DNA of 59,259 bases from assembly GCA_023244815.1 (NCBI GenBank), contig JAHFLQ010000004.1:1-59259 (forward strand), written 5' to 3'. Under the pieces are notes generated by a model that was not told the origin of the DNA, made no database searches, and saw only the letters and a list, made by a program, of their open reading frames with translations. Shown here piece by piece: positions 1 through 59,259 of this stretch. The position numbers and the translations under genes are program-made. This DNA comes from a bacterium (GTDB lineage: Bacteria > Patescibacteriota > Minisyncoccia > UBA6257 > WO2-44-18). Every line of letters begins with the position of its first letter. Within the stretch, counting starts at the first letter, position 1.

Positions 1-71
1 TGCCCCCACTAGGAATCGAACCTAGGTCAACTGGTTAAAAGCCAGCTGCTTTACCACTAAGCTATGGGGGC
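1..71 (-). tRNA. tRNA-Lys(UUU)
   Basis: Reverse complement folds as a cloverleaf: acceptor GCCCCCA/TGGGGGC, anticodon loop CTTTTAA, T-loop TTCGATT; no encoded CCA visible (window edge). Confidence 0.95.
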
Positions 72-136
72 AAATTACGAGACCCTTATAATAACTAATT
101 TTAACCCAAGTTTCAACTTTTGGAAATTTTTGACGA

Positions 137-165
137 TTGACAAGCCTTACAGGCTAGTATAGTCT
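137..165 (+). promoter_or_regulatory. sigma70-type promoter for ORF 193..669
   Basis: TTGACA (137-142), 17-bp spacer, TAGTCT (160-165); SD GGAGG at 183-187. Confidence 0.7.
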
Positions 166-192
166 GACAATGGTTCATTGAAGGAGGTTCAG

Positions 193-669
193 ATGAGGGC
201 TGTGCTGAGGAGTGTGTTGTTCGGGATTAGTGGGGGCATAATTGGCATCGCTATAATGCTTTTAGTTCACTACGGCTTTACTGTCGACACCGTGAAAACT
301 GGCAGAACTGGCAGAGCTAGCCTGGAATTGCCGCTTATTGACACGATGGTTTCCATTGTGGAGGACGGTGCGGTTCGATTTGCAGTTTTTGACTATGACA
401 AAAAGGACATTTGCTATTTTTATGTCCCGATGGAAAATGTGAATGTTCTCAAAAGAAGTGACGGCAACGGCCACACATCGGTGATATTCAAAAACCAAAG
501 CCCGCACGGTCTAAACGACAAGTACAAAGACGCTACCATTCTTGCACCATCTGTGGAAGACGTTATTGAATGGAGCATCTGGCTAAAAGAGATTCAAACA
601 AGCAACCAAGAATACCAAGAGTCAAAAAAGAAATTTTCCCCGCGTCGTGTTTTACCGCCTAATAAGTAA
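193..669 (+). CDS. membrane-anchored hypothetical protein, paralog 1 of 3 (C-terminal PRRVLPPN motif)
   Basis: ATG 193 after GGAGG (track start TTG 178 lies upstream of the SD); N-terminal hydrophobic segment; shares RxDG, YTS/HTS, A-x-IL-x-P, W-x2-W/Y-LK and PRRVLPPN motifs with the next two ORFs. Confidence 0.85.
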   Translation: MRAVLRSVLFGISGGIIGIAIMLLVHYGFTVDTVKTGRTGRASLELPLIDTMVSIVEDGAVRFAVFDYDKKDICYFYVPMENVNVLKRSDGNGHTSVIFKNQSPHGLNDKYKDATILAPSVEDVIEWSIWLKEIQTSNQEYQESKKKFSPRRVLPPNK

Positions 670-678
670 ACTAACTAG

Positions 679-752
679 CCCCGCTACATAAGCGGGGTTT
701 TTGTTTTGGTTGACTTTGATTGGCGGGTGTTATAGGCTAACAACGGTTCATT
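679..752 (+). repeat. 74-bp terminator+promoter module, copy 1
   Basis: Identical to 1205-1278; hairpin CCCCGC-tacataa-GCGGGG plus T-tract, then TTGACT (710-715)-17-TAGGCT (733-738). Confidence 0.95.
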
Positions 753-765
753 GAAGGAGGAACGT

Positions 766-1191
766 ATGGGCAGAAAGTGGCAACTTGTTTGGGTCATCTT
801 GCTGGTTGTCTATGTTGCGTTCTTTGGTTGGTTGTTGGCCCCTGGGTTTTTGAAGCCCGACAAGGAATTGCCGATGTTGAGAGCGAACTTTTTTTCGGCT
901 GATGGGGACACATGGGACATTCGCGCTATTCTTGATGGAAAAGAGAAATATTTCTCAGTACCCATAAATAATTTATCTGTCCAATTACGCAACGATGGAC
1001 AGCCGTATACCTCAATCAAGCTTATTAATTCGCTTCATCCGAGTGACTGGAGCTACAAAGCGGCGGTTATTCTGGCGCCAACACCGGATGATCGCGCTGA
1101 TTGGGAAAATTACTTAAAAGCAAGAAAGGAAGCCCACAAGGAATATCAAGATTCAAAGCTTGTGCCGCGCAGAGTTTTACCGCCTAATTAA
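766..1191 (+). CDS. membrane-anchored hypothetical protein, paralog 2 of 3
   Basis: ATG 766 after AAGGAGG; N-terminal TM segment; ends VPRRVLPPN. Confidence 0.85.
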   Translation: MGRKWQLVWVILLVVYVAFFGWLLAPGFLKPDKELPMLRANFFSADGDTWDIRAILDGKEKYFSVPINNLSVQLRNDGQPYTSIKLINSLHPSDWSYKAAVILAPTPDDRADWENYLKARKEAHKEYQDSKLVPRRVLPPN

Positions 1192-1204
1192 ATAAACTAG
1201 CTAA

Positions 1205-1278
1205 CCCCGCTACATAAGCGGGGTTTTTGTTTTGGTTGACTTTGATTGGCGGGTGTTATAGGCTAACAACGGTTCATT
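1205..1278 (+). repeat. 74-bp terminator+promoter module, copy 2
   Basis: Identical to 679-752. Confidence 0.95.
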
Positions 1279-1302
1279 TACGGTTTATTTAAGGAGGTTT
1301 TT

Positions 1303-1767
1303 GTGAAGCTGTGGCTGATCCCGTTGGCACTTGTTTTACTCCTCGGTGTTTGCATTTATGGTGTGTACAATTCTGATAAGCCAACTGATGAGCCAACTTA
1401 TCCGCCCGGCGAAGACCCGCAAACTTTCAACCTTTCAGCTGCTTGGCCCTGGTACGGCTGCGTTGAGTTTTCGACCATCGAAGTTAATCATAGTGGCGAT
1501 CCTTGGAAGCTAATCGTTGATTTGAAGAAGATTGACGTGAAAGCAAGAAGTGATGGACAGTTATATACCAGCGCAACTTTTTTTAAACACAGGCCACCCT
1601 ACGATACTTTCAAGTATCGGCCAGCCTATGAATCCGCGACTATTTTGGTGCCAGCGGAAGATGTTGAGAGTTGGAATCGCTGGATTAAGAAAGAGCTTGT
1701 AGCGGAACAAGCAGCAGAGACAAGAAGGCGAGCAGACTTTCTCCCGCACCGGTTTTTACCAAGATAG
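1303..1767 (+). CDS. membrane-anchored hypothetical protein, paralog 3 of 3
   Basis: GTG after AAGGAGG (1291-1297); N-terminal TM/signal; RSDGQLYTS, ATILVP and PHRFLPR match the paralog motifs. Confidence 0.8.
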   Translation: MKLWLIPLALVLLLGVCIYGVYNSDKPTDEPTYPPGEDPQTFNLSAAWPWYGCVEFSTIEVNHSGDPWKLIVDLKKIDVKARSDGQLYTSATFFKHRPPYDTFKYRPAYESATILVPAEDVESWNRWIKKELVAEQAAETRRRADFLPHRFLPR

Positions 1768-1805
1768 TAAACTAGCTAACCCCGCTACATAAGCGGGGTT
1801 TTGTT
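1768..1805 (+). terminator. third, terminator-only copy of the module
   Basis: TAAACTAGCTAACCCCGCTACATAAGCGGGGTTTTGTT matches 1193-1231 except one T; followed by a different promoter TTGACT (1814-1819)-17-TAATCT. Confidence 0.9.
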
Positions 1806-1870
1806 ACGGACATTTGACTTATTTAATTATATATGTTAATCTCTTTTCAGAATATTGAAAGGAGAAAGCG

Positions 1871-2260
1871 ATGGACAGAGTCCCAGAAACGGACGAAGAG
1901 AAGGAGTGGGCCAACGATGTTTTCGCTGACTTATTGCTCGATGCGGTGAAGCGTCTTACTACCCCAGATCGTTGGGTCACGATTCTTCTTAAGTTTGAGA
2001 AGAAGATACAAGAAGAATCGGGAGCAATTCGTCCGCTTACCAGCTCCGCTCGTGAAAAAAGACACGAAGAAGTGAGGACCATTTTCCAACCTTGGAGGGA
2101 TGCCGAAGTGCCGGAATTTAGAGCACCCACCATCATCACGGAAATGCAGATTCGTGATGCGCTCTTTAAAAAGCTTGAAGAGCTGGTGCCAAAGAAGCAT
2201 TGGAGATTAGCCGTAGCGACTTTTAACGAACACGTTCGGCAAGTGCTGGAATTCTCCTAG
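1871..2260 (+). CDS. hypothetical protein (129 aa, helical)
   Basis: ATG with SD AAAGGAG, own promoter and downstream terminator; no recognisable motif. Confidence 0.75.
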   Translation: MDRVPETDEEKEWANDVFADLLLDAVKRLTTPDRWVTILLKFEKKIQEESGAIRPLTSSAREKRHEEVRTIFQPWRDAEVPEFRAPTIITEMQIRDALFKKLEELVPKKHWRLAVATFNEHVRQVLEFS

Positions 2261-2270
2261 CAGTATTGAT

Positions 2271-2296
2271 CCTCCGCTTGGTGCGGAGGGTTTTTA
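2271..2296 (+). terminator. intrinsic terminator
   Basis: CCTCCGC/GCGGAGG stem followed by T6. Confidence 0.8.
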
Positions 2297-2360
2297 TTTG
2301 CGATTGGCAAATTAAATTATCCGTGGTATTTTTTGGCTAGGACATTGAAGGAGAAATTTG

Positions 2361-2642
2361 ATGGCGAAGATCATCAAGCCAGGTAAAAAGAAGAGAACCA
2401 GCGGTCCGTGGATTGGCAAGAAAATAAAATGCACGGAGTGCGGATGCTGCTTTACATTGGAGAAGGGTGATCGAGTAAGAGAAACTTTTCACAGTATTAT
2501 GGCCAGGTCAGTTCGTTCGGCGGGCCTAGGTATGTCAACTACTTATAGACGTACGATACCTCTGGGCATATTTGTTTTTAACACGACCTGTCCTTATTGC
2601 GGGGATGGGTTTGAGTTCAGATGCAAAGGAGACGTGCGGTGA
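2361..2642 (+). CDS. small Zn-ribbon-like hypothetical protein
   Basis: CTECGC and CPYCG (two CxxC pairs); SD AAGGAG; promoter TTGGCA-17-TATTTT upstream. Confidence 0.7.
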   Translation: MAKIIKPGKKKRTSGPWIGKKIKCTECGCCFTLEKGDRVRETFHSIMARSVRSAGLGMSTTYRRTIPLGIFVFNTTCPYCGDGFEFRCKGDVR

Positions 2643-2724
2643 AAGTTTTTAAATGGCTAGACTGTTTTTTTCTTAAGATTGCTAAGTTCTTACACTTGGA
2701 CTAATATCGTGTGAAAAAAAATTA

Positions 2725-2751
2725 TCCTCGCAAAACCAGCGAGGACTTTTT
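2725..2751 (+). terminator. intrinsic terminator
   Basis: TCCTCGC/GCGAGGA stem plus T-rich tail. Confidence 0.7.
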
Positions 2752-2818
2752 ATTTACTGTACAAATTTAATAGTTGTGTTATCTTAGTCGCAGCACGTTG
2801 ATTTATGGGAGCATTAGC

Positions 2819-4084
2819 ATGTTGGGCCTAGTAATCAATCTTACCTTTCTTGTATCGGTCACCTTTTTTGTCTGTTTTTTAGCGGTTGCCACTTATCGTG
2901 TTGTTTGCGATTCAGAAGAAGTAAAAAATAAGGAAAAACGAGCAAAGCTACTCAAGCCTATTGAAGGCGTCTTTAATCCAAAAGAAGAGTTGATTAGAAT
3001 TCGCCAAACGCCCAAATCGGATCGCAGACAAAAACTGAATGAGTACAAGAAAAAATTAGCCAATCAAATAGCCGGATTAGCTATGGTTCAAACAGAAGTT
3101 ATTCAGGCCATTAGGAAAAATCCAGACAGCTCGCCTAAAGAGCTGATAGAAATGGCAAGGAGTTTAGGCGCAGGGTTTGGAATGAGCAAGAAGCAGTTCT
3201 ATTCGGCCAAAAAGATCTTGCAAAAGTATTGCATAAGACGCGCGAAAATAAGAAAGGCAAGAAGAAGAAGGTATCCTGACGATAAACGAATTTATCGGGC
3301 TGCATTTGGCGAAAATCCATCCAGCGCTGTCAGAGTCATAGAAAGTCCGTTCGTGCTTTATTTTTGTTGCGCGAATTTAGACGACTATGTCCGGATTTAC
3401 TTTTCTGATGCAGGCCCAACGTATCGGAATAAAAATGCAGAGAAAATGAATAAATCCGGTGGCGTATATAAGCCCCAGCTTGTAGTGTTCGGCGCTAAGG
3501 GGATAGTTGCGGCTGAAAAATCAAATGCTGGCCGCTTTAGTCGTGGCGTGTCTCCGCGCGTTTACAAACACGAAGAACAGCACGCCATCAATGCGCTTGT
3601 TGGAAGCAAAACACCGGAAAATTTTCATGAGGAATCCATACCCTACGGTCCAATTGAGCCCCTAACTCTGAAGCTAAAAAGATTTATATGCTCTAGGTGT
3701 CGTATGGTGGAGGCGCAAGCGCATGACGAGTTGCTGGCTTTCTTTACCTGCCCATCGGACGAGGTGGACGAAGTCTTCAGGTGGCTAACCAACACAGCGG
3801 CAGAAGGTGGGTCTTATGATTACTTAGACGAGGAAAGGAAATCACTCTTGGCGTATTTTGATGAGAATGGTGTTTGCTACTACCGGCAAATAGCCAAGGA
3901 AGTAGTTACTAAGGTTCTCCGAGACGAATATCGCGAACTGATTCGTACCGGCCTGAATGCCTTTCAACAGCTCTTAGGGCTTGGTTTTTCCAGAGAAGAG
4001 GCGATTGCTATTCTGGGTCATGAACCGCTAAGGCGATGGAGGAAGCTGGCTAATAGGCTTGCCGATACCGTTAAATCAAATTAA
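2819..4084 (+). CDS. membrane-anchored protein with HExxH motif (putative zincin-like metalloprotease)
   Basis: ATG 2819 after GGAG; N-terminal TM; KHEEQHAIN motif and downstream HDELLAF. Confidence 0.7.
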   Translation: MLGLVINLTFLVSVTFFVCFLAVATYRVVCDSEEVKNKEKRAKLLKPIEGVFNPKEELIRIRQTPKSDRRQKLNEYKKKLANQIAGLAMVQTEVIQAIRKNPDSSPKELIEMARSLGAGFGMSKKQFYSAKKILQKYCIRRAKIRKARRRRYPDDKRIYRAAFGENPSSAVRVIESPFVLYFCCANLDDYVRIYFSDAGPTYRNKNAEKMNKSGGVYKPQLVVFGAKGIVAAEKSNAGRFSRGVSPRVYKHEEQHAINALVGSKTPENFHEESIPYGPIEPLTLKLKRFICSRCRMVEAQAHDELLAFFTCPSDEVDEVFRWLTNTAAEGGSYDYLDEERKSLLAYFDENGVCYYRQIAKEVVTKVLRDEYRELIRTGLNAFQQLLGLGFSREEAIAILGHEPLRRWRKLANRLADTVKSN

Positions 4085-4086
4085 AA

Positions 4087-4110
4087 CCCCGCACAAGCGG
4101 GGGATTTTTT
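4087..4110 (+). terminator. intrinsic terminator
   Basis: CCCCGC-acaa-GCGGGG followed by T-tract, 2 nt after the stop. Confidence 0.85.
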
Positions 4111-4166
4111 ATTTCTGTACAAATTTTAAAGATTATGTTATTTTGGGCACAGTACCTTAACTCTTT

Positions 4167-4895
4167 ATGGAGGTGCGCTTGAAAGATTTAAAGATTTTCC
4201 AAAAGCTGATTGGTTACGAATTCAAGAACCTGAATTTGTTAGAAGAGGCGCTGACGCATAGTTCCTATCCGAACGAACACAAAGATTGGCCCTACAAATC
4301 AAATGAGAGGTTGGAGATGTTGGGTGATTCGGTTCTAGAGCTTGCGGCTACCGACGAGCTATTTAGAAAATTTCCTAAGTTCGCAGAAGGAGATTTAACT
4401 GCCGCTCGGAGCGCTATGGTTAATAACAAAACCCTGTCTAAGATTGCCGAAAAGCTCAACATCGCGGATTGGATATTTGTATCACGCGGTGAAGCTAAGA
4501 GTTCTGAAAAGCCGCGGAACGCTATGGCGGTGAGGGCACTCGAAGCAATTATCGGCGCCATCTATATGGATGCCGGCCACGACATTGCTAAAAAGTTTGT
4601 ACAGGAGCGCGTCCTACGTCAACTTATGAATTACATGGCCTTACTTGGCGGCGGATCCTATCGTGACGCGAAAAGTTATCTTCAAGAAAAGATGCAATCA
4701 GAAAAGGGGATTACATCAACATACCGGACGTTAAAAGAAACAGGACCAGAAAATGAAAAGGTATTTGTGGTGGGCGTTTATGCAGATAGCGAACTGCTAG
4801 GTATGGGGTCCGGTTCTTCCAAGAAAGAAGCGGAACAATGTGCCGCAAAGCATGCCCTTGATCAACTTAGCGCCAAAAAGGAGGCGATGAGATGA
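4167..4895 (+). CDS. rnc: ribonuclease III (divergent)
   Basis: NERLEMLGDSVL signature, LEAIIGAIYMD, C-terminal dsRBD (DAKSYLQE...GSSKKEAEQ); the real start may be TTG 4179 after GGAGG. Confidence 0.92.
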   Translation: MEVRLKDLKIFQKLIGYEFKNLNLLEEALTHSSYPNEHKDWPYKSNERLEMLGDSVLELAATDELFRKFPKFAEGDLTAARSAMVNNKTLSKIAEKLNIADWIFVSRGEAKSSEKPRNAMAVRALEAIIGAIYMDAGHDIAKKFVQERVLRQLMNYMALLGGGSYRDAKSYLQEKMQSEKGITSTYRTLKETGPENEKVFVVGVYADSELLGMGSGSSKKEAEQCAAKHALDQLSAKKEAMR

Positions 4896-5830
4896 AACTA
4901 AGCAAAAAGCTGAACATATTAGAAATGTACTGCTTAGATCTGGAAAAATTTGAAAGAATTTCACCACAAGAAGAAAAAAGGCTAATTGCGGCGATTAGCA
5001 AGGCTCAGAAAGACAACAATCAGCAGCTGGCGATCCGACTTCGTAATGAGCTCGTGGAGATTAATTTAAGATTGGCGCTGATGGTGGGTAAAAGATTCGC
5101 TCGGTATCTTGATATTCGATCGAAAAGTGTGGATGAGTTAGACCTTATCCAAGAAGCAAATCTCGGATTAATCAAGGCAGCTGAATCATTCAATCCAAAA
5201 AGAGGGTTTCGGTTTTCTACTTACGCCTATTCTGTTATAGAGGGTTACGTAAAAAATTTTGTTCGTGACCGTCTTAGATTTATTCGGGTTCCTGCTGATT
5301 GCCAGAGAATGGTTTTCAGGGCGCGTGAAGCGTCGGTTGCCGATAATGGTCGTACGCCTACTTTGCAGGAAATATCTGAAGCGATGAAGATTTCGAAGGA
5401 AGACGCAATGCTTCTCACGGCCATAATTAACACCCGTGTATCGTCCTTGGACACGGAGATTGCTGATGGCATGAAGCTTGTAAATAAAGTTGCTTCCAGG
5501 CGTCTTTCTAGTAGTCAGGTGCTTGAAGCAAAGGAAGCACTGTCGGAAATTTTCCAAGCTATGGGTGGACTACCAGAAGAAGTAGCCAAAGTATCAACTT
5601 TGAAGGAATACCAGATATTTTTTCATCGATACGGCCTTGACGGAAGCCACCAATTTAAAGATACTACAGAAATTGGCAGACGGTTTCGCATAACAAATGA
5701 AAGGGTTCGTCAGATTATTAATGAGGTTTGGAAAAAACTGAAAGAAGCACGCCTTTGGTCTGGCGAAAGTAAACTTTGCGAGTTTCTTAGTCAGTTTGAT
5801 AAACTCGAAGGTATAATTGCCGCAAATTAA
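4892..5830 (+). CDS. sigma-70 family RNA polymerase sigma factor (RpoD/RpoS-like fold, degenerate region 2.3-2.4)
   Basis: DLIQEANLGLIKAAESFNPKRGFRFSTYA (region 2), PTLQEISEAM (region 3), EIGRRFRITNERVRQI (region 4.2); ATGA overlap with rnc. Confidence 0.88.
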   Translation: MKLSKKLNILEMYCLDLEKFERISPQEEKRLIAAISKAQKDNNQQLAIRLRNELVEINLRLALMVGKRFARYLDIRSKSVDELDLIQEANLGLIKAAESFNPKRGFRFSTYAYSVIEGYVKNFVRDRLRFIRVPADCQRMVFRAREASVADNGRTPTLQEISEAMKISKEDAMLLTAIINTRVSSLDTEIADGMKLVNKVASRRLSSSQVLEAKEALSEIFQAMGGLPEEVAKVSTLKEYQIFFHRYGLDGSHQFKDTTEIGRRFRITNERVRQIINEVWKKLKEARLWSGESKLCEFLSQFDKLEGIIAAN

Positions 5831-5857
5831 AATCCCGCAATTGATTGCGGGATTTTT
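5831..5857 (+). terminator. intrinsic terminator
   Basis: AATCCCGCAA/TTGCGGGATT 10-bp stem plus T-tract directly after the stop. Confidence 0.85.
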
Positions 5858-5910
5858 AATCGACAAGAAATGCCTTGTGGGGCAACCGGTCCCGTTTTTA
5901 TTTTAACGGG

Positions 5911-6186
5911 CTATTTTGTGTCGGGCTTTTTCGAATCCTCTTTCTCAACCATTTTATCTAGCCAGAAGAGAAGTCCGGCGATAACGATGAATGCCAAAAG
6001 ACCAATACAGGCGGTGGGCACAGCTTCTTTTTGAGGAGTGCATTTGATTAGTACGACCAGCATAATAATGGTAATCGGAATCAGAAAACAGCCGCTAAGA
6101 ATGCCCACGCCATCTTTTAGGTACAGCCATACGTGCCAAACGATAAAGCCAACGGCAGCTCCAACCAAAACCGAAAACATCACCAT
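5911..6186 (-). CDS. small membrane protein (3 TM)
   Basis: Three hydrophobic segments; SD AGGAG upstream on the minus strand. Confidence 0.7.
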   Translation of the reverse strand: MVMFSVLVGAAVGFIVWHVWLYLKDGVGILSGCFLIPITIIMLVVLIKCTPQKEAVPTACIGLLAFIVIAGLLFWLDKMVEKEDSKKPDTK

Positions 6187-6276
6187 TGCCCAGCTCCTAA
6201 AAACTTTCTAAAAGAAACTTTGCTTAATATACTACATTCAAAATAAATATAAAAGAGGCCAATTAAAAAACCGCGT

Positions 6277-6759
6277 TTAACGCGGTTTTTCTAAAATTTT
6301 GTAGCTTCTTATCTCAAGCCACCAAGTTCCCTTTATGTTAGTTTTTTTACCATCGAGATCTTCCAGGGTAAAACTTTCTAGCGTGTATGTGTACCTATGC
6401 CTGACGTAAAAAGTTACTTCGATAACTGCTCCTCTCGCAAAATCGTTAGTGGTGCCAGGCGTTGCTAGAAAGTAGTTTACGCCGTCGGAATTCACTACAC
6501 AGGTTGTTACGGGTTCTTCTCGGTTCTCGTGTTCCAGCAAGCTCAGACGTCTGGTTGAGGAGCCCACATAAATAAGGCATCCTTTTATGTACTTCTCTGC
6601 CGCCTGCTCAGATTTCAGGATTTTTGGAGTTTCATCTGAAGAACAGCTACGCAACAGGAAACTGCCAAACAACCACAAAAGGATATACAGCACTGCCGTG
6701 ATCGTAAAGCAAATCAAGAGGTCGAATTCTCCTCTTTGCGCCACAAGTTTTCGCGGCAC
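6277..6759 (-). CDS. membrane-anchored hypothetical protein
   Basis: GTG at 6759 after AAAGGA; promoter TTGACA-17-TACATT lies inside the longer track ORF (6277..6837); N-terminal TM; terminator 6265-6290 overlaps the stop. Confidence 0.75.
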   Translation of the reverse strand: MPRKLVAQRGEFDLLICFTITAVLYILLWLFGSFLLRSCSSDETPKILKSEQAAEKYIKGCLIYVGSSTRRLSLLEHENREEPVTTCVVNSDGVNYFLATPGTTNDFARGAVIEVTFYVRHRYTYTLESFTLEDLDGKKTNIKGTWWLEIRSYKILEKPR

Positions 6760-6862
6760 AGTTCGTCCTTTCAATGAACGGTCATTAATGTAATGTAAAT
6801 AATTTAAATTGTCAAGATTGGTTGCTTCAAAAATCAAAATAAGTTATATTCATTTCTATTAA

Positions 6863-8152
6863 ATGAACTCAAGAGGTAAGACCAGTTTTTTTCTATTTTT
6901 AATAATCTTGCTCGCCCTCGTCAGCGGGTTTTTTGTTTTTCCAAAGGGTCTGGGCGGTCGCGCATTGCCGTGGCATCTTGGCCTGGATTTGGTGGGCGGC
7001 AGTTATTTGGTTTACCGAGTAGATATGACAGACGTTGCTTCCGGCGACCGGAGTTCGGTACACGGAGGCATACGGGACGTAATGGAGCGGCGCGTGAATG
7101 TTTTCGGCGTCAGTGAGCCGCGCGTTACTACCGCCAAAGTCGGCGATTCCTATCAGATCATTGTTGAGTTGGCTGGCATCAAGGATGTTGAGCAGGCGAT
7201 TCAGCAAATCGGACGGACGGCACTTTTAGATTTCCGGGAAGTGATTCAGGCTCCTCCGATACCCGGTAGGGAAGCGACGACGCAGAAGTTAAACGAAAAG
7301 CCTTTGTTTGTCCCGACTAAGCTCACCGGCCGTTACCTGAAAAAAGCGGAGATTGGCACCAACCCCAATACCAACCAGCCACTTATTTTAATTACTTTTA
7401 ACGAAGATGGGGCGAAGCTTTTTGAAGAAATGACCGCAAAATTAGTAGGAAAACCGCTGGCAATTTTTCTAGATGATGAACTGATTTCGTCGCCGACCGT
7501 GCGGGAAGCCATTAGCGGCGGCAATGCCCAGATTACCGGCAATTTTACCTTCGACGAAGTCAAGAAACTGGTGAGTTTATTCAATGCCGGCGCTTTACCG
7601 GCCCCGATTTCGCTCATCAGCCAGCAAACCGTTGGAGCGTCGCTTGGATTAGATTCTTTGACCAAAGCAATCGTTGCTGGCCTGATCGGCGCGCTCGCGA
7701 TTATGCTGTTTATGGCTGTTTACTACCGGAAACTTGGCCTGGTCGCGTCGCTGGCGCTTCTATTCTACATAGCGTTTTCTCTCGCGGTTTTTAAACTGTT
7801 TGGCATTACGATGACACTCGCCGGCATTGCCGGATTCGTGCTTTCTATCGGCATGGCGGTGGACGCGAATATTCTGGTTTTTGCCCGCACCAAAGAGGAG
7901 CTGGCTAAAGGAGTTTCCAACACCGGTGCCCTGGAAGAGGGTTTCCGACGCGCCTGGCCATCTATCCGTGACTCCAACATCAGCACCATGATCACCTCGG
8001 CAATTTTGTACTATCTCACCTCGAGTTTCGTCCGCGGTTTCGCGCTGACTTTGTTTCTTGGTGTGATTGTCAGTATGTTCAGCGCCATTACTGTTACCAG
8101 AGTTATTCTGCGAATTTTTACCAAAGACAAACCGCTAGCCACCAGCCGCTAA
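6863..8152 (+). CDS. secD: protein translocase subunit SecD
   Basis: LGLDLVGG, RRVNVFGVSEP, GMAVDANILVFAR, DSNISTMI motifs. Confidence 0.97.
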   Translation: MNSRGKTSFFLFLIILLALVSGFFVFPKGLGGRALPWHLGLDLVGGSYLVYRVDMTDVASGDRSSVHGGIRDVMERRVNVFGVSEPRVTTAKVGDSYQIIVELAGIKDVEQAIQQIGRTALLDFREVIQAPPIPGREATTQKLNEKPLFVPTKLTGRYLKKAEIGTNPNTNQPLILITFNEDGAKLFEEMTAKLVGKPLAIFLDDELISSPTVREAISGGNAQITGNFTFDEVKKLVSLFNAGALPAPISLISQQTVGASLGLDSLTKAIVAGLIGALAIMLFMAVYYRKLGLVASLALLFYIAFSLAVFKLFGITMTLAGIAGFVLSIGMAVDANILVFARTKEELAKGVSNTGALEEGFRRAWPSIRDSNISTMITSAILYYLTSSFVRGFALTLFLGVIVSMFSAITVTRVILRIFTKDKPLATSR

Positions 8153-8159
8153 CAAAAAA

Positions 8160-9026
8160 ATGATGCAAATAATAAAAAATAAATATATCTTTTTGGCGAT
8201 ATCCGGTTTGCTAGTAGTAGCGGGTATTGCCGCGATAGTATTTTTCGGCTTGAAGCCCGGCATCGATTTTTCCGGCGGCGTTTCCTGGCAACTGCATTTC
8301 CAAGGCACCGTTCCCGCCCGCGATGAAATTGCTCCATTGTTTTCCGACGCAGTGATTACTCCCCAAAGCGGCGGCAACTTTTTGATCCGGCTGAAAGATC
8401 TAAGCGAAACCGATCGCAAGGCGCATCTCCAGCAACTGAACGACTCTTTTGGTGCCGTGGAGGAATTGCAGTTCCAAAATATTGGGCCGGTGGTTGGCCA
8501 GGATTTGAAAAATAAATCCGTCTGGGCGTTCATATTGGTGCTATTCGCGATTTCTGTTTATGTTGCTTTCGCTTTCCGGAAAGTCTCACGGCCGGTGAGT
8601 TCCTGGAAATACGGCATTATTACTTTGATAACGCTTTTTCACGACGCGATTATACCCGCCGGGCTGTTTGCGATTTTGGGCAAGTTGTTCAACGCGGAAA
8701 TGGACACTAATTTCGTGGTAGCGATTCTGGTAGTAATGGGCTTTTCTGTACACGACACGATCGTGGTGTTCGACCGAATCCGGGAGAATCTCAGGCTTTC
8801 GCGCGTGGATAAGGTTGATTTCAATGAACTTGTGAACGTGAGCGTTAACCAGACGATGGCCCGATCAATCAACACCTCATTTACGCTTATTTTAACCCTG
8901 CTGGCACTGCTCTTTTTGGGCCCCTCCACCCTGACCTTCTTTGTTTTGACTATCTTAGTAGGCACGATTGTCGGCACCTATTCATCAATTTTTGTTGCTA
9001 GCCCACTATTGACCATTTGGCGGTAG
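8160..9026 (+). CDS. secF: protein translocase subunit SecF
   Basis: GIDFSGG, GFSVHDTIVVFDRIRENL, ARSINTS, GTYSSIFVA. Confidence 0.97.
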   Translation: MMQIIKNKYIFLAISGLLVVAGIAAIVFFGLKPGIDFSGGVSWQLHFQGTVPARDEIAPLFSDAVITPQSGGNFLIRLKDLSETDRKAHLQQLNDSFGAVEELQFQNIGPVVGQDLKNKSVWAFILVLFAISVYVAFAFRKVSRPVSSWKYGIITLITLFHDAIIPAGLFAILGKLFNAEMDTNFVVAILVVMGFSVHDTIVVFDRIRENLRLSRVDKVDFNELVNVSVNQTMARSINTSFTLILTLLALLFLGPSTLTFFVLTILVGTIVGTYSSIFVASPLLTIWR

Positions 9027-9101
9027 TTGTGATATCATTACAGGCAACATAATGTTATAGGTGTTGACACCTATAAAGGCATTGTGTTAATATCTCAACC
9101 A

Positions 9102-10097
9102 ATGATTGAAGTTTCCAAAATCAACAATCTTATTAAATACTGCCTGGCGGGACTTTCGCCGCGGCAAAAAGAAATAATTGATGGCCGCTATGGCCTGACC
9201 AACGCGGAGAGTCTGACGCTCGCCGAGCTTGGCGGCAAATATAACCTGACCCGTGAGCGCGTTCGCCAGATCGAGGCTATTGCCCTGAAAGCCTGCAAAT
9301 CCAAATCTGCAAGTCTGGAACTTTCCGAATTCATAAAAACTGTTGTTGCCAGCTTACGGACTACCGGTGGTTTGAAACGGGAGGATTTGCTTATCCACGA
9401 ACTGGGAGGCGAAGCGCAAGCCAACCGATTTAAATTTCTTTTGGAAATCAGCGGCAAATTTCAATATGCGAAAGACGAAAAAACCTTCTACCCTTATTGG
9501 TATCTTTCTGATGTTGATAAAAAGAGGGCAGAATCTTTTGTGTCCTCTCTAGTGAAAAGCGCGGATCGAGAAAACTTTATGGCGAGTTTTATTTCCGCCG
9601 CGAAAACCTTAGGCCTGTCGGACGCGGTCGCCCGCCATTACGCCTCTGTTTCCAAGAAAATTTCTATGAATACTTACGGCAATATTGGCCTTTCCGATTG
9701 GCCGGAAATTAATCCAAAGACCGCCCGCGATTGGGCTTATTTGGTTTTGAAAAAAGAAAAGCGCCCGCTCCACTTTACCGAAATCGCAGAACGGGTTACC
9801 GGCCTTCGCAAAAAGAGCGCCCACGCTCCGACCGTCCATAACGAATTGATTAAGGATGAGAATTTCGTACTGGTTGGCAAAGGCACCTATACCCTGAAAG
9901 AATTCGGCGTTATTCCGGGTACCGCTCGCCAGCTGATTTCCCACTTTTTGAAAAAGCATGGGCCGATGAAGGCCAACGACGTTGTTAAACTGGTACTCAA
10001 GGAGCGCCTCTTCAAAGAAAATACGGTCTTAATCAATCTCCAGAACCGCCGGAACTTCAAGCGGATGGATGACGGCCGTTATACTACTTTGGTATAA
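9102..10097 (+). CDS. sigma-70 region-4-like HTH plus HARE-HTH (RNAP delta-like) domain protein
   Basis: N-terminal LTLAELGGKYNLTRERVRQIE; C-terminal RPLHFTEIAE...TVHNELIKDENFVLVGKGTYTL; ATG 9102 follows an extended -10. Confidence 0.75.
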   Translation: MIEVSKINNLIKYCLAGLSPRQKEIIDGRYGLTNAESLTLAELGGKYNLTRERVRQIEAIALKACKSKSASLELSEFIKTVVASLRTTGGLKREDLLIHELGGEAQANRFKFLLEISGKFQYAKDEKTFYPYWYLSDVDKKRAESFVSSLVKSADRENFMASFISAAKTLGLSDAVARHYASVSKKISMNTYGNIGLSDWPEINPKTARDWAYLVLKKEKRPLHFTEIAERVTGLRKKSAHAPTVHNELIKDENFVLVGKGTYTLKEFGVIPGTARQLISHFLKKHGPMKANDVVKLVLKERLFKENTVLINLQNRRNFKRMDDGRYTTLV

Positions 10098-10104
10098 TTA
10101 TTGA

Positions 10105-11379
10105 GTGATTGTTCAAGTTCTCCACGGTATTTTAAATAGCATTTTTTCCGTGTTTGCCGTCAGCTGGTGGATTATTTTACCGCTAGCGATGGCTTTTGTT
10201 TTCTGGCAGTTTTGGACCTATTACATCTATGTTCAGTATCTTAGGTCTCAGAAATGGGTTTTATTGGAAATTAAAATTCCGGCTGTTATTGAAAAAACCC
10301 CCAAAGCGATGGAACAGGTTTTTGCCGCTGTTTACGGGACCTATTCTTTCGGGTTCACTTTTCGCCAAAAATATATTGAGGGACACGTGAGAGAAGACTG
10401 GCTGTCTTTTGAGCTGGTCGGTTTTGCCGGCGGCGTTCATTTTTACGTGCGCACTCCGGATTCCTACCGTAACCTGATTGAGGCGGCTATTTATTCGCAG
10501 TATCCGGACGCGGAGGTTCATGAAGCTCAGGATTACCAAGATTTATTTCCCAGGACCCTGCCCAATAAAGTTTATGATATTTTCGGTACCGACTATCATC
10601 TGGTCCGAGAAAATGCCTATCCAATCCGCACCTACGAATTTTTTGAATCTACCGTAGACGAACATCGTTTAGACCCAATTGCCGCTATTACCGAAGCGAT
10701 GTCCAAGTTGAAAAATGACGAAGCGATTTGGATCCAGATTTTCGTGCGGCCCGCCGGACCGGACTGGAAAGAAGAAGCCGAAGAAGTGCTGGACAAGCTT
10801 ATCGGCCGCAAGAAGCCGGCACCGCCGAAGGGCATGCTGAGCAATTTTGGCGAGTTTGCCAGGAATCTTTCGGTAGCCGCCATCGAACATCCGAGCTGGG
10901 AAGAAGCTGCGGTAAAGAAGGAAGAGAAAGAAAAAAATCTTTTGCTGGGCCTTACTCCGGGCGAGCGGGAAATTCTGGAAGCTATCGAAGAAAAAATGGG
11001 CAAGCTTGGGTTTGAAACAAACATCCGATTTGTTTATATAGACAGGCGGGATAGTTTTACCCGATCAAATATTGCCGCGGTAATGTCCACCTTCCATCAA
11101 TACAGCGCGCCGCATCTCAACGCTTTTCGTCCAAACGTGAGTACGCTAACCGTGGTACGCGGTAATTTGAAACTGGCGAAAGACCGCCGACTTTGGTACA
11201 AGAAGCGTCGGATTTGGGATGCTTACCGGAGAATGTACTGGCCTCGCAAGACCTCCATCTTAAACACCGAAGAATTAGCGACCATCTTTCACTTCCCAAG
11301 CATAGTCGTAGAGGCCCCATTACTTCGTCGTTTGGGCGCGAAAAAGGGCGAGCCGCCAGCTGGTTTGCCTGTGGAGTAA
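10105..11379 (+). CDS. conserved membrane protein, probable partner of the downstream coupling-protein-like ATPase
   Basis: N-terminal TM; LLEIKIP...AMEQVF, WLSFELVG, ELATIFHFP motifs resemble N-terminal modules of CPR VirD4-like proteins (recall, not searched). Confidence 0.65.
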   Translation: MIVQVLHGILNSIFSVFAVSWWIILPLAMAFVFWQFWTYYIYVQYLRSQKWVLLEIKIPAVIEKTPKAMEQVFAAVYGTYSFGFTFRQKYIEGHVREDWLSFELVGFAGGVHFYVRTPDSYRNLIEAAIYSQYPDAEVHEAQDYQDLFPRTLPNKVYDIFGTDYHLVRENAYPIRTYEFFESTVDEHRLDPIAAITEAMSKLKNDEAIWIQIFVRPAGPDWKEEAEEVLDKLIGRKKPAPPKGMLSNFGEFARNLSVAAIEHPSWEEAAVKKEEKEKNLLLGLTPGEREILEAIEEKMGKLGFETNIRFVYIDRRDSFTRSNIAAVMSTFHQYSAPHLNAFRPNVSTLTVVRGNLKLAKDRRLWYKKRRIWDAYRRMYWPRKTSILNTEELATIFHFPSIVVEAPLLRRLGAKKGEPPAGLPVE

Positions 11380-11389
11380 AGGGCTTTGT

Positions 11390-11423
11390 CTGAAATTTGG
11401 AGGCAATGCCGAACAAATTTCAG
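11390..11423. repeat. intergenic palindrome
   Basis: CTGAAATTTG (11390-11399) / CAAATTTCAG (11414-11423), perfect 10-bp inverted repeat. Confidence 0.7.
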
Positions 11424-11607
11424 GAACAAAACCTTTACCCCGTTAGATAGCGACCAAACAACCAATAACCAAAATGATAATAAATGTAATCAAAGAAAGT
11501 CGAATCAAGGGTACCCCCGTAGCCTTTTTCGCATCTAACTGGGTGCTCAATTTTGTGGCTAAATTTTCTTCGCTACAGTTGAGCTCGAAAATTTAGACAA
11601 AATTCGC

Positions 11608-13269
11608 ATGGAAATTAATTTTTTTGGAGAAGTAAATTTTCGGGGCTCTACTAAAAAATTTGGCATTAAAACCGATGACCGGCGCCGGCATATGTATTGC
11701 ATTGGCAAAACCGGCATGGGTAAGACGACGCTACTGGAAAACATGGTAGTGAACGATATTCGCGCTGGCAATGGCGTGGGTATTGTGGATCCGCATGGCG
11801 ATTTCGCCGAAAAAATGCTGGAATTTGTACCCAAAGATCGCATTAAAGACGTGATCTATTTTAACCCCGCCGATATCGAATACCCGGTGGCTTTTAATCC
11901 GATCGAAAAAATTTCCGCCGGCTACCGCCACCTGGTGGCCTCCGGCTTAATGGGCGTATTCAAGAAAATTTGGCCAGATGTCTGGTCGGCTCGTATGGAA
12001 TATATCCTAAACAACTCGCTCCTGTCCCTATTGGAATCTCCAGACGCTACTTTGCTTGACGTAATGCGTTTGATGTCCGACAAGGATTACCGAAAGAAAA
12101 TTGTAGACAATCTTCAGGATCCGGTGATGAAGAATTTCTGGGTGAACGAGTTTGCTCGCTACGCGCAGAAATTTGAAACGGAAGCGACCGCCGCCATTCA
12201 AAATAAGATCGGCAAATTCGTCGCCAATCCTTTAGTGCGCCACATTTTGGGCCAGCCAACTTCCGCTTTGGACTTCCGCAAGTCTATGGATGATAAAAAG
12301 ATTATGATTTTCAACCTCTCCAAGGGCCGCATCGGCGAGGATAATTCCGCCCTGCTCGGTTCCATGATTATTACTAAGCTCCAGCTGGCGGCCATGTCGC
12401 GCGTGGATATCGTCAACGAAGCTGACCGCAAAGATTTTTTCCTGTACGTGGATGAATTCCAAAATTTCGCCACCGATTCCTTCGCCAACATTCTTTCGGA
12501 AGCCCGCAAATACCGCCTGTCGCTGATCCTTGCCCATCAGTATATCGGCCAACTGGTGCACGAGATGAATACGAAAGTTCGGGACGCGGTGTTCGGCAAT
12601 GTCGGTACAATGGTGGCTTTCCGCATCGGCGCGGAAGACGCCGAATTTCTGGAAAAAGAATTTGAGCCGGATTTTATGGCGACCGATCTGGTGAACATTC
12701 CCAAGGCTAATTTTTATATCAAACTGATGATTGACGGCGTATCTTCGCGGCCATTTTCCGGGCGGGGCATCGCGCCCGTCCAGCGTCCAGCTAGTGCATT
12801 TGTAAAAGAGATCGTCGAACATAGCCGCAAGACCTATGCTACTCCACTGAAGGCTGTAGAGGAGAAAATTGCGAGTAATTGGGCTATCGCGCCAGAAGAA
12901 GAACGACCAGAAAGGCCTCCGCGAATGAGTGACAGTATGGCGCCCCGTCGCCCAATGGGTAATTACCCACCCAGGCGGCCATCTGGCCCCCTTCAGAGCA
13001 GGCCCATGGATTTTGATACGACACGCCGATCGGAACGAGAATACCGGCCGCCAGCCAGGGAAGTTCGCCCTGAGCCCGCCGGACGTGAGCAGTCTGCTCC
13101 AAGGCCCGTCCCGACTATCTCGCTCAAAGATTTGAAACCGCGCGAGATGCCGCCACAAGCGCCAAGCGAAAAACCGAAAGAACCGGTTAAACCTCCGGCG
13201 CAGGCGGTTGACGTGGGTGAGCTGCGCAAAGCTTTGAAAGAATCACTGGACAAGAAGAACCCGCAGTAA
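11608..13269 (+). CDS. VirD4/TraD/HerA-like ATPase (type IV coupling protein-like)
   Basis: Walker A GKTGMGKT, Walker B LYVDEFQNF, LSEARKYRLSLILAHQ; Pro/Arg-rich C-terminal tail. Confidence 0.88.
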   Translation: MEINFFGEVNFRGSTKKFGIKTDDRRRHMYCIGKTGMGKTTLLENMVVNDIRAGNGVGIVDPHGDFAEKMLEFVPKDRIKDVIYFNPADIEYPVAFNPIEKISAGYRHLVASGLMGVFKKIWPDVWSARMEYILNNSLLSLLESPDATLLDVMRLMSDKDYRKKIVDNLQDPVMKNFWVNEFARYAQKFETEATAAIQNKIGKFVANPLVRHILGQPTSALDFRKSMDDKKIMIFNLSKGRIGEDNSALLGSMIITKLQLAAMSRVDIVNEADRKDFFLYVDEFQNFATDSFANILSEARKYRLSLILAHQYIGQLVHEMNTKVRDAVFGNVGTMVAFRIGAEDAEFLEKEFEPDFMATDLVNIPKANFYIKLMIDGVSSRPFSGRGIAPVQRPASAFVKEIVEHSRKTYATPLKAVEEKIASNWAIAPEEERPERPPRMSDSMAPRRPMGNYPPRRPSGPLQSRPMDFDTTRRSEREYRPPAREVRPEPAGREQSAPRPVPTISLKDLKPREMPPQAPSEKPKEPVKPPAQAVDVGELRKALKESLDKKNPQ

Positions 13270-13282
13270 TCTGCGGTTTTTT

Positions 13283-13858
13283 CTACTCTTTTGATTTTTC
13301 CATCCTCTCCACATATTCTCCAGTTTCGGTGTTTACTCGCACGATATCGCCCGTATTAACGAAAAGAGGAGTGGTGACGACGGCGCCAGTTTCCAAGGTT
13401 ACTGCTTTGCCGCCGCCGGAAGCGGTATCGCCTTTGAATCCCGGGGGTGCCTCCTTGACCACCAGGTCAACTTTAATTGGCGGTTTCACGCTGATGATCT
13501 TGTCGCCGAATTTGTACGCCATTACCAGCGTGTTGGATTTCATGAATTTTCCCGGTGTGCCGATCTGTTCTTCGGTAAGAAAAAAACGGTTGGCCGGATT
13601 GTCTTTGGCGCAGAACCAATACTGCCCTTTTGTGTTGTAGAGATATTTTATTTCTTCTTTGGTCATATCCGCCTCCTCAAAACTTTCACTGGAATGGAAA
13701 GCTTGCTCCACAATTTTGCCGGTAATGAGATTCTTGATCTTGCACTTGGTTACTGGCTTCCTCTGTTGCATGCGTAAAAACTCGTACTCCATTACTTCGT
13801 ACGGCTGTCCATCCATCACGAAAATCGTGCCCTTTTTCAGTTCGTTATAAGCCAACAT
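13283..13858 (-). CDS. efp: elongation factor P
   Basis: ELKKGTIFVMDGQPYEV, KGDTASGGGK, TLETGAVV, PLFVNTGDIVRVNTETGEYVER; ATG 13858. Confidence 0.95.
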   Translation of the reverse strand: MLAYNELKKGTIFVMDGQPYEVMEYEFLRMQQRKPVTKCKIKNLITGKIVEQAFHSSESFEEADMTKEEIKYLYNTKGQYWFCAKDNPANRFFLTEEQIGTPGKFMKSNTLVMAYKFGDKIISVKPPIKVDLVVKEAPPGFKGDTASGGGKAVTLETGAVVTTPLFVNTGDIVRVNTETGEYVERMEKSKE

Positions 13859-13932
13859 GTTGTTGATTTTACATAATTGACCCGTTAAAATCAACTTTTG
13901 CTAAATCGGTTATTTTCTTGTATTCTATCGTC

Positions 13933-14991
13933 ATGCGAAAGTCGAAGGGAAGGGTTTTTGTTGCTATGTCTGGCGGGGTTGATTCCAGTGTCGCTGCAGC
14001 GCTCTTAAAAGAGCGCGGCTTTGACGTGGTTGGCGCGCACTTGAAGTGCTTTAACGTGGACGGATGCGCCGCGCAGGATGCCGAGGACGCCCGCCGTGCC
14101 GCCGAGCACTTAGGCATTCCTTTTTACACGTTTGATTTTGAAAAAGAATACAAAGACCAAGTGGTTCAATATATGATCGATGGCTACAAGAAAGGCATCA
14201 CGCCTAATCCGGACGTGATGTGCAACAAGGAAATTAAATTCGGGCTTTTTTATAAAAAAGCAATGGAAATGGGCGCGGATTTTGTAGCGACCGGGCATTA
14301 TGTCCGGTTGATGAAAAAATCCGGTAAACCAATTCTGGCTATCGCGCGGGATAGCAAGAAAGACCAGTCCTACTTTCTCTGGGCCATCAAGCCCGAACAG
14401 TTAGAGAAGTGTTTGTTCCCGATTGGAAATCTGAAAAAGCCGCAGGTAAGAAAGCTGGCCGTGAAATTTGGCTTACACAACGCCGCTAAAAAAGACTCCC
14501 AGGGCATTTGTTTCCTGGGACAGGTTTCACTGCCGGACTTTTTAAAAAAGTACATCAAGCCGAAAGTCGGCGCGATTGTAAATGAAGCGGGTGAAGTGAT
14601 TGGTGAACATAATGGCGCGCATTTTTATACCATAGGCCAACGGCACGGGTTGAACATCGGCGGATTTGAAAAGCCGCTTTATGTTGCTGATAAAGATATG
14701 AAGAAAAATATTGTTGTCGTCGCCGAAGGTGATGACGCTAAGGCGTTATACAAAAAAGAAGCTGACTTAACGTCTTTAAATATTTTTAATATTGAAATAT
14801 TTAAATCTTGCAAAACCATTCCGGTTTTGGCGCGAGTCCGCTACCGCCAGCCGGTTGCCAAAGCGACCTTTGTGAAAAATAAATTAGTATTCGCGAAGCC
14901 AATGAAGTTTGTCGCCGAAGGTCAGTCAGCGGTGTTTTATGACACGAAGGGCATAATGCTCGGTGGTGGTGTTATTGCCAAAGTGAAGTAG
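13933..14991 (+). CDS. mnmA: tRNA-specific 2-thiouridylase MnmA
   Basis: AMSGGVDSSV, PNPDVMCNKEIKF, ATGHY, KDQSYFL, DSQGICF. Confidence 0.97.
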   Translation: MRKSKGRVFVAMSGGVDSSVAAALLKERGFDVVGAHLKCFNVDGCAAQDAEDARRAAEHLGIPFYTFDFEKEYKDQVVQYMIDGYKKGITPNPDVMCNKEIKFGLFYKKAMEMGADFVATGHYVRLMKKSGKPILAIARDSKKDQSYFLWAIKPEQLEKCLFPIGNLKKPQVRKLAVKFGLHNAAKKDSQGICFLGQVSLPDFLKKYIKPKVGAIVNEAGEVIGEHNGAHFYTIGQRHGLNIGGFEKPLYVADKDMKKNIVVVAEGDDAKALYKKEADLTSLNIFNIEIFKSCKTIPVLARVRYRQPVAKATFVKNKLVFAKPMKFVAEGQSAVFYDTKGIMLGGGVIAKVK

Positions 14992-15031
14992 AAGGCGTAA
15001 GTTTGTGGTAGTTGTTTGAAAGGGGTGCAAT

Positions 15032-15946
15032 TTGACAGGATACATCGGCCTCGTGTTTTTCGCGGCACTTTCGTGGGTTGCGGCGATCTTTCTCTACAAG
15101 TATTGCCATGGTGTCTACGAAGGCCAAAAGAATACTTGGAAATTGAAATTTGTCGGCATTTTCATTCTTTCGTTTATGGTTAATATCCTGCTGGTGAAGA
15201 CCATGAGCGGGGTGACAGCAGGTCCCGGAGCTAAGCCGGTGCCTATCGCGTATGGGCTAAGTTATGGACAAATTTTGTTTATTGGAATTCTGGGAACGCT
15301 GCTGTTTCTCGGGTTTTCCGGAATGCTGGCTCAGGTCCTTCTTTATCTACTGAAGGGTCGCAAGCAAGCGTTGAGCGTGCTGCCATCCCTGATTCTCGGG
15401 CCGTTGCTGATTATGAAGATGCTCTACAATCCTACGATTGTCGGCAATATCCTTGTTTTTCTTGTGCTGCTAATTTCACTCAACTTTGCTACCCGTCTTA
15501 CTAAATCCGCGTTCATCTCGATTTTCATCGTGATTATATTGCTAGACATTTACCTCGTCTGGTGTACAAGCGTCACCGCGTCGGCCTTGCCATCCTCTAG
15601 AGCTGAGGTCGCGGATGAGTTGGACGCCGGCTGGTATATCGCCATGTTCCGGAGCAACTTCATGCAGCATTTCCCATTTCCGGTAGGATTTCGCTTTGCC
15701 GACCATCTGCTTGGCAATGGCGACATCTTTTTTATGGGAGTGACGGTAATGTATGCGATGCGCGTCTGGAGTATGCGCGCGGCGGTAACGGCGGGTGTCT
15801 TGATGACGCTACCGCTTCTGCTCCTGCCATTCGCGCACCTGGTTCTGAAAACACCGCCGATGGCCTGGCCTTACACGATCTTCATCGCTCCGGTCGCGCT
15901 CTGTATCGCTATCTTCGCTCCGAAAAATCTAAAACGAAACCAATAA
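15032..15946 (+). CDS. polytopic membrane protein, presenilin/signal-peptide-peptidase-like GxGD aspartyl protease
   Basis: About 9 TM segments; ILLDIYLVW (first Asp), LGNGDIFF (GxGD), PMAWP near the C-terminus (PAL-like). Confidence 0.7.
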   Translation: MTGYIGLVFFAALSWVAAIFLYKYCHGVYEGQKNTWKLKFVGIFILSFMVNILLVKTMSGVTAGPGAKPVPIAYGLSYGQILFIGILGTLLFLGFSGMLAQVLLYLLKGRKQALSVLPSLILGPLLIMKMLYNPTIVGNILVFLVLLISLNFATRLTKSAFISIFIVIILLDIYLVWCTSVTASALPSSRAEVADELDAGWYIAMFRSNFMQHFPFPVGFRFADHLLGNGDIFFMGVTVMYAMRVWSMRAAVTAGVLMTLPLLLLPFAHLVLKTPPMAWPYTIFIAPVALCIAIFAPKNLKRNQ

Positions 15947-15951
15947 AATAC

Positions 15952-15979
15952 AAACCCGTGGTTAAGCCACGGGTTTTTT
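15952..15979 (+). terminator. intrinsic terminator
   Basis: AAACCCGTGG/CCACGGGTTT stem plus T-tract. Confidence 0.85.
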
Positions 15980-16004
15980 GTTAAAATGCGCCCATTCATT
16001 TCAA

Positions 16005-17330
16005 ATGAGAATTCACGACATTTTCTTTTGGGCATCTGTGTTTTTTCTCGCCGGTGTGCTGATAGCTAGCGCTACCGGCAATATTTTAACCGCTGCCATA
16101 TTAATTTTATTGACCCTAGCGACTCTGCCTTTTCTATCATTGAAGTTTTTACCACTACCCCGCGGGGTAGTGGCGCTTGGTTTGGTTATGTTTCTGGGTG
16201 CCAGCTATTATTTCGCTTACGACTATTACACGCAGGATCGGCAGATCATTTTCGATAAGAAGGTTGAGTTCACGGGAATCGTTAGCGCGACGGAAAACGG
16301 GATCAGGGGACAGAAAGTAGTTGTAGATGACATCCAGCTTTCTGTGCCGCAGTATCCGGTCTATGAATATGGCGACCGGGTAAAAATCACGGGAAAAATT
16401 CAGCACGTACCGGATCAGTTAAAAAATTATTTCACGAAAGAAGGAATTTTCGGTTTGATGCTTCGGCCGGAAGTGGCGGTGCTCACTAAAAATCAGGGCT
16501 ATCTAATCAAGGCGCGGCTGCTCAAAATAAAAGATTTTTTTGAGGCGACTTTCCAAAAAGTTTTGCCATTTAACCAAGCGACATTTATGTCCGGGCTGAT
16601 CCTCGGAGATACCTCCATGTTCACCGATGATTTTAAAGAAGCAATGCGCTTGAGTGGCACCAGCCACCTGGTCGCGCTGTCCGGATTCAATATTTCTATA
16701 ATCGTAAAAACTATTTTGGGTATTTTAGGCACCTGGTGGGTAACGAAACGATTCAGATTTCCGATTGCGGTTTTATTTATAGTCAGCTTTGTAATCATGA
16801 CCGGAGCGCAGGCGTCGGTTGTGCGAGCGGCGATTATGGCCGGACTGGTATTGCTTGCCGACAAAACCGGCCGGGTTTTTTATTTCCGCAATGCCGTGGC
16901 CGCCGCGGCATTGGTGATGGTACTGATTAATCCGCTTATTTTAGTTTTTGACGTCGGTTTTCAACTATCCTTCGCGGCGCTATTGGGCATAGTTTATCTC
17001 CGGCCGTTTATTCAAAAGTGGCTGAATTTGAAAGACGAGCCGGGAATTTTCCAGTGGCGGGAGCATTTCCTGAATACCAGTTCCGCTCAGCTCGCCGTCC
17101 TGCCGTTGCTTCTTTACCAATTTGGCTATTTTTCACCAATAGGCATTATTTCCAACATTTTAATTTTGGAGTTTATACCGCTTACTATGGCGCTGGGCTT
17201 TTTTATCGGCTTTGCGGCAATTTTTTCCATGACACTTACTTGGATAATCAGTTGGCCCACCAGCGTGTTTCTCGGCTATGAACTTGGCGTGATTCACTGG
17301 TGCTCTAGGATAATAAACTATATCCTGTGA
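16005..17330 (+). CDS. comEC: ComEC/Rec2 competence protein, membrane (channel) part
   Basis: GTSHLVALSGFNI, ASVVRAAIMA, DVGFQLSFAA motifs; no MBL domain. Confidence 0.93.
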   Translation: MRIHDIFFWASVFFLAGVLIASATGNILTAAILILLTLATLPFLSLKFLPLPRGVVALGLVMFLGASYYFAYDYYTQDRQIIFDKKVEFTGIVSATENGIRGQKVVVDDIQLSVPQYPVYEYGDRVKITGKIQHVPDQLKNYFTKEGIFGLMLRPEVAVLTKNQGYLIKARLLKIKDFFEATFQKVLPFNQATFMSGLILGDTSMFTDDFKEAMRLSGTSHLVALSGFNISIIVKTILGILGTWWVTKRFRFPIAVLFIVSFVIMTGAQASVVRAAIMAGLVLLADKTGRVFYFRNAVAAAALVMVLINPLILVFDVGFQLSFAALLGIVYLRPFIQKWLNLKDEPGIFQWREHFLNTSSAQLAVLPLLLYQFGYFSPIGIISNILILEFIPLTMALGFFIGFAAIFSMTLTWIISWPTSVFLGYELGVIHWCSRIINYIL

Positions 17331-17375
17331 TATAACACTTAATGTCCGTTCGGCCAGTAAATGTTATAAAATCTA

Positions 17376-17927
17376 ATGATTAAAAGAAAATTTGGAATAG
17401 TAACTATCGCGCTTCTTAAACTAATCACCGAGCGGGGTAAGTTGCTTATCAATGAGATTTTAGCGAATCCAAGAAAGACACTTGGACAGAGTTTACGCGC
17501 TATAGCGGACGCCAAAGATTTCGACCAGCACTACGAAGCGCTAGAAAATCTGAAGGACTCAAATGTCCGCATGATAATTTCCCGACTTAAAAGTAGAGGC
17601 TTGATAGCTCGGTATGGTAAGCACTACATCCCTACTAAAACGGGAGAGTGGGTGATTAATAAATTAAAGTCAAAAGAAAAATTGGCATGGGATAAAAAAT
17701 GGAGGGTTGTATTTTTCGATATTCCGGAATCTAGGCGGGGTGATCGAAAGTGGCTAGTAGCAAACTTATTGAGCGAGGGATTTCGCTCTCTCCAAAAAAG
17801 CGTTTTTCTTGGCAAGAATCCATTAGATCAAGACTTAGCCGAGACATTAGTTAGAAAAAATCTTTATCGATTTGTCAGAATAATAACAATAGGTGAAATC
17901 GATGACGACAATATTTTAGAAATATAA
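17376..17927 (+). CDS. PaaX-like regulator (winged helix plus Cas2-like ferredoxin fold)
   Basis: NVRMIISRLKSRGLI (wHTH); WDKKWRVVFFDIPESRRGDR...GFRSLQKSVF (PaaX/Cas2-like). No CRISPR array or other cas genes in the window. Confidence 0.8.
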   Translation: MIKRKFGIVTIALLKLITERGKLLINEILANPRKTLGQSLRAIADAKDFDQHYEALENLKDSNVRMIISRLKSRGLIARYGKHYIPTKTGEWVINKLKSKEKLAWDKKWRVVFFDIPESRRGDRKWLVANLLSEGFRSLQKSVFLGKNPLDQDLAETLVRKNLYRFVRIITIGEIDDDNILEI

Positions 17928-17967
17928 CAGTTGCCAGCCGAACGGCCGATAAATGTTATAAATTATA

Positions 17968-18837
17968 ATGGAAACAAAAACTGATAAAAAATCAAATCAA
18001 CTTATCACGCCAGCCATTTTAATTTTAATTGCGGCGAATATTTTTATTTGGCGGTCGGTGGCTTTTAGCGCCGATTCCGGCAAGACGCAACTTTACTTTC
18101 TTAGCGTCGGGCAGGGGGACAGTGAGCTGGTGGTTTTGCCGGGCAACGTGAAAATTTTAATTGATGGCGGGCCGCCGAACGGCATGGTGCTGGACGAACT
18201 CGGTAAGATTCTGCCGCCGTTCGATCGTTACATCGATCTTGTGATTTTGAGCCATCCTCATCTGGATCATTATGGCGGGCTGATTGACGTGCTGAAAAGC
18301 TATCAGGTTGGCGCGATTATTGATAACGGCAATTCGGCTCCGATCAGCGCTTACGCGGATTTTGTGAACGCAATTAACAAAAACGGGGCGAAGCATTTGG
18401 TTTTGGAAGAAGGCGATGCGATTAAATATGGCGACGCGAGATTTGACGTGATTTCTCCCAATGCGAAAGATTTGGCGAGTTCGGTTGTCCACGATGGCTG
18501 TATCGTAATGATGTTTCGGGAAAAAGGTTTGCGCGCGCTTTATACCGGCGACATCGGTCGGGACACAGAAGACGAATTAATTCAGCGGTACAATCTTTCG
18601 GCGCAGATTTTGAAGGTTGGGCACCATGGCTCCAAGACCTCCAGTTCGCCGGAGTTTCTTCGGGCCGTTCACCCGCAATTTTCAGTTATTGAGGCTGGTT
18701 TACACAACACCTACGGCCATCCGACTAAACGGACGCTTGAGAATCTCGCTGATATCGGCGCGCAGATTTTCCGCACCGACCAGGGCGGTACGGTGAAATT
18801 TATTTTTGACGGCGGCAATCTTAAGGTTTTTAACTAA
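17968..18837 (+). CDS. metallo-beta-lactamase-fold protein (separate ComEC C-terminal domain)
   Basis: SVGQGDS, LIDGG, SHPHLDHYGG, TGDI, LKVGHHGSKTSS, NTYGHP, FRTDQGG. Confidence 0.92.
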   Translation: METKTDKKSNQLITPAILILIAANIFIWRSVAFSADSGKTQLYFLSVGQGDSELVVLPGNVKILIDGGPPNGMVLDELGKILPPFDRYIDLVILSHPHLDHYGGLIDVLKSYQVGAIIDNGNSAPISAYADFVNAINKNGAKHLVLEEGDAIKYGDARFDVISPNAKDLASSVVHDGCIVMMFREKGLRALYTGDIGRDTEDELIQRYNLSAQILKVGHHGSKTSSSPEFLRAVHPQFSVIEAGLHNTYGHPTKRTLENLADIGAQIFRTDQGGTVKFIFDGGNLKVFN

Positions 18838-18879
18838 CTTTACAAAAATAGAGAAGTATCGTTAATATAGGAATGTTCT

Positions 18880-19107
18880 TTGAGTGAGGGACTTGCTATG
18901 GCAATCATCATTATCTTAGTAGTGGTCACCATTGTCGCGAGCTTTTTCTGGGGGCGTTCCAGTAAGATTTATAAGGTTACGAGTGATTGCTTAGAACTAG
19001 TTGAGATCTATAAGGACTGCCTTGGAAAATATGAATTGGCAAACGCGAAGTCTCGGGAAGTAATAGAGATGCAAAAAAAACAATCGCGACATATAAACAG
19101 ATACTAA
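18880..19107 (+). CDS. small membrane-anchored coiled-coil protein (possibly frameshifted; -1 frame stays open to 19175)
   Basis: N-terminal TM; A8 run at 19073-19080; terminator 19184-19210. Confidence 0.6.
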   Translation: MSEGLAMAIIIILVVVTIVASFFWGRSSKIYKVTSDCLELVEIYKDCLGKYELANAKSREVIEMQKKQSRHINRY

Positions 19108-19241
19108 AGAATGGGGTGGGTGGGGATTACAATCATGGTAAAAAGCACCCTGAAGACGAACATGACTTTACCTAAAGACTTCTAATCTGCCACTGAAGTG
19201 GCAGATTTTTATTTTTAGTTTCTTGTGATAATATTTTATTC

Positions 19242-20621
19242 ATGCGGACTCTTATTGCGGATATAGTAAAACACGAGGGCAAAGAGGTGGAGCTGATGGG
19301 ATGGGTGGATGTCCGGCGGGATCACGGGAAGATTATTTTTATTGATTTGCGGGACCGGAGCGGGATTGCCCAGATTGTTTTTGCCGGAAAAGAAATGTAC
19401 GCGGCGTGCGACAAGCTGCGGCCCGAGTGGGTAGTGAAAATTTCCGGTAAGGTCGCCAAGCGCCCGGCGAGCATGGTAAATCCTAATTTACCCACCGGCG
19501 AATATGAAGTCCAGGCGACTGCGTTGGAAGTTTTTACCGAAGCGCAAACGCCGCCGATCGATGTTACCAGCGATGGCCGCGAAATTGGCGAGGAAAACCG
19601 GATGAAGTATCGCTATCTGGATTTGCGGCGCGCCCGTATGCAGAAGAATCTTCGCGCCCGTTCCAAAACGCTGGCATTTGTGGACGAGTATTTTAAAAAG
19701 CACGATTTCGTTGAGGTGGAGACGCCGATTCTCGGCAAGTCCACGCCGGAAGGAGCGCGTGATTATCTCGTGCCGTCACGATTGTATCCGGGAAAATTCT
19801 ACGCGTTGCCGCAGGCGCCCCAGCAGTATAAACAACTGCTTATGGTGGCCGGTCTGGAGCGTTATTTCCAGATCGCCCGCTGTTTCCGTGATGAAGACAC
19901 GCGCGGTGATCGCCAGCCGGAATTTACCCAGATTGATTTTGAAATGAGTTTTGTGGAACGCGAAGACGTGATGAATTATCTTGAGAGCTTTATCGTGGAG
20001 CTGGTAAAAAATGTTTATCCCGAAAAGCACATTACTGCCGTGCCGTTCCCGCGTTTAAACCACGCGGAGGCGATGAAGAAATATAAGAGCGACAAACCGG
20101 ATCTACGCAAAGACAAAAATGATGCAAACGAACTCTCCCTCACCTGGATCGTGGATTTTCCATTTTATGAATACGACGAGAATACAAAGGCATGGGATTT
20201 TGGCCACAACCCATTCAGTATGCCGGAGGGCGGAAATTTACCCGACAGTGAGGAAGATTTGAGCGGTGTCAAGGCAATGCAATACGACCTCATTCTTAAT
20301 GGTTTTGAGATCGCCGGCGGCAGTATCCGTAACCACAAGCCGGAATTATTAAAGAAAGCCTTCGAACTTTTAGGCTATAAGAACAATGTTATTATGGATA
20401 AGTTCGGCCATATGATTGAGGCGTTTTCCTACGGTGTGCCGCCGCACGGAGGCGCGGCGGTCGGCTTTGACCGCCTGATGATGCTTTTGCTCAACGAGCC
20501 GAACATCCGCGAAGTAATTGCGTTTACGAAAACCGGCGACGGACGAGACTTGATGAGCAACGCGCCGTCGGAAGTTGATGAGAAGCAGCTGAAAGAATTA
20601 CATATCAAGATCAGTAAATAA
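19242..20621 (+). CDS. aspS: aspartate--tRNA ligase (short form, without GAD insertion domain)
   Basis: RRDHGKIIFIDLRDRSG, PEGARDYLVPSR, ALPQAPQQYKQLLM, RQPEFTQID, PPHGG; 459 aa. Confidence 0.96.
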   Translation: MRTLIADIVKHEGKEVELMGWVDVRRDHGKIIFIDLRDRSGIAQIVFAGKEMYAACDKLRPEWVVKISGKVAKRPASMVNPNLPTGEYEVQATALEVFTEAQTPPIDVTSDGREIGEENRMKYRYLDLRRARMQKNLRARSKTLAFVDEYFKKHDFVEVETPILGKSTPEGARDYLVPSRLYPGKFYALPQAPQQYKQLLMVAGLERYFQIARCFRDEDTRGDRQPEFTQIDFEMSFVEREDVMNYLESFIVELVKNVYPEKHITAVPFPRLNHAEAMKKYKSDKPDLRKDKNDANELSLTWIVDFPFYEYDENTKAWDFGHNPFSMPEGGNLPDSEEDLSGVKAMQYDLILNGFEIAGGSIRNHKPELLKKAFELLGYKNNVIMDKFGHMIEAFSYGVPPHGGAAVGFDRLMMLLLNEPNIREVIAFTKTGDGRDLMSNAPSEVDEKQLKELHIKISK

Positions 20622-20643
20622 CTAATAGTAAAATCGCAATTTT

Positions 20644-21231
20644 ATGAAACTCAAAGAAGAGCAGACGTTGGTATTAATAAAGCCCGATGGTGTTAAAAGA
20701 GGGCTGATCGGGGAAATTATTCGGCGAATTGAACAGCGCGGCTTAAAGATTATTGCCTTGCAAATGTTCCAGGCCACCAAAGACGAACTGGGCAAGCATT
20801 ATTCCGATTCGTCGGAAAATCTGAAAGCGATGGGCGAAAAAACGCTCGCGACTTATCAAAAGCATGGATTGGACGCCGAAAAAGAAATTGGCACGGACGA
20901 TCCGGTGAAGATCGGCAAGATGGTGCATGGCTGGATCGTGGATTTTATGGCCGAGTCGCCGGTAGTAAAGATGGTAGTACAGGGCTTACACGCGGTAGAA
21001 ATGGTGAGAAAGCTTGTCGGCAACACGATGCCGTCGCAGGCGGAAATGGGTACGATCCGCGGCGATTATTCGGTAGATTCCGCCGTTCTCGCCAACGCCC
21101 AGAAGCGCGGCATTCGTAACCTGGTACACGCTTCCGGAAATGTTGCCGAAGCCGAAGCGGAAATAAAACTGTGGTTCAAGGATTCGGAAATTCATGCGTA
21201 CAAGAGAGCGGAAGAAGATATCATGTTTTAA
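20644..21231 (+). CDS. ndk: nucleoside diphosphate kinase
   Basis: TLVLIKPDGVKRGLIGEII, GTIRGDY, NLVHASG (catalytic His); carries an internal insertion. Confidence 0.95.
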   Translation: MKLKEEQTLVLIKPDGVKRGLIGEIIRRIEQRGLKIIALQMFQATKDELGKHYSDSSENLKAMGEKTLATYQKHGLDAEKEIGTDDPVKIGKMVHGWIVDFMAESPVVKMVVQGLHAVEMVRKLVGNTMPSQAEMGTIRGDYSVDSAVLANAQKRGIRNLVHASGNVAEAEAEIKLWFKDSEIHAYKRAEEDIMF

Positions 21232-21235
21232 GTGT

Positions 21236-21415
21236 CTTTGGCTCTCAAGCCGGACTGCCCTGCGTCACCAGAATAAATTTTTTCCTGCGAAAAATTTTTC
21301 TTCACCCTCGCCGAGCTATGGTTGATTAAGAGAATAATTATAATCAACCAACCAAGCTAGCTCGCCTGCGGGATGTGCCGCAGACCAATCCGGCTTGCGC
21401 CAAAGTTTATTCTGG
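21236..21415. repeat. structured intergenic element, family copy A
   Basis: Nested inverted repeats (21246-54/21389-97, 21312-18/21358-64, 21319-28/21341-50, 21268-77/21406-15); homologous to 27969-28139. Confidence 0.85.
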
Positions 21416-21470
21416 ACTTTTAACTGTAGGCGTGTTATTTTCTTGTCAGAACTTTTTATAAGGAGGATTT

Positions 21471-22169
21471 GTGCTGGAAACTGCCAAGCAAGCGATCTTG
21501 TCCACAGCGATTTCCTTGACGCTACACCGCTTTGAGCGGTTAAATAAGGGAGAGGAAGACGCGAAATGTAATTTTATGGCGAAGCTCAACATCCCAAAGA
21601 GGAAGACAAAAAATCCCGTCATTGTCGCGATGGTTGGTTTGGTTGGCTCTGGAAAGACTTCTGTTGCCAAGACGATCGCTCCTCTACTTGGCGCTACCAT
21701 TATCACTGGCGACGACATTCGTCTGGAATTGCATGCGAAGGGAGAACGTTACGACAAAGCGCGCATGATTGCCGAGGATGTTGCGATGGAGGCCATCAAG
21801 AAAGGTAGTAACGTGGTTTTGGATTCCGACGCGATTGATGCCAAGAAGCGAGCGAGTTTGCAGGCAAAAGCCAAAAAAAATGGCACAAAGGTTTTGTATG
21901 TGCGAGTTTATGCCGAGCGGGACGTGATGATCGAACGTCTGCTTTCCGCTAAGTACAGCCCGGAAAGTTTTTTCAAAAGCGCGACGATTGCTATTCGCGA
22001 GATGTGGCGGCGAACGCCCAATCATTATCGCTGGAATTCCAAAAATGGCGGAACATTCGAGTTGAAGAAGCTGTCTTTCCATATTTTCGCCACGACTGAT
22101 ACCACGGATTCCACCAAGTGGCCGGTTGAGGCTCACCGAACCGCGGAGAAAATCGCCAGTCAGTTTTAA
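21471..22169 (+). CDS. P-loop nucleotide kinase-like protein (AAA_33/gluconate-kinase type)
   Basis: Walker A GLVGSGKT, ITGDDIR, VVLDS; SD AGGAGG before GTG; terminator 22178-22203. Confidence 0.8.
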   Translation: MLETAKQAILSTAISLTLHRFERLNKGEEDAKCNFMAKLNIPKRKTKNPVIVAMVGLVGSGKTSVAKTIAPLLGATIITGDDIRLELHAKGERYDKARMIAEDVAMEAIKKGSNVVLDSDAIDAKKRASLQAKAKKNGTKVLYVRVYAERDVMIERLLSAKYSPESFFKSATIAIREMWRRTPNHYRWNSKNGGTFELKKLSFHIFATTDTTDSTKWPVEAHRTAEKIASQF

Positions 22170-22260
22170 GATCAATCAAGCGACCCATAACGGGTCGCTT
22201 TTGTTACAATGTTATAATAAAAAGTATCGCGAAAGGTCGCCTCTAATTTTTAAAATTATT

Positions 22261-22470
22261 ATGAACCAACATTGGAAATGTAGGATTTGGAAGAAGCTGT
22301 GGGGTTTGAGCCTGCTGGCTTCGGTGGTCGGCTGGGTGGCAGTTTTGCAAAACAGCCCGGTACTCGGTTTGCAGGGCGTTTACTGGTTTTTGACCGCCTT
22401 GTCGCTCGGTGTCTTGGCGATACCGATAAAGATGGATTGCCAGAATTGTGGAGTTTGCCAAGTCAAGTAA
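22261..22470 (+). CDS. small 2-TM membrane protein with C-terminal CxxCxxC
   Basis: ATG 22261; two hydrophobic segments; ends DCQNCGVCQVK. Confidence 0.65.
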   Translation: MNQHWKCRIWKKLWGLSLLASVVGWVAVLQNSPVLGLQGVYWFLTALSLGVLAIPIKMDCQNCGVCQVK

Positions 22471-22473
22471 AAT

Positions 22474-22501
22474 AAAAAAAGCGGCTTCACGCCGCTTTTT
22501 T
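22474..22501. terminator. bidirectional intrinsic terminator
   Basis: A7-GCGGC-ttcac-GCCGC-T6. Confidence 0.85.
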
Positions 22502-22502
22502 A

Positions 22503-22904
22503 GTCTCGCGTAAGATCCTCGGAAAGAATGTATCCGCCAGCCCCTGTACTTCACATATCCCACCAGAATTTGATAGCGGAAAAATGAGACGAGTTCGCGA
22601 AGCTGAGGCGTAAGTGTAGATTCTACTCTACGCCGAAAGCGACAATGAAATCGGCCATTTTTCCGCTACCCCGAAGGGGCGGGTAAATTTTGGCCAGCTC
22701 CTTTGTTGCGCTCGCCGGCAATAGAGTCTATTGCTCGGCTCGCGCGTCGCGGATCTGTCTAAAAATTTTCTCCGTCAAACTGCTGCGATATGTGAAGTAC
22801 ATGGGGACAGCATAGTGGGCGGGTTCATCGTTCCGACCAAAGCCGGAAGAGCTATTACCTTGCCCTGAATAAAGTATTTGATCCGGAATCTTAACAGCGG
22901 GACT
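22503..22904 (-). ncRNA. candidate long-hairpin ncRNA (6S-like?) with palindromic inserts in its apical region
   Basis: Extended -10 TGcTATACT (22911-22919, minus strand) just upstream; 5'/3' ends pair; 15-bp perfect stem 22545-59/22787-801; ends at a terminator; no credible ORF. Confidence 0.5.
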
Positions 22905-22938
22905 AATTTCAGTATAGCACAAAAGTTCAAAACTTAGC

Positions 22939-25251
22939 CTATGGCTTCAGTTTTAGCAAGATTCGTTTTATCAGTGCTTCAGCGGCGCCTTCGTGGCCGC
23001 GGACAATCATCAACGACGTATTGACGTCTTTAGCGAGAACCTCCGCCACGCTGCCTAATTTAAAGTGAGAAAGAAATTTCGGACGGGCGGAGCCGATAAT
23101 AATCAGATCATGATTTTTCTTCCGCGCCTCTTCCAAAATACTGCCGGCTATCGAGCGTCCAGAAACAAGATTGATTTCATCAAAATCCTTTTTCTTCAGT
23201 CCCATAGCATTCAGCATCACACTCGGGTCAGGCTTGAGGTAAGTCGGGATTTCCTGCCTGATTACGCTGAAGAGCTCCATCGTTGGTTTGAAGTAGTCGC
23301 GAAGGCCGCCGGCAATTTCTCCGATCAGTTCCAAATAAGGCCCCCGCGCTGATGGATGAGCAGAAACCAGAACGGATTTAAAGGGCTTGGCATCTTGCAC
23401 AACCAAGAGACCGCACTTGGATTCCCGCAGAATGCGATCAATTTTACTAGATAAAATAACGCCCTGAGTCTGGGTGTAGCCATACCAATTGAGAATCAGG
23501 AGGTCGCAGTCCTCTTGCTTAACCACGTCCAAAATTACATCCACCACATCGCGTCCGATGAGAATAAAACTGTGGAAATTAATATCTTTTATTTCAGGGC
23601 CAGTTCTTTGATTGTACTCGGCAACCAGCAAAGTAAGCTGATCGAAGAATTTCTTTTCTTCCTCCAATACCTCGGGTTTTATCGTCGATTGATTGAGTGG
23701 AAGTGCCGGCGGAATTTCATGGATGCGCACAATAACCAATTCGCCATCGAATTTACTGGTTAAGGCGAAAGCAGTTTCGCTCAAGTTTTTTATTTCTTCC
23801 CAAGAAAGATTTGGAGCAAGGGGCAAAAGAATCCGCTTGCCGGTTTTCGGGCCGATTCGGGCGGCTTGCTCATAAACGATGCCGGTTTCAAAAATTTCGC
23901 GGCTCTGGGTTTGGGCGTAAGCAAAATAGTTTACAAATCCGAGCAAGACCCAGAAGGCGGCGATTACCCAAGCGGTCAGATTAACCTGAATCAACGTGAA
24001 TCCCAAAACTACATAAACAGCAATAGCAATCAGCGGCAAGACCGGAAAAAGGGGGATTTTGTAATACCACGGCGTGTCCGGCCACTTGTAGTGAATATTA
24101 ATGCCGGCGATGTTCAACTGAAGAAAGAGCAGAATAAAGAGCAGGCTGGCAAGACTGGCGACATCGAAAAGCGGCAAGAAAGCCACCATCGCGACGATAA
24201 GCAGGATGGAAGCGATAACAGCTAAGTGCGGCGTCAGATTACGAAGGTGAATTGAGGAAAGCCGCGACCAGACGTTCTTGTCCCTCGCCAGGGCGTAGGA
24301 AACCCGGCTTGAAGAGTAGATGGTAGCGTTTAGGGCGGCGAGGTTAGCGAGCAACCCGCCGACTACCATGATGAAATGCCCGAACGGCATAAAGCTTTGA
24401 GCGGCCCTGGTGACGGCGCCCTCGCCCCAACCAGCCACAACCTGCCAAATCGGCCCTCCATCGCGAGTGGCCGCCATAATAATCAATGAAGTCAAAAGAT
24501 AGATTGCGCTGACTATGCCCCACGAGGCAATCAACCCAACCTTGATAGTTCGTTTAGGATCTCTTGTTTCCTCACCTGCCTGTACCTGAATCTCCGAACC
24601 TTCAAAGGCGATGTAAAAAAAACTAGCCGCGGCCAAGACCCCCAAAATTCCTGACGGCAGAAGCGGAGTGAAGTTGCCGAGTGATTGCGCCGGTTCGGTA
24701 AAAACTTTAAAAGCTCCGAACACAATAAACAAACCGAGGATTACTAAAAGGAATACGGCGATGACGTTGCCGGCTTGCCCGCTGGTTTTCGCCCCTTTCC
24801 ATTGAAAGTATCCAAAAACGAGAACTACCAAAGCGCCCACTATTTTTTCTATGGAAAAAAGCTCCAGGCCAAAATCATTGCCGGTCACTATTTTTACGAG
24901 TTCATAGGCATAGAACCCAAAGCTAAGCGCGTACAATCCAGCGGCTGCCGAGTGGGCAAACCAACTCATCCAGCCGGCCAGAAACCCCTGGAATTTCCCG
25001 AGTCCCTTACTTACCCAGAGGTATCCGCCGCCAGCCTCCGGGAAAGTCGTGCCGAGAGCGATATACATCTGAAGATTTAAGAAAGCGACGCCGGCTCCTA
25101 ACAGCATGGCGAGAAATAGTCCGGGACCAGCCAAGCCGGCGGCCGGTCCCAGTAAGGTAAAAATGCCGCCGCCGAGTAAAGCGCCGACACCTAGCAAAAT
25201 AATTGACCCTAACCCAAGAGTTCTGGCCAGTTTTACTTCTCCTTGTTCCAT
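22939..25251 (-). CDS. APC-family amino acid permease fused to universal stress protein (USP) domains
   Basis: LARTLGLGSIILLGVG, TFPEAGGGY, AFEGSE...EET, 12 TM; C-terminal CDLLILNW and DLIIIGSA...LGSVAEVLAK. Confidence 0.9.
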   Translation of the reverse strand: MEQGEVKLARTLGLGSIILLGVGALLGGGIFTLLGPAAGLAGPGLFLAMLLGAGVAFLNLQMYIALGTTFPEAGGGYLWVSKGLGKFQGFLAGWMSWFAHSAAAGLYALSFGFYAYELVKIVTGNDFGLELFSIEKIVGALVVLVFGYFQWKGAKTSGQAGNVIAVFLLVILGLFIVFGAFKVFTEPAQSLGNFTPLLPSGILGVLAAASFFYIAFEGSEIQVQAGEETRDPKRTIKVGLIASWGIVSAIYLLTSLIIMAATRDGGPIWQVVAGWGEGAVTRAAQSFMPFGHFIMVVGGLLANLAALNATIYSSSRVSYALARDKNVWSRLSSIHLRNLTPHLAVIASILLIVAMVAFLPLFDVASLASLLFILLFLQLNIAGINIHYKWPDTPWYYKIPLFPVLPLIAIAVYVVLGFTLIQVNLTAWVIAAFWVLLGFVNYFAYAQTQSREIFETGIVYEQAARIGPKTGKRILLPLAPNLSWEEIKNLSETAFALTSKFDGELVIVRIHEIPPALPLNQSTIKPEVLEEEKKFFDQLTLLVAEYNQRTGPEIKDINFHSFILIGRDVVDVILDVVKQEDCDLLILNWYGYTQTQGVILSSKIDRILRESKCGLLVVQDAKPFKSVLVSAHPSARGPYLELIGEIAGGLRDYFKPTMELFSVIRQEIPTYLKPDPSVMLNAMGLKKKDFDEINLVSGRSIAGSILEEARKKNHDLIIIGSARPKFLSHFKLGSVAEVLAKDVNTSLMIVRGHEGAAEALIKRILLKLKP

Positions 25252-25306
25252 AAAAAACCGCCTTTTAACAGCGATAGGTTTTATTATATACTATTTGGGA
25301 CTCTTT

Positions 25307-27076
25307 ATGAGCAACATCCGAAATTTTGTAATTACTGCCCACGTTGACCATGGAAAATCTACTTTAGCAGATCGGTTGCTGGAAATTACCGGTACCGTGG
25401 AAAAACGGCTGATGAAACCGCAGTTTTTGGATCAAATGGAGCTGGAAAGGGAACGGGGAATTACCATTAAGATGGCGCCAGTGAGAATGACCTATACCCT
25501 GAACGGGCAGAATTACATTTTGAATTTAATTGATACACCCGGCCATTCCGACTTCGCTTATGAAGTTTCCCGCGCGCTGGCCGCCGTGGAGGGGGCGGTG
25601 CTTTTAGTGGACGCGACGCAGGGAATTCAGGCACAGACACTCGCAAATTATGAAAGCGCTCGCCGGGCCGGACTAAAAATTATTGGCGCTGTGAATAAGA
25701 TTGACGTTGCCCAGCCGGAGCAGATACAAGATTCGCTGACGGACTTGGCAGATTTAATCAGCGTTGACACCGAAGAAATTTTGAAAGTTTCCGGGAAAAC
25801 AGGCGAAGGAGTGGATAAATTACTGGAAGCGATAGCGAGTAAGGTGCCGCCGCCGAAGGGTTCACAAGAGAAAATCGGACGCGGTCTAATTTTTGATTCG
25901 CTGTATGACGAACACAAGGGCGTTATTGCGTTCATTCGGGTATTTGACGGAGAGTTTGTTACCAACCAAGACGTCTACCTTCTCGCCACTAAAGCTCTTG
26001 CCAAAGCGAAAGAGATTGGATATTTTTTACCTCAATTAAAACCAGCGGAAAAATTGAAAACCGGTGAGATTGGCTATGTTGCGACGGGTCTGAAAGATCC
26101 GGGAAAATTGAAAATAGGCGACACTCTTTCCATAAGCCCAGCTGTGAAACAGTTGGCCGGCTATGCCGAACCCAATCCAGTAGTTTTCGTGTCCTTTTAT
26201 CCGGAAGAGGGCGATCAATATGACGAGCTTAAGCAAGCGTTAGGGAAATTGCGACTAACCGATGCTTCACTGACCATTGAGCCGGATGCGAGCGAGGTAC
26301 TGGGCCGGGGATTCAAAGGAGGATTTTTGGGACGACTTCATTTTGAAATTATTGCTGAGCGTTTGGCGCGCGAATTCAAGGTGGAAACCGTCCACAGCTT
26401 CCCTTCGGTGGCTTATAGAGTGGACGGCCAGTTAATTACCAACCCGAAGGACTTCCCCAACGATTACCGGAGTGCCGAAGAGCCGATGACGCGAACGGAA
26501 ATCGTCACGCCGCCGGAATATTTGGGAGCGATTATCCGGCTAAAAGAAATTTTTCGGTTTTCCGCAATGACCACTGAGACGCGCAAAAATAAAGTAGTGG
26601 TCAAAGCCGATCTGCCGCTCGCCGATCTCATCCGCGACCTTGACGATAAATTAAAATCCGTTTCTCAGGGATTCGCGTCGTTTTATTACGAGCTAACTGG
26701 CTACGCGTCGGCGGATGTGGCAAAATTGGAGATTCATGTCGCGGAAAATGTCGTTCCGGGATTAACCCGCATTTTACCTAAAAAAGACATCGAACGGGAA
26801 GCGCGCTCAACTTGTGAAAAATTAAAAGAACTTTTGCCTAAACAACAATTTATTCAGGCTATCCAGGGAGTTGTTGGTGGGAAAATTATCGCTCGCGAGA
26901 CGATTCCGGCAATGCGGAAACTTTTAGGCAGTTTTGGAAAAACTGGCGGTGACCGGACGCGCAAGATGAAACTTTGGAAAAAGCAGCAGCGCGGCAAGGA
27001 GCGCCTGAAGGAGCGCGGCACTAGTACCAACATCAAGATCTCGGCGCGTATCTTTAAGGAGCTGTTGAAGAAATGA
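25307..27076 (+). CDS. lepA: elongation factor 4
   Basis: IRNFVITAHVDHGKSTLADRLLE, ERERGITIK, DTPGHSDF, NKID, GFLGRLH; ATG 25307. Confidence 0.97.
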   Translation: MSNIRNFVITAHVDHGKSTLADRLLEITGTVEKRLMKPQFLDQMELERERGITIKMAPVRMTYTLNGQNYILNLIDTPGHSDFAYEVSRALAAVEGAVLLVDATQGIQAQTLANYESARRAGLKIIGAVNKIDVAQPEQIQDSLTDLADLISVDTEEILKVSGKTGEGVDKLLEAIASKVPPPKGSQEKIGRGLIFDSLYDEHKGVIAFIRVFDGEFVTNQDVYLLATKALAKAKEIGYFLPQLKPAEKLKTGEIGYVATGLKDPGKLKIGDTLSISPAVKQLAGYAEPNPVVFVSFYPEEGDQYDELKQALGKLRLTDASLTIEPDASEVLGRGFKGGFLGRLHFEIIAERLAREFKVETVHSFPSVAYRVDGQLITNPKDFPNDYRSAEEPMTRTEIVTPPEYLGAIIRLKEIFRFSAMTTETRKNKVVVKADLPLADLIRDLDDKLKSVSQGFASFYYELTGYASADVAKLEIHVAENVVPGLTRILPKKDIEREARSTCEKLKELLPKQQFIQAIQGVVGGKIIARETIPAMRKLLGSFGKTGGDRTRKMKLWKKQQRGKERLKERGTSTNIKISARIFKELLKK

Positions 27077-27117
27077 GCCACTAGCCACTAGCGACTTGGC
27101 ACTAGTATACTGAAAGC

Positions 27118-27375
27118 ATGAAAGCATTGGCGTGGCTTGCGGCAGTTGTTATCTTAGGCGGTTTAAGCGTCCAGCTTTACCATTTGTATAAAAACAACAC
27201 TGAGGTCGGTGCTCGGTTGGAAGCGACGCGTGTCGAGGTGAAAAACCTAAGCGCGGACAAGGACCAACTCGAGGCCGATCTTGGCTATTTTTCCGAGACC
27301 GAGAATTTAGCAAAAGAGCTGAAAGCCAAATTTGACTACAAGCGGCCGGGCGAAAAACTTATTAAAATACAGTAA
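27118..27375 (+). CDS. FtsB/DivIC-like septum formation protein (TM plus coiled coil)
   Basis: TM followed by a coiled coil; ends ...DYKRPGEKLIKI, like the DivIC PGE motif. Confidence 0.6.
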   Translation: MKALAWLAAVVILGGLSVQLYHLYKNNTEVGARLEATRVEVKNLSADKDQLEADLGYFSETENLAKELKAKFDYKRPGEKLIKIQ

Positions 27376-27968
27376 TGAAAGAGCATATACACAAATTCCA
27401 ATGGTTTTACCTGACCTTTTTGCTGGCAGTTTTTATAGGTGTCGGATTTTATTACTTTATTCACCTGGGACATTATCCAATAGCGACCGTAAATGGAAAG
27501 TGGATCGCCGCGAAGGATTTTAATAACGAATACTCGGTGGCGTTCCAGTATTACGCGAAAACACTTGCCAAACAAAAGCAGATTGACTTAAGAAGCGCGG
27601 ATTTTCAAAAAGAATTGCGTCGCGCGGCGCTCAACGATCTGATCGACAAATCTCTGATTAATGCGGAACTTAAACAAAGGACTGGCAGTGACTTTGATTC
27701 GATTTTGGACAATAAAATTGGGGAACAAAAAATGGACAGTAAAGCTCTCGCTGACGCGGCCAGACTTTTATATGGCATGAACGTGGACGATTTCAAAGTT
27801 CTGGTCCTGATTCCGCAGGCGGAAAAGGAATTGTTGGATGGGCGCCTATTTTTAGAGCAACGGAAACTTGACGAGTGGCTGGCAGACGCGGAAAAAATGG
27901 CTCACGTTATCATTTTGACACCGGAGTTTGGCTGGGCTACAAATAAAGTTGTTTTAAGCACACAATAG
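27375..27968 (+). CDS. SurA N-terminal-domain-like membrane-anchored chaperone
   Basis: TM followed by PIATVNGKWI...ALNDLIDKSLINAELK pattern. Confidence 0.65.
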   Translation: MKEHIHKFQWFYLTFLLAVFIGVGFYYFIHLGHYPIATVNGKWIAAKDFNNEYSVAFQYYAKTLAKQKQIDLRSADFQKELRRAALNDLIDKSLINAELKQRTGSDFDSILDNKIGEQKMDSKALADAARLLYGMNVDDFKVLVLIPQAEKELLDGRLFLEQRKLDEWLADAEKMAHVIILTPEFGWATNKVVLSTQ

Positions 27969-28139
27969 CTTTGGCGGGCCTGGTATTCTGGAAACACAAT
28001 AACTTTTCTCCTGCGGAAAAGTTTTCTTCACCCTCGGCGATTTTGCGGTTCGTTAAGGAAAAATTATAACGAACCAGCCAAGCCAAATCGCCTGCGGGAC
28101 GTTCCAAAATACCAAGCCCGCCTTCGCCTAGAGTTTGTG
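27969..28139. repeat. structured intergenic element, family copy B
   Basis: Stems 27973-79/28116-22, 28001-08/28016-23, 28036-43/28085-92, 28047-55/28067-75; shares CTTTGG, TTCTTCACCCTCG, AATTATAA, CCAAGC and TCGCCTGCGGGA with copy A. Confidence 0.85.
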
Positions 28140-28171
28140 CGCTTTGGTGTGGTAGGTTAGAGGGTGGGTAT

Positions 28172-28245
28172 GCGGGTGTGGTTCAGTGGTAGAATGCGAC
28201 CTTCCCAAGGTTGAGACACGGGTTCGATTCCCGTCATCCGCTCCA
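28172..28245 (+). tRNA. tRNA-Gly(CCC)
   Basis: Acceptor GCGGGTG/CATCCGC, anticodon loop TTCCCAA, GGTTCGATTCC, encoded CCA. Confidence 0.95.
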
Positions 28246-28260
28246 ATAAAAAATTCCCGA

Positions 28261-28503
28261 CTAGCGGGAATTTTGGAATTTTTCAATAAACGTCCGGTAG
28301 ACCGCTCGACGCATTGCGGGAAGCGGAGCATTTGCACCGCTTATCCATCTGCGGGTGGTGGAGTACGAAGTGTCGAATTCATGAGCCAGAGATTTTTCAT
28401 TCCACAGGCCCATATCAGATCCTGTCATCAGGATTTCATGAAATTGATGAAAGTCATTGGGGTCAGCGCTGCGTATTTTCTTGATCAATTCATTGCGCGT
28501 CAT
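28261..28503 (-). CDS. small XRE/Cro-like HTH protein (80 aa)
   Basis: ATG 28503 after TTCATTGAAAGGAG; EKSLAHEFDTSYSTTRRWISG fits an HTH; terminator AAAATTCCCG/CGGGAATTTT at 28248-28272. Confidence 0.7.
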   Translation of the reverse strand: MTRNELIKKIRSADPNDFHQFHEILMTGSDMGLWNEKSLAHEFDTSYSTTRRWISGANAPLPAMRRAVYRTFIEKFQNSR

Positions 28504-28589
28504 ACAAACTCCTTTCAATGAAGAACTGATAGCAATATAACACATTTTCCTTTGAAAAATAAGCCCAAATGCGATAATATAACAGAAGC

Positions 28590-28665
28590 GCCACCTTAGC
28601 TCAGCTGGTAGAGCAATGCTTTCGTAAAGCAGAGGTCCCCGGTTCGAATCCGGGAGGTGGCTCCA
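28590..28665 (+). tRNA. tRNA-Thr(CGU)
   Basis: Acceptor GCCACCT/AGGTGGC, anticodon loop TTCGTAA, GGTTCGAATCC, encoded CCA. Confidence 0.95.
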
Positions 28666-28671
28666 ACGATC

Positions 28672-29397
28672 ATGTTCAAGGCACTAACAGGAAAATACGA
28701 TAACGGCCCGGCGCACCTGACGATCTACGCGGGCGTGGGTGGGGATGACGCCAAAGATTGGGCAGGTATGCTTTTCCGCATGTATATTAAGTACGCGCAA
28801 AAACGCGGTTGGAAAGTGGTGCAGACAGAAGATTTGGGCATGGAAGTCTACGGCGAATTTGTTTATGGGACACTGAAACACGAGATGGGCGTGCATCGTT
28901 TGGTGCGCATCTCGCCATTTTCTTCTAAACAATTACGTCACACTTCTTTCGCGCTGTTGGAGGTGGTGCCGATTTTTCAAGACATTGAGCATAAAAAATT
29001 GATAATTCCACCGGAAGATTTGAAGGTGGAGTTTTCGCGTTCCAGCGGTCCCGGCGGGCAAAATGTTAATAAAAGGGAGACGGCAGTGCGCGTCGTTCAT
29101 TTACCAACAGGCATCAGTGCGGCTTCCCAGCAAGAGCGCTCCCAGCTCCAGAACAAAGAAAAGGCGGTGTCGCTTCTGAAGTCTAAGTTAATGGCGCTGA
29201 TGATTGCCCAGCAGAAACAACAGCTCTCCGATTTGCGCACCAAAGTAAAGCCGGAGTGGGGAAACCAGATCCGCTCTTACGTGCTCAATCCGTATAAAAA
29301 AGTGAAAGATCATCGGACTAATGTAGAATCATCCCAGCCGGATAAAGTGCTGGCTGGCGAACTTGATAAGTTCATCGAAGCAGAGCTACAATTGTAA
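28672..29397 (+). CDS. prfB: peptide chain release factor 2, lacking N-terminal domain 1
   Basis: YAGVGGDDAKDW, GVHRLVRISPF (SPF = RF2), GPGGQNVNK, WGNQIRSYV; only 241 aa. Confidence 0.9.
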   Translation: MFKALTGKYDNGPAHLTIYAGVGGDDAKDWAGMLFRMYIKYAQKRGWKVVQTEDLGMEVYGEFVYGTLKHEMGVHRLVRISPFSSKQLRHTSFALLEVVPIFQDIEHKKLIIPPEDLKVEFSRSSGPGGQNVNKRETAVRVVHLPTGISAASQQERSQLQNKEKAVSLLKSKLMALMIAQQKQQLSDLRTKVKPEWGNQIRSYVLNPYKKVKDHRTNVESSQPDKVLAGELDKFIEAELQL

Positions 29398-29404
29398 GAA
29401 GTAG

Positions 29405-29466
<62 letters not shown>

Positions 29467-29471
29467 ATTTT

Positions 29472-30149
29472 ATGATTGCGTTCAACAATGTTTCAAAACA
29501 ATATGGCGACACAGCTGTCTTAAGTGACATTACCTTCAAAGTGGCGCCGGGGGAATTTATTTCCATTGTCGGAAAATCCGGTGCCGGCAAGTCCACTATT
29601 ATAAAACTTCTCATTGGTGAGGACCAACCGACCAGGGGGAGGGTGCTGGTCGGTTCTTACGAAGTAAATAAACTGAAACCAGACGAACTCCCCCAGTTGC
29701 GAAGAAAGGTGGGAATTGTTTTTCAGGATTTTAAATTACTGCCGACCAAGACAGCTTATGAAAACATCGCTTTTGCCTTAGAGGTAGAGGGGCGAGCCCA
29801 AGAAGAAATCGAAGAACTAGTGCCGCAGATGCTGGACCTGGTGGGACTTGCAGATAAAAAAGATAATTTTCCGGACGAACTTTCCGGCGGCATGAAACAG
29901 CGAGTGGCGATCGCGCGGGCGATGATCCACCGGCCGGCCGTGATAGTTGCCGACGAGCCGACTGGCAATCTGGACCACGTGAACGCGAATGAAATCATGA
30001 ATTTGCTTCTGAAAATTAACGAACTGGGCACGACCGTCGTGCTGGCCACGCACAGCAAGGATATTGTCAATAAACTGCGGAAAAGAGTTGTCGCGCTCGA
30101 AAATGGTAAAATTATAAGAGATGACGCTCGCGGAAATTATGAACTGTAG
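29472..30149 (+). CDS. ftsE: cell division ATP-binding protein FtsE
   Basis: GKSGAGKST, VGIVFQDFKLL, LSGGMKQRVAIARA, ADEPTGNLD; upstream of ftsX. Confidence 0.93.
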   Translation: MIAFNNVSKQYGDTAVLSDITFKVAPGEFISIVGKSGAGKSTIIKLLIGEDQPTRGRVLVGSYEVNKLKPDELPQLRRKVGIVFQDFKLLPTKTAYENIAFALEVEGRAQEEIEELVPQMLDLVGLADKKDNFPDELSGGMKQRVAIARAMIHRPAVIVADEPTGNLDHVNANEIMNLLLKINELGTTVVLATHSKDIVNKLRKRVVALENGKIIRDDARGNYEL

Positions 30150-30158
30150 CTAACGTTT

Positions 30159-31067
30159 ATGGCCACCACATTTTTTAGAATTCTAAAATTCGGTTTGCAA
30201 AACTTCTCCCGCAACGGGCTGCTTTCCGCTACCACCACGGTGATTATGGTGCTGGCTATCCTGGTATTTAACGGCCTGACCATTTTTGGCGTAATTTCCA
30301 ACTCGGCGGTGGCTTCTTTGCAGGATAAAATTGATATTAGCGTTTATTTCAAATCTGCTGCTCCGGAGGACGATATCGTTAAACTCGAACACGCGTTGCA
30401 ATCGCTTTCGGAGGTGAGGGCGGTAGAATATATTTCTTCCGAAAAGGCTCTGGCGATTTTTAAACAAAACCACGATAGCGACGACACTATTTCTCAGGCC
30501 CTTGCCGAACTACAGACCAACCCACTGCTCGCTTCTCTAAACATTAAAGCTAAAGATCCGAATATGTATCCAACCATTGCCGGCTATCTCGAAACCGATC
30601 AGCTTAAGCCCATTATTGAAAAAGTTACTTACGGAGAAAATAAAGAAGCCATTGACCGATTGGCGCGAATTATCGATACAGTAAGGGTCGCCGGCGTAGG
30701 GATAACGATTTTTCTGGCCCTAGTCGCAGTGCTGGTAACTTTCAACACCATTCGGCTGGCGATTTATTCCAACCGCGAAGAACTGGGAGTCATGCGGCTG
30801 GTAGGCGCTTCCAATAAATTTATTAATGGGCCGTATGTTGTTGCCGGGGTTATCTACGGACTACTCGCCGCTTTGGCCGGTATTATTGTTTCCACGCCGC
30901 TGATAGTGTTTATTTCGCCCTATGTCCACGCTTTCATACCGGATTTGTCGCTGTCCGCCTATCTTGGCAGCCATGTTCCTCAATTTGTTTTTTATCAGCT
31001 CTTTTTCGGTGTTGCGCTGGGCGCCACTTCAGCGGCAGTGGCAGTTAGGCGCTATCTGAAAATCTAG
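30159..31067 (+). CDS. ftsX: cell division permease FtsX
   Basis: 4 TM; NTIRLAIYSNREELGVMRLVGASNKFI. Confidence 0.93.
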   Translation: MATTFFRILKFGLQNFSRNGLLSATTTVIMVLAILVFNGLTIFGVISNSAVASLQDKIDISVYFKSAAPEDDIVKLEHALQSLSEVRAVEYISSEKALAIFKQNHDSDDTISQALAELQTNPLLASLNIKAKDPNMYPTIAGYLETDQLKPIIEKVTYGENKEAIDRLARIIDTVRVAGVGITIFLALVAVLVTFNTIRLAIYSNREELGVMRLVGASNKFINGPYVVAGVIYGLLAALAGIIVSTPLIVFISPYVHAFIPDLSLSAYLGSHVPQFVFYQLFFGVALGATSAAVAVRRYLKI

Positions 31068-31079
31068 ATTAGGATTTAA

Positions 31080-33122
31080 ATGGTTTACACATGCCCAATG
31101 CATCCGGACATACGCCGGGATTCTCCAGGTATTTGCCCGGAATGCGGGATGGGTTTGGTTATGAGCCATAATAAGCCGTCTGGCGAAGCGCCGGATAAAC
31201 ACACTGGCCACAGCGTCGCGATGTTCCGGAATAAATTTTTAGTAAGTTTGTTGCTGACTATTCCGGTGATTGTGATCAAGTTAGCGCCGTCTTTGCCCGG
31301 CGTGCAATACGCCGAACTAGTCTTGGGTTCGGCGATATTTTTTTATGGCGGCTGGATATTTTTAACCAGCGCAGTCCGGGAGCTGAGAGCGAAAATGCCT
31401 GGAATGATGACGCTGGTCGCTCTCGCGATCTCCACTGCTTATCTGTACAGTGTTTACGGTTTTTTTGCCGGCAAAGATAACCTATTTTGGGAATTGACCA
31501 CGTTAATTACCGTAATGCTGTTGGGCCACTGGATAGAGATGCGGGCGGTACAGAGAGCGCAGGGCGCGCTTAAAGAGCTTTCCAAACTTTTACCGGATAC
31601 CGCGGAGGTTATCCATAGCGGCGAAATAAAGACCGTTTCGATATCGGAGCTAAAAGCTGGAGATGTAGTTCTGGTCCGTCCCGGCGGCAGAATTCCAGCT
31701 GACGGAAAAGTAATCAAGGGCAGTGCTGACGTCAACGAATCAATGATCACTGGAGAGTCGGCTCCGGTTGGTAAAACTATCGGAAGCAAGGCGCTCGCCG
31801 GGACGATTAATGAAGATGGCGCTTTGGAAATTAAAATCACCGAAGTCGGCGAAAATACATTTCTGGCCGGCGTAATGCGTTTGGTTGCCGAGGCCCAGGC
31901 TTCCAAATCGAAACTCCAGATACTTTCCGACCGCGCGGCTTTTTATCTTACACTGATCGCTATAACCAGCGGCGTCGCCACCTTTATTTTGTGGGCGTTT
32001 TCGAAGGCTGGCGTGGGTTTTGCTTTTGAGAGAATGGTATCAGTGTTAGTGATTGCCTGCCCGCACGCTTTGGGACTTGCCATCCCGCTGGTGGCGACTA
32101 TCTCAACTACCATGGCGGCGCGGCAAGGTTTTTTGGTGAAACAGCGCCTGGCGCTGGAACTGGCTCGTAAAATTGACGTGGTTTTGTTCGATAAAACCGG
32201 TACGTTGACGAAAGGCGAATATGGCGTGACCGATATCTTGGCCGTTAAGCCGGCAACCGAAAAGGAAGTTTTGCAATTTGCCGCCTCAGTTGATTCCCGC
32301 TCGGAACATTTTATTTCCAAAGCGATTATGGCAAAATCCCGCCAGGACAAATTGGCAATCTTAGATATCCAAGAATTTATCCGCCTCGCTGGAAAAGGAG
32401 TTAAAGGGAAAATTGGCGGTGAGGAAATATTGGTTGGCGGGCAGGCAATCCTGGAAGGAGCGGGTGTTCCGATAGAAATTGAAAGATTTGCCGAAACAGA
32501 AGGCAAAAAAGGGAAAACTATTATCTATGTCCTGAAAAATAAAAAAATTATTGGCGCCATTGCGCTGGCCGATCTTATCCGAGAGGAATCACGGGAGGCC
32601 GTGCGCGGCCTTAAAGAAAAAGGCGTAAAGGTGGCGATGATCACCGGGGATTCGGAAAATGTGGCTGCCTGGGTCGCCGGAGAGCTCAGGATCGACGAGT
32701 ATTTCGCGTGGGTTTTACCGCAAGACAAGTCGTTGAAGGTGAAAGAACTGCAAGCGCGGGGATTAAAAGTGGCAATGGTGGGTGACGGCATCAACGACGC
32801 ACCCGCGCTCACGCAGTCCGACCTCGGCATTGCTATCGGCGCCGGCACCAACGTGGCCGTTGAGTCCGCCGGGATTATCTTGGTAAGAAACGACCCTCGT
32901 GATATAACGAAGATCCTCCGCCTTTCTGGACTTACCTACGCGAAAATGATTCAGAATCTTTTCTGGGCAACCGGTTATAACATTGTCGCTCTGCCGCTCG
33001 CGGCTGGTGTGCTTGTATCGCGTGGCATTCTTCTCCAGCCGGCGCTAGCGGCGCTGTTCATGTCCATGAGTACTGTAATTGTAGCGGTAAACGCGCTCCT
33101 ATTGCGAAGAAAAAAGTTATAG
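31080..33122 (+). CDS. heavy-metal (copper) P1B-type ATPase, CopB-like
   Basis: N-terminal YTCPMHP...CPECGM, TGES, CPH transmembrane motif, DKTGT, GDGINDAP. Confidence 0.93.
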   Translation: MVYTCPMHPDIRRDSPGICPECGMGLVMSHNKPSGEAPDKHTGHSVAMFRNKFLVSLLLTIPVIVIKLAPSLPGVQYAELVLGSAIFFYGGWIFLTSAVRELRAKMPGMMTLVALAISTAYLYSVYGFFAGKDNLFWELTTLITVMLLGHWIEMRAVQRAQGALKELSKLLPDTAEVIHSGEIKTVSISELKAGDVVLVRPGGRIPADGKVIKGSADVNESMITGESAPVGKTIGSKALAGTINEDGALEIKITEVGENTFLAGVMRLVAEAQASKSKLQILSDRAAFYLTLIAITSGVATFILWAFSKAGVGFAFERMVSVLVIACPHALGLAIPLVATISTTMAARQGFLVKQRLALELARKIDVVLFDKTGTLTKGEYGVTDILAVKPATEKEVLQFAASVDSRSEHFISKAIMAKSRQDKLAILDIQEFIRLAGKGVKGKIGGEEILVGGQAILEGAGVPIEIERFAETEGKKGKTIIYVLKNKKIIGAIALADLIREESREAVRGLKEKGVKVAMITGDSENVAAWVAGELRIDEYFAWVLPQDKSLKVKELQARGLKVAMVGDGINDAPALTQSDLGIAIGAGTNVAVESAGIILVRNDPRDITKILRLSGLTYAKMIQNLFWATGYNIVALPLAAGVLVSRGILLQPALAALFMSMSTVIVAVNALLLRRKKL

Positions 33123-33134
33123 TAAAATTAGAAT

Positions 33135-33269
33135 ATGTACCAAATGATGCAAGGCTTAGGATACGGAATAGGCAGTGTCGGATTTATGTTTTGGGTCACG
33201 ACGCTGTTGGTCTGGACAGCGTTAATACTGGTGATTATTGCGCTGATTCGTTGGATAAATAAAAAATAA
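33135..33269 (+). CDS. small membrane protein (44 aa)
   Basis: MYQMMQGLGYGIGSVGFMFWVTTLLVWTALILVIIALIRWINKK; below the track size cut-off. Confidence 0.65.
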   Translation: MYQMMQGLGYGIGSVGFMFWVTTLLVWTALILVIIALIRWINKK

Positions 33270-33272
33270 TAA

Positions 33273-33382
33273 TTGTTCCGGGACAGGGAATCGCCCGCGA
33301 CTCGAACTTCGCAAAGTTCGGTCTGGGCACCGCCTCACGATTTTTCCTGCTGGAAAAATCGCTCCGGCGTTCGATTCCTGTC
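33273..33382. mobile_element. tRNA-Gln-associated palindromic mini-element
   Basis: 21-bp direct copy of the tRNA 3' end (33273-33293 = 33402-33422); terminal IR GACAGG(G)AATCG/CGATTCCTGTC; internal hairpins 33303-33320 and 33338-33361. Confidence 0.6.
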
Positions 33383-33404
33383 AGTAATTTTTATTTTTAA
33401 TTTG

Positions 33405-33475
33405 TTCCGGGACAGGGAATCGAACCCCAATTTCATGGTTCAGAGCCATGCGTCCTACCATTAGACGATCCCGGA
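33405..33475 (-). tRNA. tRNA-Gln(CUG)
   Basis: Acceptor TCCGGGA/TCCCGGA, anticodon loop CTCTGAA, GGTTCGATTCC. Confidence 0.95.
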
Positions 33476-33526
33476 TTGCAGCACTATTGTAGTATCGCTT
33501 GACCTATATTATAATAAGTTAAACAT

Positions 33527-33976
33527 ATGAGCAAATACAAAAATACTCTTATCGGTGCCGGTATCGCGGTGTTTTTGCTGGCGTTGTTTATTGTTCCGAG
33601 ATTAGGAAAGCCAAATGAAACCGGTGACGGTTCTGGCGTGCCTTGTCTTGTCCCAAATGTTGACTTGGTGATGCACATCCATGCTGTTTTGACTATTACC
33701 GTGGACGGAAAAGACGAAACGGTGCCTGCCAACATCGGGCTGGGAGGCTCCTGCGAGCATGCTCTTCACACCCATGACACTACCGGCACTTTGCATGTTG
33801 AATCACAAACGATTCGTGACTGGGCCCTCGGCGACTTTTTCCAGCTTTGGGGTAAAACGATCGAGCGTGACGGTTATTCTGTAACAATGACCGTTGATGG
33901 CAAGCCGAGCCAGGAATTGAACAATCTAGTCCTTAAAGACAAGCAGCAAATAAAACTTGCTTACACCAAGCAATAA
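33527..33976 (+). CDS. membrane-anchored His-rich putative metal-binding protein
   Basis: TM, then MHIHAVL...ANIGL...LHTHDTTGTLHVE. Confidence 0.7.
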   Translation: MSKYKNTLIGAGIAVFLLALFIVPRLGKPNETGDGSGVPCLVPNVDLVMHIHAVLTITVDGKDETVPANIGLGGSCEHALHTHDTTGTLHVESQTIRDWALGDFFQLWGKTIERDGYSVTMTVDGKPSQELNNLVLKDKQQIKLAYTKQ

Positions 33977-33981
33977 ACTTA

Positions 33982-34611
33982 ATGCGTAAGGATTTTGCGC
34001 CGGAAAAGAACAAGTTTGCGAAAGATCTCCCGGGCATAACCCTCAAGATGCTCAACGAGCACTTCAAGCTCTACGAGGGGTACGTCAAAAAAACTAACGA
34101 GATCCAGACGAAGTTGGAATCGGCCGACAAGTCCGAAGCCAACGGAGTTTTTAGTTATATCGGCGAATTGAAACGCCAGGAAACCTTTGCCGTTAACGGC
34201 ATGAAACTACACGAAGTTTATTTCGGCCACCTCGGCGGCGACCCTTCGGCGGGCTCAGGGCAAGTCGGTCAGCCGAAGGGGGATTTAGTGAAGATGATTG
34301 AGAAGGATTTTGGTTCATTAGCTGCCTGGAAATTGGATATGGTTGCCACCGGTCTCGCTTCGCGCGGCTGGGCGGTGCTCGCCTTTGATTTTAAAGACAA
34401 TCGTTTGCACAACTATGGCGCGGATGCTCACAATGTCGGCGCGGTTTGGGGGGCGATTCCGATAATTGTTTTAGATGTTTACGAACACGCCTACTTTATG
34501 GACTACGGGGTAAATCGCAAGGACTACGTCAACTCATTTTTCGCCAATTTGGATTGGGATTTTGCGGCCAAAATTGTCCAGGAGCACAAGCTCGTAGAAA
34601 AACAAGCCTAA
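33982..34611 (+). CDS. sod: Fe/Mn superoxide dismutase
   Basis: Metal ligands in LNEHFKLYEGYV, KLHEVYF and LDVYEHAY. Confidence 0.93.
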   Translation: MRKDFAPEKNKFAKDLPGITLKMLNEHFKLYEGYVKKTNEIQTKLESADKSEANGVFSYIGELKRQETFAVNGMKLHEVYFGHLGGDPSAGSGQVGQPKGDLVKMIEKDFGSLAAWKLDMVATGLASRGWAVLAFDFKDNRLHNYGADAHNVGAVWGAIPIIVLDVYEHAYFMDYGVNRKDYVNSFFANLDWDFAAKIVQEHKLVEKQA

Positions 34612-35927
34612 ATACCAACAGCTGGCTCTAGGTTTATGTCCCAAGTTATCAAACCAGCTCTGCTTAAGGTGGCTGGCTGGGAGGTGTACGGCTGGTAGCC
34701 GTTTTTAACACAGGTTATATAATAACTGCCGGCAGTAACCAGAAATTTAAACCGGCCGTCTTTGCCCGTAACTCGGGTAGTTAACAGCCAATTCTTTTCC
34801 GCGTCAAAGATCCGGACAATCGCCAACTCCAGAGGCATTTTCGTCCTATTGTCTAAGGCCGTGCCAAATGATTTTAAAGTATTGCTCGCCATGCTTAATT
34901 TTAATAAGTCTATAAAAATATAGGCGCCCAGAACCACGGCGTTAAAAGTGTTCGGCAAGGTGATTGTTACAAACAAACTAAAAAGAGTGCCCAGCAGCAA
35001 CAACAATGGATTTATTTTGTTGATGAACTTAACAACCGCGAACAAAAATTTTAAAAACGGTTTTACCTGCGGAAGAAAGCCGGTTTCCGAAAACATAGGA
35101 ATTTCCAGATTCACCATTTCTTCGCCTTCTTTTCTTGTGATCAAATCCGTTTTTACTTCTTTGAAGCCGTTGCGGGACACGGTCAGATAATAGGTTCCCG
35201 GCGAGACAGTGAACCCGAACCTTCCTTCAGCGTCGGCGTACTGGGTATCTTTCACTTTTTGGAAGGCAAAATCAAAAATCTTTACAGTAGCTCCCCGTAT
35301 CGGCCGTCCCGTCAACTGGTTGTAAACTCGGCCCCAAGGCTTTGAACGGCGCCAGGAGAAAAGCCCAAAACCGATAAAGCGTAACGCCTGAAGAAAGTTG
35401 ATAGCCAAGTTCGCGTTTGTGGAAACGGCGTTGGCGGCTAAAGCGCCGGCGCCGACTGCTCCCAACGCGGCCACCGCCGGCGCGGCCACGTTGTTCAAAG
35501 CGTCAGCCACCCCGGGAATACTCCGGAGTCTTTCGGTGACCGTTTCTTTAACCAGTCCTTTTATCTCTACTTCGGTGGTGATCAGGTCGCTTTCAAAAGT
35601 TTGCCCGATCTGCGTCCATTGGCCGGTTAGTTTCCCTTGGATTTTATATTTGCCGGGCTGTCCCAACACCGTTACCGGAATGCTGACTTTTTCATAGGAG
35701 CCCATTTTAGCAATGCTGATGGACAAGGTGCGATTAGGCTCGTTCCAGACCATTGCCGGCGTTAAGTTGGCCGGATTGATTTCTTTAGGGAGGTAGACAA
35801 AAAAAGTCACGGCGTTAACCGGATTGCCTCCATTGGAAATAGAAAAGACTATTTCTTGCGTGACTGCTTGCGCGAAAGCGCTCAGGGCCAAAGTCAGCCC
35901 CAACAGTACAATTATCAATTTAACCAT
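34608..35927 (-). CDS. membrane protein with Ig-like and two carboxypeptidase-regulatory-like domains
   Basis: Signal peptide; GRVYNQLTGRPIRGATVKIFD...ADAEGRFGF...PGTYYLTVSRNGF, with a second similar module. Confidence 0.75.
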   Translation of the reverse strand: MVKLIIVLLGLTLALSAFAQAVTQEIVFSISNGGNPVNAVTFFVYLPKEINPANLTPAMVWNEPNRTLSISIAKMGSYEKVSIPVTVLGQPGKYKIQGKLTGQWTQIGQTFESDLITTEVEIKGLVKETVTERLRSIPGVADALNNVAAPAVAALGAVGAGALAANAVSTNANLAINFLQALRFIGFGLFSWRRSKPWGRVYNQLTGRPIRGATVKIFDFAFQKVKDTQYADAEGRFGFTVSPGTYYLTVSRNGFKEVKTDLITRKEGEEMVNLEIPMFSETGFLPQVKPFLKFLFAVVKFINKINPLLLLLGTLFSLFVTITLPNTFNAVVLGAYIFIDLLKLSMASNTLKSFGTALDNRTKMPLELAIVRIFDAEKNWLLTTRVTGKDGRFKFLVTAGSYYITCVKNGYQPYTSQPATLSRAGLITWDINLEPAVGI

Positions 35928-36053
35928 TACTAATTAATTTTAGCATTTACCTGTGAAAAATATATAGGCGTTGAGTTATACACAGCTCCCGAATATTTCC
36001 GCTTAGTTTTTAAGCTATAATTTAACGTATGGGCCCAATAGCCCATAAGTAGA

Positions 36054-39000
36054 ATGAATAAGCCCAGAACGGCGTTTTTTTGGATTTTTATTGGCCTGTT
36101 TTTAGGTTTTACTTTTGGTTTAGCCTATTCAGTTCGTGCCAGCTTGGTTAGTGAAGATATTTTTACAAAAAGTTTTTTCAGTCAAGCGGTAGGTGAATTA
36201 AACAAAATAGAAAAACAGCCTTCGTATGTCAGCGAAGGTTTTCATAAAATTCAGGACTTTGCTCAGATAAATTTCAGCGTTCCCCAGCCGCCCTCTAATG
36301 CCGACTTGCCGAAAGTGACCATCACCATTACTTCGGAAGGGCCGCCGGTATACAACGAAGATTTATTGCAAAGGACTGTAAACAACCTACAGCACACGTC
36401 CCGTTCTTTGCAGGAGTTTATTTCCAGCATCCAGCCGACCATGTTAGTTGTGCCTCAAGGAGTTGAGGTGTCCATTACCGTTCCTCAGCCGCAAGGAGCG
36501 GCGCCGCCTCCGCAGGTAGTACGGGAGGTTGTCACGGAAAGAGTTGTCCAACAGACGCCGGTGATTCAGGAAATTCGGCTTATTCTTCCGCCGGCGCCTG
36601 CTGGGTATTTTGCCCAATTCGGACAGCAATCGGTGGGCGGCTCTAATGTCACTAACATTACCAACCCGGTGATCCGCGAAACCATTGTGCAGACCTCGGT
36701 GGATAATTCGGCTGTTAACGCTCTTAGCCAATCCATCCAGCTCCAGTTGGCCGATTTGCAAAGAGTGATTGCCCAGTCAGCGCCCACTCTTGATGACGCC
36801 CACATTCCAGACAACATTACTGTCAGTAACTACCTTACGTTGGCCGGCGGCAGTATCACAGGCGGCCTGACCGGATCATCATTTACGGCAGTTACTTCCG
36901 GCACCTCCACTTTCGCCGGCGGTTTACTGGTTGCGACCAGCACCGGCAACTTTGGTGTTGCGACTGCTACTCCGGCTTCGCTTTTGTCGGTTGGCGGCAG
37001 CGCCCTGATCAAGGGTAATTTTACGGTTGAGGGAACGGTGGATTTTCAAGGCGCTTGTGTTGCTTGCACCCAGTGGGTTACTACCGGAAATGATATTTAC
37101 TACACCACCGGCAACGTCGGCATCGGCACCACCACGCCGATGGAGAAATTGACATTGACGGGAGGGAATTTCTTGAACCAGATTAGTGCCAGCCCCACAT
37201 CCAGGAGCGGAGTGGATCTCAGTGGTGCCTCCCCTGACCGCATATTTGTGGTAGGCCGATACGCCTATATCGTAAAAGATAATAATTCTGCCACTTGTTC
37301 CGGTACCACCGAGCCCAAAGGCTGTGAGCTGCAAATTTACGACACCGGTACCGCTTCCACTACTTATCTTGGCGGTATCGCCATCGGATCCTCCGACGAT
37401 GTTTATGGGCTTTATGTTTCCGGCCGATACGCCTATACCACCAAAACTGCCAACGGCGGCACCTGTTCCGGTACCACTCTTACCGGCTGTGAACTTTCCA
37501 TCTATGACATTTCCAATCCCTCCTCCATCACGGCGGCGGGTGGAATCGATCTCGGCGATGTTAACGCCCAAAGCGTTTTTGTTTCCGGCCGCTATGCCTA
37601 TGTTGTCAAGAGTGACTCGGATAGTGCTACCTGTTCCGGAACAGCCATCAACGGTTGCCAATTCGCGATTATTGACATTTCCAATCCAGCCGCCCCGGTG
37701 GCAGTAAGCGGCGCCCGGTTAGGCGGGGCCATTGTAACCGCCTATAGCATTTATGTTTCCGGCCGTTACGCCTACATAACTAATGGTTCCGATAACCATA
37801 ATCAATTCGTTATTTATGACGTATCCAACACCGCTTCTACGACCGAAGTAGGAGGTGTGAATGTAGGGTCTTCCGTATCGGAGGTTCAAGTCGATGGCCG
37901 ATACGCTTACATACTTAAGGGCAACACCAGCGGCACCTGTTCCGGCACCACTCTGACCGGCTGTGAGTTTTCTATTTACGACATTTCCAATCCGGCTTCC
38001 CCGTCAGCGGTTGCCGGCCTTGATCTGGCCGTTGGCAGTAATGCCTACCCCGGCCCGGAACTGTTTCTTGCCGGCCGCTATGCTTATATTGCCCAACTTA
38101 GCCGGGCGGGCGCCTGCTCCACCACTTCGGTGTCAGCATCAGGATGCGAAGTTCTTTTTATTGATATTTTCAATCCGGCGTCGCCGGTGATTGCCGGCGG
38201 CCTGGATATGGCAGATGACAATACAAACGGAATTTTTGTTTCTGGGAAATATGCTTATGTAATCAAAAATGCGAATACCGGCACCTGTTCCGGCACCACT
38301 CTTACCGGCTGTGAGTTTACCATCTACGACCTCGGGGGCTCCGAAATCGGCACTGCCAACATCGGCTCCCTGGAAGCCGGCCAACTCCAGGTACGTAATA
38401 ATCTGACTGTTTCCGGCCAAGCCAACATCGCTTCCAGTTTAAACGTGGGGGGTGGCGGAGTGAAAACCGACGGTTCGTTGTCCGTGGCTTCGACATCTAT
38501 CTTGTATGCCGGTCTGGGCACCGGCACTACCAGCTTATGGGGGCAACTCTCTCTTGATCCTCTGGCCGGCACCGTTAATTACCGCACCCCTGCCTTCGCT
38601 ATTCAGGATGCCGGCACCTCCACCCCCTCCCTACTGGTAGACGGCGGATACGGCAGAGTCGGTATCGGCACCTCCTCCCCCTACGGACAGTTCTCTATTG
38701 AAATCACCGGTGAACCGGCCAACTTAACCAATGAGGGCCTGCCCGCCTTTGTAGTCAGCTCTCGCGGCACTTCCACTCCATCTTTGTATGTGAGGAGCGA
38801 TAACGGTAATGTCGGTTTCGGTTCTTCTTCTCCCGGCGCCGCTCTTGCTGTGACTGGCGCTGCGGTAATTTCTGACAATACCACCCTCAACACCCTGGAT
38901 ATCCAGGGCACCAGTCTTTTAGAAGGTAATGTCACTATAGCGGGCAATGTAGTTAGTAGCGTAACTGTCACTAACACTGCCAGCGGCGGCGGTTTTAGCA

Positions 39001-42000
39001 GCGCCGGGATTTCTGTGACAAATTTGGATACGAACATAGCGGGTCTTACGATCAACGAACTTCTAGCTTCGGGAAACGGCTCGGGGCAAATAGTTATTAC
39101 TCCCAGAGATACCTCGATCGGATCCGGTATTGGCCCTTTGATTACTATAACCGGCAACAGTTTTCAGGGAGGCTCCGGTGCCACTTTTTACCTTAAAATA
39201 AACCAGAACGGGAATGACGCCAATACCCTTTTGCTGGGGACGCTCCTTCAGACAAGCAGCGGACCGATCATTCTAAACCCGAACTCGGATCTTATTGTCC
39301 AATCCAACGCTACGGTGCGCGCCCGCTTCACCTCCACCGCTCTTGATGTGGTCGGCACTACCACCACTTCCAGAGGCATCAACATTCTTGGCAACCAACT
39401 TTATATCGGCAATGGCATAACAGCTACCTCATCAATTTATGGCCAATACGGCAATCTAGGATTTGGCTCCACCACTCCCTACGGCCAGGTATCCATTGAA
39501 GCTCAACAGGGCATAGTCGGTTCATCCACGCCGATATTTGTAGTTGGAGACCAGGGCTCCTCTACACCCTTCATATATGTAAGCGGAATAAACGGGAACG
39601 TGGGCATCGGCACCAGTAGCCCAGCCGCTCCTCTTGCAGTGGCCGGAAACGGCACTGCTCCCGCAGTTCTCATCAGTCAGGCTTCTACCGGCGATCTCTT
39701 GGACGTTATTGACGCGAGCAACGGGGCTCCTGCGCTCGTTGTCAAAGATGGGGGAAACATTGGTATTGGGGTAGCGAATCCTGATTTTCCTCTGCATATT
39801 CGCAAAGACCAGAATAATGGCAACACGATAGTATATGTGGAGAACCAAACCAACGATACGGCTTCCGAAACGAGATTTATGGCTCAAGCCGGTACTTTAA
39901 CAACCGATAGAATTATCCTCAGTATAACCTCTCCCAGCTTTACCGCTAGCGGGTTGGACGCGCCCAGCCAGGCCAGGTTCATTTCATCCAGACCACTTTT
40001 ACTTAAAACCGATAACTATATCCGGTTTGGGGTATCCAGCACGGAAATTGCCCGCATTACCAGCTCGGCCTTGGAAATAGGCGCGGGAGATTATGGCAGT
40101 TCACCGGCGATCCGGTTTATTAATACTCCAGGCGGTACAATTCAATCTTTTATTGGCAGCGAAGGCACGGCTTCTTGGAACGTCTCCGGCTCGGCAGTGG
40201 GCGACTTAATTCTAAGAGAAACGACTAGCGGCGGCAGGATTCTACTCTCGGCTAATGATGGTGGCGCTATTCACCTGGCGGTCACCAGCGGCGGCAATGT
40301 CGGCATTGACCGCAGCAATCCTTCAACTGCTTTGGAAGTGGTCGGCACTACCACCACTTCCAGAGGCATCAACATTCTTGGCAACCAACTTTATATCGGC
40401 AACGGCCTCGTTGCCACCTCATCAATTTATGGCCAATACGGTAATCTCGGTTTCGGCTCCACCACTCCCTACGGCCAGGTATCCATTGAAGCTCAACAGG
40501 GCATAGTCGGTTCATCCACGCCGATATTTGTAGTTGGAGACCAGGGCTCCTCTACACCCTCTCTATATGTCAGCGGAATAAACGGCAACGTGGGCATTGG
40601 TTCTTCTTCTCCACTGGGCCAGTTCGCTATTGAAGTTAACAGGGACAAGAATCGCAATCCTGACGGTACGGATAATGTTCCGGCATTTTTCATAGGCTCT
40701 AATGGAACCACTACTCCAATATTGGCAGTTACCCGCTCTAACGAGGGGAGAGTCGGTTTCGGCACTACTTCACCATATGGCCAAGTTGCGATTGAAATCA
40801 GGGGCGAGCCATCTAACATCGCCAACGAAGGGTTGCCGGCTTTTGTTATCTCATCAAGAGGCACCGGCACTCCAAGCCTTTTTGTGAGTAATAATAATGG
40901 CTTCACCGGTTTTGGTTCATCCAGCCCGTGGGGTCAGCTTTCAGTTGAAATATTAGATCAGGGAGATGAATCTGTTCCGTCATTCATAGTAGGCGATACC
41001 GGCACCTCCACCCCCGCCCTGGCGGTCTATTCCAGCGGGATCACGACTATCGAAAACCTCCAAACCGGCGTTCTAAGTTTTGACACCAACGCCGGAGCGG
41101 TTACCTGGGTTGATTTGCCGGTTACTACAGCCGCAACCTGGGCAACTATCGAGTCCTATACGGCCCAAAACGGCGCCTCCTCCACCCTAACTGTTTATTC
41201 GGAAAGTAATGGCAAGGGAGGCGTTTTCCGCCAGCGCATAGGTATCGGCACCACATCTCCCGGTTCCACGCTTACAATTTCTACCGCGACTACTTCCCAA
41301 GCCGCTTTCTTTGTTGAGGGGAACGCCGATCGGGATTTCGTGATCAATGAAAATCTTTTTGTCGGCATAGCTACTTCGGTGCCCAGGGGATTGTTCGCCA
41401 TAGATGTCCCTTCGGCCGCTGACAATATACCGGTTGACGCCAAAACTCCCGCCTTTGTTGTTCAAGACTCCGGCACCTCCACCCCCTCCCTGCTGGTAGA
41501 CGGCGGATACGGCAGAGTCGGTATCGGCACCTCCTCCCCCTACGGACAGTTCTCTATTGAAATCACCGGTGAACCGGCCAACTTAACCAATGAGGGCCTG
41601 CCCGCCTTCGTCATCTCCTCCAGAGGAACCAGTACTCCAAGCTTTTTTGTCAGCGGCACTAATGGGAATGTCGGTATCGGCACATCTTCGCCGCAGGCGT
41701 CCCTTGCTATAGATAACATTAATACCGGCAATACTTTCCCCGCGCTGCTTGTTAGGGCGAGTGGTTCTGGCCAGGGCAATGTCGCTATCGCTGTTGATGG
41801 TGATGACGTTTGCAAATCTGGCACGGTTATAGCCGCTACTTGCTTGTTGACTGACTTGGCTGAGCTATATCCTACGTCTGAAAGTCTTGGCGGGGGAGAT
41901 GTTGTTATGTTTGACAATGACGACCCTATTCACATCAAGAAAGCCACATACGAAGAACGCGATAAACTTGGCGGCGTTATTTCCACCGCTCCGGCCATCG

Positions 42001-42725
42001 TTTTTGAAGGGCCCAGTATCAAGATTTTAGGCGGCCAGTATTCCGCGCAAGACAAAAAAGCGCCTATCGCTCTTTCTGGCCGAATTCCGGTAAAAGTTAA
42101 ATTGGACAACGGTCCAATTCGTATCGGTGACCCGATTACAGTTTCTACCACGACTCCAGGCGTCGGCGTTAAAGCGGTTGATTCCGGAAAAATTATCGGT
42201 TTTGCGATTGATAACCTAGAAACTGCGACCACTGCCCCAGGGATCTATGATCAGGTGATGGTTTTTGCTAACTTAACCTACTGGACCGATCCTAAACACG
42301 AAACCAACGAAGGCCTGTTGGCGCGGGTAGTAGATGCGATTGCTGATTGGCTGAAAACTGCCGCGATTAAGATAAAAGACCTTGTTGTTGATACTTTGAA
42401 GATTGGCACTCAAGATCAACCAAGCGGTATTACCACTTACGATGTTAGGACGCATAATCCTTACTGCATCGTCGTGGACAACGGCCAGACAACTTCTATA
42501 CCCGGCGTTTGTACCGCGGAATTGATTAATAATTATCTGACTCCGCCCGGATCTTCCGGCGGTGGAAGTTCTCCCGCGCCAGTTTCTGAACCCACGCCTG
42601 AACCAACTCCTACGCCCGAACCCACGCCTGAACCAACTCCTGAGCCATCGCCAACCCCCGCTCCTGAATCCGCGCCCGCGCCAATCGCTCCAACAAACGA
42701 TCAGACTACCCAACCGGCGCCATGA
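36054..42725 (+). CDS. giant surface/adhesin-like protein (2223 aa): LVIVD-type beta-propeller, GIGTTSP repeats, tailspike-type autoproteolytic chaperone domain, PEPT tail
   Basis: N-terminal TM/signal; 7 repeats of VSGRYAY...IYDISNP; many GNVGIGTSSP units; DLAELY...GVIS...PIALSGRIPVKV...GD..PG; (PTPE)n. Confidence 0.85.
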   Translation: MNKPRTAFFWIFIGLFLGFTFGLAYSVRASLVSEDIFTKSFFSQAVGELNKIEKQPSYVSEGFHKIQDFAQINFSVPQPPSNADLPKVTITITSEGPPVYNEDLLQRTVNNLQHTSRSLQEFISSIQPTMLVVPQGVEVSITVPQPQGAAPPPQVVREVVTERVVQQTPVIQEIRLILPPAPAGYFAQFGQQSVGGSNVTNITNPVIRETIVQTSVDNSAVNALSQSIQLQLADLQRVIAQSAPTLDDAHIPDNITVSNYLTLAGGSITGGLTGSSFTAVTSGTSTFAGGLLVATSTGNFGVATATPASLLSVGGSALIKGNFTVEGTVDFQGACVACTQWVTTGNDIYYTTGNVGIGTTTPMEKLTLTGGNFLNQISASPTSRSGVDLSGASPDRIFVVGRYAYIVKDNNSATCSGTTEPKGCELQIYDTGTASTTYLGGIAIGSSDDVYGLYVSGRYAYTTKTANGGTCSGTTLTGCELSIYDISNPSSITAAGGIDLGDVNAQSVFVSGRYAYVVKSDSDSATCSGTAINGCQFAIIDISNPAAPVAVSGARLGGAIVTAYSIYVSGRYAYITNGSDNHNQFVIYDVSNTASTTEVGGVNVGSSVSEVQVDGRYAYILKGNTSGTCSGTTLTGCEFSIYDISNPASPSAVAGLDLAVGSNAYPGPELFLAGRYAYIAQLSRAGACSTTSVSASGCEVLFIDIFNPASPVIAGGLDMADDNTNGIFVSGKYAYVIKNANTGTCSGTTLTGCEFTIYDLGGSEIGTANIGSLEAGQLQVRNNLTVSGQANIASSLNVGGGGVKTDGSLSVASTSILYAGLGTGTTSLWGQLSLDPLAGTVNYRTPAFAIQDAGTSTPSLLVDGGYGRVGIGTSSPYGQFSIEITGEPANLTNEGLPAFVVSSRGTSTPSLYVRSDNGNVGFGSSSPGAALAVTGAAVISDNTTLNTLDIQGTSLLEGNVTIAGNVVSSVTVTNTASGGGFSSAGISVTNLDTNIAGLTINELLASGNGSGQIVITPRDTSIGSGIGPLITITGNSFQGGSGATFYLKINQNGNDANTLLLGTLLQTSSGPIILNPNSDLIVQSNATVRARFTSTALDVVGTTTTSRGINILGNQLYIGNGITATSSIYGQYGNLGFGSTTPYGQVSIEAQQGIVGSSTPIFVVGDQGSSTPFIYVSGINGNVGIGTSSPAAPLAVAGNGTAPAVLISQASTGDLLDVIDASNGAPALVVKDGGNIGIGVANPDFPLHIRKDQNNGNTIVYVENQTNDTASETRFMAQAGTLTTDRIILSITSPSFTASGLDAPSQARFISSRPLLLKTDNYIRFGVSSTEIARITSSALEIGAGDYGSSPAIRFINTPGGTIQSFIGSEGTASWNVSGSAVGDLILRETTSGGRILLSANDGGAIHLAVTSGGNVGIDRSNPSTALEVVGTTTTSRGINILGNQLYIGNGLVATSSIYGQYGNLGFGSTTPYGQVSIEAQQGIVGSSTPIFVVGDQGSSTPSLYVSGINGNVGIGSSSPLGQFAIEVNRDKNRNPDGTDNVPAFFIGSNGTTTPILAVTRSNEGRVGFGTTSPYGQVAIEIRGEPSNIANEGLPAFVISSRGTGTPSLFVSNNNGFTGFGSSSPWGQLSVEILDQGDESVPSFIVGDTGTSTPALAVYSSGITTIENLQTGVLSFDTNAGAVTWVDLPVTTAATWATIESYTAQNGASSTLTVYSESNGKGGVFRQRIGIGTTSPGSTLTISTATTSQAAFFVEGNADRDFVINENLFVGIATSVPRGLFAIDVPSAADNIPVDAKTPAFVVQDSGTSTPSLLVDGGYGRVGIGTSSPYGQFSIEITGEPANLTNEGLPAFVISSRGTSTPSFFVSGTNGNVGIGTSSPQASLAIDNINTGNTFPALLVRASGSGQGNVAIAVDGDDVCKSGTVIAATCLLTDLAELYPTSESLGGGDVVMFDNDDPIHIKKATYEERDKLGGVISTAPAIVFEGPSIKILGGQYSAQDKKAPIALSGRIPVKVKLDNGPIRIGDPITVSTTTPGVGVKAVDSGKIIGFAIDNLETATTAPGIYDQVMVFANLTYWTDPKHETNEGLLARVVDAIADWLKTAAIKIKDLVVDTLKIGTQDQPSGITTYDVRTHNPYCIVVDNGQTTSIPGVCTAELINNYLTPPGSSGGGSSPAPVSEPTPEPTPTPEPTPEPTPEPSPTPAPESAPAPIAPTNDQTTQPAP

Positions 42726-44857
42726 GCTACTTCAATAAAATTTTCAGAATATTTGCCGTTCTTGCGGTAGCGTTGATTATAGTTTTAGGCTGGCGGCCGA
42801 CAAAAGCAGGTATCTTTACTGCCAAAAATCCCACCACCAACGGCCTCATCGGCTACTGGAATTTTGAAGAAGGCGACCCCAACGCTACCGCGACCGACCG
42901 TAGCGGCAGTGGAAACAACGGAACTCTGACTAACGGCCCAACCGTCACATCCGGTATCATCGGCCAGGCGCTGAAGTTTGACGGGAGTAATGATTACGTG
43001 GAGATTGCTGACAATAACGCGCTCGACCTTACCACGAGTGGGACAATTTCCGCCTGGATTAACGTGACCAGCCAGCCGGCTGGCAACGGATTCATTGTCA
43101 ACAAAGCAATCAATGAGAGTACCACTCCTAATGGCTACTCTATCTCATATATTGCCAATGGCGGATGTAGCAGTGGTTATCAGATCCGTATCGATATCGG
43201 CAATGGAACCAGTTATAACGCACCCGGTCTTTGCGGAACTCTTTCCCTAAACCGGTGGTACCACCTGGCAGGTACCTGGTCTTCGGGTGGAACAGTTGTG
43301 GTATATCTTGATGGCGCGCAGGCTGGATCCGTTGCAAATACGGTTACTCCTACCAACAATGCCACTACCTTAACGATAGGCGCCGGGCGTAACACCGGAT
43401 CAATTGATGATTTTTTCACCGGCAAGATAGACGAAGTCCGCCTCTACAACCGTGCCTTGAGCGCCGCGGAGATAGCTGCAATTTACCAAACAACGACGCA
43501 CAGAACTATTATGAAATCCCCCCCGCTGAACAACGGCCTCATCGGCTACTGGAATTTTGAAGAAGGTTCCGGCACTACCGCCAACGATAGAAGCGGCAAC
43601 GGAAACAACGGTTCTATTGAGGGCGGAGCGCCATTTACTGACGGTAAAATCGGACAGGCTCTGGACCTTGACGGTACCGATGATCGGGTTTTAGTTACTA
43701 CTAATAGCGGATTGGAAACTAATACTAATGTAACTGTGGCTCTTTGGATTAATCCTGATGATGCCGCCAAAGCTACAAGCCAACAATTGGCTTCGAAATA
43801 TAGCTCCACCCCCCAAAACGGCTATGTCTTATACATTCCGGCGTCGGTCAACACTATCAAGTGGGAGCTTAGACTTGGTTCGTGTTGCCAAGCGGTTCAG
43901 GCCCTCACTGCTCTAGTTAATGGGACGTGGCAGCATGTCGTGGCCACCTACGACGGCGCGACTTTAAAGGTTTATATTAACGGTGTTTTGGAGAATAGCT
44001 CAGCATCATCCGGGACATTGACTAGTACAAATAATTTAGCGCTTGGTGCTGATTGGAGTGGTGCCACCGTTCAGCCATTTGATGGCAGGATGGATGAAGT
44101 CCGCCTCTATAACCGGGCCTTGAGCGCCGGGGAAATAGCCGCGCTTTACCAGTCGACGGCTGTTTTCCGGCCAACGCGAAAAGCAACCATCAACACCTCC
44201 CAAAACACCCGCTTTAATAACAGTCTAGTCGGCCTTTGGTCTTTCAACGGTCCGGATGTAAGCGGTACTACGGCCACTGACATCAGCGGTAACGGAAATA
44301 CTGGCACGCTGACTAACGGCCCGACGGTAGTTCCCGGCATTATCGGCCAAGCGCTGAATTTTGATGGGGTGAATGATTATGTGAATGTAGGAAATGCATC
44401 AGGACTGAATCCATCGACCGCCATTACGCTCGCCGGATGGATCAAGATCGTTGACACCACGAGTCAATTACCTATCGTCGCGAGGTGGGCAGCCTCATCC
44501 TTTCGGTACATGATTGATGTATTTAACAAGAACGCTCGATTCTTCATACGCGATTCTGCAGGTACACAAGGACTCGTAACAGGATCTACAGCACTGGAGC
44601 CAGGCACTTGGTACCATGTCGCGGGCGTCTACAATGGAACCACCATGACATTGTATGTCAATGCTGTTTCGGAGGGGGCGCTGAGCGGATCAATACCTGC
44701 GTCTATGGATGCTGGCACAGCAGCAACGCTTATAGGGACAAAAGGAGATGCGACTACCGAGTACTTTAACGGCCCCATCGACGAACTCCGCATTTACAAT
44801 CGGGCGTTAAGCTCCTCTGAAATTACAGAAATATACAATGCGGGCAAGCGCCAGTAA
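42722..44857 (+). CDS. secreted protein with three LamG/concanavalin-A-like domains
   Basis: Three repeats of GLIGYWNFEE...D.SGNGN.G...GQALxFDG...W.H.A.TY...G.IDEVRLYNRALS; ATGA overlap with the giant gene. Confidence 0.9.
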   Translation: MSYFNKIFRIFAVLAVALIIVLGWRPTKAGIFTAKNPTTNGLIGYWNFEEGDPNATATDRSGSGNNGTLTNGPTVTSGIIGQALKFDGSNDYVEIADNNALDLTTSGTISAWINVTSQPAGNGFIVNKAINESTTPNGYSISYIANGGCSSGYQIRIDIGNGTSYNAPGLCGTLSLNRWYHLAGTWSSGGTVVVYLDGAQAGSVANTVTPTNNATTLTIGAGRNTGSIDDFFTGKIDEVRLYNRALSAAEIAAIYQTTTHRTIMKSPPLNNGLIGYWNFEEGSGTTANDRSGNGNNGSIEGGAPFTDGKIGQALDLDGTDDRVLVTTNSGLETNTNVTVALWINPDDAAKATSQQLASKYSSTPQNGYVLYIPASVNTIKWELRLGSCCQAVQALTALVNGTWQHVVATYDGATLKVYINGVLENSSASSGTLTSTNNLALGADWSGATVQPFDGRMDEVRLYNRALSAGEIAALYQSTAVFRPTRKATINTSQNTRFNNSLVGLWSFNGPDVSGTTATDISGNGNTGTLTNGPTVVPGIIGQALNFDGVNDYVNVGNASGLNPSTAITLAGWIKIVDTTSQLPIVARWAASSFRYMIDVFNKNARFFIRDSAGTQGLVTGSTALEPGTWYHVAGVYNGTTMTLYVNAVSEGALSGSIPASMDAGTAATLIGTKGDATTEYFNGPIDELRIYNRALSSSEITEIYNAGKRQ

Positions 44858-44890
44858 CTTGTATGCTATAATATTTTTATGGACGAGGAA

Positions 44891-45703
44891 CTACTTCGAT
44901 TTTAAAAATTCAATAGAGTCCTTAACTTTACGCGGCTTGCCGCCTTCATACTGGATTGTTTGAGCGTCAAGAATTTTTACGCGCTTTTCATCTTTGATAA
45001 CGTAAACGCCAGGCTCCGGATTGAGCGCGCGAATCTTTTTTTCTATCGTCGCCTCATCTTCCTTTCCTAAATCCACCAGGCCGTCCTCGGCCTTAAATTT
45101 TTTGGTAAGAGTTGCCAGATTTTCGTCTTGGGTCTGCAAATCTATTGTTCCTTGCGCAAATTTTGGCAATGTTTCTACCAGTAACTCGCCGGAAAGGTTT
45201 GCCAGCTTTTCCAGTAAAGTTTCATATGTATCCTGATTTGCAATTTGCAACACACATTGAGCGAGGATTGCCCCGTGGTCTACTTTTTCATCCAATAGGA
45301 ATAAAGTAGTGCCGGTTTCCGCTTCGCCGGCGAGGATCGCGCTCTGAATTGGCGTCGTGCCGCGATATTTAGGCAAGAGCGACGGGTGAACGCCAACCAT
45401 TCCTAGTCGGGGGAGTTTTAAAATTTCCAACGGCAAAATTTTCGCGTAGGCGGCCACTATCGCAAAATCTAATTCTTCCATATTTAAACGTTTAAATACC
45501 TCCGTATTTAAAGTGTCTGGTTGAGCAACTGGAATGCCGTGTTTTTGGGCCATCGCTTTCGCCGGAGGAGGGGTGATAACTTGCTTACGGCCGACCGGCT
45601 TATCCGGGTTGCAGATAACCAGCGCGGGCGGCATTTTCGCTGCGATTAATTTTTCTAGAATAATTGCCGCGAATTTAGGGGTTCCAAAGAAGGCGTACCT
45701 CAT
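44891..45703 (-). CDS. fmt: methionyl-tRNA formyltransferase
   Basis: FFGTPKFA, PDKPVGRKQ, VHPSLLPKYRG, GETGTT. Confidence 0.95.
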   Translation of the reverse strand: MRYAFFGTPKFAAIILEKLIAAKMPPALVICNPDKPVGRKQVITPPPAKAMAQKHGIPVAQPDTLNTEVFKRLNMEELDFAIVAAYAKILPLEILKLPRLGMVGVHPSLLPKYRGTTPIQSAILAGEAETGTTLFLLDEKVDHGAILAQCVLQIANQDTYETLLEKLANLSGELLVETLPKFAQGTIDLQTQDENLATLTKKFKAEDGLVDLGKEDEATIEKKIRALNPEPGVYVIKDEKRVKILDAQTIQYEGGKPRKVKDSIEFLKSK

Positions 45704-46179
45704 TTTACTACGGGAACTCTCTCAACCTGTTTCGCTTTATCTACAAAAAGTTTGCCGTTGAGGTGGTCTACTTCGTGTTGAAAAACGCGCGCCAACAATC
45801 CCCAGGCCTTCACCTTGATTGATTTGCCTGCCTGGTCAAAGCCTTTCAGCGTAACCCGCGCTGGCCGTTCTACCGCGCCGTAAACACCCGGAACACTCAG
45901 ACAGCCTTCGTCCAGGACAATTGTTTCTTTAGAAAGCTGGGCCAGCTCCGGATTAAAAACGGCGTAGAATTTATTCTCCACTTTGGCGACAAAAACTTTG
46001 ATATCCAAACCGACCTGATTAGCGGAAAGCCCGATGCCATCGGCCTCCTGCATTTTCTGGCGCATAGTTTTAATCAGCGCCCGAATCTCTTGTTTTTTGT
46101 ATTTGGAAAAATCAAACTCCCGCGTTTTGGCACGCAGAAACTTTTCATCCTTTTTATTTTCCGTGGTGACTATATTCAT
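45700..46179 (-). CDS. def: peptide deformylase
   Basis: GIGLSANQVG, EGCLSVPG, QHEVDHLNG. Confidence 0.97.
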   Translation of the reverse strand: MNIVTTENKKDEKFLRAKTREFDFSKYKKQEIRALIKTMRQKMQEADGIGLSANQVGLDIKVFVAKVENKFYAVFNPELAQLSKETIVLDEGCLSVPGVYGAVERPARVTLKGFDQAGKSIKVKAWGLLARVFQHEVDHLNGKLFVDKAKQVERVPVVK

Positions 46180-46445
46180 TAGGGATCTCCATAAAAAACT
46201 TTCATAAAATACGCGCCTTTGTTGTCTATTTTTTTGTTTTCGGCGACCGCTTTTGCTATGCGGAATACTTTGGCTTCGCCGTGCTCTTTGGCCAATTTAA
46301 TATAGAGCGACCGATGTTCCCAGTCATCTAAAATATCCGCAATTTCGAGTCCGGTCAACTGATATGATTTGGAAATTCTGGATAAGCCGGCGCGCCGTTT
46401 AAGCTCGACAAAGTAATCTTTGCTGGACGACGGCAACAACTTCAT
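46179..46445 (-). CDS. conserved hypothetical protein (88 aa)
   Basis: ATG 46445 is 6 nt after TATAAT; 1-bp overlap with def; the upstream part of track ORF 46179..46865 is a shadow of thpR. Confidence 0.75.
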   Translation of the reverse strand: MKLLPSSSKDYFVELKRRAGLSRISKSYQLTGLEIADILDDWEHRSLYIKLAKEHGEAKVFRIAKAVAENKKIDNKGAYFMKVFYGDP

Positions 46446-46463
46446 AATAGAATTATAACTTAA

Positions 46464-47039
46464 ATGACCAAAAAACGGGTTTTTGTCGCCATTAATTTGC
46501 CGGACGATGTAAAAAACGAGCTGGCCGCGATTATCAGCAAGATTGGAGATAATTACAACGAAAACGTTCGGTTTATTTCTCGCGACAACTGGCACCTGAC
46601 CATTTCCTTTCTGGGTGAACAGACGGACGACAATATTAGTTCCGCCAATCAGGCGATTGAAGGGACGGCGAAAAAGTTCATGCCGCCGAACATTCAATTT
46701 GAAAAAATTATTTACGGGCCGATCGGCAAGACACCCCGAATGATCTGGCTGGTAGCGAGCCGTCGGACTTCCGACCGACTGGGGGAAATTAAGGCCGACC
46801 TGGAAAAGGGCCTTTTCGAAGCTGGAATAAATTTTGAACAGGAGCATCGGCAATATAACGCGCATCTTACGTTGGCGCGGTTTTCAGCGGTCGGGCGGGA
46901 GTCTTTGCCGCCTCTCGATATTGAATTTGATCGGCAATTTCAGCCGGCATCGCTGGTTCTAACGGAGTCGCATTTAAAGCGAAGCGGAGCCGAATACGAG
47001 CCACTGGCGCAATTTGATTTTGAGGGTGATTCCGAATAA
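46464..47039 (+). CDS. thpR: RNA 2',3'-cyclic phosphodiesterase
   Basis: RVFVAI, two HxT motifs (WHLTISF, AHLTLAR), S.LKRSGAEY. Confidence 0.92.
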   Translation: MTKKRVFVAINLPDDVKNELAAIISKIGDNYNENVRFISRDNWHLTISFLGEQTDDNISSANQAIEGTAKKFMPPNIQFEKIIYGPIGKTPRMIWLVASRRTSDRLGEIKADLEKGLFEAGINFEQEHRQYNAHLTLARFSAVGRESLPPLDIEFDRQFQPASLVLTESHLKRSGAEYEPLAQFDFEGDSE

Positions 47040-47049
47040 ACTTATATAA

Positions 47050-48270
47050 ATGCTCAATCTTAAAAAGCCCATTGTAATTTGGATTGCCGGCGCCGTACTC
47101 GCCATTCTTGCCATCGGCGGTTCTTTATATACAGGCTATCGGCTTGGCCAACAGGACCCTCACGTTGTTACCGTTAAAAACATAACCAACATTGACGACC
47201 CGGAGGCGAAGGCCGACTTCGGTCTTTTTTGGCAGGTTTGGGAAAAGCTTAAGGAGTTTCATGTAGACGGCGGATCGGTGCCGGACAAACAGTTGATCTA
47301 CGGTTCGGTAGCCGGCCTGGTAAACTCGCTTAAAGATCCTTACACAATATTTTTCCCGCCGACCGAAGCGAAGAAGTTTGAGGAAGATGTGAAGGGAGTT
47401 TTCGGCGGAATCGGCGCGGAAATCGGTATTCGCGACGAGCAGTTAGTGGTAATCGCGCCGCTGAAAGATTCGCCCGCGGAAAAAGCTGGACTGAAAGCCA
47501 AGGACAAAATTTTGGCGATTGACAGAGCGCCAACTGACGGAGTGAGCATCACTGACGCGGTTTCCAAAATTCGGGGCGAGATTGGCACCAAGATTACGCT
47601 GACGATTTTACGAAACGGCTGGGAAAAGCCGCAAGAATTCGCGATTGTCCGTGACGTGATCAAGGTCCCGACGCTTGATTGGGACGTGAAGGACGGGATT
47701 CTCCACGTCAAGTTTTACGCATTCAACGAGAACGCCCCGCACCTTTTCTATAAGGCAGTGCTAGACGGGTCTGACAAGGGAGCGAAAGGGATGATTTTAG
47801 ACATGCGGAATAATCCCGGCGGATATTTGGACGTGGCGGTTCATCTTGCCGGTTGGTTCTTGCCAAAAGGAGCGTTGGTGGTGAAAGAAGACGTTCGCAC
47901 CGGAGAAGACCAGCTTTTCCAAGCGGATGGAAGCGCGGCGCTTAAGGATTTTCCGACAGTGGTGCTGGTTAACGGCGGATCGGCCTCCGCTTCGGAAATT
48001 TTAGCCGGAGCGCTTCGCGACGATCGTGGCATCAAGCTAATCGGCGAGAAGACTTTTGGCAAAGGAACGGTTCAGGAACTTCAGAGCCTCAAGGATGGTT
48101 CCAGTCTGAAGATTACGATCGCGCGTTGGCTGACGCCCAAAGGCATCACCATAGACAACAACGGCCTAGCGCCGGATTATGAAGTTAAGATTACCGAAGC
48201 GAACGCGGCCAAAGGGATTGACCCGCAACTCGACAAAGCGTTTGCAGTTTTGAAAGCACAGATAAAATAG
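47050..48270 (+). CDS. C-terminal processing peptidase S41 (CtpA/Prc)
   Basis: TM, PDZ (GGIGAEIG), LDMRNNPGG, SASASEILAGAL, TFGKGTVQ. Confidence 0.93.
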   Translation: MLNLKKPIVIWIAGAVLAILAIGGSLYTGYRLGQQDPHVVTVKNITNIDDPEAKADFGLFWQVWEKLKEFHVDGGSVPDKQLIYGSVAGLVNSLKDPYTIFFPPTEAKKFEEDVKGVFGGIGAEIGIRDEQLVVIAPLKDSPAEKAGLKAKDKILAIDRAPTDGVSITDAVSKIRGEIGTKITLTILRNGWEKPQEFAIVRDVIKVPTLDWDVKDGILHVKFYAFNENAPHLFYKAVLDGSDKGAKGMILDMRNNPGGYLDVAVHLAGWFLPKGALVVKEDVRTGEDQLFQADGSAALKDFPTVVLVNGGSASASEILAGALRDDRGIKLIGEKTFGKGTVQELQSLKDGSSLKITIARWLTPKGITIDNNGLAPDYEVKITEANAAKGIDPQLDKAFAVLKAQIK

Positions 48271-48292
48271 TTGGCCATAGGCATTTAACCGC

Positions 48293-48721
48293 ATGAAGGT
48301 TTTATTACTACAGGATGTAAAAAAGGTAGGAAAGAAACATGAGGTAAAAGAAGTAAGCGACGGCTATGCGCGGAATTTTTTGTTATCTAAAAAGCTGGCA
48401 GTGATCGCTGATGCCGGTGCGATGAAGCTGAAAGCGGGGACAGAAGCTAAGGAGAAAGAGCTGGTGGAACGCTATCAAAACTTTTCGAAAAAACTGGCGA
48501 AAGAGACTCTGGTTTTCAAAGTAAAATCTGGCACGCGCGGGGAAGTTTTTGGTTCGGTAAAGGCGGAACAGATCCAGCAGGCCCTGCAGGAGAAGGGGTT
48601 TGATGGGGCAGAGCCGGAATTGGATAAGCCCATAAAGTCTAGCGGCCAGCATGAGGTTCCGATCAAGTTTCCTCGCGGAATTACGAGTAAAGTATTAGTT
48701 GTTATTGAGCCACAACCCTAA
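48293..48721 (+). CDS. rplI: 50S ribosomal protein L9
   Basis: [14 protein letters not shown]...[11 protein letters not shown]; FGSV. Confidence 0.95.
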
Positions 48722-48980
48722 CGGTCTTGACGTAACGCTTGGTGCGGTCAAAGCGGACCTTCCTACTTTGCGCGAATTTCACCGTGCCGGATTTTGCCGC
48801 GTACAAAGTATCGTCGCCGGCCTGTTTTACATTTTCACCGGCCAAATAATGGCTGCCGCGCTGGCGAATAATAATCTCGCCCGCTTTGACGGCCTCGTTA
48901 TCGTTAATTTTTATACCTAACCGCTTGCTGGCGGAGTCGCGGCCTAATCTGGTAGAGCCGCCTGATTTAGTATGGGCCAT
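48702..48980 (-). CDS. rpmA: 50S ribosomal protein L27
   Basis: [33 protein letters not shown]. Confidence 0.97.
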
Positions 48981-49020
48981 AGTCTAGAATATACGGTAAG
49001 AGTAGGGTATAATCGCTCGG

Positions 49021-49152
49021 ATGTCAAATCTAATAAAGTATTCAGTTATTACGGCAGTCACCCTATTGTTAATTGGGCTCGGCTTTGGGCTCGGCTACCT
49101 TACCCGAGGCGATGTTCAGCGCGCTCCGATTGTTATTGAAAAAGCTAAATAA
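49021..49152 (+). CDS. small membrane protein (43 aa)
   Basis: MSNLIKYSVITAVTLLLIGLGFGLGYLTRGDVQRAPIVIEKAK; TATAAT 7 nt upstream. Confidence 0.6.
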   Translation: MSNLIKYSVITAVTLLLIGLGFGLGYLTRGDVQRAPIVIEKAK

Positions 49153-49219
49153 CGGCCTATTGACAAAATTATATTTTGTGATAGAGTCAAACAGTTATGA
49201 AATGAAAGGTGGTGACTGT

Positions 49220-49381
49220 ATGGGTAACATGCGCAGTCTTGGTCAGCTCCATAAGAAAGGAGCGGCGCGGCGGGCTTGGCGAAACAGACACCGGGAGCAG
49301 TCAGCCATCGCGCGCAAGTTGCGGCGGGCGGTCAGGGAGGACGAGGCGGCGGCGCGCTCAGCCCTTGTGAATCCCCGCTGA
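49220..49381 (+). CDS. small Arg-rich protein (53 aa)
   Basis: Promoter TTGACA (49160)-16-TAGAGT, SD AAAGGTGGTG, downstream terminator 49397-49448. Confidence 0.65.
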   Translation: MGNMRSLGQLHKKGAARRAWRNRHREQSAIARKLRRAVREDEAAARSALVNPR

Positions 49382-49448
49382 TCTTCCAAGCAGTTTATGC
49401 CCCCAATGTACCTGCCTACCGGCAGGCATCTGGGGGCATTTTTATTTT

Positions 49449-50729
49449 TTAGCCCAGCCGGTCGTTTTGAATAAAAATCCAGAGTCCCCTTAGCCAGGCT
49501 TTGATGGCTTTCCAAAATGGGAGAATCATCCGCAAATAATTTATTTCCACCAAGATTTTTAAGGCCCATCCCCCAAACCCCCAAATAACAATCGGACCAA
49601 GTTTGGCAATGGCCCACTTGCCGCCGATCGGAATTATATAAGGATATTCCATCGGACGGTATTGCCAGTGATCTTTTCGCCCCTGGATATCGCAGATGAT
49701 ATTGTGGGCGACTATTTTTGCCTGAGACATAGCCGCGCGGGCAACGCCGGGAATAGGACGGCCGCCTTGATCATAAAAGCAAACTGCGTCGCCGATCGCG
49801 TAAATTTTCCCGTAGAGCTTCAGATCCGGGCTTTGCGGCAGACATTCCATTTCACCGGCTACCTCGACCCGGCCCCTCTTCTCCAATTTTAGCGGCATAG
49901 TGCCCATTAAGGACGCGGCTTTCACGCCGCCGGCCCAAACCAAGAGATCGTAGGGGAGTTCTCGTTTACCATTTAATAAAATTTTCTCCTGAGCAACCTT
50001 TTCTATCGGGTGATTAGCAATAATTTCCGCACCTAAACTTTTCAAACGTTTTTGAACTCTATTAATAATGGCGGCTGGAAATCCCAATAAGATAGAAGGA
50101 CCGGCTTCGATGATAGTAATTTTGAATTTGCACTGACGATGTTTCTGTTCCTCAATCTCCACTTCCATTTCAGCCAGCCAGCCCTGGAGTTCGCCGGCAA
50201 ATTCCACGCCGGTGGATCCGCCGCCACCGATGACAATCCGGATTTCCTCCTTGCCGGATTGCGCTAACTCTAGAACCCGATCGCGAATTTTCAGAGCATC
50301 CGTAAACCACTTGAGCGGCGCAGAATTTTCTTTCAAGCCAGGTATGTCGAAATAGTTGGTTTCCGCACCGAGCGCCAGAACCAAATAATCAAATTTAATC
50401 ACACCGCTATTTTTTAGATGGACGTCGCCGTCTTTCAAATCCAGCGATTCAATTTCGGCCTGGATAAAGCGGCCGCCGAGTTTTTTAACAATTTTCTCTA
50501 TTGGGAAAGTAACAATGCTTTTGAGATTGACATAGTCAGCGGTTTCTTTGGAGGTGGTAGCAACTTCGTAAAGCGTCGGGGTATAAGTATGGTAGGCGTT
50601 ACGATCAACTACAACAACCTGGCAGGAATTTTCCATTCCGGAACGGCGGATATATTTCCCCAGCAACATAGCGGCCCGCAAACCGCCGAATCCGGCACCG
50701 AGAATCACAATCTGCTTCTTTTGTTCCAT
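49449..50729 (-). CDS. type II NADH dehydrogenase-like FAD-dependent oxidoreductase
   Basis: VILGAGFGG, DYLVLALGA, IGGGGSTGVEFAGEL, YAIGDA. Confidence 0.9.
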   Translation of the reverse strand: MEQKKQIVILGAGFGGLRAAMLLGKYIRRSGMENSCQVVVVDRNAYHTYTPTLYEVATTSKETADYVNLKSIVTFPIEKIVKKLGGRFIQAEIESLDLKDGDVHLKNSGVIKFDYLVLALGAETNYFDIPGLKENSAPLKWFTDALKIRDRVLELAQSGKEEIRIVIGGGGSTGVEFAGELQGWLAEMEVEIEEQKHRQCKFKITIIEAGPSILLGFPAAIINRVQKRLKSLGAEIIANHPIEKVAQEKILLNGKRELPYDLLVWAGGVKAASLMGTMPLKLEKRGRVEVAGEMECLPQSPDLKLYGKIYAIGDAVCFYDQGGRPIPGVARAAMSQAKIVAHNIICDIQGRKDHWQYRPMEYPYIIPIGGKWAIAKLGPIVIWGFGGWALKILVEINYLRMILPFWKAIKAWLRGLWIFIQNDRLG

Positions 50730-50770
50730 AACTTACATTTTATCACGCTGTGATATAATTTTATAAACAC

Positions 50771-51775
50771 ATGAAGTTTTTGGGTGATGTCAGGAAAAAA
50801 GACCTAGCCGGCAAAACCTGCCTTTTGCGGGCGGATTTTAACGTGGAGAGCGCCAAGGACGCGCTACGGGTAGAGGCGACCATTCCTACCGTAAAATTTT
50901 TATTGAAAAACGGTGCGCGGATTTTGATACTGAGCCACCGAGGGCGTCCGAAGGGCGTGGATGAAAAATTATCCTTGAAAGTATTTATTCCGTTTCTCAA
51001 AAAGAATCTCAAACAGGAAATTCATTTTCTAGCCGGCCTACCGGCAAAACTCGGCGCGGGAAAAATATTTTTGATGGAAAATCTGCGTTTCTGGCCGGAA
51101 GAAGAAGTAGACGGCAAAGATTTTGCCAGGCACCTAGCGAAACTCGGCGATTTTTACGTGAACGACGCTTTTGCGGTTTCTCATCGCGCCAATGCTTCCA
51201 TTACTCAACTACCGCAACTTTTACCGGCTTATGCCGGACTCCTTTTACAAAAAGAAATAAAAACATTATCGCTGGTAATGAAGAAACCCAAAAAGCCTCT
51301 GGTTTTAATCTTCGGCGGCTCGAAGGTGGACGACAAGGCGCCGGTAATAAAATATTTATTGCCAAAAGCGAACAAGGTTTTGCTGGGCAGCAGTGTTTTG
51401 AATAATTCCGCCACCTTACCCAAATCGTCCAAAATTGAAAGACCGATTGACTGGCTGGCAGAGGGGAGTCTGGCTATGGACATCGGTTCGCTGACTGTTG
51501 AGCGGTATGGAGCAGAAATCCAGAAAGCGAAAACGATCGTTTGGAATGGGCCCGTCGGGAAGTTTGAAGATAAAAAATACGCCGGCGGATCGGCGGCGCT
51601 GGCGAAATTAGTAGCAAAAAGCGGGGCCTTTTCGGTAATTGGCGGAGGCGAAACGACACAATTGATTTTATCCCTCGGGCTTCGCAAGAAGATTGGTTTT
51701 CTTTCCACCGGCGGCGGCGCAATGCTGGAATTTTTGGCAGGAAAAAAACTGCCCGGCATAGAGGCGCTAAAATAA
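50771..51775 (+). CDS. pgk: phosphoglycerate kinase (compact)
   Basis: LLRADFNV, LSHRGRP, LMENLRF, VNDAFAVSHR, GGSKVDDK, STGGGAMLEFL. Confidence 0.96.
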   Translation: MKFLGDVRKKDLAGKTCLLRADFNVESAKDALRVEATIPTVKFLLKNGARILILSHRGRPKGVDEKLSLKVFIPFLKKNLKQEIHFLAGLPAKLGAGKIFLMENLRFWPEEEVDGKDFARHLAKLGDFYVNDAFAVSHRANASITQLPQLLPAYAGLLLQKEIKTLSLVMKKPKKPLVLIFGGSKVDDKAPVIKYLLPKANKVLLGSSVLNNSATLPKSSKIERPIDWLAEGSLAMDIGSLTVERYGAEIQKAKTIVWNGPVGKFEDKKYAGGSAALAKLVAKSGAFSVIGGGETTQLILSLGLRKKIGFLSTGGGAMLEFLAGKKLPGIEALK

Positions 51776-51776
51776 T

Positions 51777-52625
51777 ATGAAAAAATTCGTAGTCTTATTT
51801 CACGGCGAGTGTTGGGACGGATTCGGCGGGGGATATGCCGCTTGGAAAAAATTTGGCAATAAAGCCGAATATTACCCGTTGAAACACGGCGGTGATCTGC
51901 CGAAAGATTTAAAAGGACGCCAAATTTATCTGATTGACTTTAGTTTTCAGGAATCGGCTATGAAGAAACTGGTGGAAGATAATTACGTAGTCGCCCTGGA
52001 TCACCATGTTTCTGCCGAGAAGACGGTCAAAATGGCGGACGAGTGGGTATATGCTTTGAAAAATTCCGGCGCGGTGATCGCGTGGAATTATTTTCATCCC
52101 CATAAGCCGGTGCCGAAACTTTTGAGGCATATCCAAGACGTGGATCTGTGGAATTGGAAACTGCCGCGCACAGCCGAATTGATGGCCTATATGGGACTGG
52201 TGGAATATGATTTTAAAATTTGGGATAAGATCGCGCGCGACTGGGAGAATCCGAAAAAGCTGAAATTTTATATCGATCGCGGCCAGTATATTTTGAAATA
52301 TGAAAATCAGATGGTGGGACGATTGTTAGAGGCAGCCGAAGTAGCAAAATTTGAAAATTATAAAACTTTAGTTGTAAATTCTCCGGTGCTTCATTCAGAA
52401 GTCGGAAACCGGTTAACGGAGATGTTGCCGCCAATCGCGATTGTCTGGAGCGAGAAGAACGGCATCCGGCGGGTTTCGCTACGATCCAATGGCAAAGTGG
52501 ATGTGGCCAAATTGGCGGAAAAATACGGCGGCGGCGGGCACAAAGCAGCAGCCGGATTCTCGGTTTCCCTAAAGAAACCGGTGCCGTGGAAAATTATTAA
52601 ACCAAGTTTTGATGGCAAAAAATAA
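51777..52625 (+). CDS. DHH/DHHA1 phosphoesterase
   Basis: FHGECWDGFGG, LIDFS, LDHH, GGGHKAAAGF. Confidence 0.9.
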   Translation: MKKFVVLFHGECWDGFGGGYAAWKKFGNKAEYYPLKHGGDLPKDLKGRQIYLIDFSFQESAMKKLVEDNYVVALDHHVSAEKTVKMADEWVYALKNSGAVIAWNYFHPHKPVPKLLRHIQDVDLWNWKLPRTAELMAYMGLVEYDFKIWDKIARDWENPKKLKFYIDRGQYILKYENQMVGRLLEAAEVAKFENYKTLVVNSPVLHSEVGNRLTEMLPPIAIVWSEKNGIRRVSLRSNGKVDVAKLAEKYGGGGHKAAAGFSVSLKKPVPWKIIKPSFDGKK

Positions 52626-53262
52626 ACAAGGCACCCTTGGTCTTAAAAGCGTAAAGTACTACGCCTGCTTTGTGCCGAGAACCGGCCGTCAGCTGATAAC
52701 CAAAATTTGGGCTGACTGCGCGAGTCTGATAAAGGGACAAAGCGGTGCCCGGTATAAAAGTTTTAAAACAAAAAACGAGGCGGAAGCGTGGCTTGCGGCT
52801 GGCGCGGTATATGGGCCATCGCGCGCGGAACGCAAAGAAAAACTAGCAAAGGGCATTTACTTTGACGCCGGTACCGGACGGGGAGAAGGGGTGGAAATCA
52901 GCGTAACGGACGAGCGGGGGAAAAATCTTTTACACAAAGCGTTTTCGCGCGAAGAGCTCAATAAACACGGCAAGCGTTTGTTGGACGATCCGGAAGCTAC
53001 TAACAACTATGGCGAACTACTTGCTTGTCGCTATGCTCTGCAAATCGCGATTAGCAACGATATTAAGCAAGTTTTCGGCGATAGCAAGCTGGTGATTGAT
53101 TACTGGTCCAGGGGATATATAAAAAAGAAAGAAGTGGCGATGGCAACAGTGAAGCTGGCGGAAGAGGTGATGAAGAGCCGTAACGCATTTGAATTGAGTG
53201 GCGGCGCTCTTAGTCGCGTCTCCGGCGACGTGAACCCGGCAGACCTTGGTTTTCACCGCTAA
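52609..53262 (+). CDS. ribonuclease HI with N-terminal viroplasmin-like hybrid-binding domain
   Basis: KYYA...W..C...IKG..A.YKSF.T..EAEAWL; YFDAGTGRG, TNNYGEL, GDSKLVIDYW. Confidence 0.88.
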   Translation: MMAKNKQGTLGLKSVKYYACFVPRTGRQLITKIWADCASLIKGQSGARYKSFKTKNEAEAWLAAGAVYGPSRAERKEKLAKGIYFDAGTGRGEGVEISVTDERGKNLLHKAFSREELNKHGKRLLDDPEATNNYGELLACRYALQIAISNDIKQVFGDSKLVIDYWSRGYIKKKEVAMATVKLAEEVMKSRNAFELSGGALSRVSGDVNPADLGFHR

Positions 53263-53279
53263 CTTTATTGCTCATTGTC

Positions 53280-53541
53280 GGCCGCAGTCGAACATTCTCG
53301 CAAACACGCTATCAAGGTGGTGCTCGGCTACCCAAAAAATTCCTCGGGAACCGGGTGTCCGTTTTGCTCCAGCGGCAAAACGGCACCGCTTAGCTCTCGC
53401 CGATTTGCCAGGCACCCTTAGCGCTGACTCGGTCTATGAGTCAGGCTAGCCAAATCGGCTCCGAGATATTCCCTGCGGAATTTCTTGGATATCCTCGCTG
53501 AAGTTGTTCGAGGAGGTTTGCTCAAAAATTCGCCTGCGGCC
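53280..53541. repeat. 262-bp nested palindromic element (C)
   Basis: Terminal IR GGCCGCAG/CTGCGGCC; inner stems 53332-50/53469-88, 53359-67/53375-83, 53399-407/53451-59, 53424-30/53438-44. Confidence 0.75.
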
Positions 53542-53604
53542 TCTCCGGTTCGTAACATTAGCGGGTGGTTAACCAGATTTGCGCTAAAATTATTTATATA
53601 AATA

Positions 53605-53643
53605 AAAAAGCCCGTTCGCGACACGAATGTCGGAACGGGCTTT
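53605..53643 (-). terminator. intrinsic terminator with inner mini-hairpin
   Basis: AAGCCCGTTC/GAACGGGCTT stem enclosing CGACA-cgaa-TGTCG; U-tract on the minus strand. Confidence 0.75.
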
Positions 53644-53647
53644 GGGG

Positions 53648-53923
53648 TTACTTGCGCTTGGTCACGGCCAGGTACCTAGCTCCCAAACCGTCAGGGTAAT
53701 TGGCGACTAGAGAGACCAATTCGTAGCCCTTTGCAAGCAGATCGTTCAGCGCTTGCTGAAGAGCCGTTGTTAGAGAGTGGCCGGAGTTGCTGCCAGTTTC
53801 GATCGTGATGGTCGGCTTGAGGCTCGTCCCGTAGTCGTACATTTTAGGACGCTCTCGCACCGGCCTCACTTCAACAAAGCTACCATGCGCGATCGTCATG
53901 TCTATTTCGAAAAGCTGATACAT
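53648..53923 (-). CDS. hypothetical protein (91 aa)
   Basis: SD GAAGGAGG; ends LLAKGYELVS...YLAVTKR (DUF4177-like pattern, weak). Confidence 0.7.
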   Translation of the reverse strand: MYQLFEIDMTIAHGSFVEVRPVRERPKMYDYGTSLKPTITIETGSNSGHSLTTALQQALNDLLAKGYELVSLVANYPDGLGARYLAVTKRK

Positions 53924-53935
53924 GGGATTCCTCCT

Positions 53936-54526
53936 TCACTTCAGAATCTTCACCTCCAGCCACCGCACACCCCATTGGCGTGCCGCACTGTGGCTGGCCA
54001 TGCGGACATCGATGTGAACGATGCCGCGTTTGGCGTCCTGCCGCATCGCGCCCCCAGTGTCGTCCACCTCGCGGAGGCCGACACTGGGGATTTCCAGCAG
54101 GGTGTGATAGGGGAGCAGTTTCGGATCCGCCGCCACCCCGTCACAAACATTGGCGTTTTTACCAATGGACGTCCTGCCGGCGCCACTGAACTTTTCGCAG
54201 CAGATCTCGCAAGTGCAGTATGCCGTTACCAGCATCCGCATCGTCCGATACCGTCTTACCTCGACAGGCGCTGGATCAGCGCGTCGAGGAGCCGGCGCCT
54301 CTGCCTTCTCCACAGCCACCACGGACGAAACCGCATTACGACTGGCCGCTGAAGCTTCATTTGAACCCCCACGCTTCCAGTTTGCGCAAATCCCATTAGA
54401 AGTAGGCCGCCCCGAGGTGGCCGTAGCCACTGCCTGTTCACAGGCAGGGCGACTTCTAACGGGACAAACCCCCAAAACCCCTGCTCCTATCAGCAGCGCA
54501 AGGCCGACGATAGGAGATGCCCGCAT
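53936..54526 (-). CDS. secreted 3D-domain (MltA-like) cell-wall-acting protein
   Basis: ATG 54526 after GAGGAGG; signal peptide; VTAYC...GVAADPKLLP...VDDTGGAM...HIDV (three Asp); promoter TTGACA-17-TATGTT. Confidence 0.85.
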   Translation of the reverse strand: MRASPIVGLALLIGAGVLGVCPVRSRPACEQAVATATSGRPTSNGICANWKRGGSNEASAASRNAVSSVVAVEKAEAPAPRRADPAPVEVRRYRTMRMLVTAYCTCEICCEKFSGAGRTSIGKNANVCDGVAADPKLLPYHTLLEIPSVGLREVDDTGGAMRQDAKRGIVHIDVRMASHSAARQWGVRWLEVKILK

Positions 54527-54649
54527 AAATCCTCCTCTTTCTTCAAAGTACAAAAAACACCTCAATAACATAGCACAAACAAAAACTCCTGTCAATAGAC
54601 AGGAGTTTTTGATGCCCGCCTGCCGCGCTATGCGCAGCATTGCGGGCAG

Positions 54650-55003
54650 GGCTGGCAATCTATAAGCGGGATTCTGTGATGCCGGCAATATTGCCGAGCA
54701 CGACGTCCATTTATCTGGGATCAACATCGCTGTTAACCTCTAGCGGCACTCTCCTCTTGGAGTACGGCCTTGCACCCAGTAAGGAATTTAGCCGTTTCAC
54801 CCCAACCTTTTATCCCTATAGTTGAGTTAAGCCGTCTAGCTTGGGATAGGGCTTTTCGGGCCGTTTCCAACCCGAACGTTTCTGTTCGCACCTCTACATT
54901 GCTGTTGGCAGTTGTTAACTGCTACTTTCTCCGACTTGCGCCGGAGAGGAGTCCCGACTTTCCTGTCCGATGAACATCAGACCGGGCGTCTGGATTACCA
55001 GCC
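54650..55003 (-). ncRNA. rnpB: RNase P RNA
   Basis: P1 GGCTGGTAATC/GATTGCCAGCC; CAGGAAAGTCGGG and ACAGAATCCCGCTTAT (covarying P4); GGTGAAACGG, TGCAAG and CCCAGATAAATG conserved blocks. Confidence 0.93.
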
Positions 55004-55009
55004 AAAAGC

Positions 55010-55060
55010 AGCGTAACACAAAGAACTTAACTTGACAAGCAGACAAGCTTCTGTTACATT
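55010..55060. promoter_or_regulatory. two divergent promoters with overlapping -35 boxes
   Basis: Plus strand: TTGACA 55032-37, 17 bp, TACATT 55055-60. Minus strand: TTGTCA (55038-33), 17 bp, TACGCT (55015-10). Confidence 0.7.
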
Positions 55061-55090
55061 GCGGTTAGTGCTAGTTGAGGAGGTGGCTTA

Positions 55091-55432
55091 ATGGGCGGAA
55101 TGATTCTGGAAGTCGAGTGCGTGAAGAGAGTCTGTCCCCCGACCTGCCCGGCCAACGAAACCAAGAATCGCGAAGATTGCCGGTGTACGACAAGCGCCAA
55201 GATCATCGCCCACGTAGTATTGGTTGCGAAATGGGATGGCATCCGGCGGTACCGGGCATGGTTCAAGCCGAGCCGAACCAACTCCGGGCCTCCTAAAATC
55301 TTCAATAAGGAGCGATTTAACGAGCAGGGGTGCTTCGAGGTGGCAAACATTAATATTCCGGACGGCATTTACTTACAAATGCGCGCCAAAGCAGCGGCAA
55401 TTATCTTGTCGGGATCAGCGGCCGGGTCGTAA
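55091..55432 (+). CDS. Cys-rich hypothetical protein (113 aa)
   Basis: SD GAGGAGG; own promoter; terminator CCGGGTC-gtaa-GACCCGG overlapping the stop. Confidence 0.65.
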   Translation: MGGMILEVECVKRVCPPTCPANETKNREDCRCTTSAKIIAHVVLVAKWDGIRRYRAWFKPSRTNSGPPKIFNKERFNEQGCFEVANINIPDGIYLQMRAKAAAIILSGSAAGS

Positions 55433-55486
55433 GACCCGGTTTTTTATTGTGGATAGTTTATTAGAGAGTTGTGTTAAAATAATACA

Positions 55487-56785
55487 ATGGTAACCAAAAC
55501 CGCCAAGAAAGAAGCGGATGTCAAAAAAAAGATTCAAAAAGAAGAGAGCCGGCCAGGGACAGCCAGACCCTCGGAGGGGGACGCGGTATCGAAAGAACTC
55601 ACAAAAGGAGGCGAAGAAATTTCTATTATTAAATTAGTGGACAATCTGGTGGAATCCGCCTTTCATTCTCGCGCTTCCGATATTCATATAGACCCGGCGG
55701 AAAAACAGATTTCCGTCCGATTCAGGATTGATGGCGTGCTTCACGATTTTTATACCTTTCCCAAAGAAATCCAGTCCGAAGTCATCAGCCGCGTTAAAGT
55801 TCTTTCCGGTTTGCGCACCGACGAGCACCAGGCCGCGCAAGACGGCCGCTTCCGTCTGACTTTCAGTGGTGTCAATGTGGACGTGCGGGTTTCCGTCGCG
55901 CCAACTTATTACGGTGAAAATACCGTCATGCGTTTGCTGGCTGATCAGGCGGAATCCTACACTCTCGAAACCCTCGGCTTTCAAGGGCGCGATCTGGACG
56001 TGGTAAAGAGAAACATTACAAAGCCCTACGGGATGCTGCTCGCTACCGGACCGACCGGCTCCGGCAAGACCACCACGCTTTACACGATTTTGAAAATGCT
56101 CAACACCAAAGAAGTTTCCATTATTACTATCGAAGATCCGGTGGAATACGCGATTGGAGGTATTGAACAGATTCAGGTGAACACGCGCACTGGACTCACT
56201 TTTGCTAGCGGGCTGCGTTCTATTTTGCGGCAAGACCCGAATATTGTAATGGTTGGTGAGATTCGCGACGAGGAAGCCGCCGGTATCGCGGTCAATGCCG
56301 CCTTGACCGGTCACCTTTTGCTCTCCACCCTTCATACTAATGACGCCGCGACGACTTTGCCGCGCCTGCTGGACATGGGCATCGAACCGTTTTTGATCGC
56401 CTCCACGGTGAATATCGCTATCGGCCAACGTTTGGTAAGAAAAATCTGCGACGGGTGTAAGACCAAAAAAGATATTACCGCCGATGAGCTGAAGAGCCTC
56501 GCTACGGTTTTGCCGGTTAAGGTGCTGGACGATTACAGAACTTTTTATTACGGCGCCGGTTGCGCCCAGTGCGACCATAGCGGCTATAAGGGACGCATCG
56601 GCATTCACGAAGTAATGGAAATTGACGACGAAGTGCGCCTAGCCCTGATGAAAGGCGCCGACGCGAGCGAAATTAAAAAAATTGCCATCAAAAATGGCAT
56701 GACAACGATGGTGGAAGACGGTTTCCGCAAGGCGATTGAGGGAGTTACTACTATTGAGGAAATTCTTCGTGTAATTCACGATTAG
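55487..56785 (+). CDS. pilB: type IV pilus/T2SS assembly ATPase PilB/GspE
   Basis: RASDIHIDP, RFRIDGVL, GPTGSGKTTTLY, TIEDPVEY, LRQDPNIVMVGEIRD, STLHTNDA, CxxC...CxxC. Confidence 0.93.
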   Translation: MVTKTAKKEADVKKKIQKEESRPGTARPSEGDAVSKELTKGGEEISIIKLVDNLVESAFHSRASDIHIDPAEKQISVRFRIDGVLHDFYTFPKEIQSEVISRVKVLSGLRTDEHQAAQDGRFRLTFSGVNVDVRVSVAPTYYGENTVMRLLADQAESYTLETLGFQGRDLDVVKRNITKPYGMLLATGPTGSGKTTTLYTILKMLNTKEVSIITIEDPVEYAIGGIEQIQVNTRTGLTFASGLRSILRQDPNIVMVGEIRDEEAAGIAVNAALTGHLLLSTLHTNDAATTLPRLLDMGIEPFLIASTVNIAIGQRLVRKICDGCKTKKDITADELKSLATVLPVKVLDDYRTFYYGAGCAQCDHSGYKGRIGIHEVMEIDDEVRLALMKGADASEIKKIAIKNGMTTMVEDGFRKAIEGVTTIEEILRVIHD

Positions 56786-56791
56786 CGACGT

Positions 56792-57883
56792 ATGGCAAAA
56801 CTACAGGTCAAAATAAATCTTTTCACCGGCCTGTTTTTCCGGGTGCCGACTCAAGACCAAATTTTATTTGCGCGCCATCTGGCGGTGATGTCAAAAGCCG
56901 GTCTGCCTCTTATAGAAAGTCTCAAGTTGATCCAGAAAGAAACCAAATCCAGGGCCATGCTGAAGATTCTCGATCAAGTTATTAAAGACGTGAGCAACGG
57001 TCAGTTTTTGTCGGCCAGCTTGGATCGTTACAAAGAAATTTTCGGCAGCTTATTTATTAACATTATCCGAGTCGGCGAATCAGCCGGAATTTTATCGGAA
57101 AACCTGAATTATCTGGCTGATGAACTTAAGAAAAAACGGGAGCTTAAGAAAAAAGTCATTGGCGCGCTTATTTATCCGGCGATAATTTTCGTTGCCACTT
57201 TCGGTATCACCGGATTACTGACGGTCTTTATCTTTCCCAAAATACTGCCAGTTTTCAAGAGCTTAAATATTACATTGCCTCTCACCACCCGGATTTTGAT
57301 CTGGTTCAGTAATGCGCTCACTGACTACGGCCCATATGTAATTGCCGCTTTTGGCGTGCTTATAATCAGTCTTTGGTTGTTGGCCCAGCTTAAGAAAATC
57401 CGCTATTTCTTACACTTTTTCCTCCTGAAACTTCCGGTCTTTGGCAATATCGCTCGCGATGTTAATCTTGCCAATTTTTGCCGTACACTTGGTTTGACTA
57501 TCAAAAGTGGCGTGAAAATTGTGGAGGCGCTGGAGATTACCTCCGAATCTCTTTCAAACTTTGTTTATAAAAAGAATATTCTAGCGATAGCGGAAAACGT
57601 AAAAAAAGGAGAAGCCATTGCACAATACCTGATTAAACGGCACAAGCTTTTTCCGGTAGTAGTTTCCCAGATGGTTTCGGTGGGGGAAACGGCCGGAAAT
57701 TTGAGCGAGACCTTGCTCTACCTTTCCGAATTTTATGAAAGCGAGGTTAATGAAGTTACTAAAAACCTTTCCAACATCCTTGAACCGATTTTGATGCTGG
57801 TGATGGGAATAGTAGTAGGCTTTGTGGCAATTTCGATTATTACCCCCATTTATGAAGTCAGTCAAAACATTTCTACTCGCTAA
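56792..57883 (+). CDS. pilC: type IV pilus/T2SS inner membrane platform protein PilC/GspF
   Basis: FARHLAVMSKAGLPL, GESAGIL, ALIYPAII, VGETAGNL, LEPILM. Confidence 0.93.
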   Translation: MAKLQVKINLFTGLFFRVPTQDQILFARHLAVMSKAGLPLIESLKLIQKETKSRAMLKILDQVIKDVSNGQFLSASLDRYKEIFGSLFINIIRVGESAGILSENLNYLADELKKKRELKKKVIGALIYPAIIFVATFGITGLLTVFIFPKILPVFKSLNITLPLTTRILIWFSNALTDYGPYVIAAFGVLIISLWLLAQLKKIRYFLHFFLLKLPVFGNIARDVNLANFCRTLGLTIKSGVKIVEALEITSESLSNFVYKKNILAIAENVKKGEAIAQYLIKRHKLFPVVVSQMVSVGETAGNLSETLLYLSEFYESEVNEVTKNLSNILEPILMLVMGIVVGFVAISIITPIYEVSQNISTR

Positions 57884-57887
57884 AATA

Positions 57888-58373
57888 ATGCGCGGATTTA
57901 TCCCGTCACCTTTTCAAGAGAATTGCAGGCTGCAAAGCAGCCCTCGGAAAGGTGCGGGATTTACGGTGTTCGAGTTACTGATAGTGATGGGTATTTTCGC
58001 GCTGATTATCGCGGTCGCGACCCCCGTGGGCATTACTTTTTACCTCAGCTATCAATTCGATTCCGAGTCTAATCTTTTAACCGCCCTTCTCCGGCACGCC
58101 AGGAATTTGTCTATGGTTAATTATAGCGAATCGGATCACGGCCTGCACGTGCTTAGCGACAAGTATGTAGTTTTCGAGGGAGCGAGCTACGCCACCCGCA
58201 TTCAGGCAAATGACAAAAAATTTCCCAGAGATACCGTTATTACGTTGACGGGTCCAACGGAATTAGTTTTTGCCGCTCTTTCCGGTCAAGCCGCATCCAG
58301 CACATTCAGTTTTTCCGGTAGTAATAAAAGTCGGGATATTTTTGTAAATCCTGAAGGGCTGGTTTATGAATAA
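57888..58373 (+). CDS. prepilin-type protein (FimT/GspH-like minor pilin)
   Basis: G|FTVFELLIVMGIFALII class III signal; LRHARNLSM. Confidence 0.88.
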   Translation: MRGFIPSPFQENCRLQSSPRKGAGFTVFELLIVMGIFALIIAVATPVGITFYLSYQFDSESNLLTALLRHARNLSMVNYSESDHGLHVLSDKYVVFEGASYATRIQANDKKFPRDTVITLTGPTELVFAALSGQAASSTFSFSGSNKSRDIFVNPEGLVYE

Positions 58374-59259
58374 ATTTTCAACCAAGGAATCGGGCCAGAG
58401 CGTTTTTGAGGTATTGATCGCCATCGGAATATTCGCGATTTCCGCAACGGCGGCGTTTCAGATATTCTTCGGCGGCCAGAAACTTTCTATCGACAGCGCG
58501 AACAGCAATTTGGCCAATGATTACGGTCGCGAGGCAGTAGAGGCAATCCGCAATATCCGCGCCCGCAACTGGAGCGAGCTGACGGATGGCGCTCACGGAC
58601 TGGTTTTTAAAAATAATGAATGGATGTTCGGTTCTTCCAGTGTCAGTGAGTCGCAAGATATTTTTACCCGCACCGTTACTGTTGGCACCGTGGACGCCAA
58701 CACCAAGATCGCCACCACCACCATTACCTGGCAGTCCGGCGACAACCGAATTCAGACGCAGGAGATTGTGGAGAAAATTACCAATTGGGAAAGCTATAGC
58801 CAGAGTAGCTGTAAGAATGAGCCGTTGACCGGTAATTGGGCCGCTCCGGTATTGCTCGGTTCGGGCGATATCGGCTCCGGCAATTCCGGAACGGATGTGG
58901 TGGTTCGGTTACCTTACGCCTTTGTGAGTGGTACCGCTTCGACCGCTTCCAAGCCGGACATTTTTGTTTTTGATGTTTCGAATCCCGCTCTTCCGTTATT
59001 AGTTCAATCCTTAAATATTGGCGCCAATGGCATCAGCTCGCTTTATATAAGCGGAAATTACCTATACGCGGCCTCGCCAAACGACAGCAAGGAGTTGATT
59101 GTTTTTGATATCACGAATCCGACTAGCCTGACTGAAATCGGGTCATACAATCTGTCCGGGTCAGCCGACGCCTTATCGGTTATTGTTTTCGGCAATACCG
59201 CCGCGGTTGGGAGGACCGATGGCGCCACCAATGAAATTGCCTTTTTGAATATTTCCACT
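58366..59259 (+). CDS. prepilin-type protein with C-terminal LVIVD-type beta-propeller repeats (runs off the window end)
   Basis: Translated by hand: MNKFSTKESG|QSVFEVLIAIGIF...; FVFDVSNP, YISGNYLYAA, IVFDITNP; no stop before 59259, so it is absent from the track. Confidence 0.85.
   Translation, partial: MNKFSTKESGQSVFEVLIAIGIFAISATAAFQIFFGGQKLSIDSANSNLANDYGREAVEAIRNIRARNWSELTDGAHGLVFKNNEWMFGSSSVSESQDIFTRTVTVGTVDANTKIATTTITWQSGDNRIQTQEIVEKITNWESYSQSSCKNEPLTGNWAAPVLLGSGDIGSGNSGTDVVVRLPYAFVSGTASTASKPDIFVFDVSNPALPLLVQSLNIGANGISSLYISGNYLYAASPNDSKELIVFDITNPTSLTEIGSYNLSGSADALSVIVFGNTAAVGRTDGATNEIAFLNIST

Follow-up and report, generated by a model that had tools for sequence, protein, structure and literature searches.

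Multiple diverged copies of a structured element in Parcubacteria, candidate genes for a small non-coding RNA family

The window (the whole stretch of DNA that was analyzed, 59,259 nucleotides) contains three related elements, here called copies A, B, and C. Copy A is after ndk, copy B is between a SurA_N-like gene (27375-27968) and tRNA-Gly, and copy C is in the 673-nt gap after an RNase H-like gene (52612-53262). The neighbors of the elements are conserved housekeeping genes in conserved order. Together with copy D, from a related Parcubacteria genome, the family comprises four known sequences from two genomes.

Copies A and B are longer than first described. A sequence-only reading of this DNA had reported an element of ~175 bp that was present twice. 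We found both copies at the positions it gave, co-oriented, with all of the linkers it quoted (CTTTGG, TTCTTCACCCTCG, AATTATAA, CCAAGC, and TCGCCTGCGGGA) in common, and the stem pairs that it listed were correct. However, the extent was too short: the homologous units are 21228-21420 and 27954-28145, closed by an extra terminal helix, AAG...CUU. The features of copy A are:

21228..21420, minus strand: copy A, full unit (248 bits with model R1)
21416-21419 (5' strand) and 21230-21233 (3' strand), minus strand: terminal helix P0
21406..21415, minus strand: 5' tail CCAGAAUAAA, which forms a pseudoknot with the junction strand UUUAUUCUGG (21268-21277)
21305..21372, minus strand: long arm H2, with P5 CCC/GGG, a 3x2 loop GCA/GA, P6 CGAGCUA/UAGCUCG, the bulge GCUUGG(U), P7 UGGUUGAUUA/UAAUCAACCA, and an apical loop beginning UAAUU
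21298-21304, minus strand: junction linker UGAAGAA
21275..21297, minus strand: short hairpin H1, loop CGCAGGA

Those of copy B are:

27954..28145, minus strand: copy B, full unit (112.6 bits with a model from copy A alone)
28135-28144 and 27956-27965, minus strand: terminal helix, AAGCGCACAA pairing with UUGUGUGCUU
28031..28098, minus strand: long arm H2, with P5 CCC/GGG, loop GCA/GA, P6 GGCGAUUU/AAAUCGCC, bulge GGCUUGGCU, and P7 GGUUCGUUA/UAACGAACC
28024-28030, minus strand: linker UGAAGAA
28001..28023, minus strand: hairpin H1, loop CGCAGGA
27995-28000, minus strand: pseudoknot strand AUUGUG

The 3' end of copy A overlaps the ndk stop codon (21229-21231), and the 3' part of copy B overlaps the last seven codons of the SurA_N-like gene. 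On the other side, the next plus-strand gene is 50-155 nt from the start of copy A, and tRNA-Gly starts 26 nt past the 5' end of copy B. Copy A has stops in all six frames and is thus non-coding; when the open frame of copy B was searched against proteins, the window's own ORF was the sole match.

The element is present more than twice. Copy C is a third, diverged member in the window, and copy D is at the equivalent site in the other genome (L231, 10650-10779), 4-5 nt after the same RNase H-like gene. The features at the copy C locus are:

~53322..53498, minus strand: copy C, diverged member (repeat family D20; 99 bits, and 107 bits in a second search)
53330-53353 pairing with 53466-53490, minus strand: closing stem, which includes a GCA/GA loop
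53394-53465, minus strand: long arm, with P5 CUC/GAG, loop GGA/GA, P6 GCCGAUUUG/CAAAUCGGC, and bulge GGCUAGCC
53354-53387, minus strand: H1, loop CGCUGGA
53493..53539, minus strand: possible decayed long-arm fragment adjoining copy C, CCGCAGGCGAA...GCGAGG (a weak match, E = 3.4 in a 301-nt search)

Copy D was found by a covariance model built without it (54 bits, E = 1e-12). The RNase H proteins encoded at the two loci are 71% identical. The stems of copies C and D differ throughout, yet pairing is intact in both, indicating that the fold has been preserved in an element that stayed in place, and not only at the moment of a transposition.

These two homologs were missed at first. Scans for exact patterns in 185,579 species genomes and in the JGI metagenomes had found no A/B-type copy, and the sequence-only reading had held that a lack of further homologs would count against it. 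It had also noted that the copies keep the same linkers. The linkers are indeed identical between A and B, but their invariance is limited to this subtype; across the family they vary, and this is why exact-motif scans failed and the covariance model succeeded.

All four copies share one fold. The long arm has a conserved 3x2 internal loop (5'-G-S-A opposite 5'-GA; a G-N-A/GA motif) and a conserved GCUWGS bulge, and the short hairpin has the conserved loop CGCWGGA. The A/B subtype also has the pseudoknot between the 5' tail and the junction and the terminal helix that unites both ends. In the copy A pseudoknot, the core free of competition from other helices is CAGAAU/AUUCUG. The terminal stems vary most, and the internal linkers are the best conserved.

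Pairing has been maintained through changes in both strands of the helices. In a model-fitted alignment of A and B, 97.4% of pair cells were standard and 14 of 58 pairs had changed on both sides, in contrast to 32-50% paired and 0-3 double changes when the 3' partners were slid by 1-3 columns. By helix, there were eight double changes in P2-P4, three in P6, two in P7, one in H1, and none in P1; overall counts of both-side changes that still pair were 14-16. The claim of compensatory changes in every helix was therefore slightly overstated, as P1 lacks them and pairs poorly in copy B. The crossing pair reported earlier was confirmed as a 5-bp core in both copies (CAGAA/UUCUG versus CACAA/UUGUG) with one compensatory change from G-C to C-G. 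Extending the comparison to A-D in a plain MAFFT alignment, we found double changes in 16 of 26 core pairs, with 95% paired versus 32-53% in controls. For four sequences from two genomes these counts are strong. R-scape-type statistics need a larger set, and the fold under test was itself worked out from these four. Folded singly, copies A and B were each far more stable than shuffled sequence on both strands (z-scores from -5.1 to -7.2). Based on the compensatory changes between the paralogs A and B and between C and D at the same site, and on the minus-strand bias of G-U pairs described below, which also fits, the earlier proposal of selection on the structure has good support.

The strand that folds is the one opposite to the flanking genes. 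The non-Watson-Crick pairs in the curated helices (~7; two in A, two in B, three in C, and none in D) are all G-U on the minus strand, and there were no A-C pairs on that strand in the curated helices of A-D. The minus strand was also more stable than the plus strand, by 10 (A), 14 (B), 13 (C), and 0.4 (D) kcal/mol. We base the strand assignment on this bias together with the better minus-strand fold. GC skew is uniformly positive, and the mutation bias expected from it would give the opposite wobble pattern. The spacer on the minus-strand 5' side is 26-155 nt, leaving room for a promoter, and that on the 3' side is 0-5 nt in A, B, and D. We saw no convincing sigma-70 promoter upstream of the elements on the minus strand and no intrinsic terminator after them on that strand. 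A promoter for copy B would need to fit in the 26-nt spacer or in the antisense of tRNA-Gly. The plus strand of the elements is almost certainly transcribed within the upstream operons.

The elements match no catalogued RNA family. A search of the whole window against Rfam 15 at the gathering threshold found only tRNAs. In permissive searches (4227 models), A and B gave chance-level matches (E of at least 1.5) and D none; a partial match to STnc180 on the terminator hairpin beside copy C (E = 0.03) was also at chance level. The comparison with Rfam called for by the sequence-only reading thus placed A-D in no family, even at permissive thresholds.

The distribution of the element is patchy among close relatives with conserved gene order. 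It was absent at the equivalent sites in contigs of six other relatives. Such absence from relatives is unusual for an important RNA gene.

Based on these results, our preferred interpretation, to which we give about an even chance, is that these ~130-195-nt elements encode, on the minus strand, structured small non-coding RNAs of a family not described before. The family is best read as narrowly distributed in Parcubacteria, with members that are convergent with the upstream gene and abut its stop codon. The RNA would fold as a Y, with a closing stem of 20-28 bp leading to a three-way junction. The helices would serve as a scaffold, free to vary provided that pairing holds, and the conserved loops and junction would do the work, most likely by docking a protein or RNA partner. 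The closing hairpin is placed where it might stop or stabilize the convergent mRNA. The analysis itself shows homology, the fold, covariation, strand bias, and retention of one copy at a shared site in two genomes; transcription of the elements, the 5' and 3' ends of the transcript, and the partner are what we infer.

The sequence-only reading had offered, besides an RNA family, a mobile element, and the RNA family fits better. We consider it unlikely that these are non-autonomous mobile elements that travel as folded single-stranded DNA. Their movement would then depend on an HUH-type enzyme from a gene elsewhere (IS200/IS605 TnpA, RAYT, or similar) or on a site-specific recombinase, with the Y-shaped hairpin and its G-N-A loops as the recognition structure. 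Mobility would account for the patchy presence among close relatives despite conserved gene order and for three copies within 59 kb, and the minus strand is also the better fold under DNA energy parameters. C-GNA-G loops with sheared G-A pairs are a well-known type of stable DNA mini-hairpin, which likewise favors this explanation. An imperfect direct repeat of 10 nt, TTTTAAGTGT and TTTTAACTGT (chance in the window, ~4%), brackets copy A, but no matching repeat is present at the corresponding position in copy B. A and B have a common 9-nt left flank, TGTTTTAAG, located 3 and 10 nt from the first helix in the A/B copies; in A it is the native end of ndk, as judged from relatives without the element, which hints at a target preference, but C and D do not have this flank. 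The copies are strongly diverged with compensated stems, whereas recent transposition would leave near-identical copies, and C and D have retained the fold at the same locus in two distant genomes. The element ends pair with each other rather than as separate subterminal hairpins. By GC skew, the strand that folds serves as template for leading-strand synthesis; IS200/IS605 elements instead act on the template of the lagging strand. Finally, no HUH, TnpB, or recombinase gene was near any copy, and the genes of the window plus 18 kb of contig flanks (77 kb) included no transposase, TnpA, RAYT, TnpB, HUH enzyme, or reverse transcriptase, so that the TnpA or RAYT gene with similar ends that had been suggested was not found there. 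A serine recombinase on the left contig flank is part of a separate island beside a tRNA gene.

Two other explanations place the function in the plus strand or in the DNA itself. A cis-acting RNA element in the upstream gene's 3' untranslated region, working as a processing site (for example, for release of tRNA-Gly from the SurA_N-like transcript), a barrier to exonucleases, or a large terminator, would need no promoter of its own, as every copy is directly downstream of a plus-strand gene. The plus-strand fold has z-scores of -5 to -7, a U-rich run follows the closing stem on that strand in A and D, and there is no canonical terminator after ndk, the SurA_N-like gene, or the RNase H-like gene, the first being at 28250-28274, past tRNA-Gly. 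We regard this as rather unlikely: on the plus strand every wobble pair would be a C-A mismatch, and the fold there loses 10-14 kcal/mol of stability in A, B, and C; the conserved loops, pseudoknot, and three-way junction exceed the needs of a terminator or barrier; and the same gene junctions in relatives work without the element. A site acting as DNA (a cruciform or protein-binding site for replication, recombination, or nucleoid organization, oriented relative to the replication fork) would fit the common orientation of the three window copies relative to the uniformly positive GC skew and their long, near-perfect inverted repeats. We give it very little credence, because a double-stranded or cruciform site explains neither the asymmetry between G-U and A-C pairs nor the conserved asymmetric loops, bulges, and pseudoknot.

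We also entertain, as a distinctly improbable extension, that the multi-copy Y-shaped RNA, or a single-stranded DNA image of it, represents a new functional class specific to Parcubacteria and beyond a passive small RNA, for example an RNA that processes itself or senses a ligand, or a recognition or guide module in a mobile or RNA-guided system as yet undescribed. The variable stems and the tail that enters the neighboring gene would then confer specificity.

The genomes of Candidate Phyla Radiation bacteria are tiny and contain very little non-coding DNA, and to our knowledge their regulatory RNAs are almost entirely uncharacterized. Three copies in 59 kb, a fold kept through extensive sequence change, and no catalogued match indicate that the element is likely needed by the cell or by a genetic parasite. 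If it is an RNA gene, it defines a new family with a well-defined and directly testable architecture (twin G-N-A/GA motifs, the CGCWGGA loop, and the pseudoknot); if it is a mobile single-stranded DNA element, it would be an unusual one for these organisms.

The elements resemble several known mobile systems in part. Like IS200/IS605-derived palindrome-associated elements (PATEs) and REP/RAYT elements, they are intergenic and strand-specific, with stable G-N-A-type loops and structure conserved over sequence; unlike them, they have one Y fold with paired ends, old compensated copies, and one locus kept in two genomes. PATEs have separate imperfect subterminal hairpins at the left and right ends, each recognized by TnpA, whereas here the 5' and 3' halves pair over 20-28 bp and enclose two internal arms. 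A PATE would also be expected to have a cognate Y1 HUH transposase, often with TnpB, with matching ends in the genome, and one short target sequence immediately 5' of all copies, not duplicated; the gene content of the 77 kb and the flank common to A and B bear on these two points. REPs are palindromes of 20-40 nt in many copies, often in inverted pairs; these units are 130-195 nt with a junction, there are three in 59 kb, and we saw no RAYT gene. MITEs are near-identical, with terminal inverted repeats and a target duplication at each copy, but here the terminal stems are the most variable part, a plausible duplication is present only at A, and strand-biased G-U pairs are unexpected for a double-stranded site. 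Integron attC sites are also directly after stop codons, variable in sequence, and folded as a single strand in a strand-dependent way. The elements are longer, with a three-way junction and conserved internal loops rather than ends; R''/R' core sites (RYYYAAC/GTTRRRY) were not seen at the ends by eye, and there was no integrase or cassette array.

Among RNAs, the omega RNAs of TnpB and IscB and the IS110 bridge RNA are similar in length (130-200 nt), pseudoknot, and a 3' tail that enters flanking DNA, but TnpB, IscB, and IS110 recombinase genes are absent in the 77 kb, and HEARO, the model of the IscB omega RNA, was unmatched. A retron msr-msd RNA would have a reverse transcriptase gene next to it, but no neighboring gene has a reverse transcriptase domain. 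An intrinsic terminator (a short G+C-rich hairpin plus a U run) was not found at the elements by a plus-strand consensus scan; the only nearby sites in the terminator scan were after tRNA-Gly, within the gene downstream of A, and, as a minus-strand chance match, inside B. 6S RNA is similar in size (~180-200 nt), also has ends paired in a long closing stem, and occurs as two paralogs in some bacteria; it is rod-like, with a large central bubble that imitates an open promoter. In contrast, the elements match no Rfam 6S model, occur three times in 59 kb, and have, instead of a central bubble with two open strands, a three-way junction with 2-3 nt between closing stem and long arm. Orphan Rfam motif RNAs of the Weinberg/Breaker type (raiA, HEARO) differ from this family, which has several diverged paralogs in 59 kb, antisense to their neighbors and abutting stop codons, and no match in the 4227 Rfam models. 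Like this family, those RNAs are intergenic and narrow in phylogenetic range, had no function assigned at discovery, and combine conserved loops and junctions, covarying helices, and a multi-stem junction with a pseudoknot.

The repeated element is longer than first described and kept its fold as its sequence changed. The window is part of a 139.6-kb ENA metagenome contig from a member of the Parcubacteria (Candidate Phyla Radiation), whose top NDK matches, at 85-89% identity, are in Candidatus Harrisonbacteria and Patescibacteria. It derives from ENA assemblies ERZ27279942 and ERZ27279977 (runs SRR14366791 and SRR14366796). A sequence-only reading had described two co-oriented copies, A and B, with shared linkers and compensated stems. 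Both copies are real and alignment of A with B confirmed every one of the quoted linkers, but the coordinates were too short: homology runs further, because a terminal helix is present. The core alignment of A and B has no net change in length, and both copies fold well above shuffled sequence on either strand (z of -5.1 to -7.2). Their neighbors are housekeeping genes whose order is conserved among relatives. Together with two more distant copies, C and D, the features are:

20644-21231, ndk, followed by copy A
21228-21420, minus strand, copy A (homology extent including the terminal helix)
27375-27968, SurA_N-like gene, followed by copy B
27954-28145, minus strand, copy B (homology extent including the terminal helix)
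28172-28245, tRNA-Gly, preceded by copy B
about 53322-53498, minus strand, copy C
L231 (a relative's contig), minus strand, copy D, starting 4-5 nt past the RNase H stop codon

Sequence changes in the stems were frequently compensated. A covariance model trained on A alone and run over the window scored B at 112.6 bits (E = 1.5e-34) and returned no other credible hit. When A and B, whose sequences also yielded the structure, were aligned by fitting to the model, standard pairs made up 97.4% of pair cells and 14 of 58 pairs had changed on both sides. When the 3' partners were slid by 1-3 columns as a control, 32-50% paired, with 0-3 double-changed pairs. The strands of the terminal helix are AAGU/ACUU (A) and AAGCGCACAA/UUGUGUGCUU (B); this helix and the pseudoknot each contain one compensatory pair, and with both added the double changes came to 16 of 67 pairs.

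The element is not, as had been thought, present just twice; there is a third copy, C, in the window and a fourth, D, in the RNase H neighborhood of L231. A repeat finder matched 31 nt of B to 53442-53472, which pointed to copy C, located in a 673-nt gap following an RNase H-like gene. The minus strand of C forms the same Y-shaped fold as A and B, and C scored 16 bits with the A-only model (filters off) and 99 bits with a three-sequence model. It differs from A and B in helix P5 of the long arm (CUC/GAG versus CCC/GGG), the internal loop (GGA/GA versus GCA/GA), the junction linker (CUAAGC versus UGAAGAA), and the hairpin loop (CGCUGGA versus CGCAGGA). We then fetched the RNase H neighborhoods of relatives and searched them with the three-sequence model. 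In L231 (NCBI GCA_964637575.1), whose RNase H is 71% identical, this gave copy D with a score of 54 bits (E = 1e-12). The stems of D are very unlike those of C and helix P7 is missing, with P5 (AAC/GUU), the GGA/GA loop, P6, GCUUGG, and the CGCAGGA hairpin loop all kept. When the four cores were aligned with MAFFT alone, 95% of cells paired, compared to 32-53% in slid controls. Double changes were found in 16 of 26 pairs, a count from four sequences in two genomes with the structure derived from those same sequences. In the short hairpin H1, all eight pairs were kept in A-D and seven covaried.

The element appears to be narrowly distributed. Covariance-model searches found no extra copy in the remainder of the window, in 18 kb of flanks of the same contig, or in the equivalent ndk and RNase H neighborhoods of six relatives (other than L231/L232). 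In relatives without the element, tRNA-Gly comes immediately after the SurA_N-like gene, and the gap past the RNase H gene is 27-70 nt, or is AT-rich and unrelated. A scan of one genome per GTDB species for the pattern TTCACCCTCG-N44-60-CGCCTGCGGGA gave 45 matches, all by chance and in G+C-rich genomes (confirmed by blastn), and a three-block pattern gave 49 matches in JGI metagenome contigs, which came from a protein gene conserved in G+C-rich bacteria or arose by chance. These exact patterns, based on the linkers of A and B, were too strict and gave only chance matches because the linkers vary in C (and D). Among the matches listed, a looser viral scan gave apparently only chance hits; searching viral sequences with a pattern drawn from B, C, and D gave none, and plasmid and phage collections held no relevant blastn match to A. 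As far as seen in the DNA searched, the family is limited to two genomes and four sequences.

Read on the minus strand, the Y-shaped fold has a closing stem, a long arm, and a hairpin. The closing stem is 20-28 bp, with 1x1 mismatches in A and an extra G-N-A/G(A) loop in C and D. At the junction, two or three nucleotides separate it from the long arm, which consists of P5 (3 bp), a 3x2 internal loop (5'-G-S-A / 5'-GA), P6 (7-9 bp), a conserved GCUWGS bulge, and an optional P7 that carries a UAAUU loop in A and B; in D, the GCUWGS-type motif is located in the apical loop. The junction linker includes AAG or UAG, and H1 is 8-13 bp with the loop C-G-C-W-G-G-A. A strand AUU(C/G)UG that pairs with the 5' tail is found in A and B only. 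The Watson-Crick pair next to the internal loop covaries (given as G-G in A, G-C in B and D, and C-G in C).

Three known motifs and one genomic arrangement were considered and rejected. A K-turn is ruled out by the covarying pair beside the internal loop, which is incompatible with the required G-A/A-G register. UGAAGA resembles part of the hammerhead core, but UGAAGA is missing from C and D, and the remaining junction strands are incompatible with a hammerhead. The sole likeness to SRP RNA is the common octamer CAGCCAAG. An integrated island between A and B was rejected, as the intervening genes are in the same order in relatives without the element.

The minus strand is the strand that folds better. 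All non-Watson-Crick pairs in the curated helices are G-U on the minus strand (two in A, two in B, three in C, none in D), and there are no A-C pairs; if neither strand were favored, the probability of seven of seven wobbles on one strand would be about 0.008. The minus strand was more stable by 10, 14, 13, and 0.4 kcal/mol (A, B, C, and D, respectively) with RNA parameters, and by 10, 7, 7.5, and 0.5 kcal/mol with DNA parameters. The plus strand has a positive GC skew, and with the C-to-T bias usual for leading strands, G-U pairs would be expected on that strand, the opposite of what was seen, which points to selection and not mutation bias.

The spacing around the copies fits a minus-strand transcription unit. 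The folded strand is antisense to the upstream gene in A, B, and C, and to the neighboring gene in D. Spacer length is 26-155 nt on the minus-strand 5' side; on the 3' side it is about 60 nt in C and 0-5 nt in the other three copies. The gene upstream of C and of D on the minus strand ends in a strong terminator, followed by a weak -10-like box (TAATGT or TAATAT); A and B have a common CCTAC...AAAG flank ahead of the terminal helix. Scans for promoters and terminators at the elements were uninformative, with no convincing promoter for any copy. At 53607-53642, a strong hairpin (GCCCGTTC...GAACGGGC), with an A run on one side and a T run on the other, terminates the minus-strand genes upstream of C and caused a spurious partial Rfam match to STnc180. 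The element is not coding: the copies have no open frames in common, and when the open minus-strand frame of B was used in a protein-word search, it matched only the window's own ORF.

Several other features were observed in the window and in relatives. The segment from ndk to an amino-acid permease gene (21416-22938) has an AAA_33/zeta-toxin-like kinase and a 69-aa ORF in the window, and different genes in each relative (L047, L050, L053, and L239), including a pseudouridine synthase with RNase T, or DUF218, or SAM synthetase; it is a gene-turnover hot spot with copy A at its edge. In L239 (1545-1826; a Logan SRR22388039 contig, NDK 89% identical), a textbook promoter (TTGACA, 17 nt, TATAAT) downstream of ndk precedes a predicted, very stably folding RNA of about 215 nt (-104 kcal/mol, z = -7.8) with a 15-bp closing stem and a clean intrinsic terminator at its end. 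It matches neither Rfam families nor the A-D family model and is another candidate unannotated small RNA at the same variable spot. In L050, a 468-nt gene-free gap past ndk (10589-11055) contains several hairpins and, by covariance-model search, is unrelated to the element.

Past the SurA_N-like gene in L047 (18220-18451) are two tRNA-like 5' halves, in each of which unrelated sequence sets in past the anticodon-loop region; they may be tRNA genes of Ca. Harrisonbacteria that contain an intron or have been disrupted. In the same group (L046/L047, 14875-17112), LepA is 745 aa with a PDDEXK_3 nuclease domain within its GTPase domain, which suggests an inserted mobile or intein-like module; in L048 the lepA counterpart is split in two. 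In the window, a 37-95 nt unit occurs three times in 663-1802 at a spacing of 526-575 nt, each behind a paralogous ORF of about 150 aa and ending in the hairpin CCCCGCTACATAAGCGGGG and a T run, which looks like a tandem gene triplication that includes terminators. A 2223-aa ORF rich in internal repeats precedes a 711-aa protein bearing three Laminin_G_3 domains (36054-44857); both are probably large surface proteins, and the repeat list of the window is dominated by the two. The 12-mer TCGCCTGCGGGA (up to 2 mismatches) occurs 13 times in the window, versus 5.8 expected and none of 100 shuffles reaching 13, with the extra sites mostly in coding regions.

Based on these results, we believe that there is an even chance that the element is a functional structured small RNA made from the minus strand. 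Paralogues, and the copies at one fixed locus in two distant genomes, retained the fold although their sequences changed heavily, and sequence conservation is confined to single-stranded loops and junctions. Together with the strand-specific wobbles and the spacing, this is the signature of a functional minus-strand structured RNA. The most economical mechanism would be a stable small RNA in which the helices serve as a scaffold and the conserved loops dock a partner. A role of the plus strand in a 3'-UTR would draw on a strand that is surely transcribed, but is at odds with the strand bias, and we consider it quite improbable.

It is unlikely, though a little less so, that the element is mobile and moved as single-stranded DNA. 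Its patchy distribution among relatives, the loops of the stable DNA G-N-A type, and a 10-nt imperfect direct repeat flanking A (about a 4% chance by accident) would be consistent with movement, as would TGTTTTAAG, which is common to A and B and in A is the native ndk end. On the other hand, the copies are old, with compensated changes, C and D share a locus, the folded strand is the leading-strand template, and no enzyme is in sight. The sequence-only reading had proposed looking for a TnpA/RAYT gene; among the genes of the window, the contig flanks, and the relatives' neighborhoods, there was no transposase, HUH enzyme, TnpB, IscB, or reverse transcriptase near any copy. The sole recombinase is a serine recombinase in a separate island on the left contig flank. 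There (L229 1-8130, directly left of the window, and window 1-71), a KAP NTPase, type I restriction-modification genes (HsdR, HsdM), and the large serine recombinase beside a left-edge tRNA gene are probably an integrated defense island. Contigs with identical proteins, from close strains, are 99.9-100% identical to the window and therefore provided no population variation.

The element was also compared with known systems. The possibility that it would match a described Rfam family was not borne out: no family in Rfam 15 matches A-D. Separate subterminal hairpins, a defining feature of IS200/IS605 PATEs, are absent, as are the defining features of REP, MITEs, attC sites, 6S RNA, retron RNA, and simple terminators. 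We found no description of a comparable element in the literature. The element is best classed as a new family of the orphan structured bacterial ncRNAs, a known kind.

Follow-up and report, generated by a model that had tools for sequence, protein, structure and literature searches.

The minus strand of a 59,259-nucleotide stretch of DNA from a groundwater Patescibacteria MAG (the window) very probably carries a stand-alone small RNA (sRNA) gene, with a -10 box at 22919-22911, a start near 22904 and a terminator at 22501-22475. By the same joint and confident judgement, its ~126-nt core is a member of a conserved, covariation-supported Parcubacteria (Patescibacteria) family of ~45 loci that is absent from Rfam 15, and the fold of the family is a rod made up of a P1-P2 closing arm, a large internal loop and a P3-P4 apical arm. 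In the window, this core is interrupted by a long palindromic domain, which probably represents a sporadic, horizontally exchanged insertion at a tolerant loop and lies outside the ancestral RNA. The combined account, which joins the conserved sRNA and the palindromic insertion to a 6S-like mechanism, is one that we hold with slightly less confidence than doubt.

Few non-coding RNAs have been described for the Candidate Phyla Radiation (CPR), and universal CPR RNAs are often missed by standard models; a literature search for a 6S RNA or sRNA of CPR/Patescibacteria returned nothing relevant. The family offers a concrete new entry for annotation, a covariation-supported, promoter-driven Parcubacteria sRNA that is missing from Rfam.

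The sRNA gene and its family

The sRNA element lies 20-35 nt past the stop codon of a gene for an amino-acid permease of 770 aa with fused Usp domains (APC-USP; 22939-25251, minus strand). Converging on it from the other side, on the plus strand, are a small unannotated ORF, an AAA_33 kinase-like gene, ndk and aspS. The DNA runs that match the window come from a groundwater metagenome. An earlier note on this DNA had proposed a candidate ncRNA, read on the minus strand and ending at a terminator; the present analysis agrees in finding a real, independently transcribed-looking gene there, and the TGcTATACT promoter (22919-22911), outer stem, inverted repeats, palindromes and terminator that it listed are all located where it had placed them. 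The parts of the gene are as follows.

22911-22919, minus strand: extended -10 promoter TGcTATACT (TGCTATACT), from the sequence and the family promoter pattern
~22904, minus strand: predicted transcription start A, 7 nt downstream of the -10 box
22897-22903, minus strand: P1 5' strand GUCCCGC, core closing helix, from the MFE fold and family helix 1
22883-22890, minus strand: P2 5' strand GAUUCCGG, from the MFE fold and family helix 2
22866-22882, minus strand: internal loop 5' strand AUCAAAUACUUUAUUCA, 17 nt, A/U-rich, predicted unpaired, from the MFE fold and homologues
22817-22865, minus strand: P3-P4 apical hairpin, which is the actual tip of the sRNA, from the MFE fold and family helices 3 and 4
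22838-22841, minus strand: apex loop UUUG, from the MFE fold
22536-22811, minus strand: inserted nested-palindrome domain, ~276 nt (at most 283), within the 3' loop strand, from insert-free homologues
22523-22535, minus strand: rest of the internal loop 3' strand GGAUACAUUCUUU, from the fold; 10-12 nt in total in homologues
22514-22522, minus strand: P2 3' strand CCGAGGAUC with a bulged A, from the fold; family consensus CCGG(G)RAUC with a bulged purine
22503-22509, minus strand: P1 3' strand GCGAGAC, one C.A mismatch with the 5' strand, from the fold
22475-22501, no strand assigned: symmetric intrinsic terminator (A-tract/stem/T-tract), from its stem-loop

The outer stem is formed by GUCCCGC..UAAGAU (22903-22889) pairing with AUCUUA.GCGAGAC (22517-22503). 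Being symmetric, the terminator can serve both the minus-strand sRNA and the convergent small ORF on the plus strand. The minus-strand fold of a 456-nt stretch has an energy of -186.6 kcal/mol versus -131 +/- 5.6 for shuffled sequences (z = -9.8), and the plus-strand fold of the same stretch has a z of -8.6; the folding signal of the region exceeds chance. The MFE fold of the window contains 7 G-U pairs on the minus strand versus 9 on the plus strand, so a choice of strand from these counts alone is uninformative, and the caveat of the earlier note that the strand was not settled was fair for the window taken by itself. The homologues, judged from their sequences, do settle the strand as minus, with frequent G-U pairs on the modelled strand, which corresponds to the minus strand of the window.

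Orthologous APC-USP loci were taken from GTDB genomes. In three of them (L002, L004, L008), a ~120-nt sequence directly downstream of the permease matches the window element in its two outer parts but has nothing of the sequence between them. The outer parts are hence conserved in relatives, and the insert-free orthologues for which the earlier note had suggested looking next to the APC-USP gene are present. A pattern scan of metagenomes, with a pattern derived from these orthologues, gave 46 matches, of which ~44 are genuine. MAFFT alignments (A1-A3) put P1 and P2 out of register, and because of this RNAalifold missed both helices on A1. A covariance model (R1) was built from 5 cleanly aligned members (seed A4) and found 54 copies, 43 of them distinct, with 0 matches in 695 kb from other phyla. 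The window copy scores 30 bits with R1, a low value that reflects a 3' half not alignable across the insert, and no other copy was seen by R1 in the 59-kb window. Diverged second copies occur in tandem in L097 and L106. Two scans of viral contigs gave chance matches only, without any sRNA.

Members of the family are 111-140 nt in length, mostly 117-130 nt. P1 has 7-15 bp, typically RUCCCGY/RCGGGAY, and is followed by a small internal loop, while P2 consists of GAUUCCGG/CCGG(G)RAUC with a bulged purine. The large internal loop is asymmetric, with a 5' strand of 15-19 nt (35 homologues) that is A/U-rich (AUCAAAU...) and a 3' strand of 10-12 nt that often reads CUGGN..G. The apical arm of ~17 bp starts with P3 (GGGA../..ACCC with an A.A mismatch), continues through a tandem-GA loop and ends in P4, which is capped by a variable YNYG tetraloop (CGUG, CUUG, UGCG) next to a stem that covaries freely. 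The loop sequences AUCAAAU and CCCACCUGG are kept beyond the needs of pairing.

Two known motifs were compared with this anatomy and rejected. The loop between P3 and P4 is not a K-turn, as the GA pairs abut P3 without a 3-nt bulge. SRP RNA carries a GNAR apical tetraloop and conserved domain-IV loops; the sRNA has variable YNYG apical loops and no Rfam match to SRP (4.5S) RNA.

Across the full set, 94.8% of the cells pair and 24/33 pairs show double changes, with a covariation score of 0.553 versus 0.187 for shuffled alignments (0/500 reach 0.553), and slid controls give at most 57% pairing. Since the pattern scan had fixed part of P2 and P3, the count was repeated on homologues found through synteny alone. 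In these 10 homologues, identified by protein synteny, 92.3% of the cells pair and double changes occur in 23/33 pairs (0/500 shuffles). Double changes affect 9/9 pairs of helix 1 in the full set and 7/9 in the synteny set, and for helices 3 and 4 the counts are 5/7 and 9/9 in the full set and 5/7 and 8/9 in the synteny set. P2 likewise has compensatory variants in synteny-found homologues, e.g., CCAG/CUGG in L129.

A -10 box (at least 5/6 positions of TATAAT) ends 6-8 nt before P1 in 39/42 family copies, 23 of those 39 having the TG extension, and the TGcTATACT of the window, with the start that the earlier note had put near 22904, fits this pattern. P1 is followed by a U-tract, often directly, or by a separate terminator. 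Most commonly, the order is aspS-ndk-sRNA on a single strand (ndk cluster at 22 loci, aspS cluster at 24), often with an ndk-sRNA gap of 50-90 nt; 10 loci have metG after the sRNA, and 3 have an ECF-type sigma factor there. In the clade of the window, the sRNA comes after the permease and converges on ndk. Its orientation with respect to the permease flips among relatives (in L001, L003, L005 and L009, the R1 copy and the permease gene are on different strands), and the downstream neighbours vary. Occurrence in either orientation relative to its neighbours indicates that the sRNA is its own transcription unit, and the flips argue against a role as a leader or 3'-UTR.

No RNA run matches the window sequence or the L081 copy. 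Two RNA runs gave one small low-depth contig each (178 and 151 nt) for a relative of L113; both contigs extend from the 3' end of the permease into the sRNA, over its first ~75 nt, with no discrete 5' end. These contigs are compatible with transcription and read-through, short of proof for a discrete sRNA.

The inserted domain

The 5' 93 nt of the window sRNA (22904-22812) comprise the 5' strands of P1 and P2, the 5' loop strand and all of P3-P4, and the last 33 nt (22535-22503) comprise the end of the 3' loop strand and the 3' strands of P2 and P1. As these two pieces hold the whole core, the 276-nt insert (22536-22811) projects from the 3' loop strand, which in the predicted fold makes a three-way junction of the rod. 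The insert measures 283 nt if it is bounded by TA..TA flanks (CCCACTA/TG...GGA/TA/CATT, with slashes at the boundaries), and cutting it out at these boundaries would give a loop strand of the canonical 10 nt, UACAUUCUUU. The TA..TA flank is a 2-nt repeat and weak as a target-site duplication.

This arrangement differs from the earlier proposal of a ~180-nt, two-armed, 6S-sized rod carrying a ~230-nt insert at its apex. The 118-nt "right arm" of that proposal already holds the complete apical hairpin (22817-22865), the conserved core amounts to only ~126 nt (117-130 in homologues), and the insert is ~276-283 nt long (22536-22811), with the 15-bp "upper stem" forming the base of the insert instead of a part of the sRNA. 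The insertion site is thus a side loop and not the tip.

The insert forms a nested palindrome that is close to perfect. A 26-nt repeat (22541-22566/22780-22805) is 88% complementary and includes the 15 perfect bp, and further in there are a perfect 13-bp repeat (22574-86/22656-68), a CCCC-GAA-GGGG palindrome (22669-79) and the palindrome GCAATAGA/TCTATTGC (22719-36). A second occurrence of the long-repeat motif in the 59-kb window was not found, 0 being expected. The following elements are predicted for the RNA.

22545-59/22787-801, minus strand: base helix of the insert, 15 perfect bp, predicted
22574-86/22656-68, minus strand: 13-bp helix, predicted
22669-79, minus strand: C(UUCG)G hairpin on the RNA strand, predicted
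22719-36, minus strand: hairpin, predicted

In the predicted fold, the two ends of the insert form one helix of ~33 bp. The 106 predicted pairs of the insert include only 4 G-U pairs, and one strand folds as well as the other (z = -9.9 and -8.9). No Rfam family, ribozymes and group I introns included, matches the insert at E<=10. Group I introns have a P3-P9 core, and their ends are not paired with each other; the pairing of the insert ends and the lack of an Intron_gpI match at E<=10 led to rejection of this candidate.

The four closest relatives found (APC-USP 79-81% identical to that of the window) have an insert-free sRNA of 118-121 nt; loci without the insert include L127-L131 (to which the 79-81% applies), L002, L004 and L008. 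In most members the 3' loop strand is 10-12 nt, but it reaches ~60 nt in L101/L103, and that of the window measures ~293 nt. Contigs in the source metagenomes cross the insert at uniform single-copy depth, and diverged pieces of the insert are found on other low-depth contigs from the same samples. One of these sequences, a 251-nt contig (X1), has an sRNA core that is 31/32 identical to that of L005 and an insert starting CTGTACTTCACATATC, which is 87% identical to the window insert over 60 nt; the adjacent core is ~55% identical to that of the window (compared by eye, on a 30-nt loose-end consensus). L005 itself has this type of core without an insert, whereas X1 has both core and insert. In L101/L103, which belong to another lineage, a 50-nt perfect hairpin occupies the same site and has the same termini as the window insert (CUGUACUUC...GAAGUACAG). 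The termini CTGTACTTC/GAAGTACAG are common to the window insert, L101/L103 and X1, and in 1.18 Mb of loci the paired CTGTACTTC...GAAGTACAG motif occurs only at the sRNA loop site. Another contig (X2) perhaps has a short hairpin at the loop, as seen in a 30-nt loose-end consensus only.

Absence from the closest relatives, common termini and 87% identity across different cores together point to a lineage-sporadic insertion, and the pattern in X1/L005 and L101/L103 means that presence of the insert does not track the phylogeny of the host RNA. Vertical inheritance of the insert with many losses is a possible alternative origin. A second copy of the insert was found neither in the 59-kb window nor by blastn of all loci nor by the paired-termini search of 1.18 Mb, and a search for a transposase or a clear target-site duplication was equally negative; these results speak against a classical MITE.

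By analogy, the insert resembles an rRNA intervening sequence (IVS) or a MITE. Like rRNA IVSs and expansion segments, and like the large helix extensions reported for CPR RNase P RNAs (PMC8172020), it is a long, end-paired stem-loop that replaces a small loop. As with these elements, its site is fixed and its occurrence sporadic among relatives, the lengths here being 50 and ~280 nt. In contrast to them, its host is a ~120-nt sRNA, so that the interrupted RNA has less than half the length of the insert.

Bacterial palindromic repeats and MITEs such as the Correia, ERIC and REP-type elements share with the insert terminal inverted repeats, the lack of an ORF, a possible TA..TA flank, empty sites and a co-transcribed hairpin. 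The insert differs from them in the single copy detected (59-kb window, uniform single-copy depth, 1.18 Mb of loci), its many nested palindromes and its recurrence at one RNA loop across lineages. The earlier note had named as refuting its proposal the case that the arms are simply the ends of a MITE with empty sites; such a description is true of the inner element but not of the outer arms.

Because of the insert, the window RNA is more than three times as long. Small regulatory RNAs, in addition to rRNA and RNase P RNA, can thus host large sporadic palindromic insertions at a fixed loop, and the insert is relevant to the spread of such elements and to their tolerance by RNAs.

Possible function of the core and competing readings

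The suggestion of a 6S-like sRNA made in the earlier note is still the best functional guess for the core, although it comes without an Rfam 6S match. The models concerned are RF00013 (6S) and RF01685 (6S-Flavo). No 6S match was obtained for the window at the gathering threshold or for the region at E<=10, for insert-free orthologues at four orthologous loci at E<=1, or for 293 kb of Parcubacteria loci. A 201-nt insert-free copy (L008 1300-1500) matches no Rfam family at all at E<=10, so that the check proposed earlier, running both 6S models on the sequence freed of its insert, was negative on insert-free orthologues even at this threshold. Overall, the Rfam scans identified tRNAs and one 16S rRNA only. 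Failure of the 6S models and the short length are the reasons why we do not file the sRNA under 6S.

Compared with 6S RNA (SsrS of E. coli, 6S-1 and 6S-2 of B. subtilis), the sRNA likewise has a stand-alone gene with a strong housekeeping-type promoter, and closing and apical arms with small loops around a large central bubble, which is predicted here. Two paralogues in some genomes are a further likeness. It differs in length (117-130 nt versus ~160-200 nt), in an apical arm too short for a "-35-like" region and in the lack of a score from any Rfam 6S model even at E<=10. Truncated 78-82-nt 6S-1 RNAs without the -35-like arm still bind, template pRNA and are released in vitro (PMC8876501), which makes a natural mini-6S of ~120 nt mechanistically feasible. 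In these RNAs (6S78, 6S82cp; PMC8876501), the bubble and its two nearest helices suffice in vitro; they are engineered and have ~10-fold lower affinity, whereas the Parcubacteria sRNA is a natural conserved gene.

The 3' strand of the bubble-proximal helix has an alternative partner in 6S RNA. When freed in E. coli it forms a hairpin with the 3' bubble (3'-CB), and its partner in B. subtilis is the distal 5' bubble (CBCH) (PMC8876501). A similar partner is seen here as computed complementarity: in 23/35 members the P2 3' strand is complementary to the 3' loop strand or to the distal 5' loop (z < -1.5 versus shuffled sequences). Two measures were used, and members without one alternative pairing often have the other, while 12/35 fail both.

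A mechanism can be proposed along these lines. The core rod with its open bubble would mimic an open promoter and sequester the housekeeping RNA polymerase. With the conserved 5' strand AGAUUCCGGAUCAAAU as template, the enzyme would make a short product RNA (a candidate is 5'-AUUUGAUCCGGAAUCU), which would unzip P2. The freed P2 3' strand could then find a new partner, either the complementary 3' loop strand (CUGGC..GCCGG) or UGAUU in the distal 5' loop, so that the enzyme is released. In the window, the insert would project from the non-template-like strand and might be tolerated there or trimmed by RNase III. By analogy with 6S RNA, we tentatively favor such a role of the core as a mini 6S-like decoy of RNA polymerase. 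If it is a true 6S analogue, it would represent the smallest natural 6S architecture and a handle on transcription control in unculturable organisms. The wider claim that the family is the long-missed 6S of Parcubacteria/CPR, ~120 nt in size and without a -35-like arm, and that its loop is the landing site of a site-specific, horizontally spreading element, is speculative and rather unlikely.

As the chief rival reading, the core may be a conserved sRNA that is not a 6S analogue, such as the RNA of another ribonucleoprotein, a protein sponge or a trans-acting antisense RNA, which we consider possible with limited confidence. The structural evidence is the same for this reading as for the 6S-like one, and the lack of a 6S model match, a length one third shorter than 6S and the conservation of the AUCAAAU and CCCACCUGG loops beyond pairing needs are in line with it. 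Candidate protein-binding sites would be the internal loop, the tandem-GA loop and GGA-containing junctions (CCGGAUCA, AGGGA), and an antisense RNA would use the A/U-rich loop strand. However, no partner protein is consistently encoded nearby, the neighbors being varying housekeeping genes, and such an RNA does not predict the rod-plus-bubble shape or the alternative pairing of the P2 3' strand.

With the 6S-like decoy still the preferred function for the family, it may be asked whether the window copy itself works. It could be a pseudogene broken by the palindromic element, any 400-nt transcript then being non-functional, as might be suspected from the absence of the insert in all four closest relatives, the C.A mismatch in P1, the unusual bulged A in P2 and the R1 score of only 30 bits. 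This is improbable given that neither the promoter nor the terminator nor any of the four core helices is disrupted, that the insertion site also bears extra hairpins elsewhere (50 nt in L101/L103, perhaps in X2), that a homologous insert persists in a second lineage and that no second sRNA copy which might compensate was seen in the 59-kb window.

Far less probable is a cis-regulatory role of the element, be it as a leader of metG (such as a T-box or riboswitch) or as part of the 3'-UTR or terminator of ndk or APC-USP. Its location behind ndk in most loci, at a distance of 50-90 nt, and ahead of metG in 10 loci, the RNA-run contigs linking the APC-USP 3' end with the sRNA and the U-tract often directly after P1 would agree with such a role, but the copies have their own -10 box (39/42), they are convergent with or opposite to their neighbors in many loci, the window included, Rfam has no T-box or riboswitch match for them, and the AUG "specifier" is missing from the loop in three loci with metG downstream.

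Hardly credible is a DNA-level MITE or palindromic repeat without functional RNA over the whole 400-nt region, since the equally good fold on both strands, the nearly G-U-free palindromes and the empty sites that would support it concern a reading which the conserved core makes tenable for the inner 276 nt only, the outer 126 nt having strand-specific G-U pairs and compensatory changes across ~45 loci as well as a promoter.

As a side observation, the neighbors of the sRNA weakly echo the synteny of 6S genes. A reference title in PMC10578484 places 6S-1 of B. subtilis in the aspS-yrvM spacer, and in lactic acid bacteria the 6S gene adjoins uspA (PMC8414754); here, aspS and the Usp-domain permease are neighbors of the sRNA.

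Spacer and neighboring genes in related loci

The spacer between the permease gene (APC-USP, an amino-acid permease fused to Usp domains) and the sRNA measures 20–55 nt in the window and in the related Parcubacteria loci L002, L004, and L008, versus 333 nt in the close relative L131 (5195-5526), where the sRNA is insert-free and the spacer contains a called 77-aa ORF with no Pfam hit. In L001, L003, L127, and L129, the permease gene and the sRNA are separated by an inserted RNase_T/DnaQ-like exonuclease gene; the sRNA is on the strand opposite to the permease in L001, L003, and L129 and on the permease strand in L127. Downstream of the sRNA, three loci (L083, L094, and L111) carry an ECF-type sigma-70 family gene at a distance of 70–170 nt and on the same strand.

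Features in related loci
L001, 4340-4990: RNase_T/DnaQ-like exonuclease gene
L083, 2855-3433, same strand as sRNA: ECF-type sigma-70 family gene (Sigma70_r2 + r4)
L097, 1249-1388, plus: diverged second sRNA copy
L106, 1195-1320, minus: diverged second sRNA copy
L082, 7533-10626, minus: 16S rRNA gene

The second copies in L097 and L106 (37–39 bits) lie in tandem with the main copy, ~100–190 nt downstream of it, and retain P1 and P2 while the middle part differs, an arrangement reminiscent of the paired 6S-1/6S-2 genes of Bacillus. A few kilobases from the sRNA on the L082 contig is a 16S rRNA gene, which spans 3,094 nt versus a model of 1,533 positions and thus carries ~1.5 kb of insertions.

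Possible insert modules and the terminator in the window

Features of the window copy and its surroundings
22708-22749: sub-hairpin of the insert, GCGCGAGCCGAGCAAUAGACUCUAUUGCCGGCGAGCGC on the RNA strand
22475-22501, usable in both orientations: symmetric terminator, AAAAAAGCGGC-loop-GCCGCTTTTTT
22126/22287-22470/75, plus: small ORF converging on the sRNA

A 311-nt contig from the groundwater metagenome X2 matches only the sub-hairpin inside the insert, its flanks being unrelated, and some portions of the insert may thus represent small palindromic modules in their own right. Because the terminator is symmetric, it can end both the minus-strand sRNA and the small ORF that converges on it, for which Pfam gave no match.

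Protein-coding neighbors in the window

Genes discussed
19242-20621: AspRS gene, product 459 aa
20644-21231: NDK gene, product 195 aa
From 25106, plus: lepA ORF
To 25251, minus: APC-USP permease ORF

AspRS is short and aligns to the bacterial model of 590 positions as two separate segments, so that it apparently lacks the usual insertion domain. For NDK, too, the match to the model (~140 positions) is split in two, suggestive of an insertion within the protein. The lepA and permease ORFs as listed overlap head-to-head by 146 nt (25106-25251), and the start codon of one or the other has probably been placed too far upstream.

Follow-up and report, generated by a model that had tools for sequence, protein, structure and literature searches.

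A short hairpin element in frame in the leader of a patescibacterial minor pilin gene and its probable kinship with inverted-repeat-bounded GIY-YIG nuclease units

Rickettsia palindromic elements (RPEs) are short palindromic selfish DNA that often lies in frame in unrelated housekeeping genes and is translated there as extra peptide segments (PMC10969869). These elements measure about 100-150 bp, are restricted to Rickettsia, and encode a peptide that is conserved; no autonomous partner of theirs is known. Bacterial MITEs of the Correia/NEMIS, ERIC, and BOX type carry terminal inverted repeats, duplicate their target site, have no ORF, and give rise to hairpin transcripts; they occasionally form in-frame fusions and are derived from longer elements with the same ends. 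In REP/RAYT systems, short palindromes are dispersed by one nuclease or transposase gene, far less frequent than the palindromes and flanked by copies of them. REPs are extragenic, bear a GTAG/CGTC tag, and do not duplicate their target; the RAYTs are enzymes of the HUH Y1 type. Classical homing endonuclease genes, of which I-TevI and the T4 seg genes represent the GIY-YIG type, have a DNA-binding domain, lack terminal inverted repeats and target duplications, and spread via double-strand-break repair. T4 gene 60 and the byp elements of Magnusiomyces mitochondria are examples of translational bypass.

Here we describe a locus that shares features with several of these systems, found in a 59,259-nucleotide stretch of a patescibacterial genome (contig JAHFLQ010000004.1; the whole stretch is referred to as the window). 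A 59-bp element (57901-57959) without an ORF of its own, together with a 4-bp TTTA duplication, adds 63 bp to a minor pilin gene between its Phe(+1) and Thr(+2) codons. The features of the locus are as follows (in cleavage motifs here and below, a slash marks the cleavage site).

55487-56785, + strand: pilB-like type IV pilus / T2SS ATPase gene (Pfam T2SSE, E = 7.8e-126)
56792-57883, + strand: pilC-like platform protein gene (Pfam T2SSF, E = 6e-56)
57852-58373, + strand: minor pilin gene (FimT/GspH/ComGD-like), likely start ATG 57852
57888-57890, + strand: alternative ATG, the start used in the earlier note, 5 nt past the pilC stop
57894-57899, + strand: codons GGA TTT of the original Gly-Phe, left as a vestigial G-F ahead of I-P-S-P-F-Q-E (from the empty-site alignment)
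57897-57900, + strand: left copy of the target-site duplication, TTTA (from family flanks and the empty site in L002, GGATTTAC)
57901-57913, + strand: left terminal inverted repeat, TCCCG-T-CACCTTT (family consensus TCCCGCACCTTT)
57914-57947, + strand: variable interior of the element, enclosing the inner hairpin
57928-57942, + strand: inner hairpin GGCTGC-AAA-GCAGCC (from sequence and fold)
57948-57959, + strand: right terminal inverted repeat, AAAGGTGCGGGA, translated K-G-A-G and providing Gly(-1)
57957-57974, + strand: rebuilt class III cleavage motif GGA TTT ACG GTG TTC GAG, read as G(-1)/F(+1) T V F E(+5)
57960-57963, + strand: right copy of the target-site duplication, TTTA (from sequence and empty sites)

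Inspection of the sequence reconfirmed the layout given in an earlier note on this DNA, namely two GGATTTA copies (57894-57900 and 57957-57963) spaced 63 bp apart, with an inverted repeat between them (ATCCCG-T-CACCTTT at 57900-57913 and AAAGGTGCGGGAT at 57948-57960) around GGCTGC-aaa-GCAGCC. GGATTTA alone is unremarkable, with 15 occurrences in the window against 12.4 expected. The duplication, taken in that note to be 7 bp long, is actually 4 bp (TTTA), like that of the rest of the family described below, and it looks like a 7-mer because the GGA that ends the right arm (…GCGGGA) coincides with the Gly codon. As RNA, the insert folds at -37.5 kcal/mol (z = -4.3), a value equalled by 0 of 200 shuffles. 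The insert contains no stop codon and is in frame, and the ORF continues to 58373. This frame depends on T57906, an additional base in the left arm relative to the consensus, without which the pilin frame is lost; a T at this position is found in no other of 87 copies, while L055 has a G there and is likewise in frame.

The earlier proposal that a small mobile palindromic element had entered a prepilin leader in frame was borne out by the empty sites that it predicted. An exact 63-bp gap is present at the position of the insert in all five orthologous DNA loci compared, as in L002, where ATGCGCGGATTT is directly followed by ACCGTGTTCGAG, and the 21 residues are absent from 32/32 protein homologues; these empty sites belong to other species, the closest homologue having 67% amino acid identity. 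The identical insert sequence occurs once in each of two independent metagenome assemblies from two samples, and it is therefore not an assembly artefact; the region was also checked against assembled Logan contigs, with no variant among them.

The pilin gene likely begins within pilC, sharing the last 32 nt of the latter, and orthologous loci show the same arrangement. We consider ATG 57852 the likely start on comparative grounds, since the upstream in-frame MKSVKTFLLAKIMRGF matches orthologue leaders and some orthologues have no other start: a codon equivalent to 57888 is present in P0003 and P0005, is GTG in P0002, and is lacking in P0004 and P0007. Reading from 57852 gives MKSVKTFLLAKIMRG/F, similar to orthologue leaders such as MKSAKAFLANHMRG/F. 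Thus, of the ancestral M-R-G/F leader suggested earlier, the empty site stands, while the start at M-R-G probably does not. Counted from ATG 57852, the leader would comprise 36 aa, or 15 aa if the insert is left out (24 aa with the insert from ATG 57888), and aligned orthologue leaders have mostly about 13-16 aa.

Class III prepilin signals combine Gly(-1), Phe(+1), and Glu(+5) with a hydrophobic helix and a positively charged leader, and all of these are present after the insert, in K-G-A-G/F-T-V-F-E-L-L-I-V-M-G-I-F-A-L-I-I-A-V-A. The leader differs from usual class III leaders in being long for a pilin and in having a second, vestigial G-F; of the two G-F motifs, only the downstream one precedes the hydrophobic helix and E(+5). 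Pfam N_methyl matches the pilin with 22.8 bits (cut-off, 21.2), and matches to ComGD and GspH are weak. The N_methyl match covers residues 20-44, numbered from 57888, and spans the rebuilt cleavage site, in agreement with the earlier suggestion that duplicated bases recreate the G/F site (GGA TTT at 57957). As the right arm and the duplication rebuild K-G-A-G/F-T-V-F-E, the 21 added residues should come to lie within the leader and be removed with it by prepilin peptidase.

The same 24 arm bases were found in 83 other loci (86 copies) from Patescibacteria, Omnitrophota, and other MAGs, against about 0.3 expected by chance by our estimate; because the search pattern accepted only exact arms, their seeming conservation is in part due to ascertainment. 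Arms standing singly show no over-representation. The elements are 43-73 bp long, and only their 12-13-bp arms are conserved, while the interior is hypervariable. Identical 4-nt direct flanks accompany 37 of the 86 copies, against 2 inverted pairs (permutation mean, 6.6; maximum, 15), and are of the types TTTA/TAAA/TTCA/TGAA, with TTTA the commonest (11); direct repeats are missing in about half of the copies, including every copy in RNase P RNA. Three near-identical 65-bp copies (L014, L026, and L068) lie at three gene starts of one genome in both orientations, and two of them (L026 and L068), which differ in site and are oppositely oriented, agree at 40/41 interior bases. Several copies per genome are thus on record outside the window's genome, with 3 near-identical ones in JACPTX01 and at least 6 in JAQUPG01.

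Lengths that preserve a reading frame are enriched in this family. Length plus 4 is divisible by 3 in 49/86 copies (p = 6e-6), and 15 of the 18 ORF-embedded copies have a frame-preserving length. In-frame host genes confirmed with Pfam are those for TGT, UvrC, RlmN, MurG, Ham1, endonuclease V, and an ABC exporter. The arms are stop-free in all six frames, which allows frame-keeping copies to survive inside genes, and the hairpin derivatives carry an SD-like motif that faces outward; in 20/86 copies, the right arm provides this motif (AAGGTG) together with the A of the gene's ATG. Other copies lie at start codons, within genes for RNase P RNA, and between genes, and the arms are also found at ribosomal-protein operon junctions in several phyla. 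The suggested specialization on cleavable leaders is at odds with this distribution, and the leader is one permissive site among several.

In the 74 kb of its own contig that were examined, the element stands alone, with 1 copy. Searches of the window for a second copy, using arms with up to 2 mismatches, blastn-short of the whole element, and CCC..CAC inverted repeats, gave chance matches only. An apparent arm pair at 2-237 resolves into the end of a tRNA and coding sequence, and the other window palindromes (5829-5856, 6266-6290, 54052-54089, and 54580-54611) are unrelated terminator-like stems. The arm search proposed earlier thus yielded no second copy in the 74 kb of contig and many copies elsewhere, and mobility is established at the level of the family, not within the window's genome. 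The interior of the window variant gave no further copy in the two source-run assemblies (at 80% likeness) or in JGI metagenomes, and no copy was present in 2.9 million IMG/VR contigs searched for viral carriage. Neither of the situations that the earlier note had set against its own reading, a long leader in every orthologue with single-copy arms or translation starting downstream of the element, was found.

In addition to the hairpins, we found longer units of 280-332 bp in which the same or covarying arms surround one gene for an 85-aa UPF0213/SLX1-like GIY-YIG nuclease. Inverted repeats of 12-25 bp bound 61 of the 79 metagenomic GIY-YIG loci retrieved with a profile from a 7-sequence alignment, and a variant in one arm is matched by a corresponding variant in the other (CCCCGCACC/GGTGCGGGG, CCCTCACC/GGTGAGGG, and CCCCACACC/GGTGTGGGG). 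Direct repeats of at least 4 nt flank 34 of these 61 loci (permutation mean, 4.6). Units with exactly the window's arm type (ATCCCGCACC arms) are present in L043, L097, and L101; L043 has two units with these arms, whose GIY-YIG ORFs are 48% identical to each other, and the L101 unit (1467-1771) has a TAAA duplication. Moreover, the sub-terminal TTTTCAAGAG of the window element is similar to TTTTCAGGAT of the ORF-bearing units. Some full units occupy fixed sites in 16S rRNA genes.

The nuclease belongs to Pfam PF01541 (E = 1.6e-17), its residues Y5, Y16, G18, R26, H30, and E50 are invariant among 24 homologues, and its closest solved relatives are the UPF0213 proteins (1zg2 and 1ywl) and SLX1. 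To our knowledge, UPF0213 proteins have been assigned no role in mobile elements, and we know of no 85-aa GIY-YIG protein that performs transposition. No GIY-YIG gene is present within the 74 kb of contig, and the clustered ORFs of the 83 loci included no recurrent transposase, only housekeeping operons and RNase P neighbours. Shared repeats and co-occurrence suggest a link between nuclease and hairpins, and the full units are likely the autonomous form.

Taken together, these observations make it quite likely, in our judgment, that the window element is a MITE-like hairpin of the GIY-YIG unit family that was mobilized by the nuclease and now rides in frame as a passenger in the pilin leader. 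According to this model, a 59-bp ORF-less hairpin with consensus-type left and AAAGGTGCGGGA-type right arms would have entered the minor pilin gene and duplicated TTTA. The small nuclease would move both full units and hairpins, possibly by cutting at T-N-N-A after recognizing the repeats as a folded stem or cruciform, and those hairpin copies that preserve the frame would persist inside genes. The copy in the window is probably a neutral passenger, tolerated by the pilin gene and owing its frame to the one extra T in the left arm. It is single and slightly damaged, and it is therefore probably a fossil rather than an active element.

We propose only tentatively, as a possibility that we rate somewhat below even, that the 280-332-bp GIY-YIG units constitute an unrecognized class of autonomous prokaryotic mobile element, with a structure-specific nuclease as the mover in place of any transposase type known so far and with ORF-less hairpin derivatives that include the window insert. 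If so, the units may be among the smallest autonomous elements known, and their ORF-less derivatives may colonize in-frame coding regions, start codons, RNase P RNA, and 16S rRNA helices in Patescibacteria and Omnitrophota.

When compared with the known systems, the window element has terminal inverted repeats, a target-site duplication, an empty site, a small size, and no ORF, as MITEs do, whereas the several copies per genome expected of a MITE are not seen in the 74 kb of contig or in the two metagenome assemblies, and the family's interior is hypervariable. Unlike in MITEs, the longer element encodes no DDE, HUH, serine, or tyrosine transposase, only the GIY-YIG nuclease. RPEs are alike in behaviour only, as palindromes of the window's family also lie in frame in protein-coding genes; the hairpin family differs from them in its size, its 4-bp direct repeats, its presence in several phyla, its RNase P RNA sites, and the arms that it shares with a nuclease unit. 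Given the 59-bp size, the host range, and the hypervariable interior, it is unlikely that the window element is a member of the RPE family. The full units, though not the window copy, share the GIY-YIG domain with homing endonuclease genes and resemble homing elements in their fixed 16S rRNA gene sites, but they differ from homing genes in their inverted repeats and direct repeats. The short palindromes and the much rarer flanked nuclease gene are also reminiscent of REP/RAYT systems.

The existence of full units with exactly the window's arm type raises the question of whether the hairpin ever moved as such. Alternatively, a GIY-YIG unit of about 300 bp might have entered the leader and lost its interior by deletion, leaving the 59-bp in-frame remnant. 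The sub-terminal bases of the window element (CACCTTTTCAAGAG), which are similar to those of full units (CACCTTTTCAGGAT), and the single copy in the genome portion examined would fit such decay in place. However, a 300-bp insert would first inactivate the pilin and would then require both a deletion and a 1-nt repair of the frame, while short hairpins have spread as such elsewhere, as the interiors of L026 and L068 indicate. We regard this course of events as unlikely.

The mobilized-hairpin reading also has to be weighed against a regulatory role, in which the stem would be retained to control pilin expression, by blocking initiation at AUG 57888, by serving as an RNase III site, or by stabilizing the mRNA. 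The strong fold begins 12 nt past AUG 57888 and 48 nt past AUG 57852, RNase III is encoded in the same genome (window 4167-4895), and family arms can join translation signals, as described above for AAGGTG. Yet no orthologue has the window hairpin or an equivalent structure, the stem bears no sign of selection and its left arm is already bulged, and with the start at 57852 it falls outside the initiation footprint, all of which makes co-option for regulation decidedly unlikely. Rfam gave no match to the hairpin at gathering thresholds and only noise at E values up to 10.

Another concern is that the insertion inactivated or crippled the pilin, with the long leader either left unprocessed or cut at the upstream G-F and the gene now decaying towards a pseudogene. 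With 36 aa, two G-F motifs, and three prolines, the leader would indeed be unusual beside those of the orthologues. Nevertheless, the ORF is intact through the C-terminal VNPEGLVYE, which is conserved in 32 homologues, all 20 invariant family residues are kept, a specific extra base preserves the frame, and a helix and E(+5) follow the downstream G-F only; loss of function is accordingly very unlikely.

The recurrence of the arms in several phyla, within structural RNAs and at junctions of ribosomal-protein operons, could also mean that they are not mobile DNA but arise by mutation again and again and are selected by the host, for example as an RNA stem bound by a protein or as an uptake-type sequence. 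The arm core is reminiscent of AAGTGCGGT-type uptake signals. The clean 63-bp indel relative to orthologues, the flanking direct repeats, the identical copies at different sites in both orientations, the lack of over-representation of single arms, and a density of one copy per 74 kb here render this explanation highly improbable. Uptake sequences were likewise rejected, together with IS5 ends (GGAAGGTGCG…), dif/Xer, integron attC, and BHB introns, on grounds of orientation, spacing, or copy distribution. A translational bypass, with take-off at GGA 57894, landing at GGA 57957, and the stable hairpin skipped between these matched codons, is scarcely credible, since, unlike in T4 gene 60 and byp, the matched codons enclose an open in-frame gap with no stop after the take-off codon, and the enrichment of frame-preserving lengths in the family indicates read-through translation, not hopping.

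In the full-text literature that we could search, whose coverage was incomplete and may have missed a prior description, we found no report that mentions these arms, GIY-YIG units between inverted repeats, or palindromes lying in frame in Patescibacteria or Omnitrophota, and the hairpin family is widespread and apparently undescribed. It points to an RPE-like phenomenon beyond Rickettsia, in the ultra-small Patescibacteria and in Omnitrophota, where hairpin DNA has become part of housekeeping proteins, of RNase P RNA, and of rRNA genes, and thereby bears on protein and RNA evolution in reduced genomes. Such insertions affect gene calling through false N-terminal extensions and split domains, and part of the rRNA insertions described for these lineages may be due to them. 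Should the GIY-YIG protein indeed move the elements, this would provide a function for the widespread, uncharacterized UPF0213 family and add a new enzyme type to the bacterial transposition systems. The pilin gene offers a case in which a selfish element would be rendered harmless within a protein segment that is cut off, its own end rebuilding the cleavage site. A second, independent hairpin insertion (26 bp plus a TAAA duplication, at 1560-1593 of L092) lies in the leader of a homologous pilin, and L094 has the corresponding empty site.

The insert at the start of the minor pilin gene has the structure described in the earlier note. A pair of GGATTTA heptamers lies at 57894-57900 and 57957-57963, and between them ATCCCG-T-CACCTTT and AAAGGTGCGGGAT form an inverted repeat enclosing GGCTGC-AAA-GCAGCC. 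As RNA, the insert folds at -37.5 kcal/mol (z = -4.3; none of 200 shuffles was as stable). GGATTTA by itself is not unusual (15 occurrences in the window versus 12.4 expected), and the arm, meaning the terminal inverted repeat, occurs once. The window is part of a 139.6-kb groundwater metagenome contig, and its relatives derive from 0.1-µm groundwater fractions; the insert sequence is identical in two samples assembled independently, so it is not an assembly artefact. The host gene belongs to a pilus operon, with more pilin-like genes 3' of it:

55487-56785, pilB-like ATPase gene, 5' of the pilin gene
56792-57883, pilC-like platform gene, 5' of the pilin gene
after the pilC-like gene, minor pilin gene (161-173 aa) with a Pfam N_methyl motif

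Among 5.8 billion proteins searched, 32 were pilin homologues (at most 67% identical), none with the 21 extra residues, and DNA comparison with five orthologous loci, each adjoining a pilC gene, showed a clean single 63-bp gap at exactly the insert position in all five. The orthologous locus L002, for example, has ATGCGCGGATTT|ACCGTGTTCGAG; the corresponding stretch of the window is ATGCGCGGATTT-[63 bp]-ACGGTGTTCGAG. The empty alleles that had been anticipated therefore exist, and they come from other species.

The hairpin belongs to a dispersed family. We scanned one genome per species (185,579 species) for TCCCG-(0-1 nt)-CACCTTT followed after 15-45 nt by AAAGGTGCGGGA and found 83 loci versus about 0.3 by chance (estimated from collection size), a count that misses diverged copies and comes with inflated arm conservation, since the pattern demanded exact arms. 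As labelled in the records, these loci fall in many Patescibacteria lineages, Omnitrophota, Planctomycetes, Nitrospirota, and a few other groups. The arms are common to 86 family copies, and the interiors are highly divergent. Identical 4-nt direct repeats (TTTA 11, TAAA 9, TTCA 9, TGAA 5, TCAA 2, and TCCA 1) flank 37 of the 86, compared with 6.6 on average, and never more than 15, when flanks were permuted; inverted flanks occur in only 2. The target duplication thus spans 4 bp and follows the pattern T-N-N-A. The window copy has TTTA at 57897-57900 and 57960-57963, so that the duplication claimed earlier stands but at 4 bp instead of 7 bp; the heptamer's additional GGA forms the last three bases of the right arm (…GCGGGA) and coincides with the Gly codon. 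With the clean orthologue gap, the 83-locus family, and the direct repeats, the reading of the insert as a tiny mobile palindromic element holds. The short hairpin form itself propagates, as one Omnitrophota genome carries three near-identical 65-bp copies, each at the start of a different gene; two hairpin loci, L026 and L068, share 40 of 41 interior bases in opposite orientations. No recurrent known transposase was found among the genes neighboring the hairpin loci, and no Rfam family matches the hairpin.

The copy in the window leaves the pilin frame open. The consensus arm lacks T57906; without this base, element plus duplication would measure 62 bp and the pilin would hit a stop shortly 3' of the insert, while with it the insert is 63 bp. 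The only other copy with an extra base at this position, L055, is likewise in frame, and the base either arose here and restored the frame or was inherited from the donor. All family members end …GGTGCGGGA and the pilin target was GGA-TTT-A|CG, so insertion here always rebuilds GGA TTT ACG, that is, G|F-T, and the claim that the cleavage site is restored is upheld, with the arm end and TTTA supplying it. In the pilin frame the right arm reads K-G-A-G, a normal prepilin leader end. The precursor is M…RGF-IPSPFQENCRLQSSPRKGAG|FTVFELL…, in which Glu(+5) and the hydrophobic helix follow the second G-F only, where Pfam N_methyl also matches. Since prepilin peptidases accept leaders of varied length provided that Gly(-1) occupies the membrane-proximal site, the 21 residues should leave with the leader.

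The ancestral leader was most likely not the minimal M-R-G proposed in the earlier note. Start ATGs of the orthologous pilin genes all overlap the 3' end of pilC (for example, with the leader MKSAKAFLANHMRG|FT), the genes for two homologues, P0004 and P0007, have no start codon 3' of the pilC stop, and the window has an equivalent in-frame ATG at 57852 giving the leader MKSVKTFLLAKIMRG|F; these starts point to an ancestral leader of 15 residues. The ATG at 57888 is possibly a re-initiation site. A regulatory side effect is also possible, as the stem could prevent initiation at 57888 or serve as an RNase III substrate. The window's RNase III gene is relevant here because the elements' long stems in mRNA, rRNA, and RNase P RNA precursors could be its substrates:

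4167-4895, RNase III gene (precomputed Pfam matches to Ribonuclease_3 and dsrm)

A homologous pilin, P0019 (L092 1560-1593), carries an independent 26-bp hairpin with a TAAA duplication in its leader: TAAA-[CCCCCACACCAATTATGGCGTGGGGA]-TAAA, 30 bp in frame, adds the ten residues KPPHQLWRGD, and the empty site is seen at L094 1525. Its arms are of the CCCCACACC type, a variant that also flanks the GIY-YIG units described below. This second case supports the leader as a permissive site; exploitation of leaders is too narrow a description, because leaders are one of many tolerated positions.

Elsewhere in the family, arm-to-arm length plus 4 is divisible by 3 for 49 of the 86 copies (p = 6e-6); among the 18 copies within long open frames, 15 have such a frame-preserving length. 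All six frames of the arms are free of stop codons. Pfam-confirmed hosts include queuine tRNA-ribosyltransferase, UvrC, RlmN, MurG, Ham1/RdgB, endonuclease V, and an ABC exporter, each with its profile match split or stretched where the hairpin is inserted. In 20 of 86 copies a plausible gene begins directly at an element end, which reads …AAAGGTGCGGGATG (L014, L018, L020, L026, L044, L053, L054, L061, L065, L071, L078, L081, L088-L090, and others), and there the arm, with AAGGTG and the A of ATG, seems to provide an SD-like motif and part of the start codon to the adjoining gene. By eye, the genes so started have ParA-, GlgA-, L15-, L23-, DapF-, and LptF/G-like N termini. TGAA duplications are in effect duplicated start codons, and gene callers may predict false N-terminal extensions at them. 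Five hairpins from different phyla (L010, L038, L049, L068, and L088) sit at gene junctions of one conserved multigene operon that looks like a ribosomal-protein operon.

Hairpins also lie within RNase P RNA genes, which are enlarged (up to 511-563 nt) and whose hairpin copies lack TNNA direct repeats (Rfam RF00010):

L042 6664-7174, RNase P RNA gene with four hairpins
L028 1996-2439, RNase P RNA gene with one hairpin
L060 5503-5858, RNase P RNA gene with one hairpin
L083 6972-7534, RNase P RNA gene with one hairpin

In seven loci from MAGs labelled Omnitrophota or Planctomycetes (L040, L045, L052, L064, L070, L082, and L086), the hairpin is nested in a larger repeat, possibly a composite element, with an extra stem ACTTACG…CGTAAGT and the spacer TGCGCGAAyTTA on one or both sides; TATTCA…TGAATA is common to many of their interiors.

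A candidate autonomous form was found in L043, where two ~300-bp units with the same arms as the hairpins and direct repeats TTGA and TTTTTG each encode a ~91-aa GIY-YIG protein; the two proteins are 48% identical, and both units retain the arms. The protein has many homologues of ~85 aa, several of which end …KVRG or …KGAG, the right arm translated. Among 80 metagenomic loci encoding relatives, 28 carry both arms, allowing up to 2 mismatches, no farther than ~40 nt from the ORF, and a search for any inverted repeat showed that 61 of 79 are 280- to 332-bp units with 12- to 25-bp inverted repeats at their ends. Arm variants covary on both sides (CCCCGCACCTTT/AAAGGTGCGGGG, TCCCTCACCTTT/AAAGGTGAGGGA, CCCCACACCTTT/AAAGGTGTGGGG, TGCCGCACC/GGTGCGGCA, and more distant types). 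Direct repeats of at least 4 nt, most commonly TTGA, flank 34 of the 61 units (permutation mean 4.6, maximum 10). One unit, L101 1467-1771, has the arm type of the window: TAAA|TCCCGCACCTTTTTAGGAT – 85-aa ORF – ATCCTGAAAAGGTGCGGGA|TAAA. We conclude that the short hairpins are ORF-less derivatives of such units, and the small nuclease is proposed to mobilize both forms. Its expected catalytic residues are invariant in 24 homologues, and its nearest solved relatives are the UPF0213 proteins BH0048 (1zg2) and EF2693 (1ywl), followed by SLX1; speculatively, kinship to this structure-specific nuclease suggests that it may act on a stem or cruciform formed by the repeats.

Some full units lie inside 16S rRNA genes, invariably between CAAGTCGA and GGCAAACG (as CAAGTCGA|…|GGCAAACG) and with differing arm variants, a pattern resembling site-specific homing to a single rRNA helix:

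L110 428-2210, 16S rRNA gene with a ~300-bp GIY-YIG unit near its 5' end
L172 1399-3223, 16S rRNA gene with such a unit near its 5' end
L157, 16S rRNA gene with such a unit near its 5' end
L169, 16S rRNA gene with such a unit near its 5' end

Other units adjoin tRNA genes (L143-L146, L128, and L135), with 7- to 8-nt direct repeats (GCCTATAG, CTCGTAG, and CCGGTAG) that appear to duplicate the tRNA 5' end. Different units in L111, L120, L147, and L149 share the flanks GA(T/C)GATCG|…|AGGAAAGT, whose resemblance to the 5' portion of RNase P RNA is tentative; no RNase P gene is called by Rfam in these four loci.

To our knowledge, insertion sequence families use DDE, HUH, serine, or tyrosine transposases, and the GIY-YIG units have none of these. 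Unlike classical GIY-YIG homing genes, they have inverted repeats and target duplications. We tentatively raise the possibility, at somewhat short of even odds, that they constitute a truly novel class of mobile element; the full-text literature searched, with incomplete coverage, contained no published description. In behavior, the hairpins come closest to Rickettsia palindromic elements (RPEs) and intragenic MITEs (PMC10969869). They differ from RPEs, as described, in size and host range, in having a target duplication and a candidate autonomous partner, and in conserving the arms alone around a hypervariable interior, and on present evidence they probably fall outside the RPE families.

Further arm copies in this genome, for which the earlier note had suggested looking, did not appear: neither a second hairpin nor a GIY-YIG gene was found in 74 kb of the contig, nor another copy of the window variant in the source metagenomes. 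Mobility is seen at the family level only, and the window copy is probably an old, immobile passenger. Four other palindromes in the window (5829-5856, 6266-6290, 54052-54089, and 54580-54611), perfect or near-perfect short G+C stems with T or A runs, were rejected as relatives, being unrelated to the arms and terminator-like. Just upstream of the window, the contig (L175 1-5713) encodes type I restriction-modification proteins (HsdR and HsdM) and a large serine recombinase and adjoins the tRNA gene at window positions 1-71; this region may be an integrated element.
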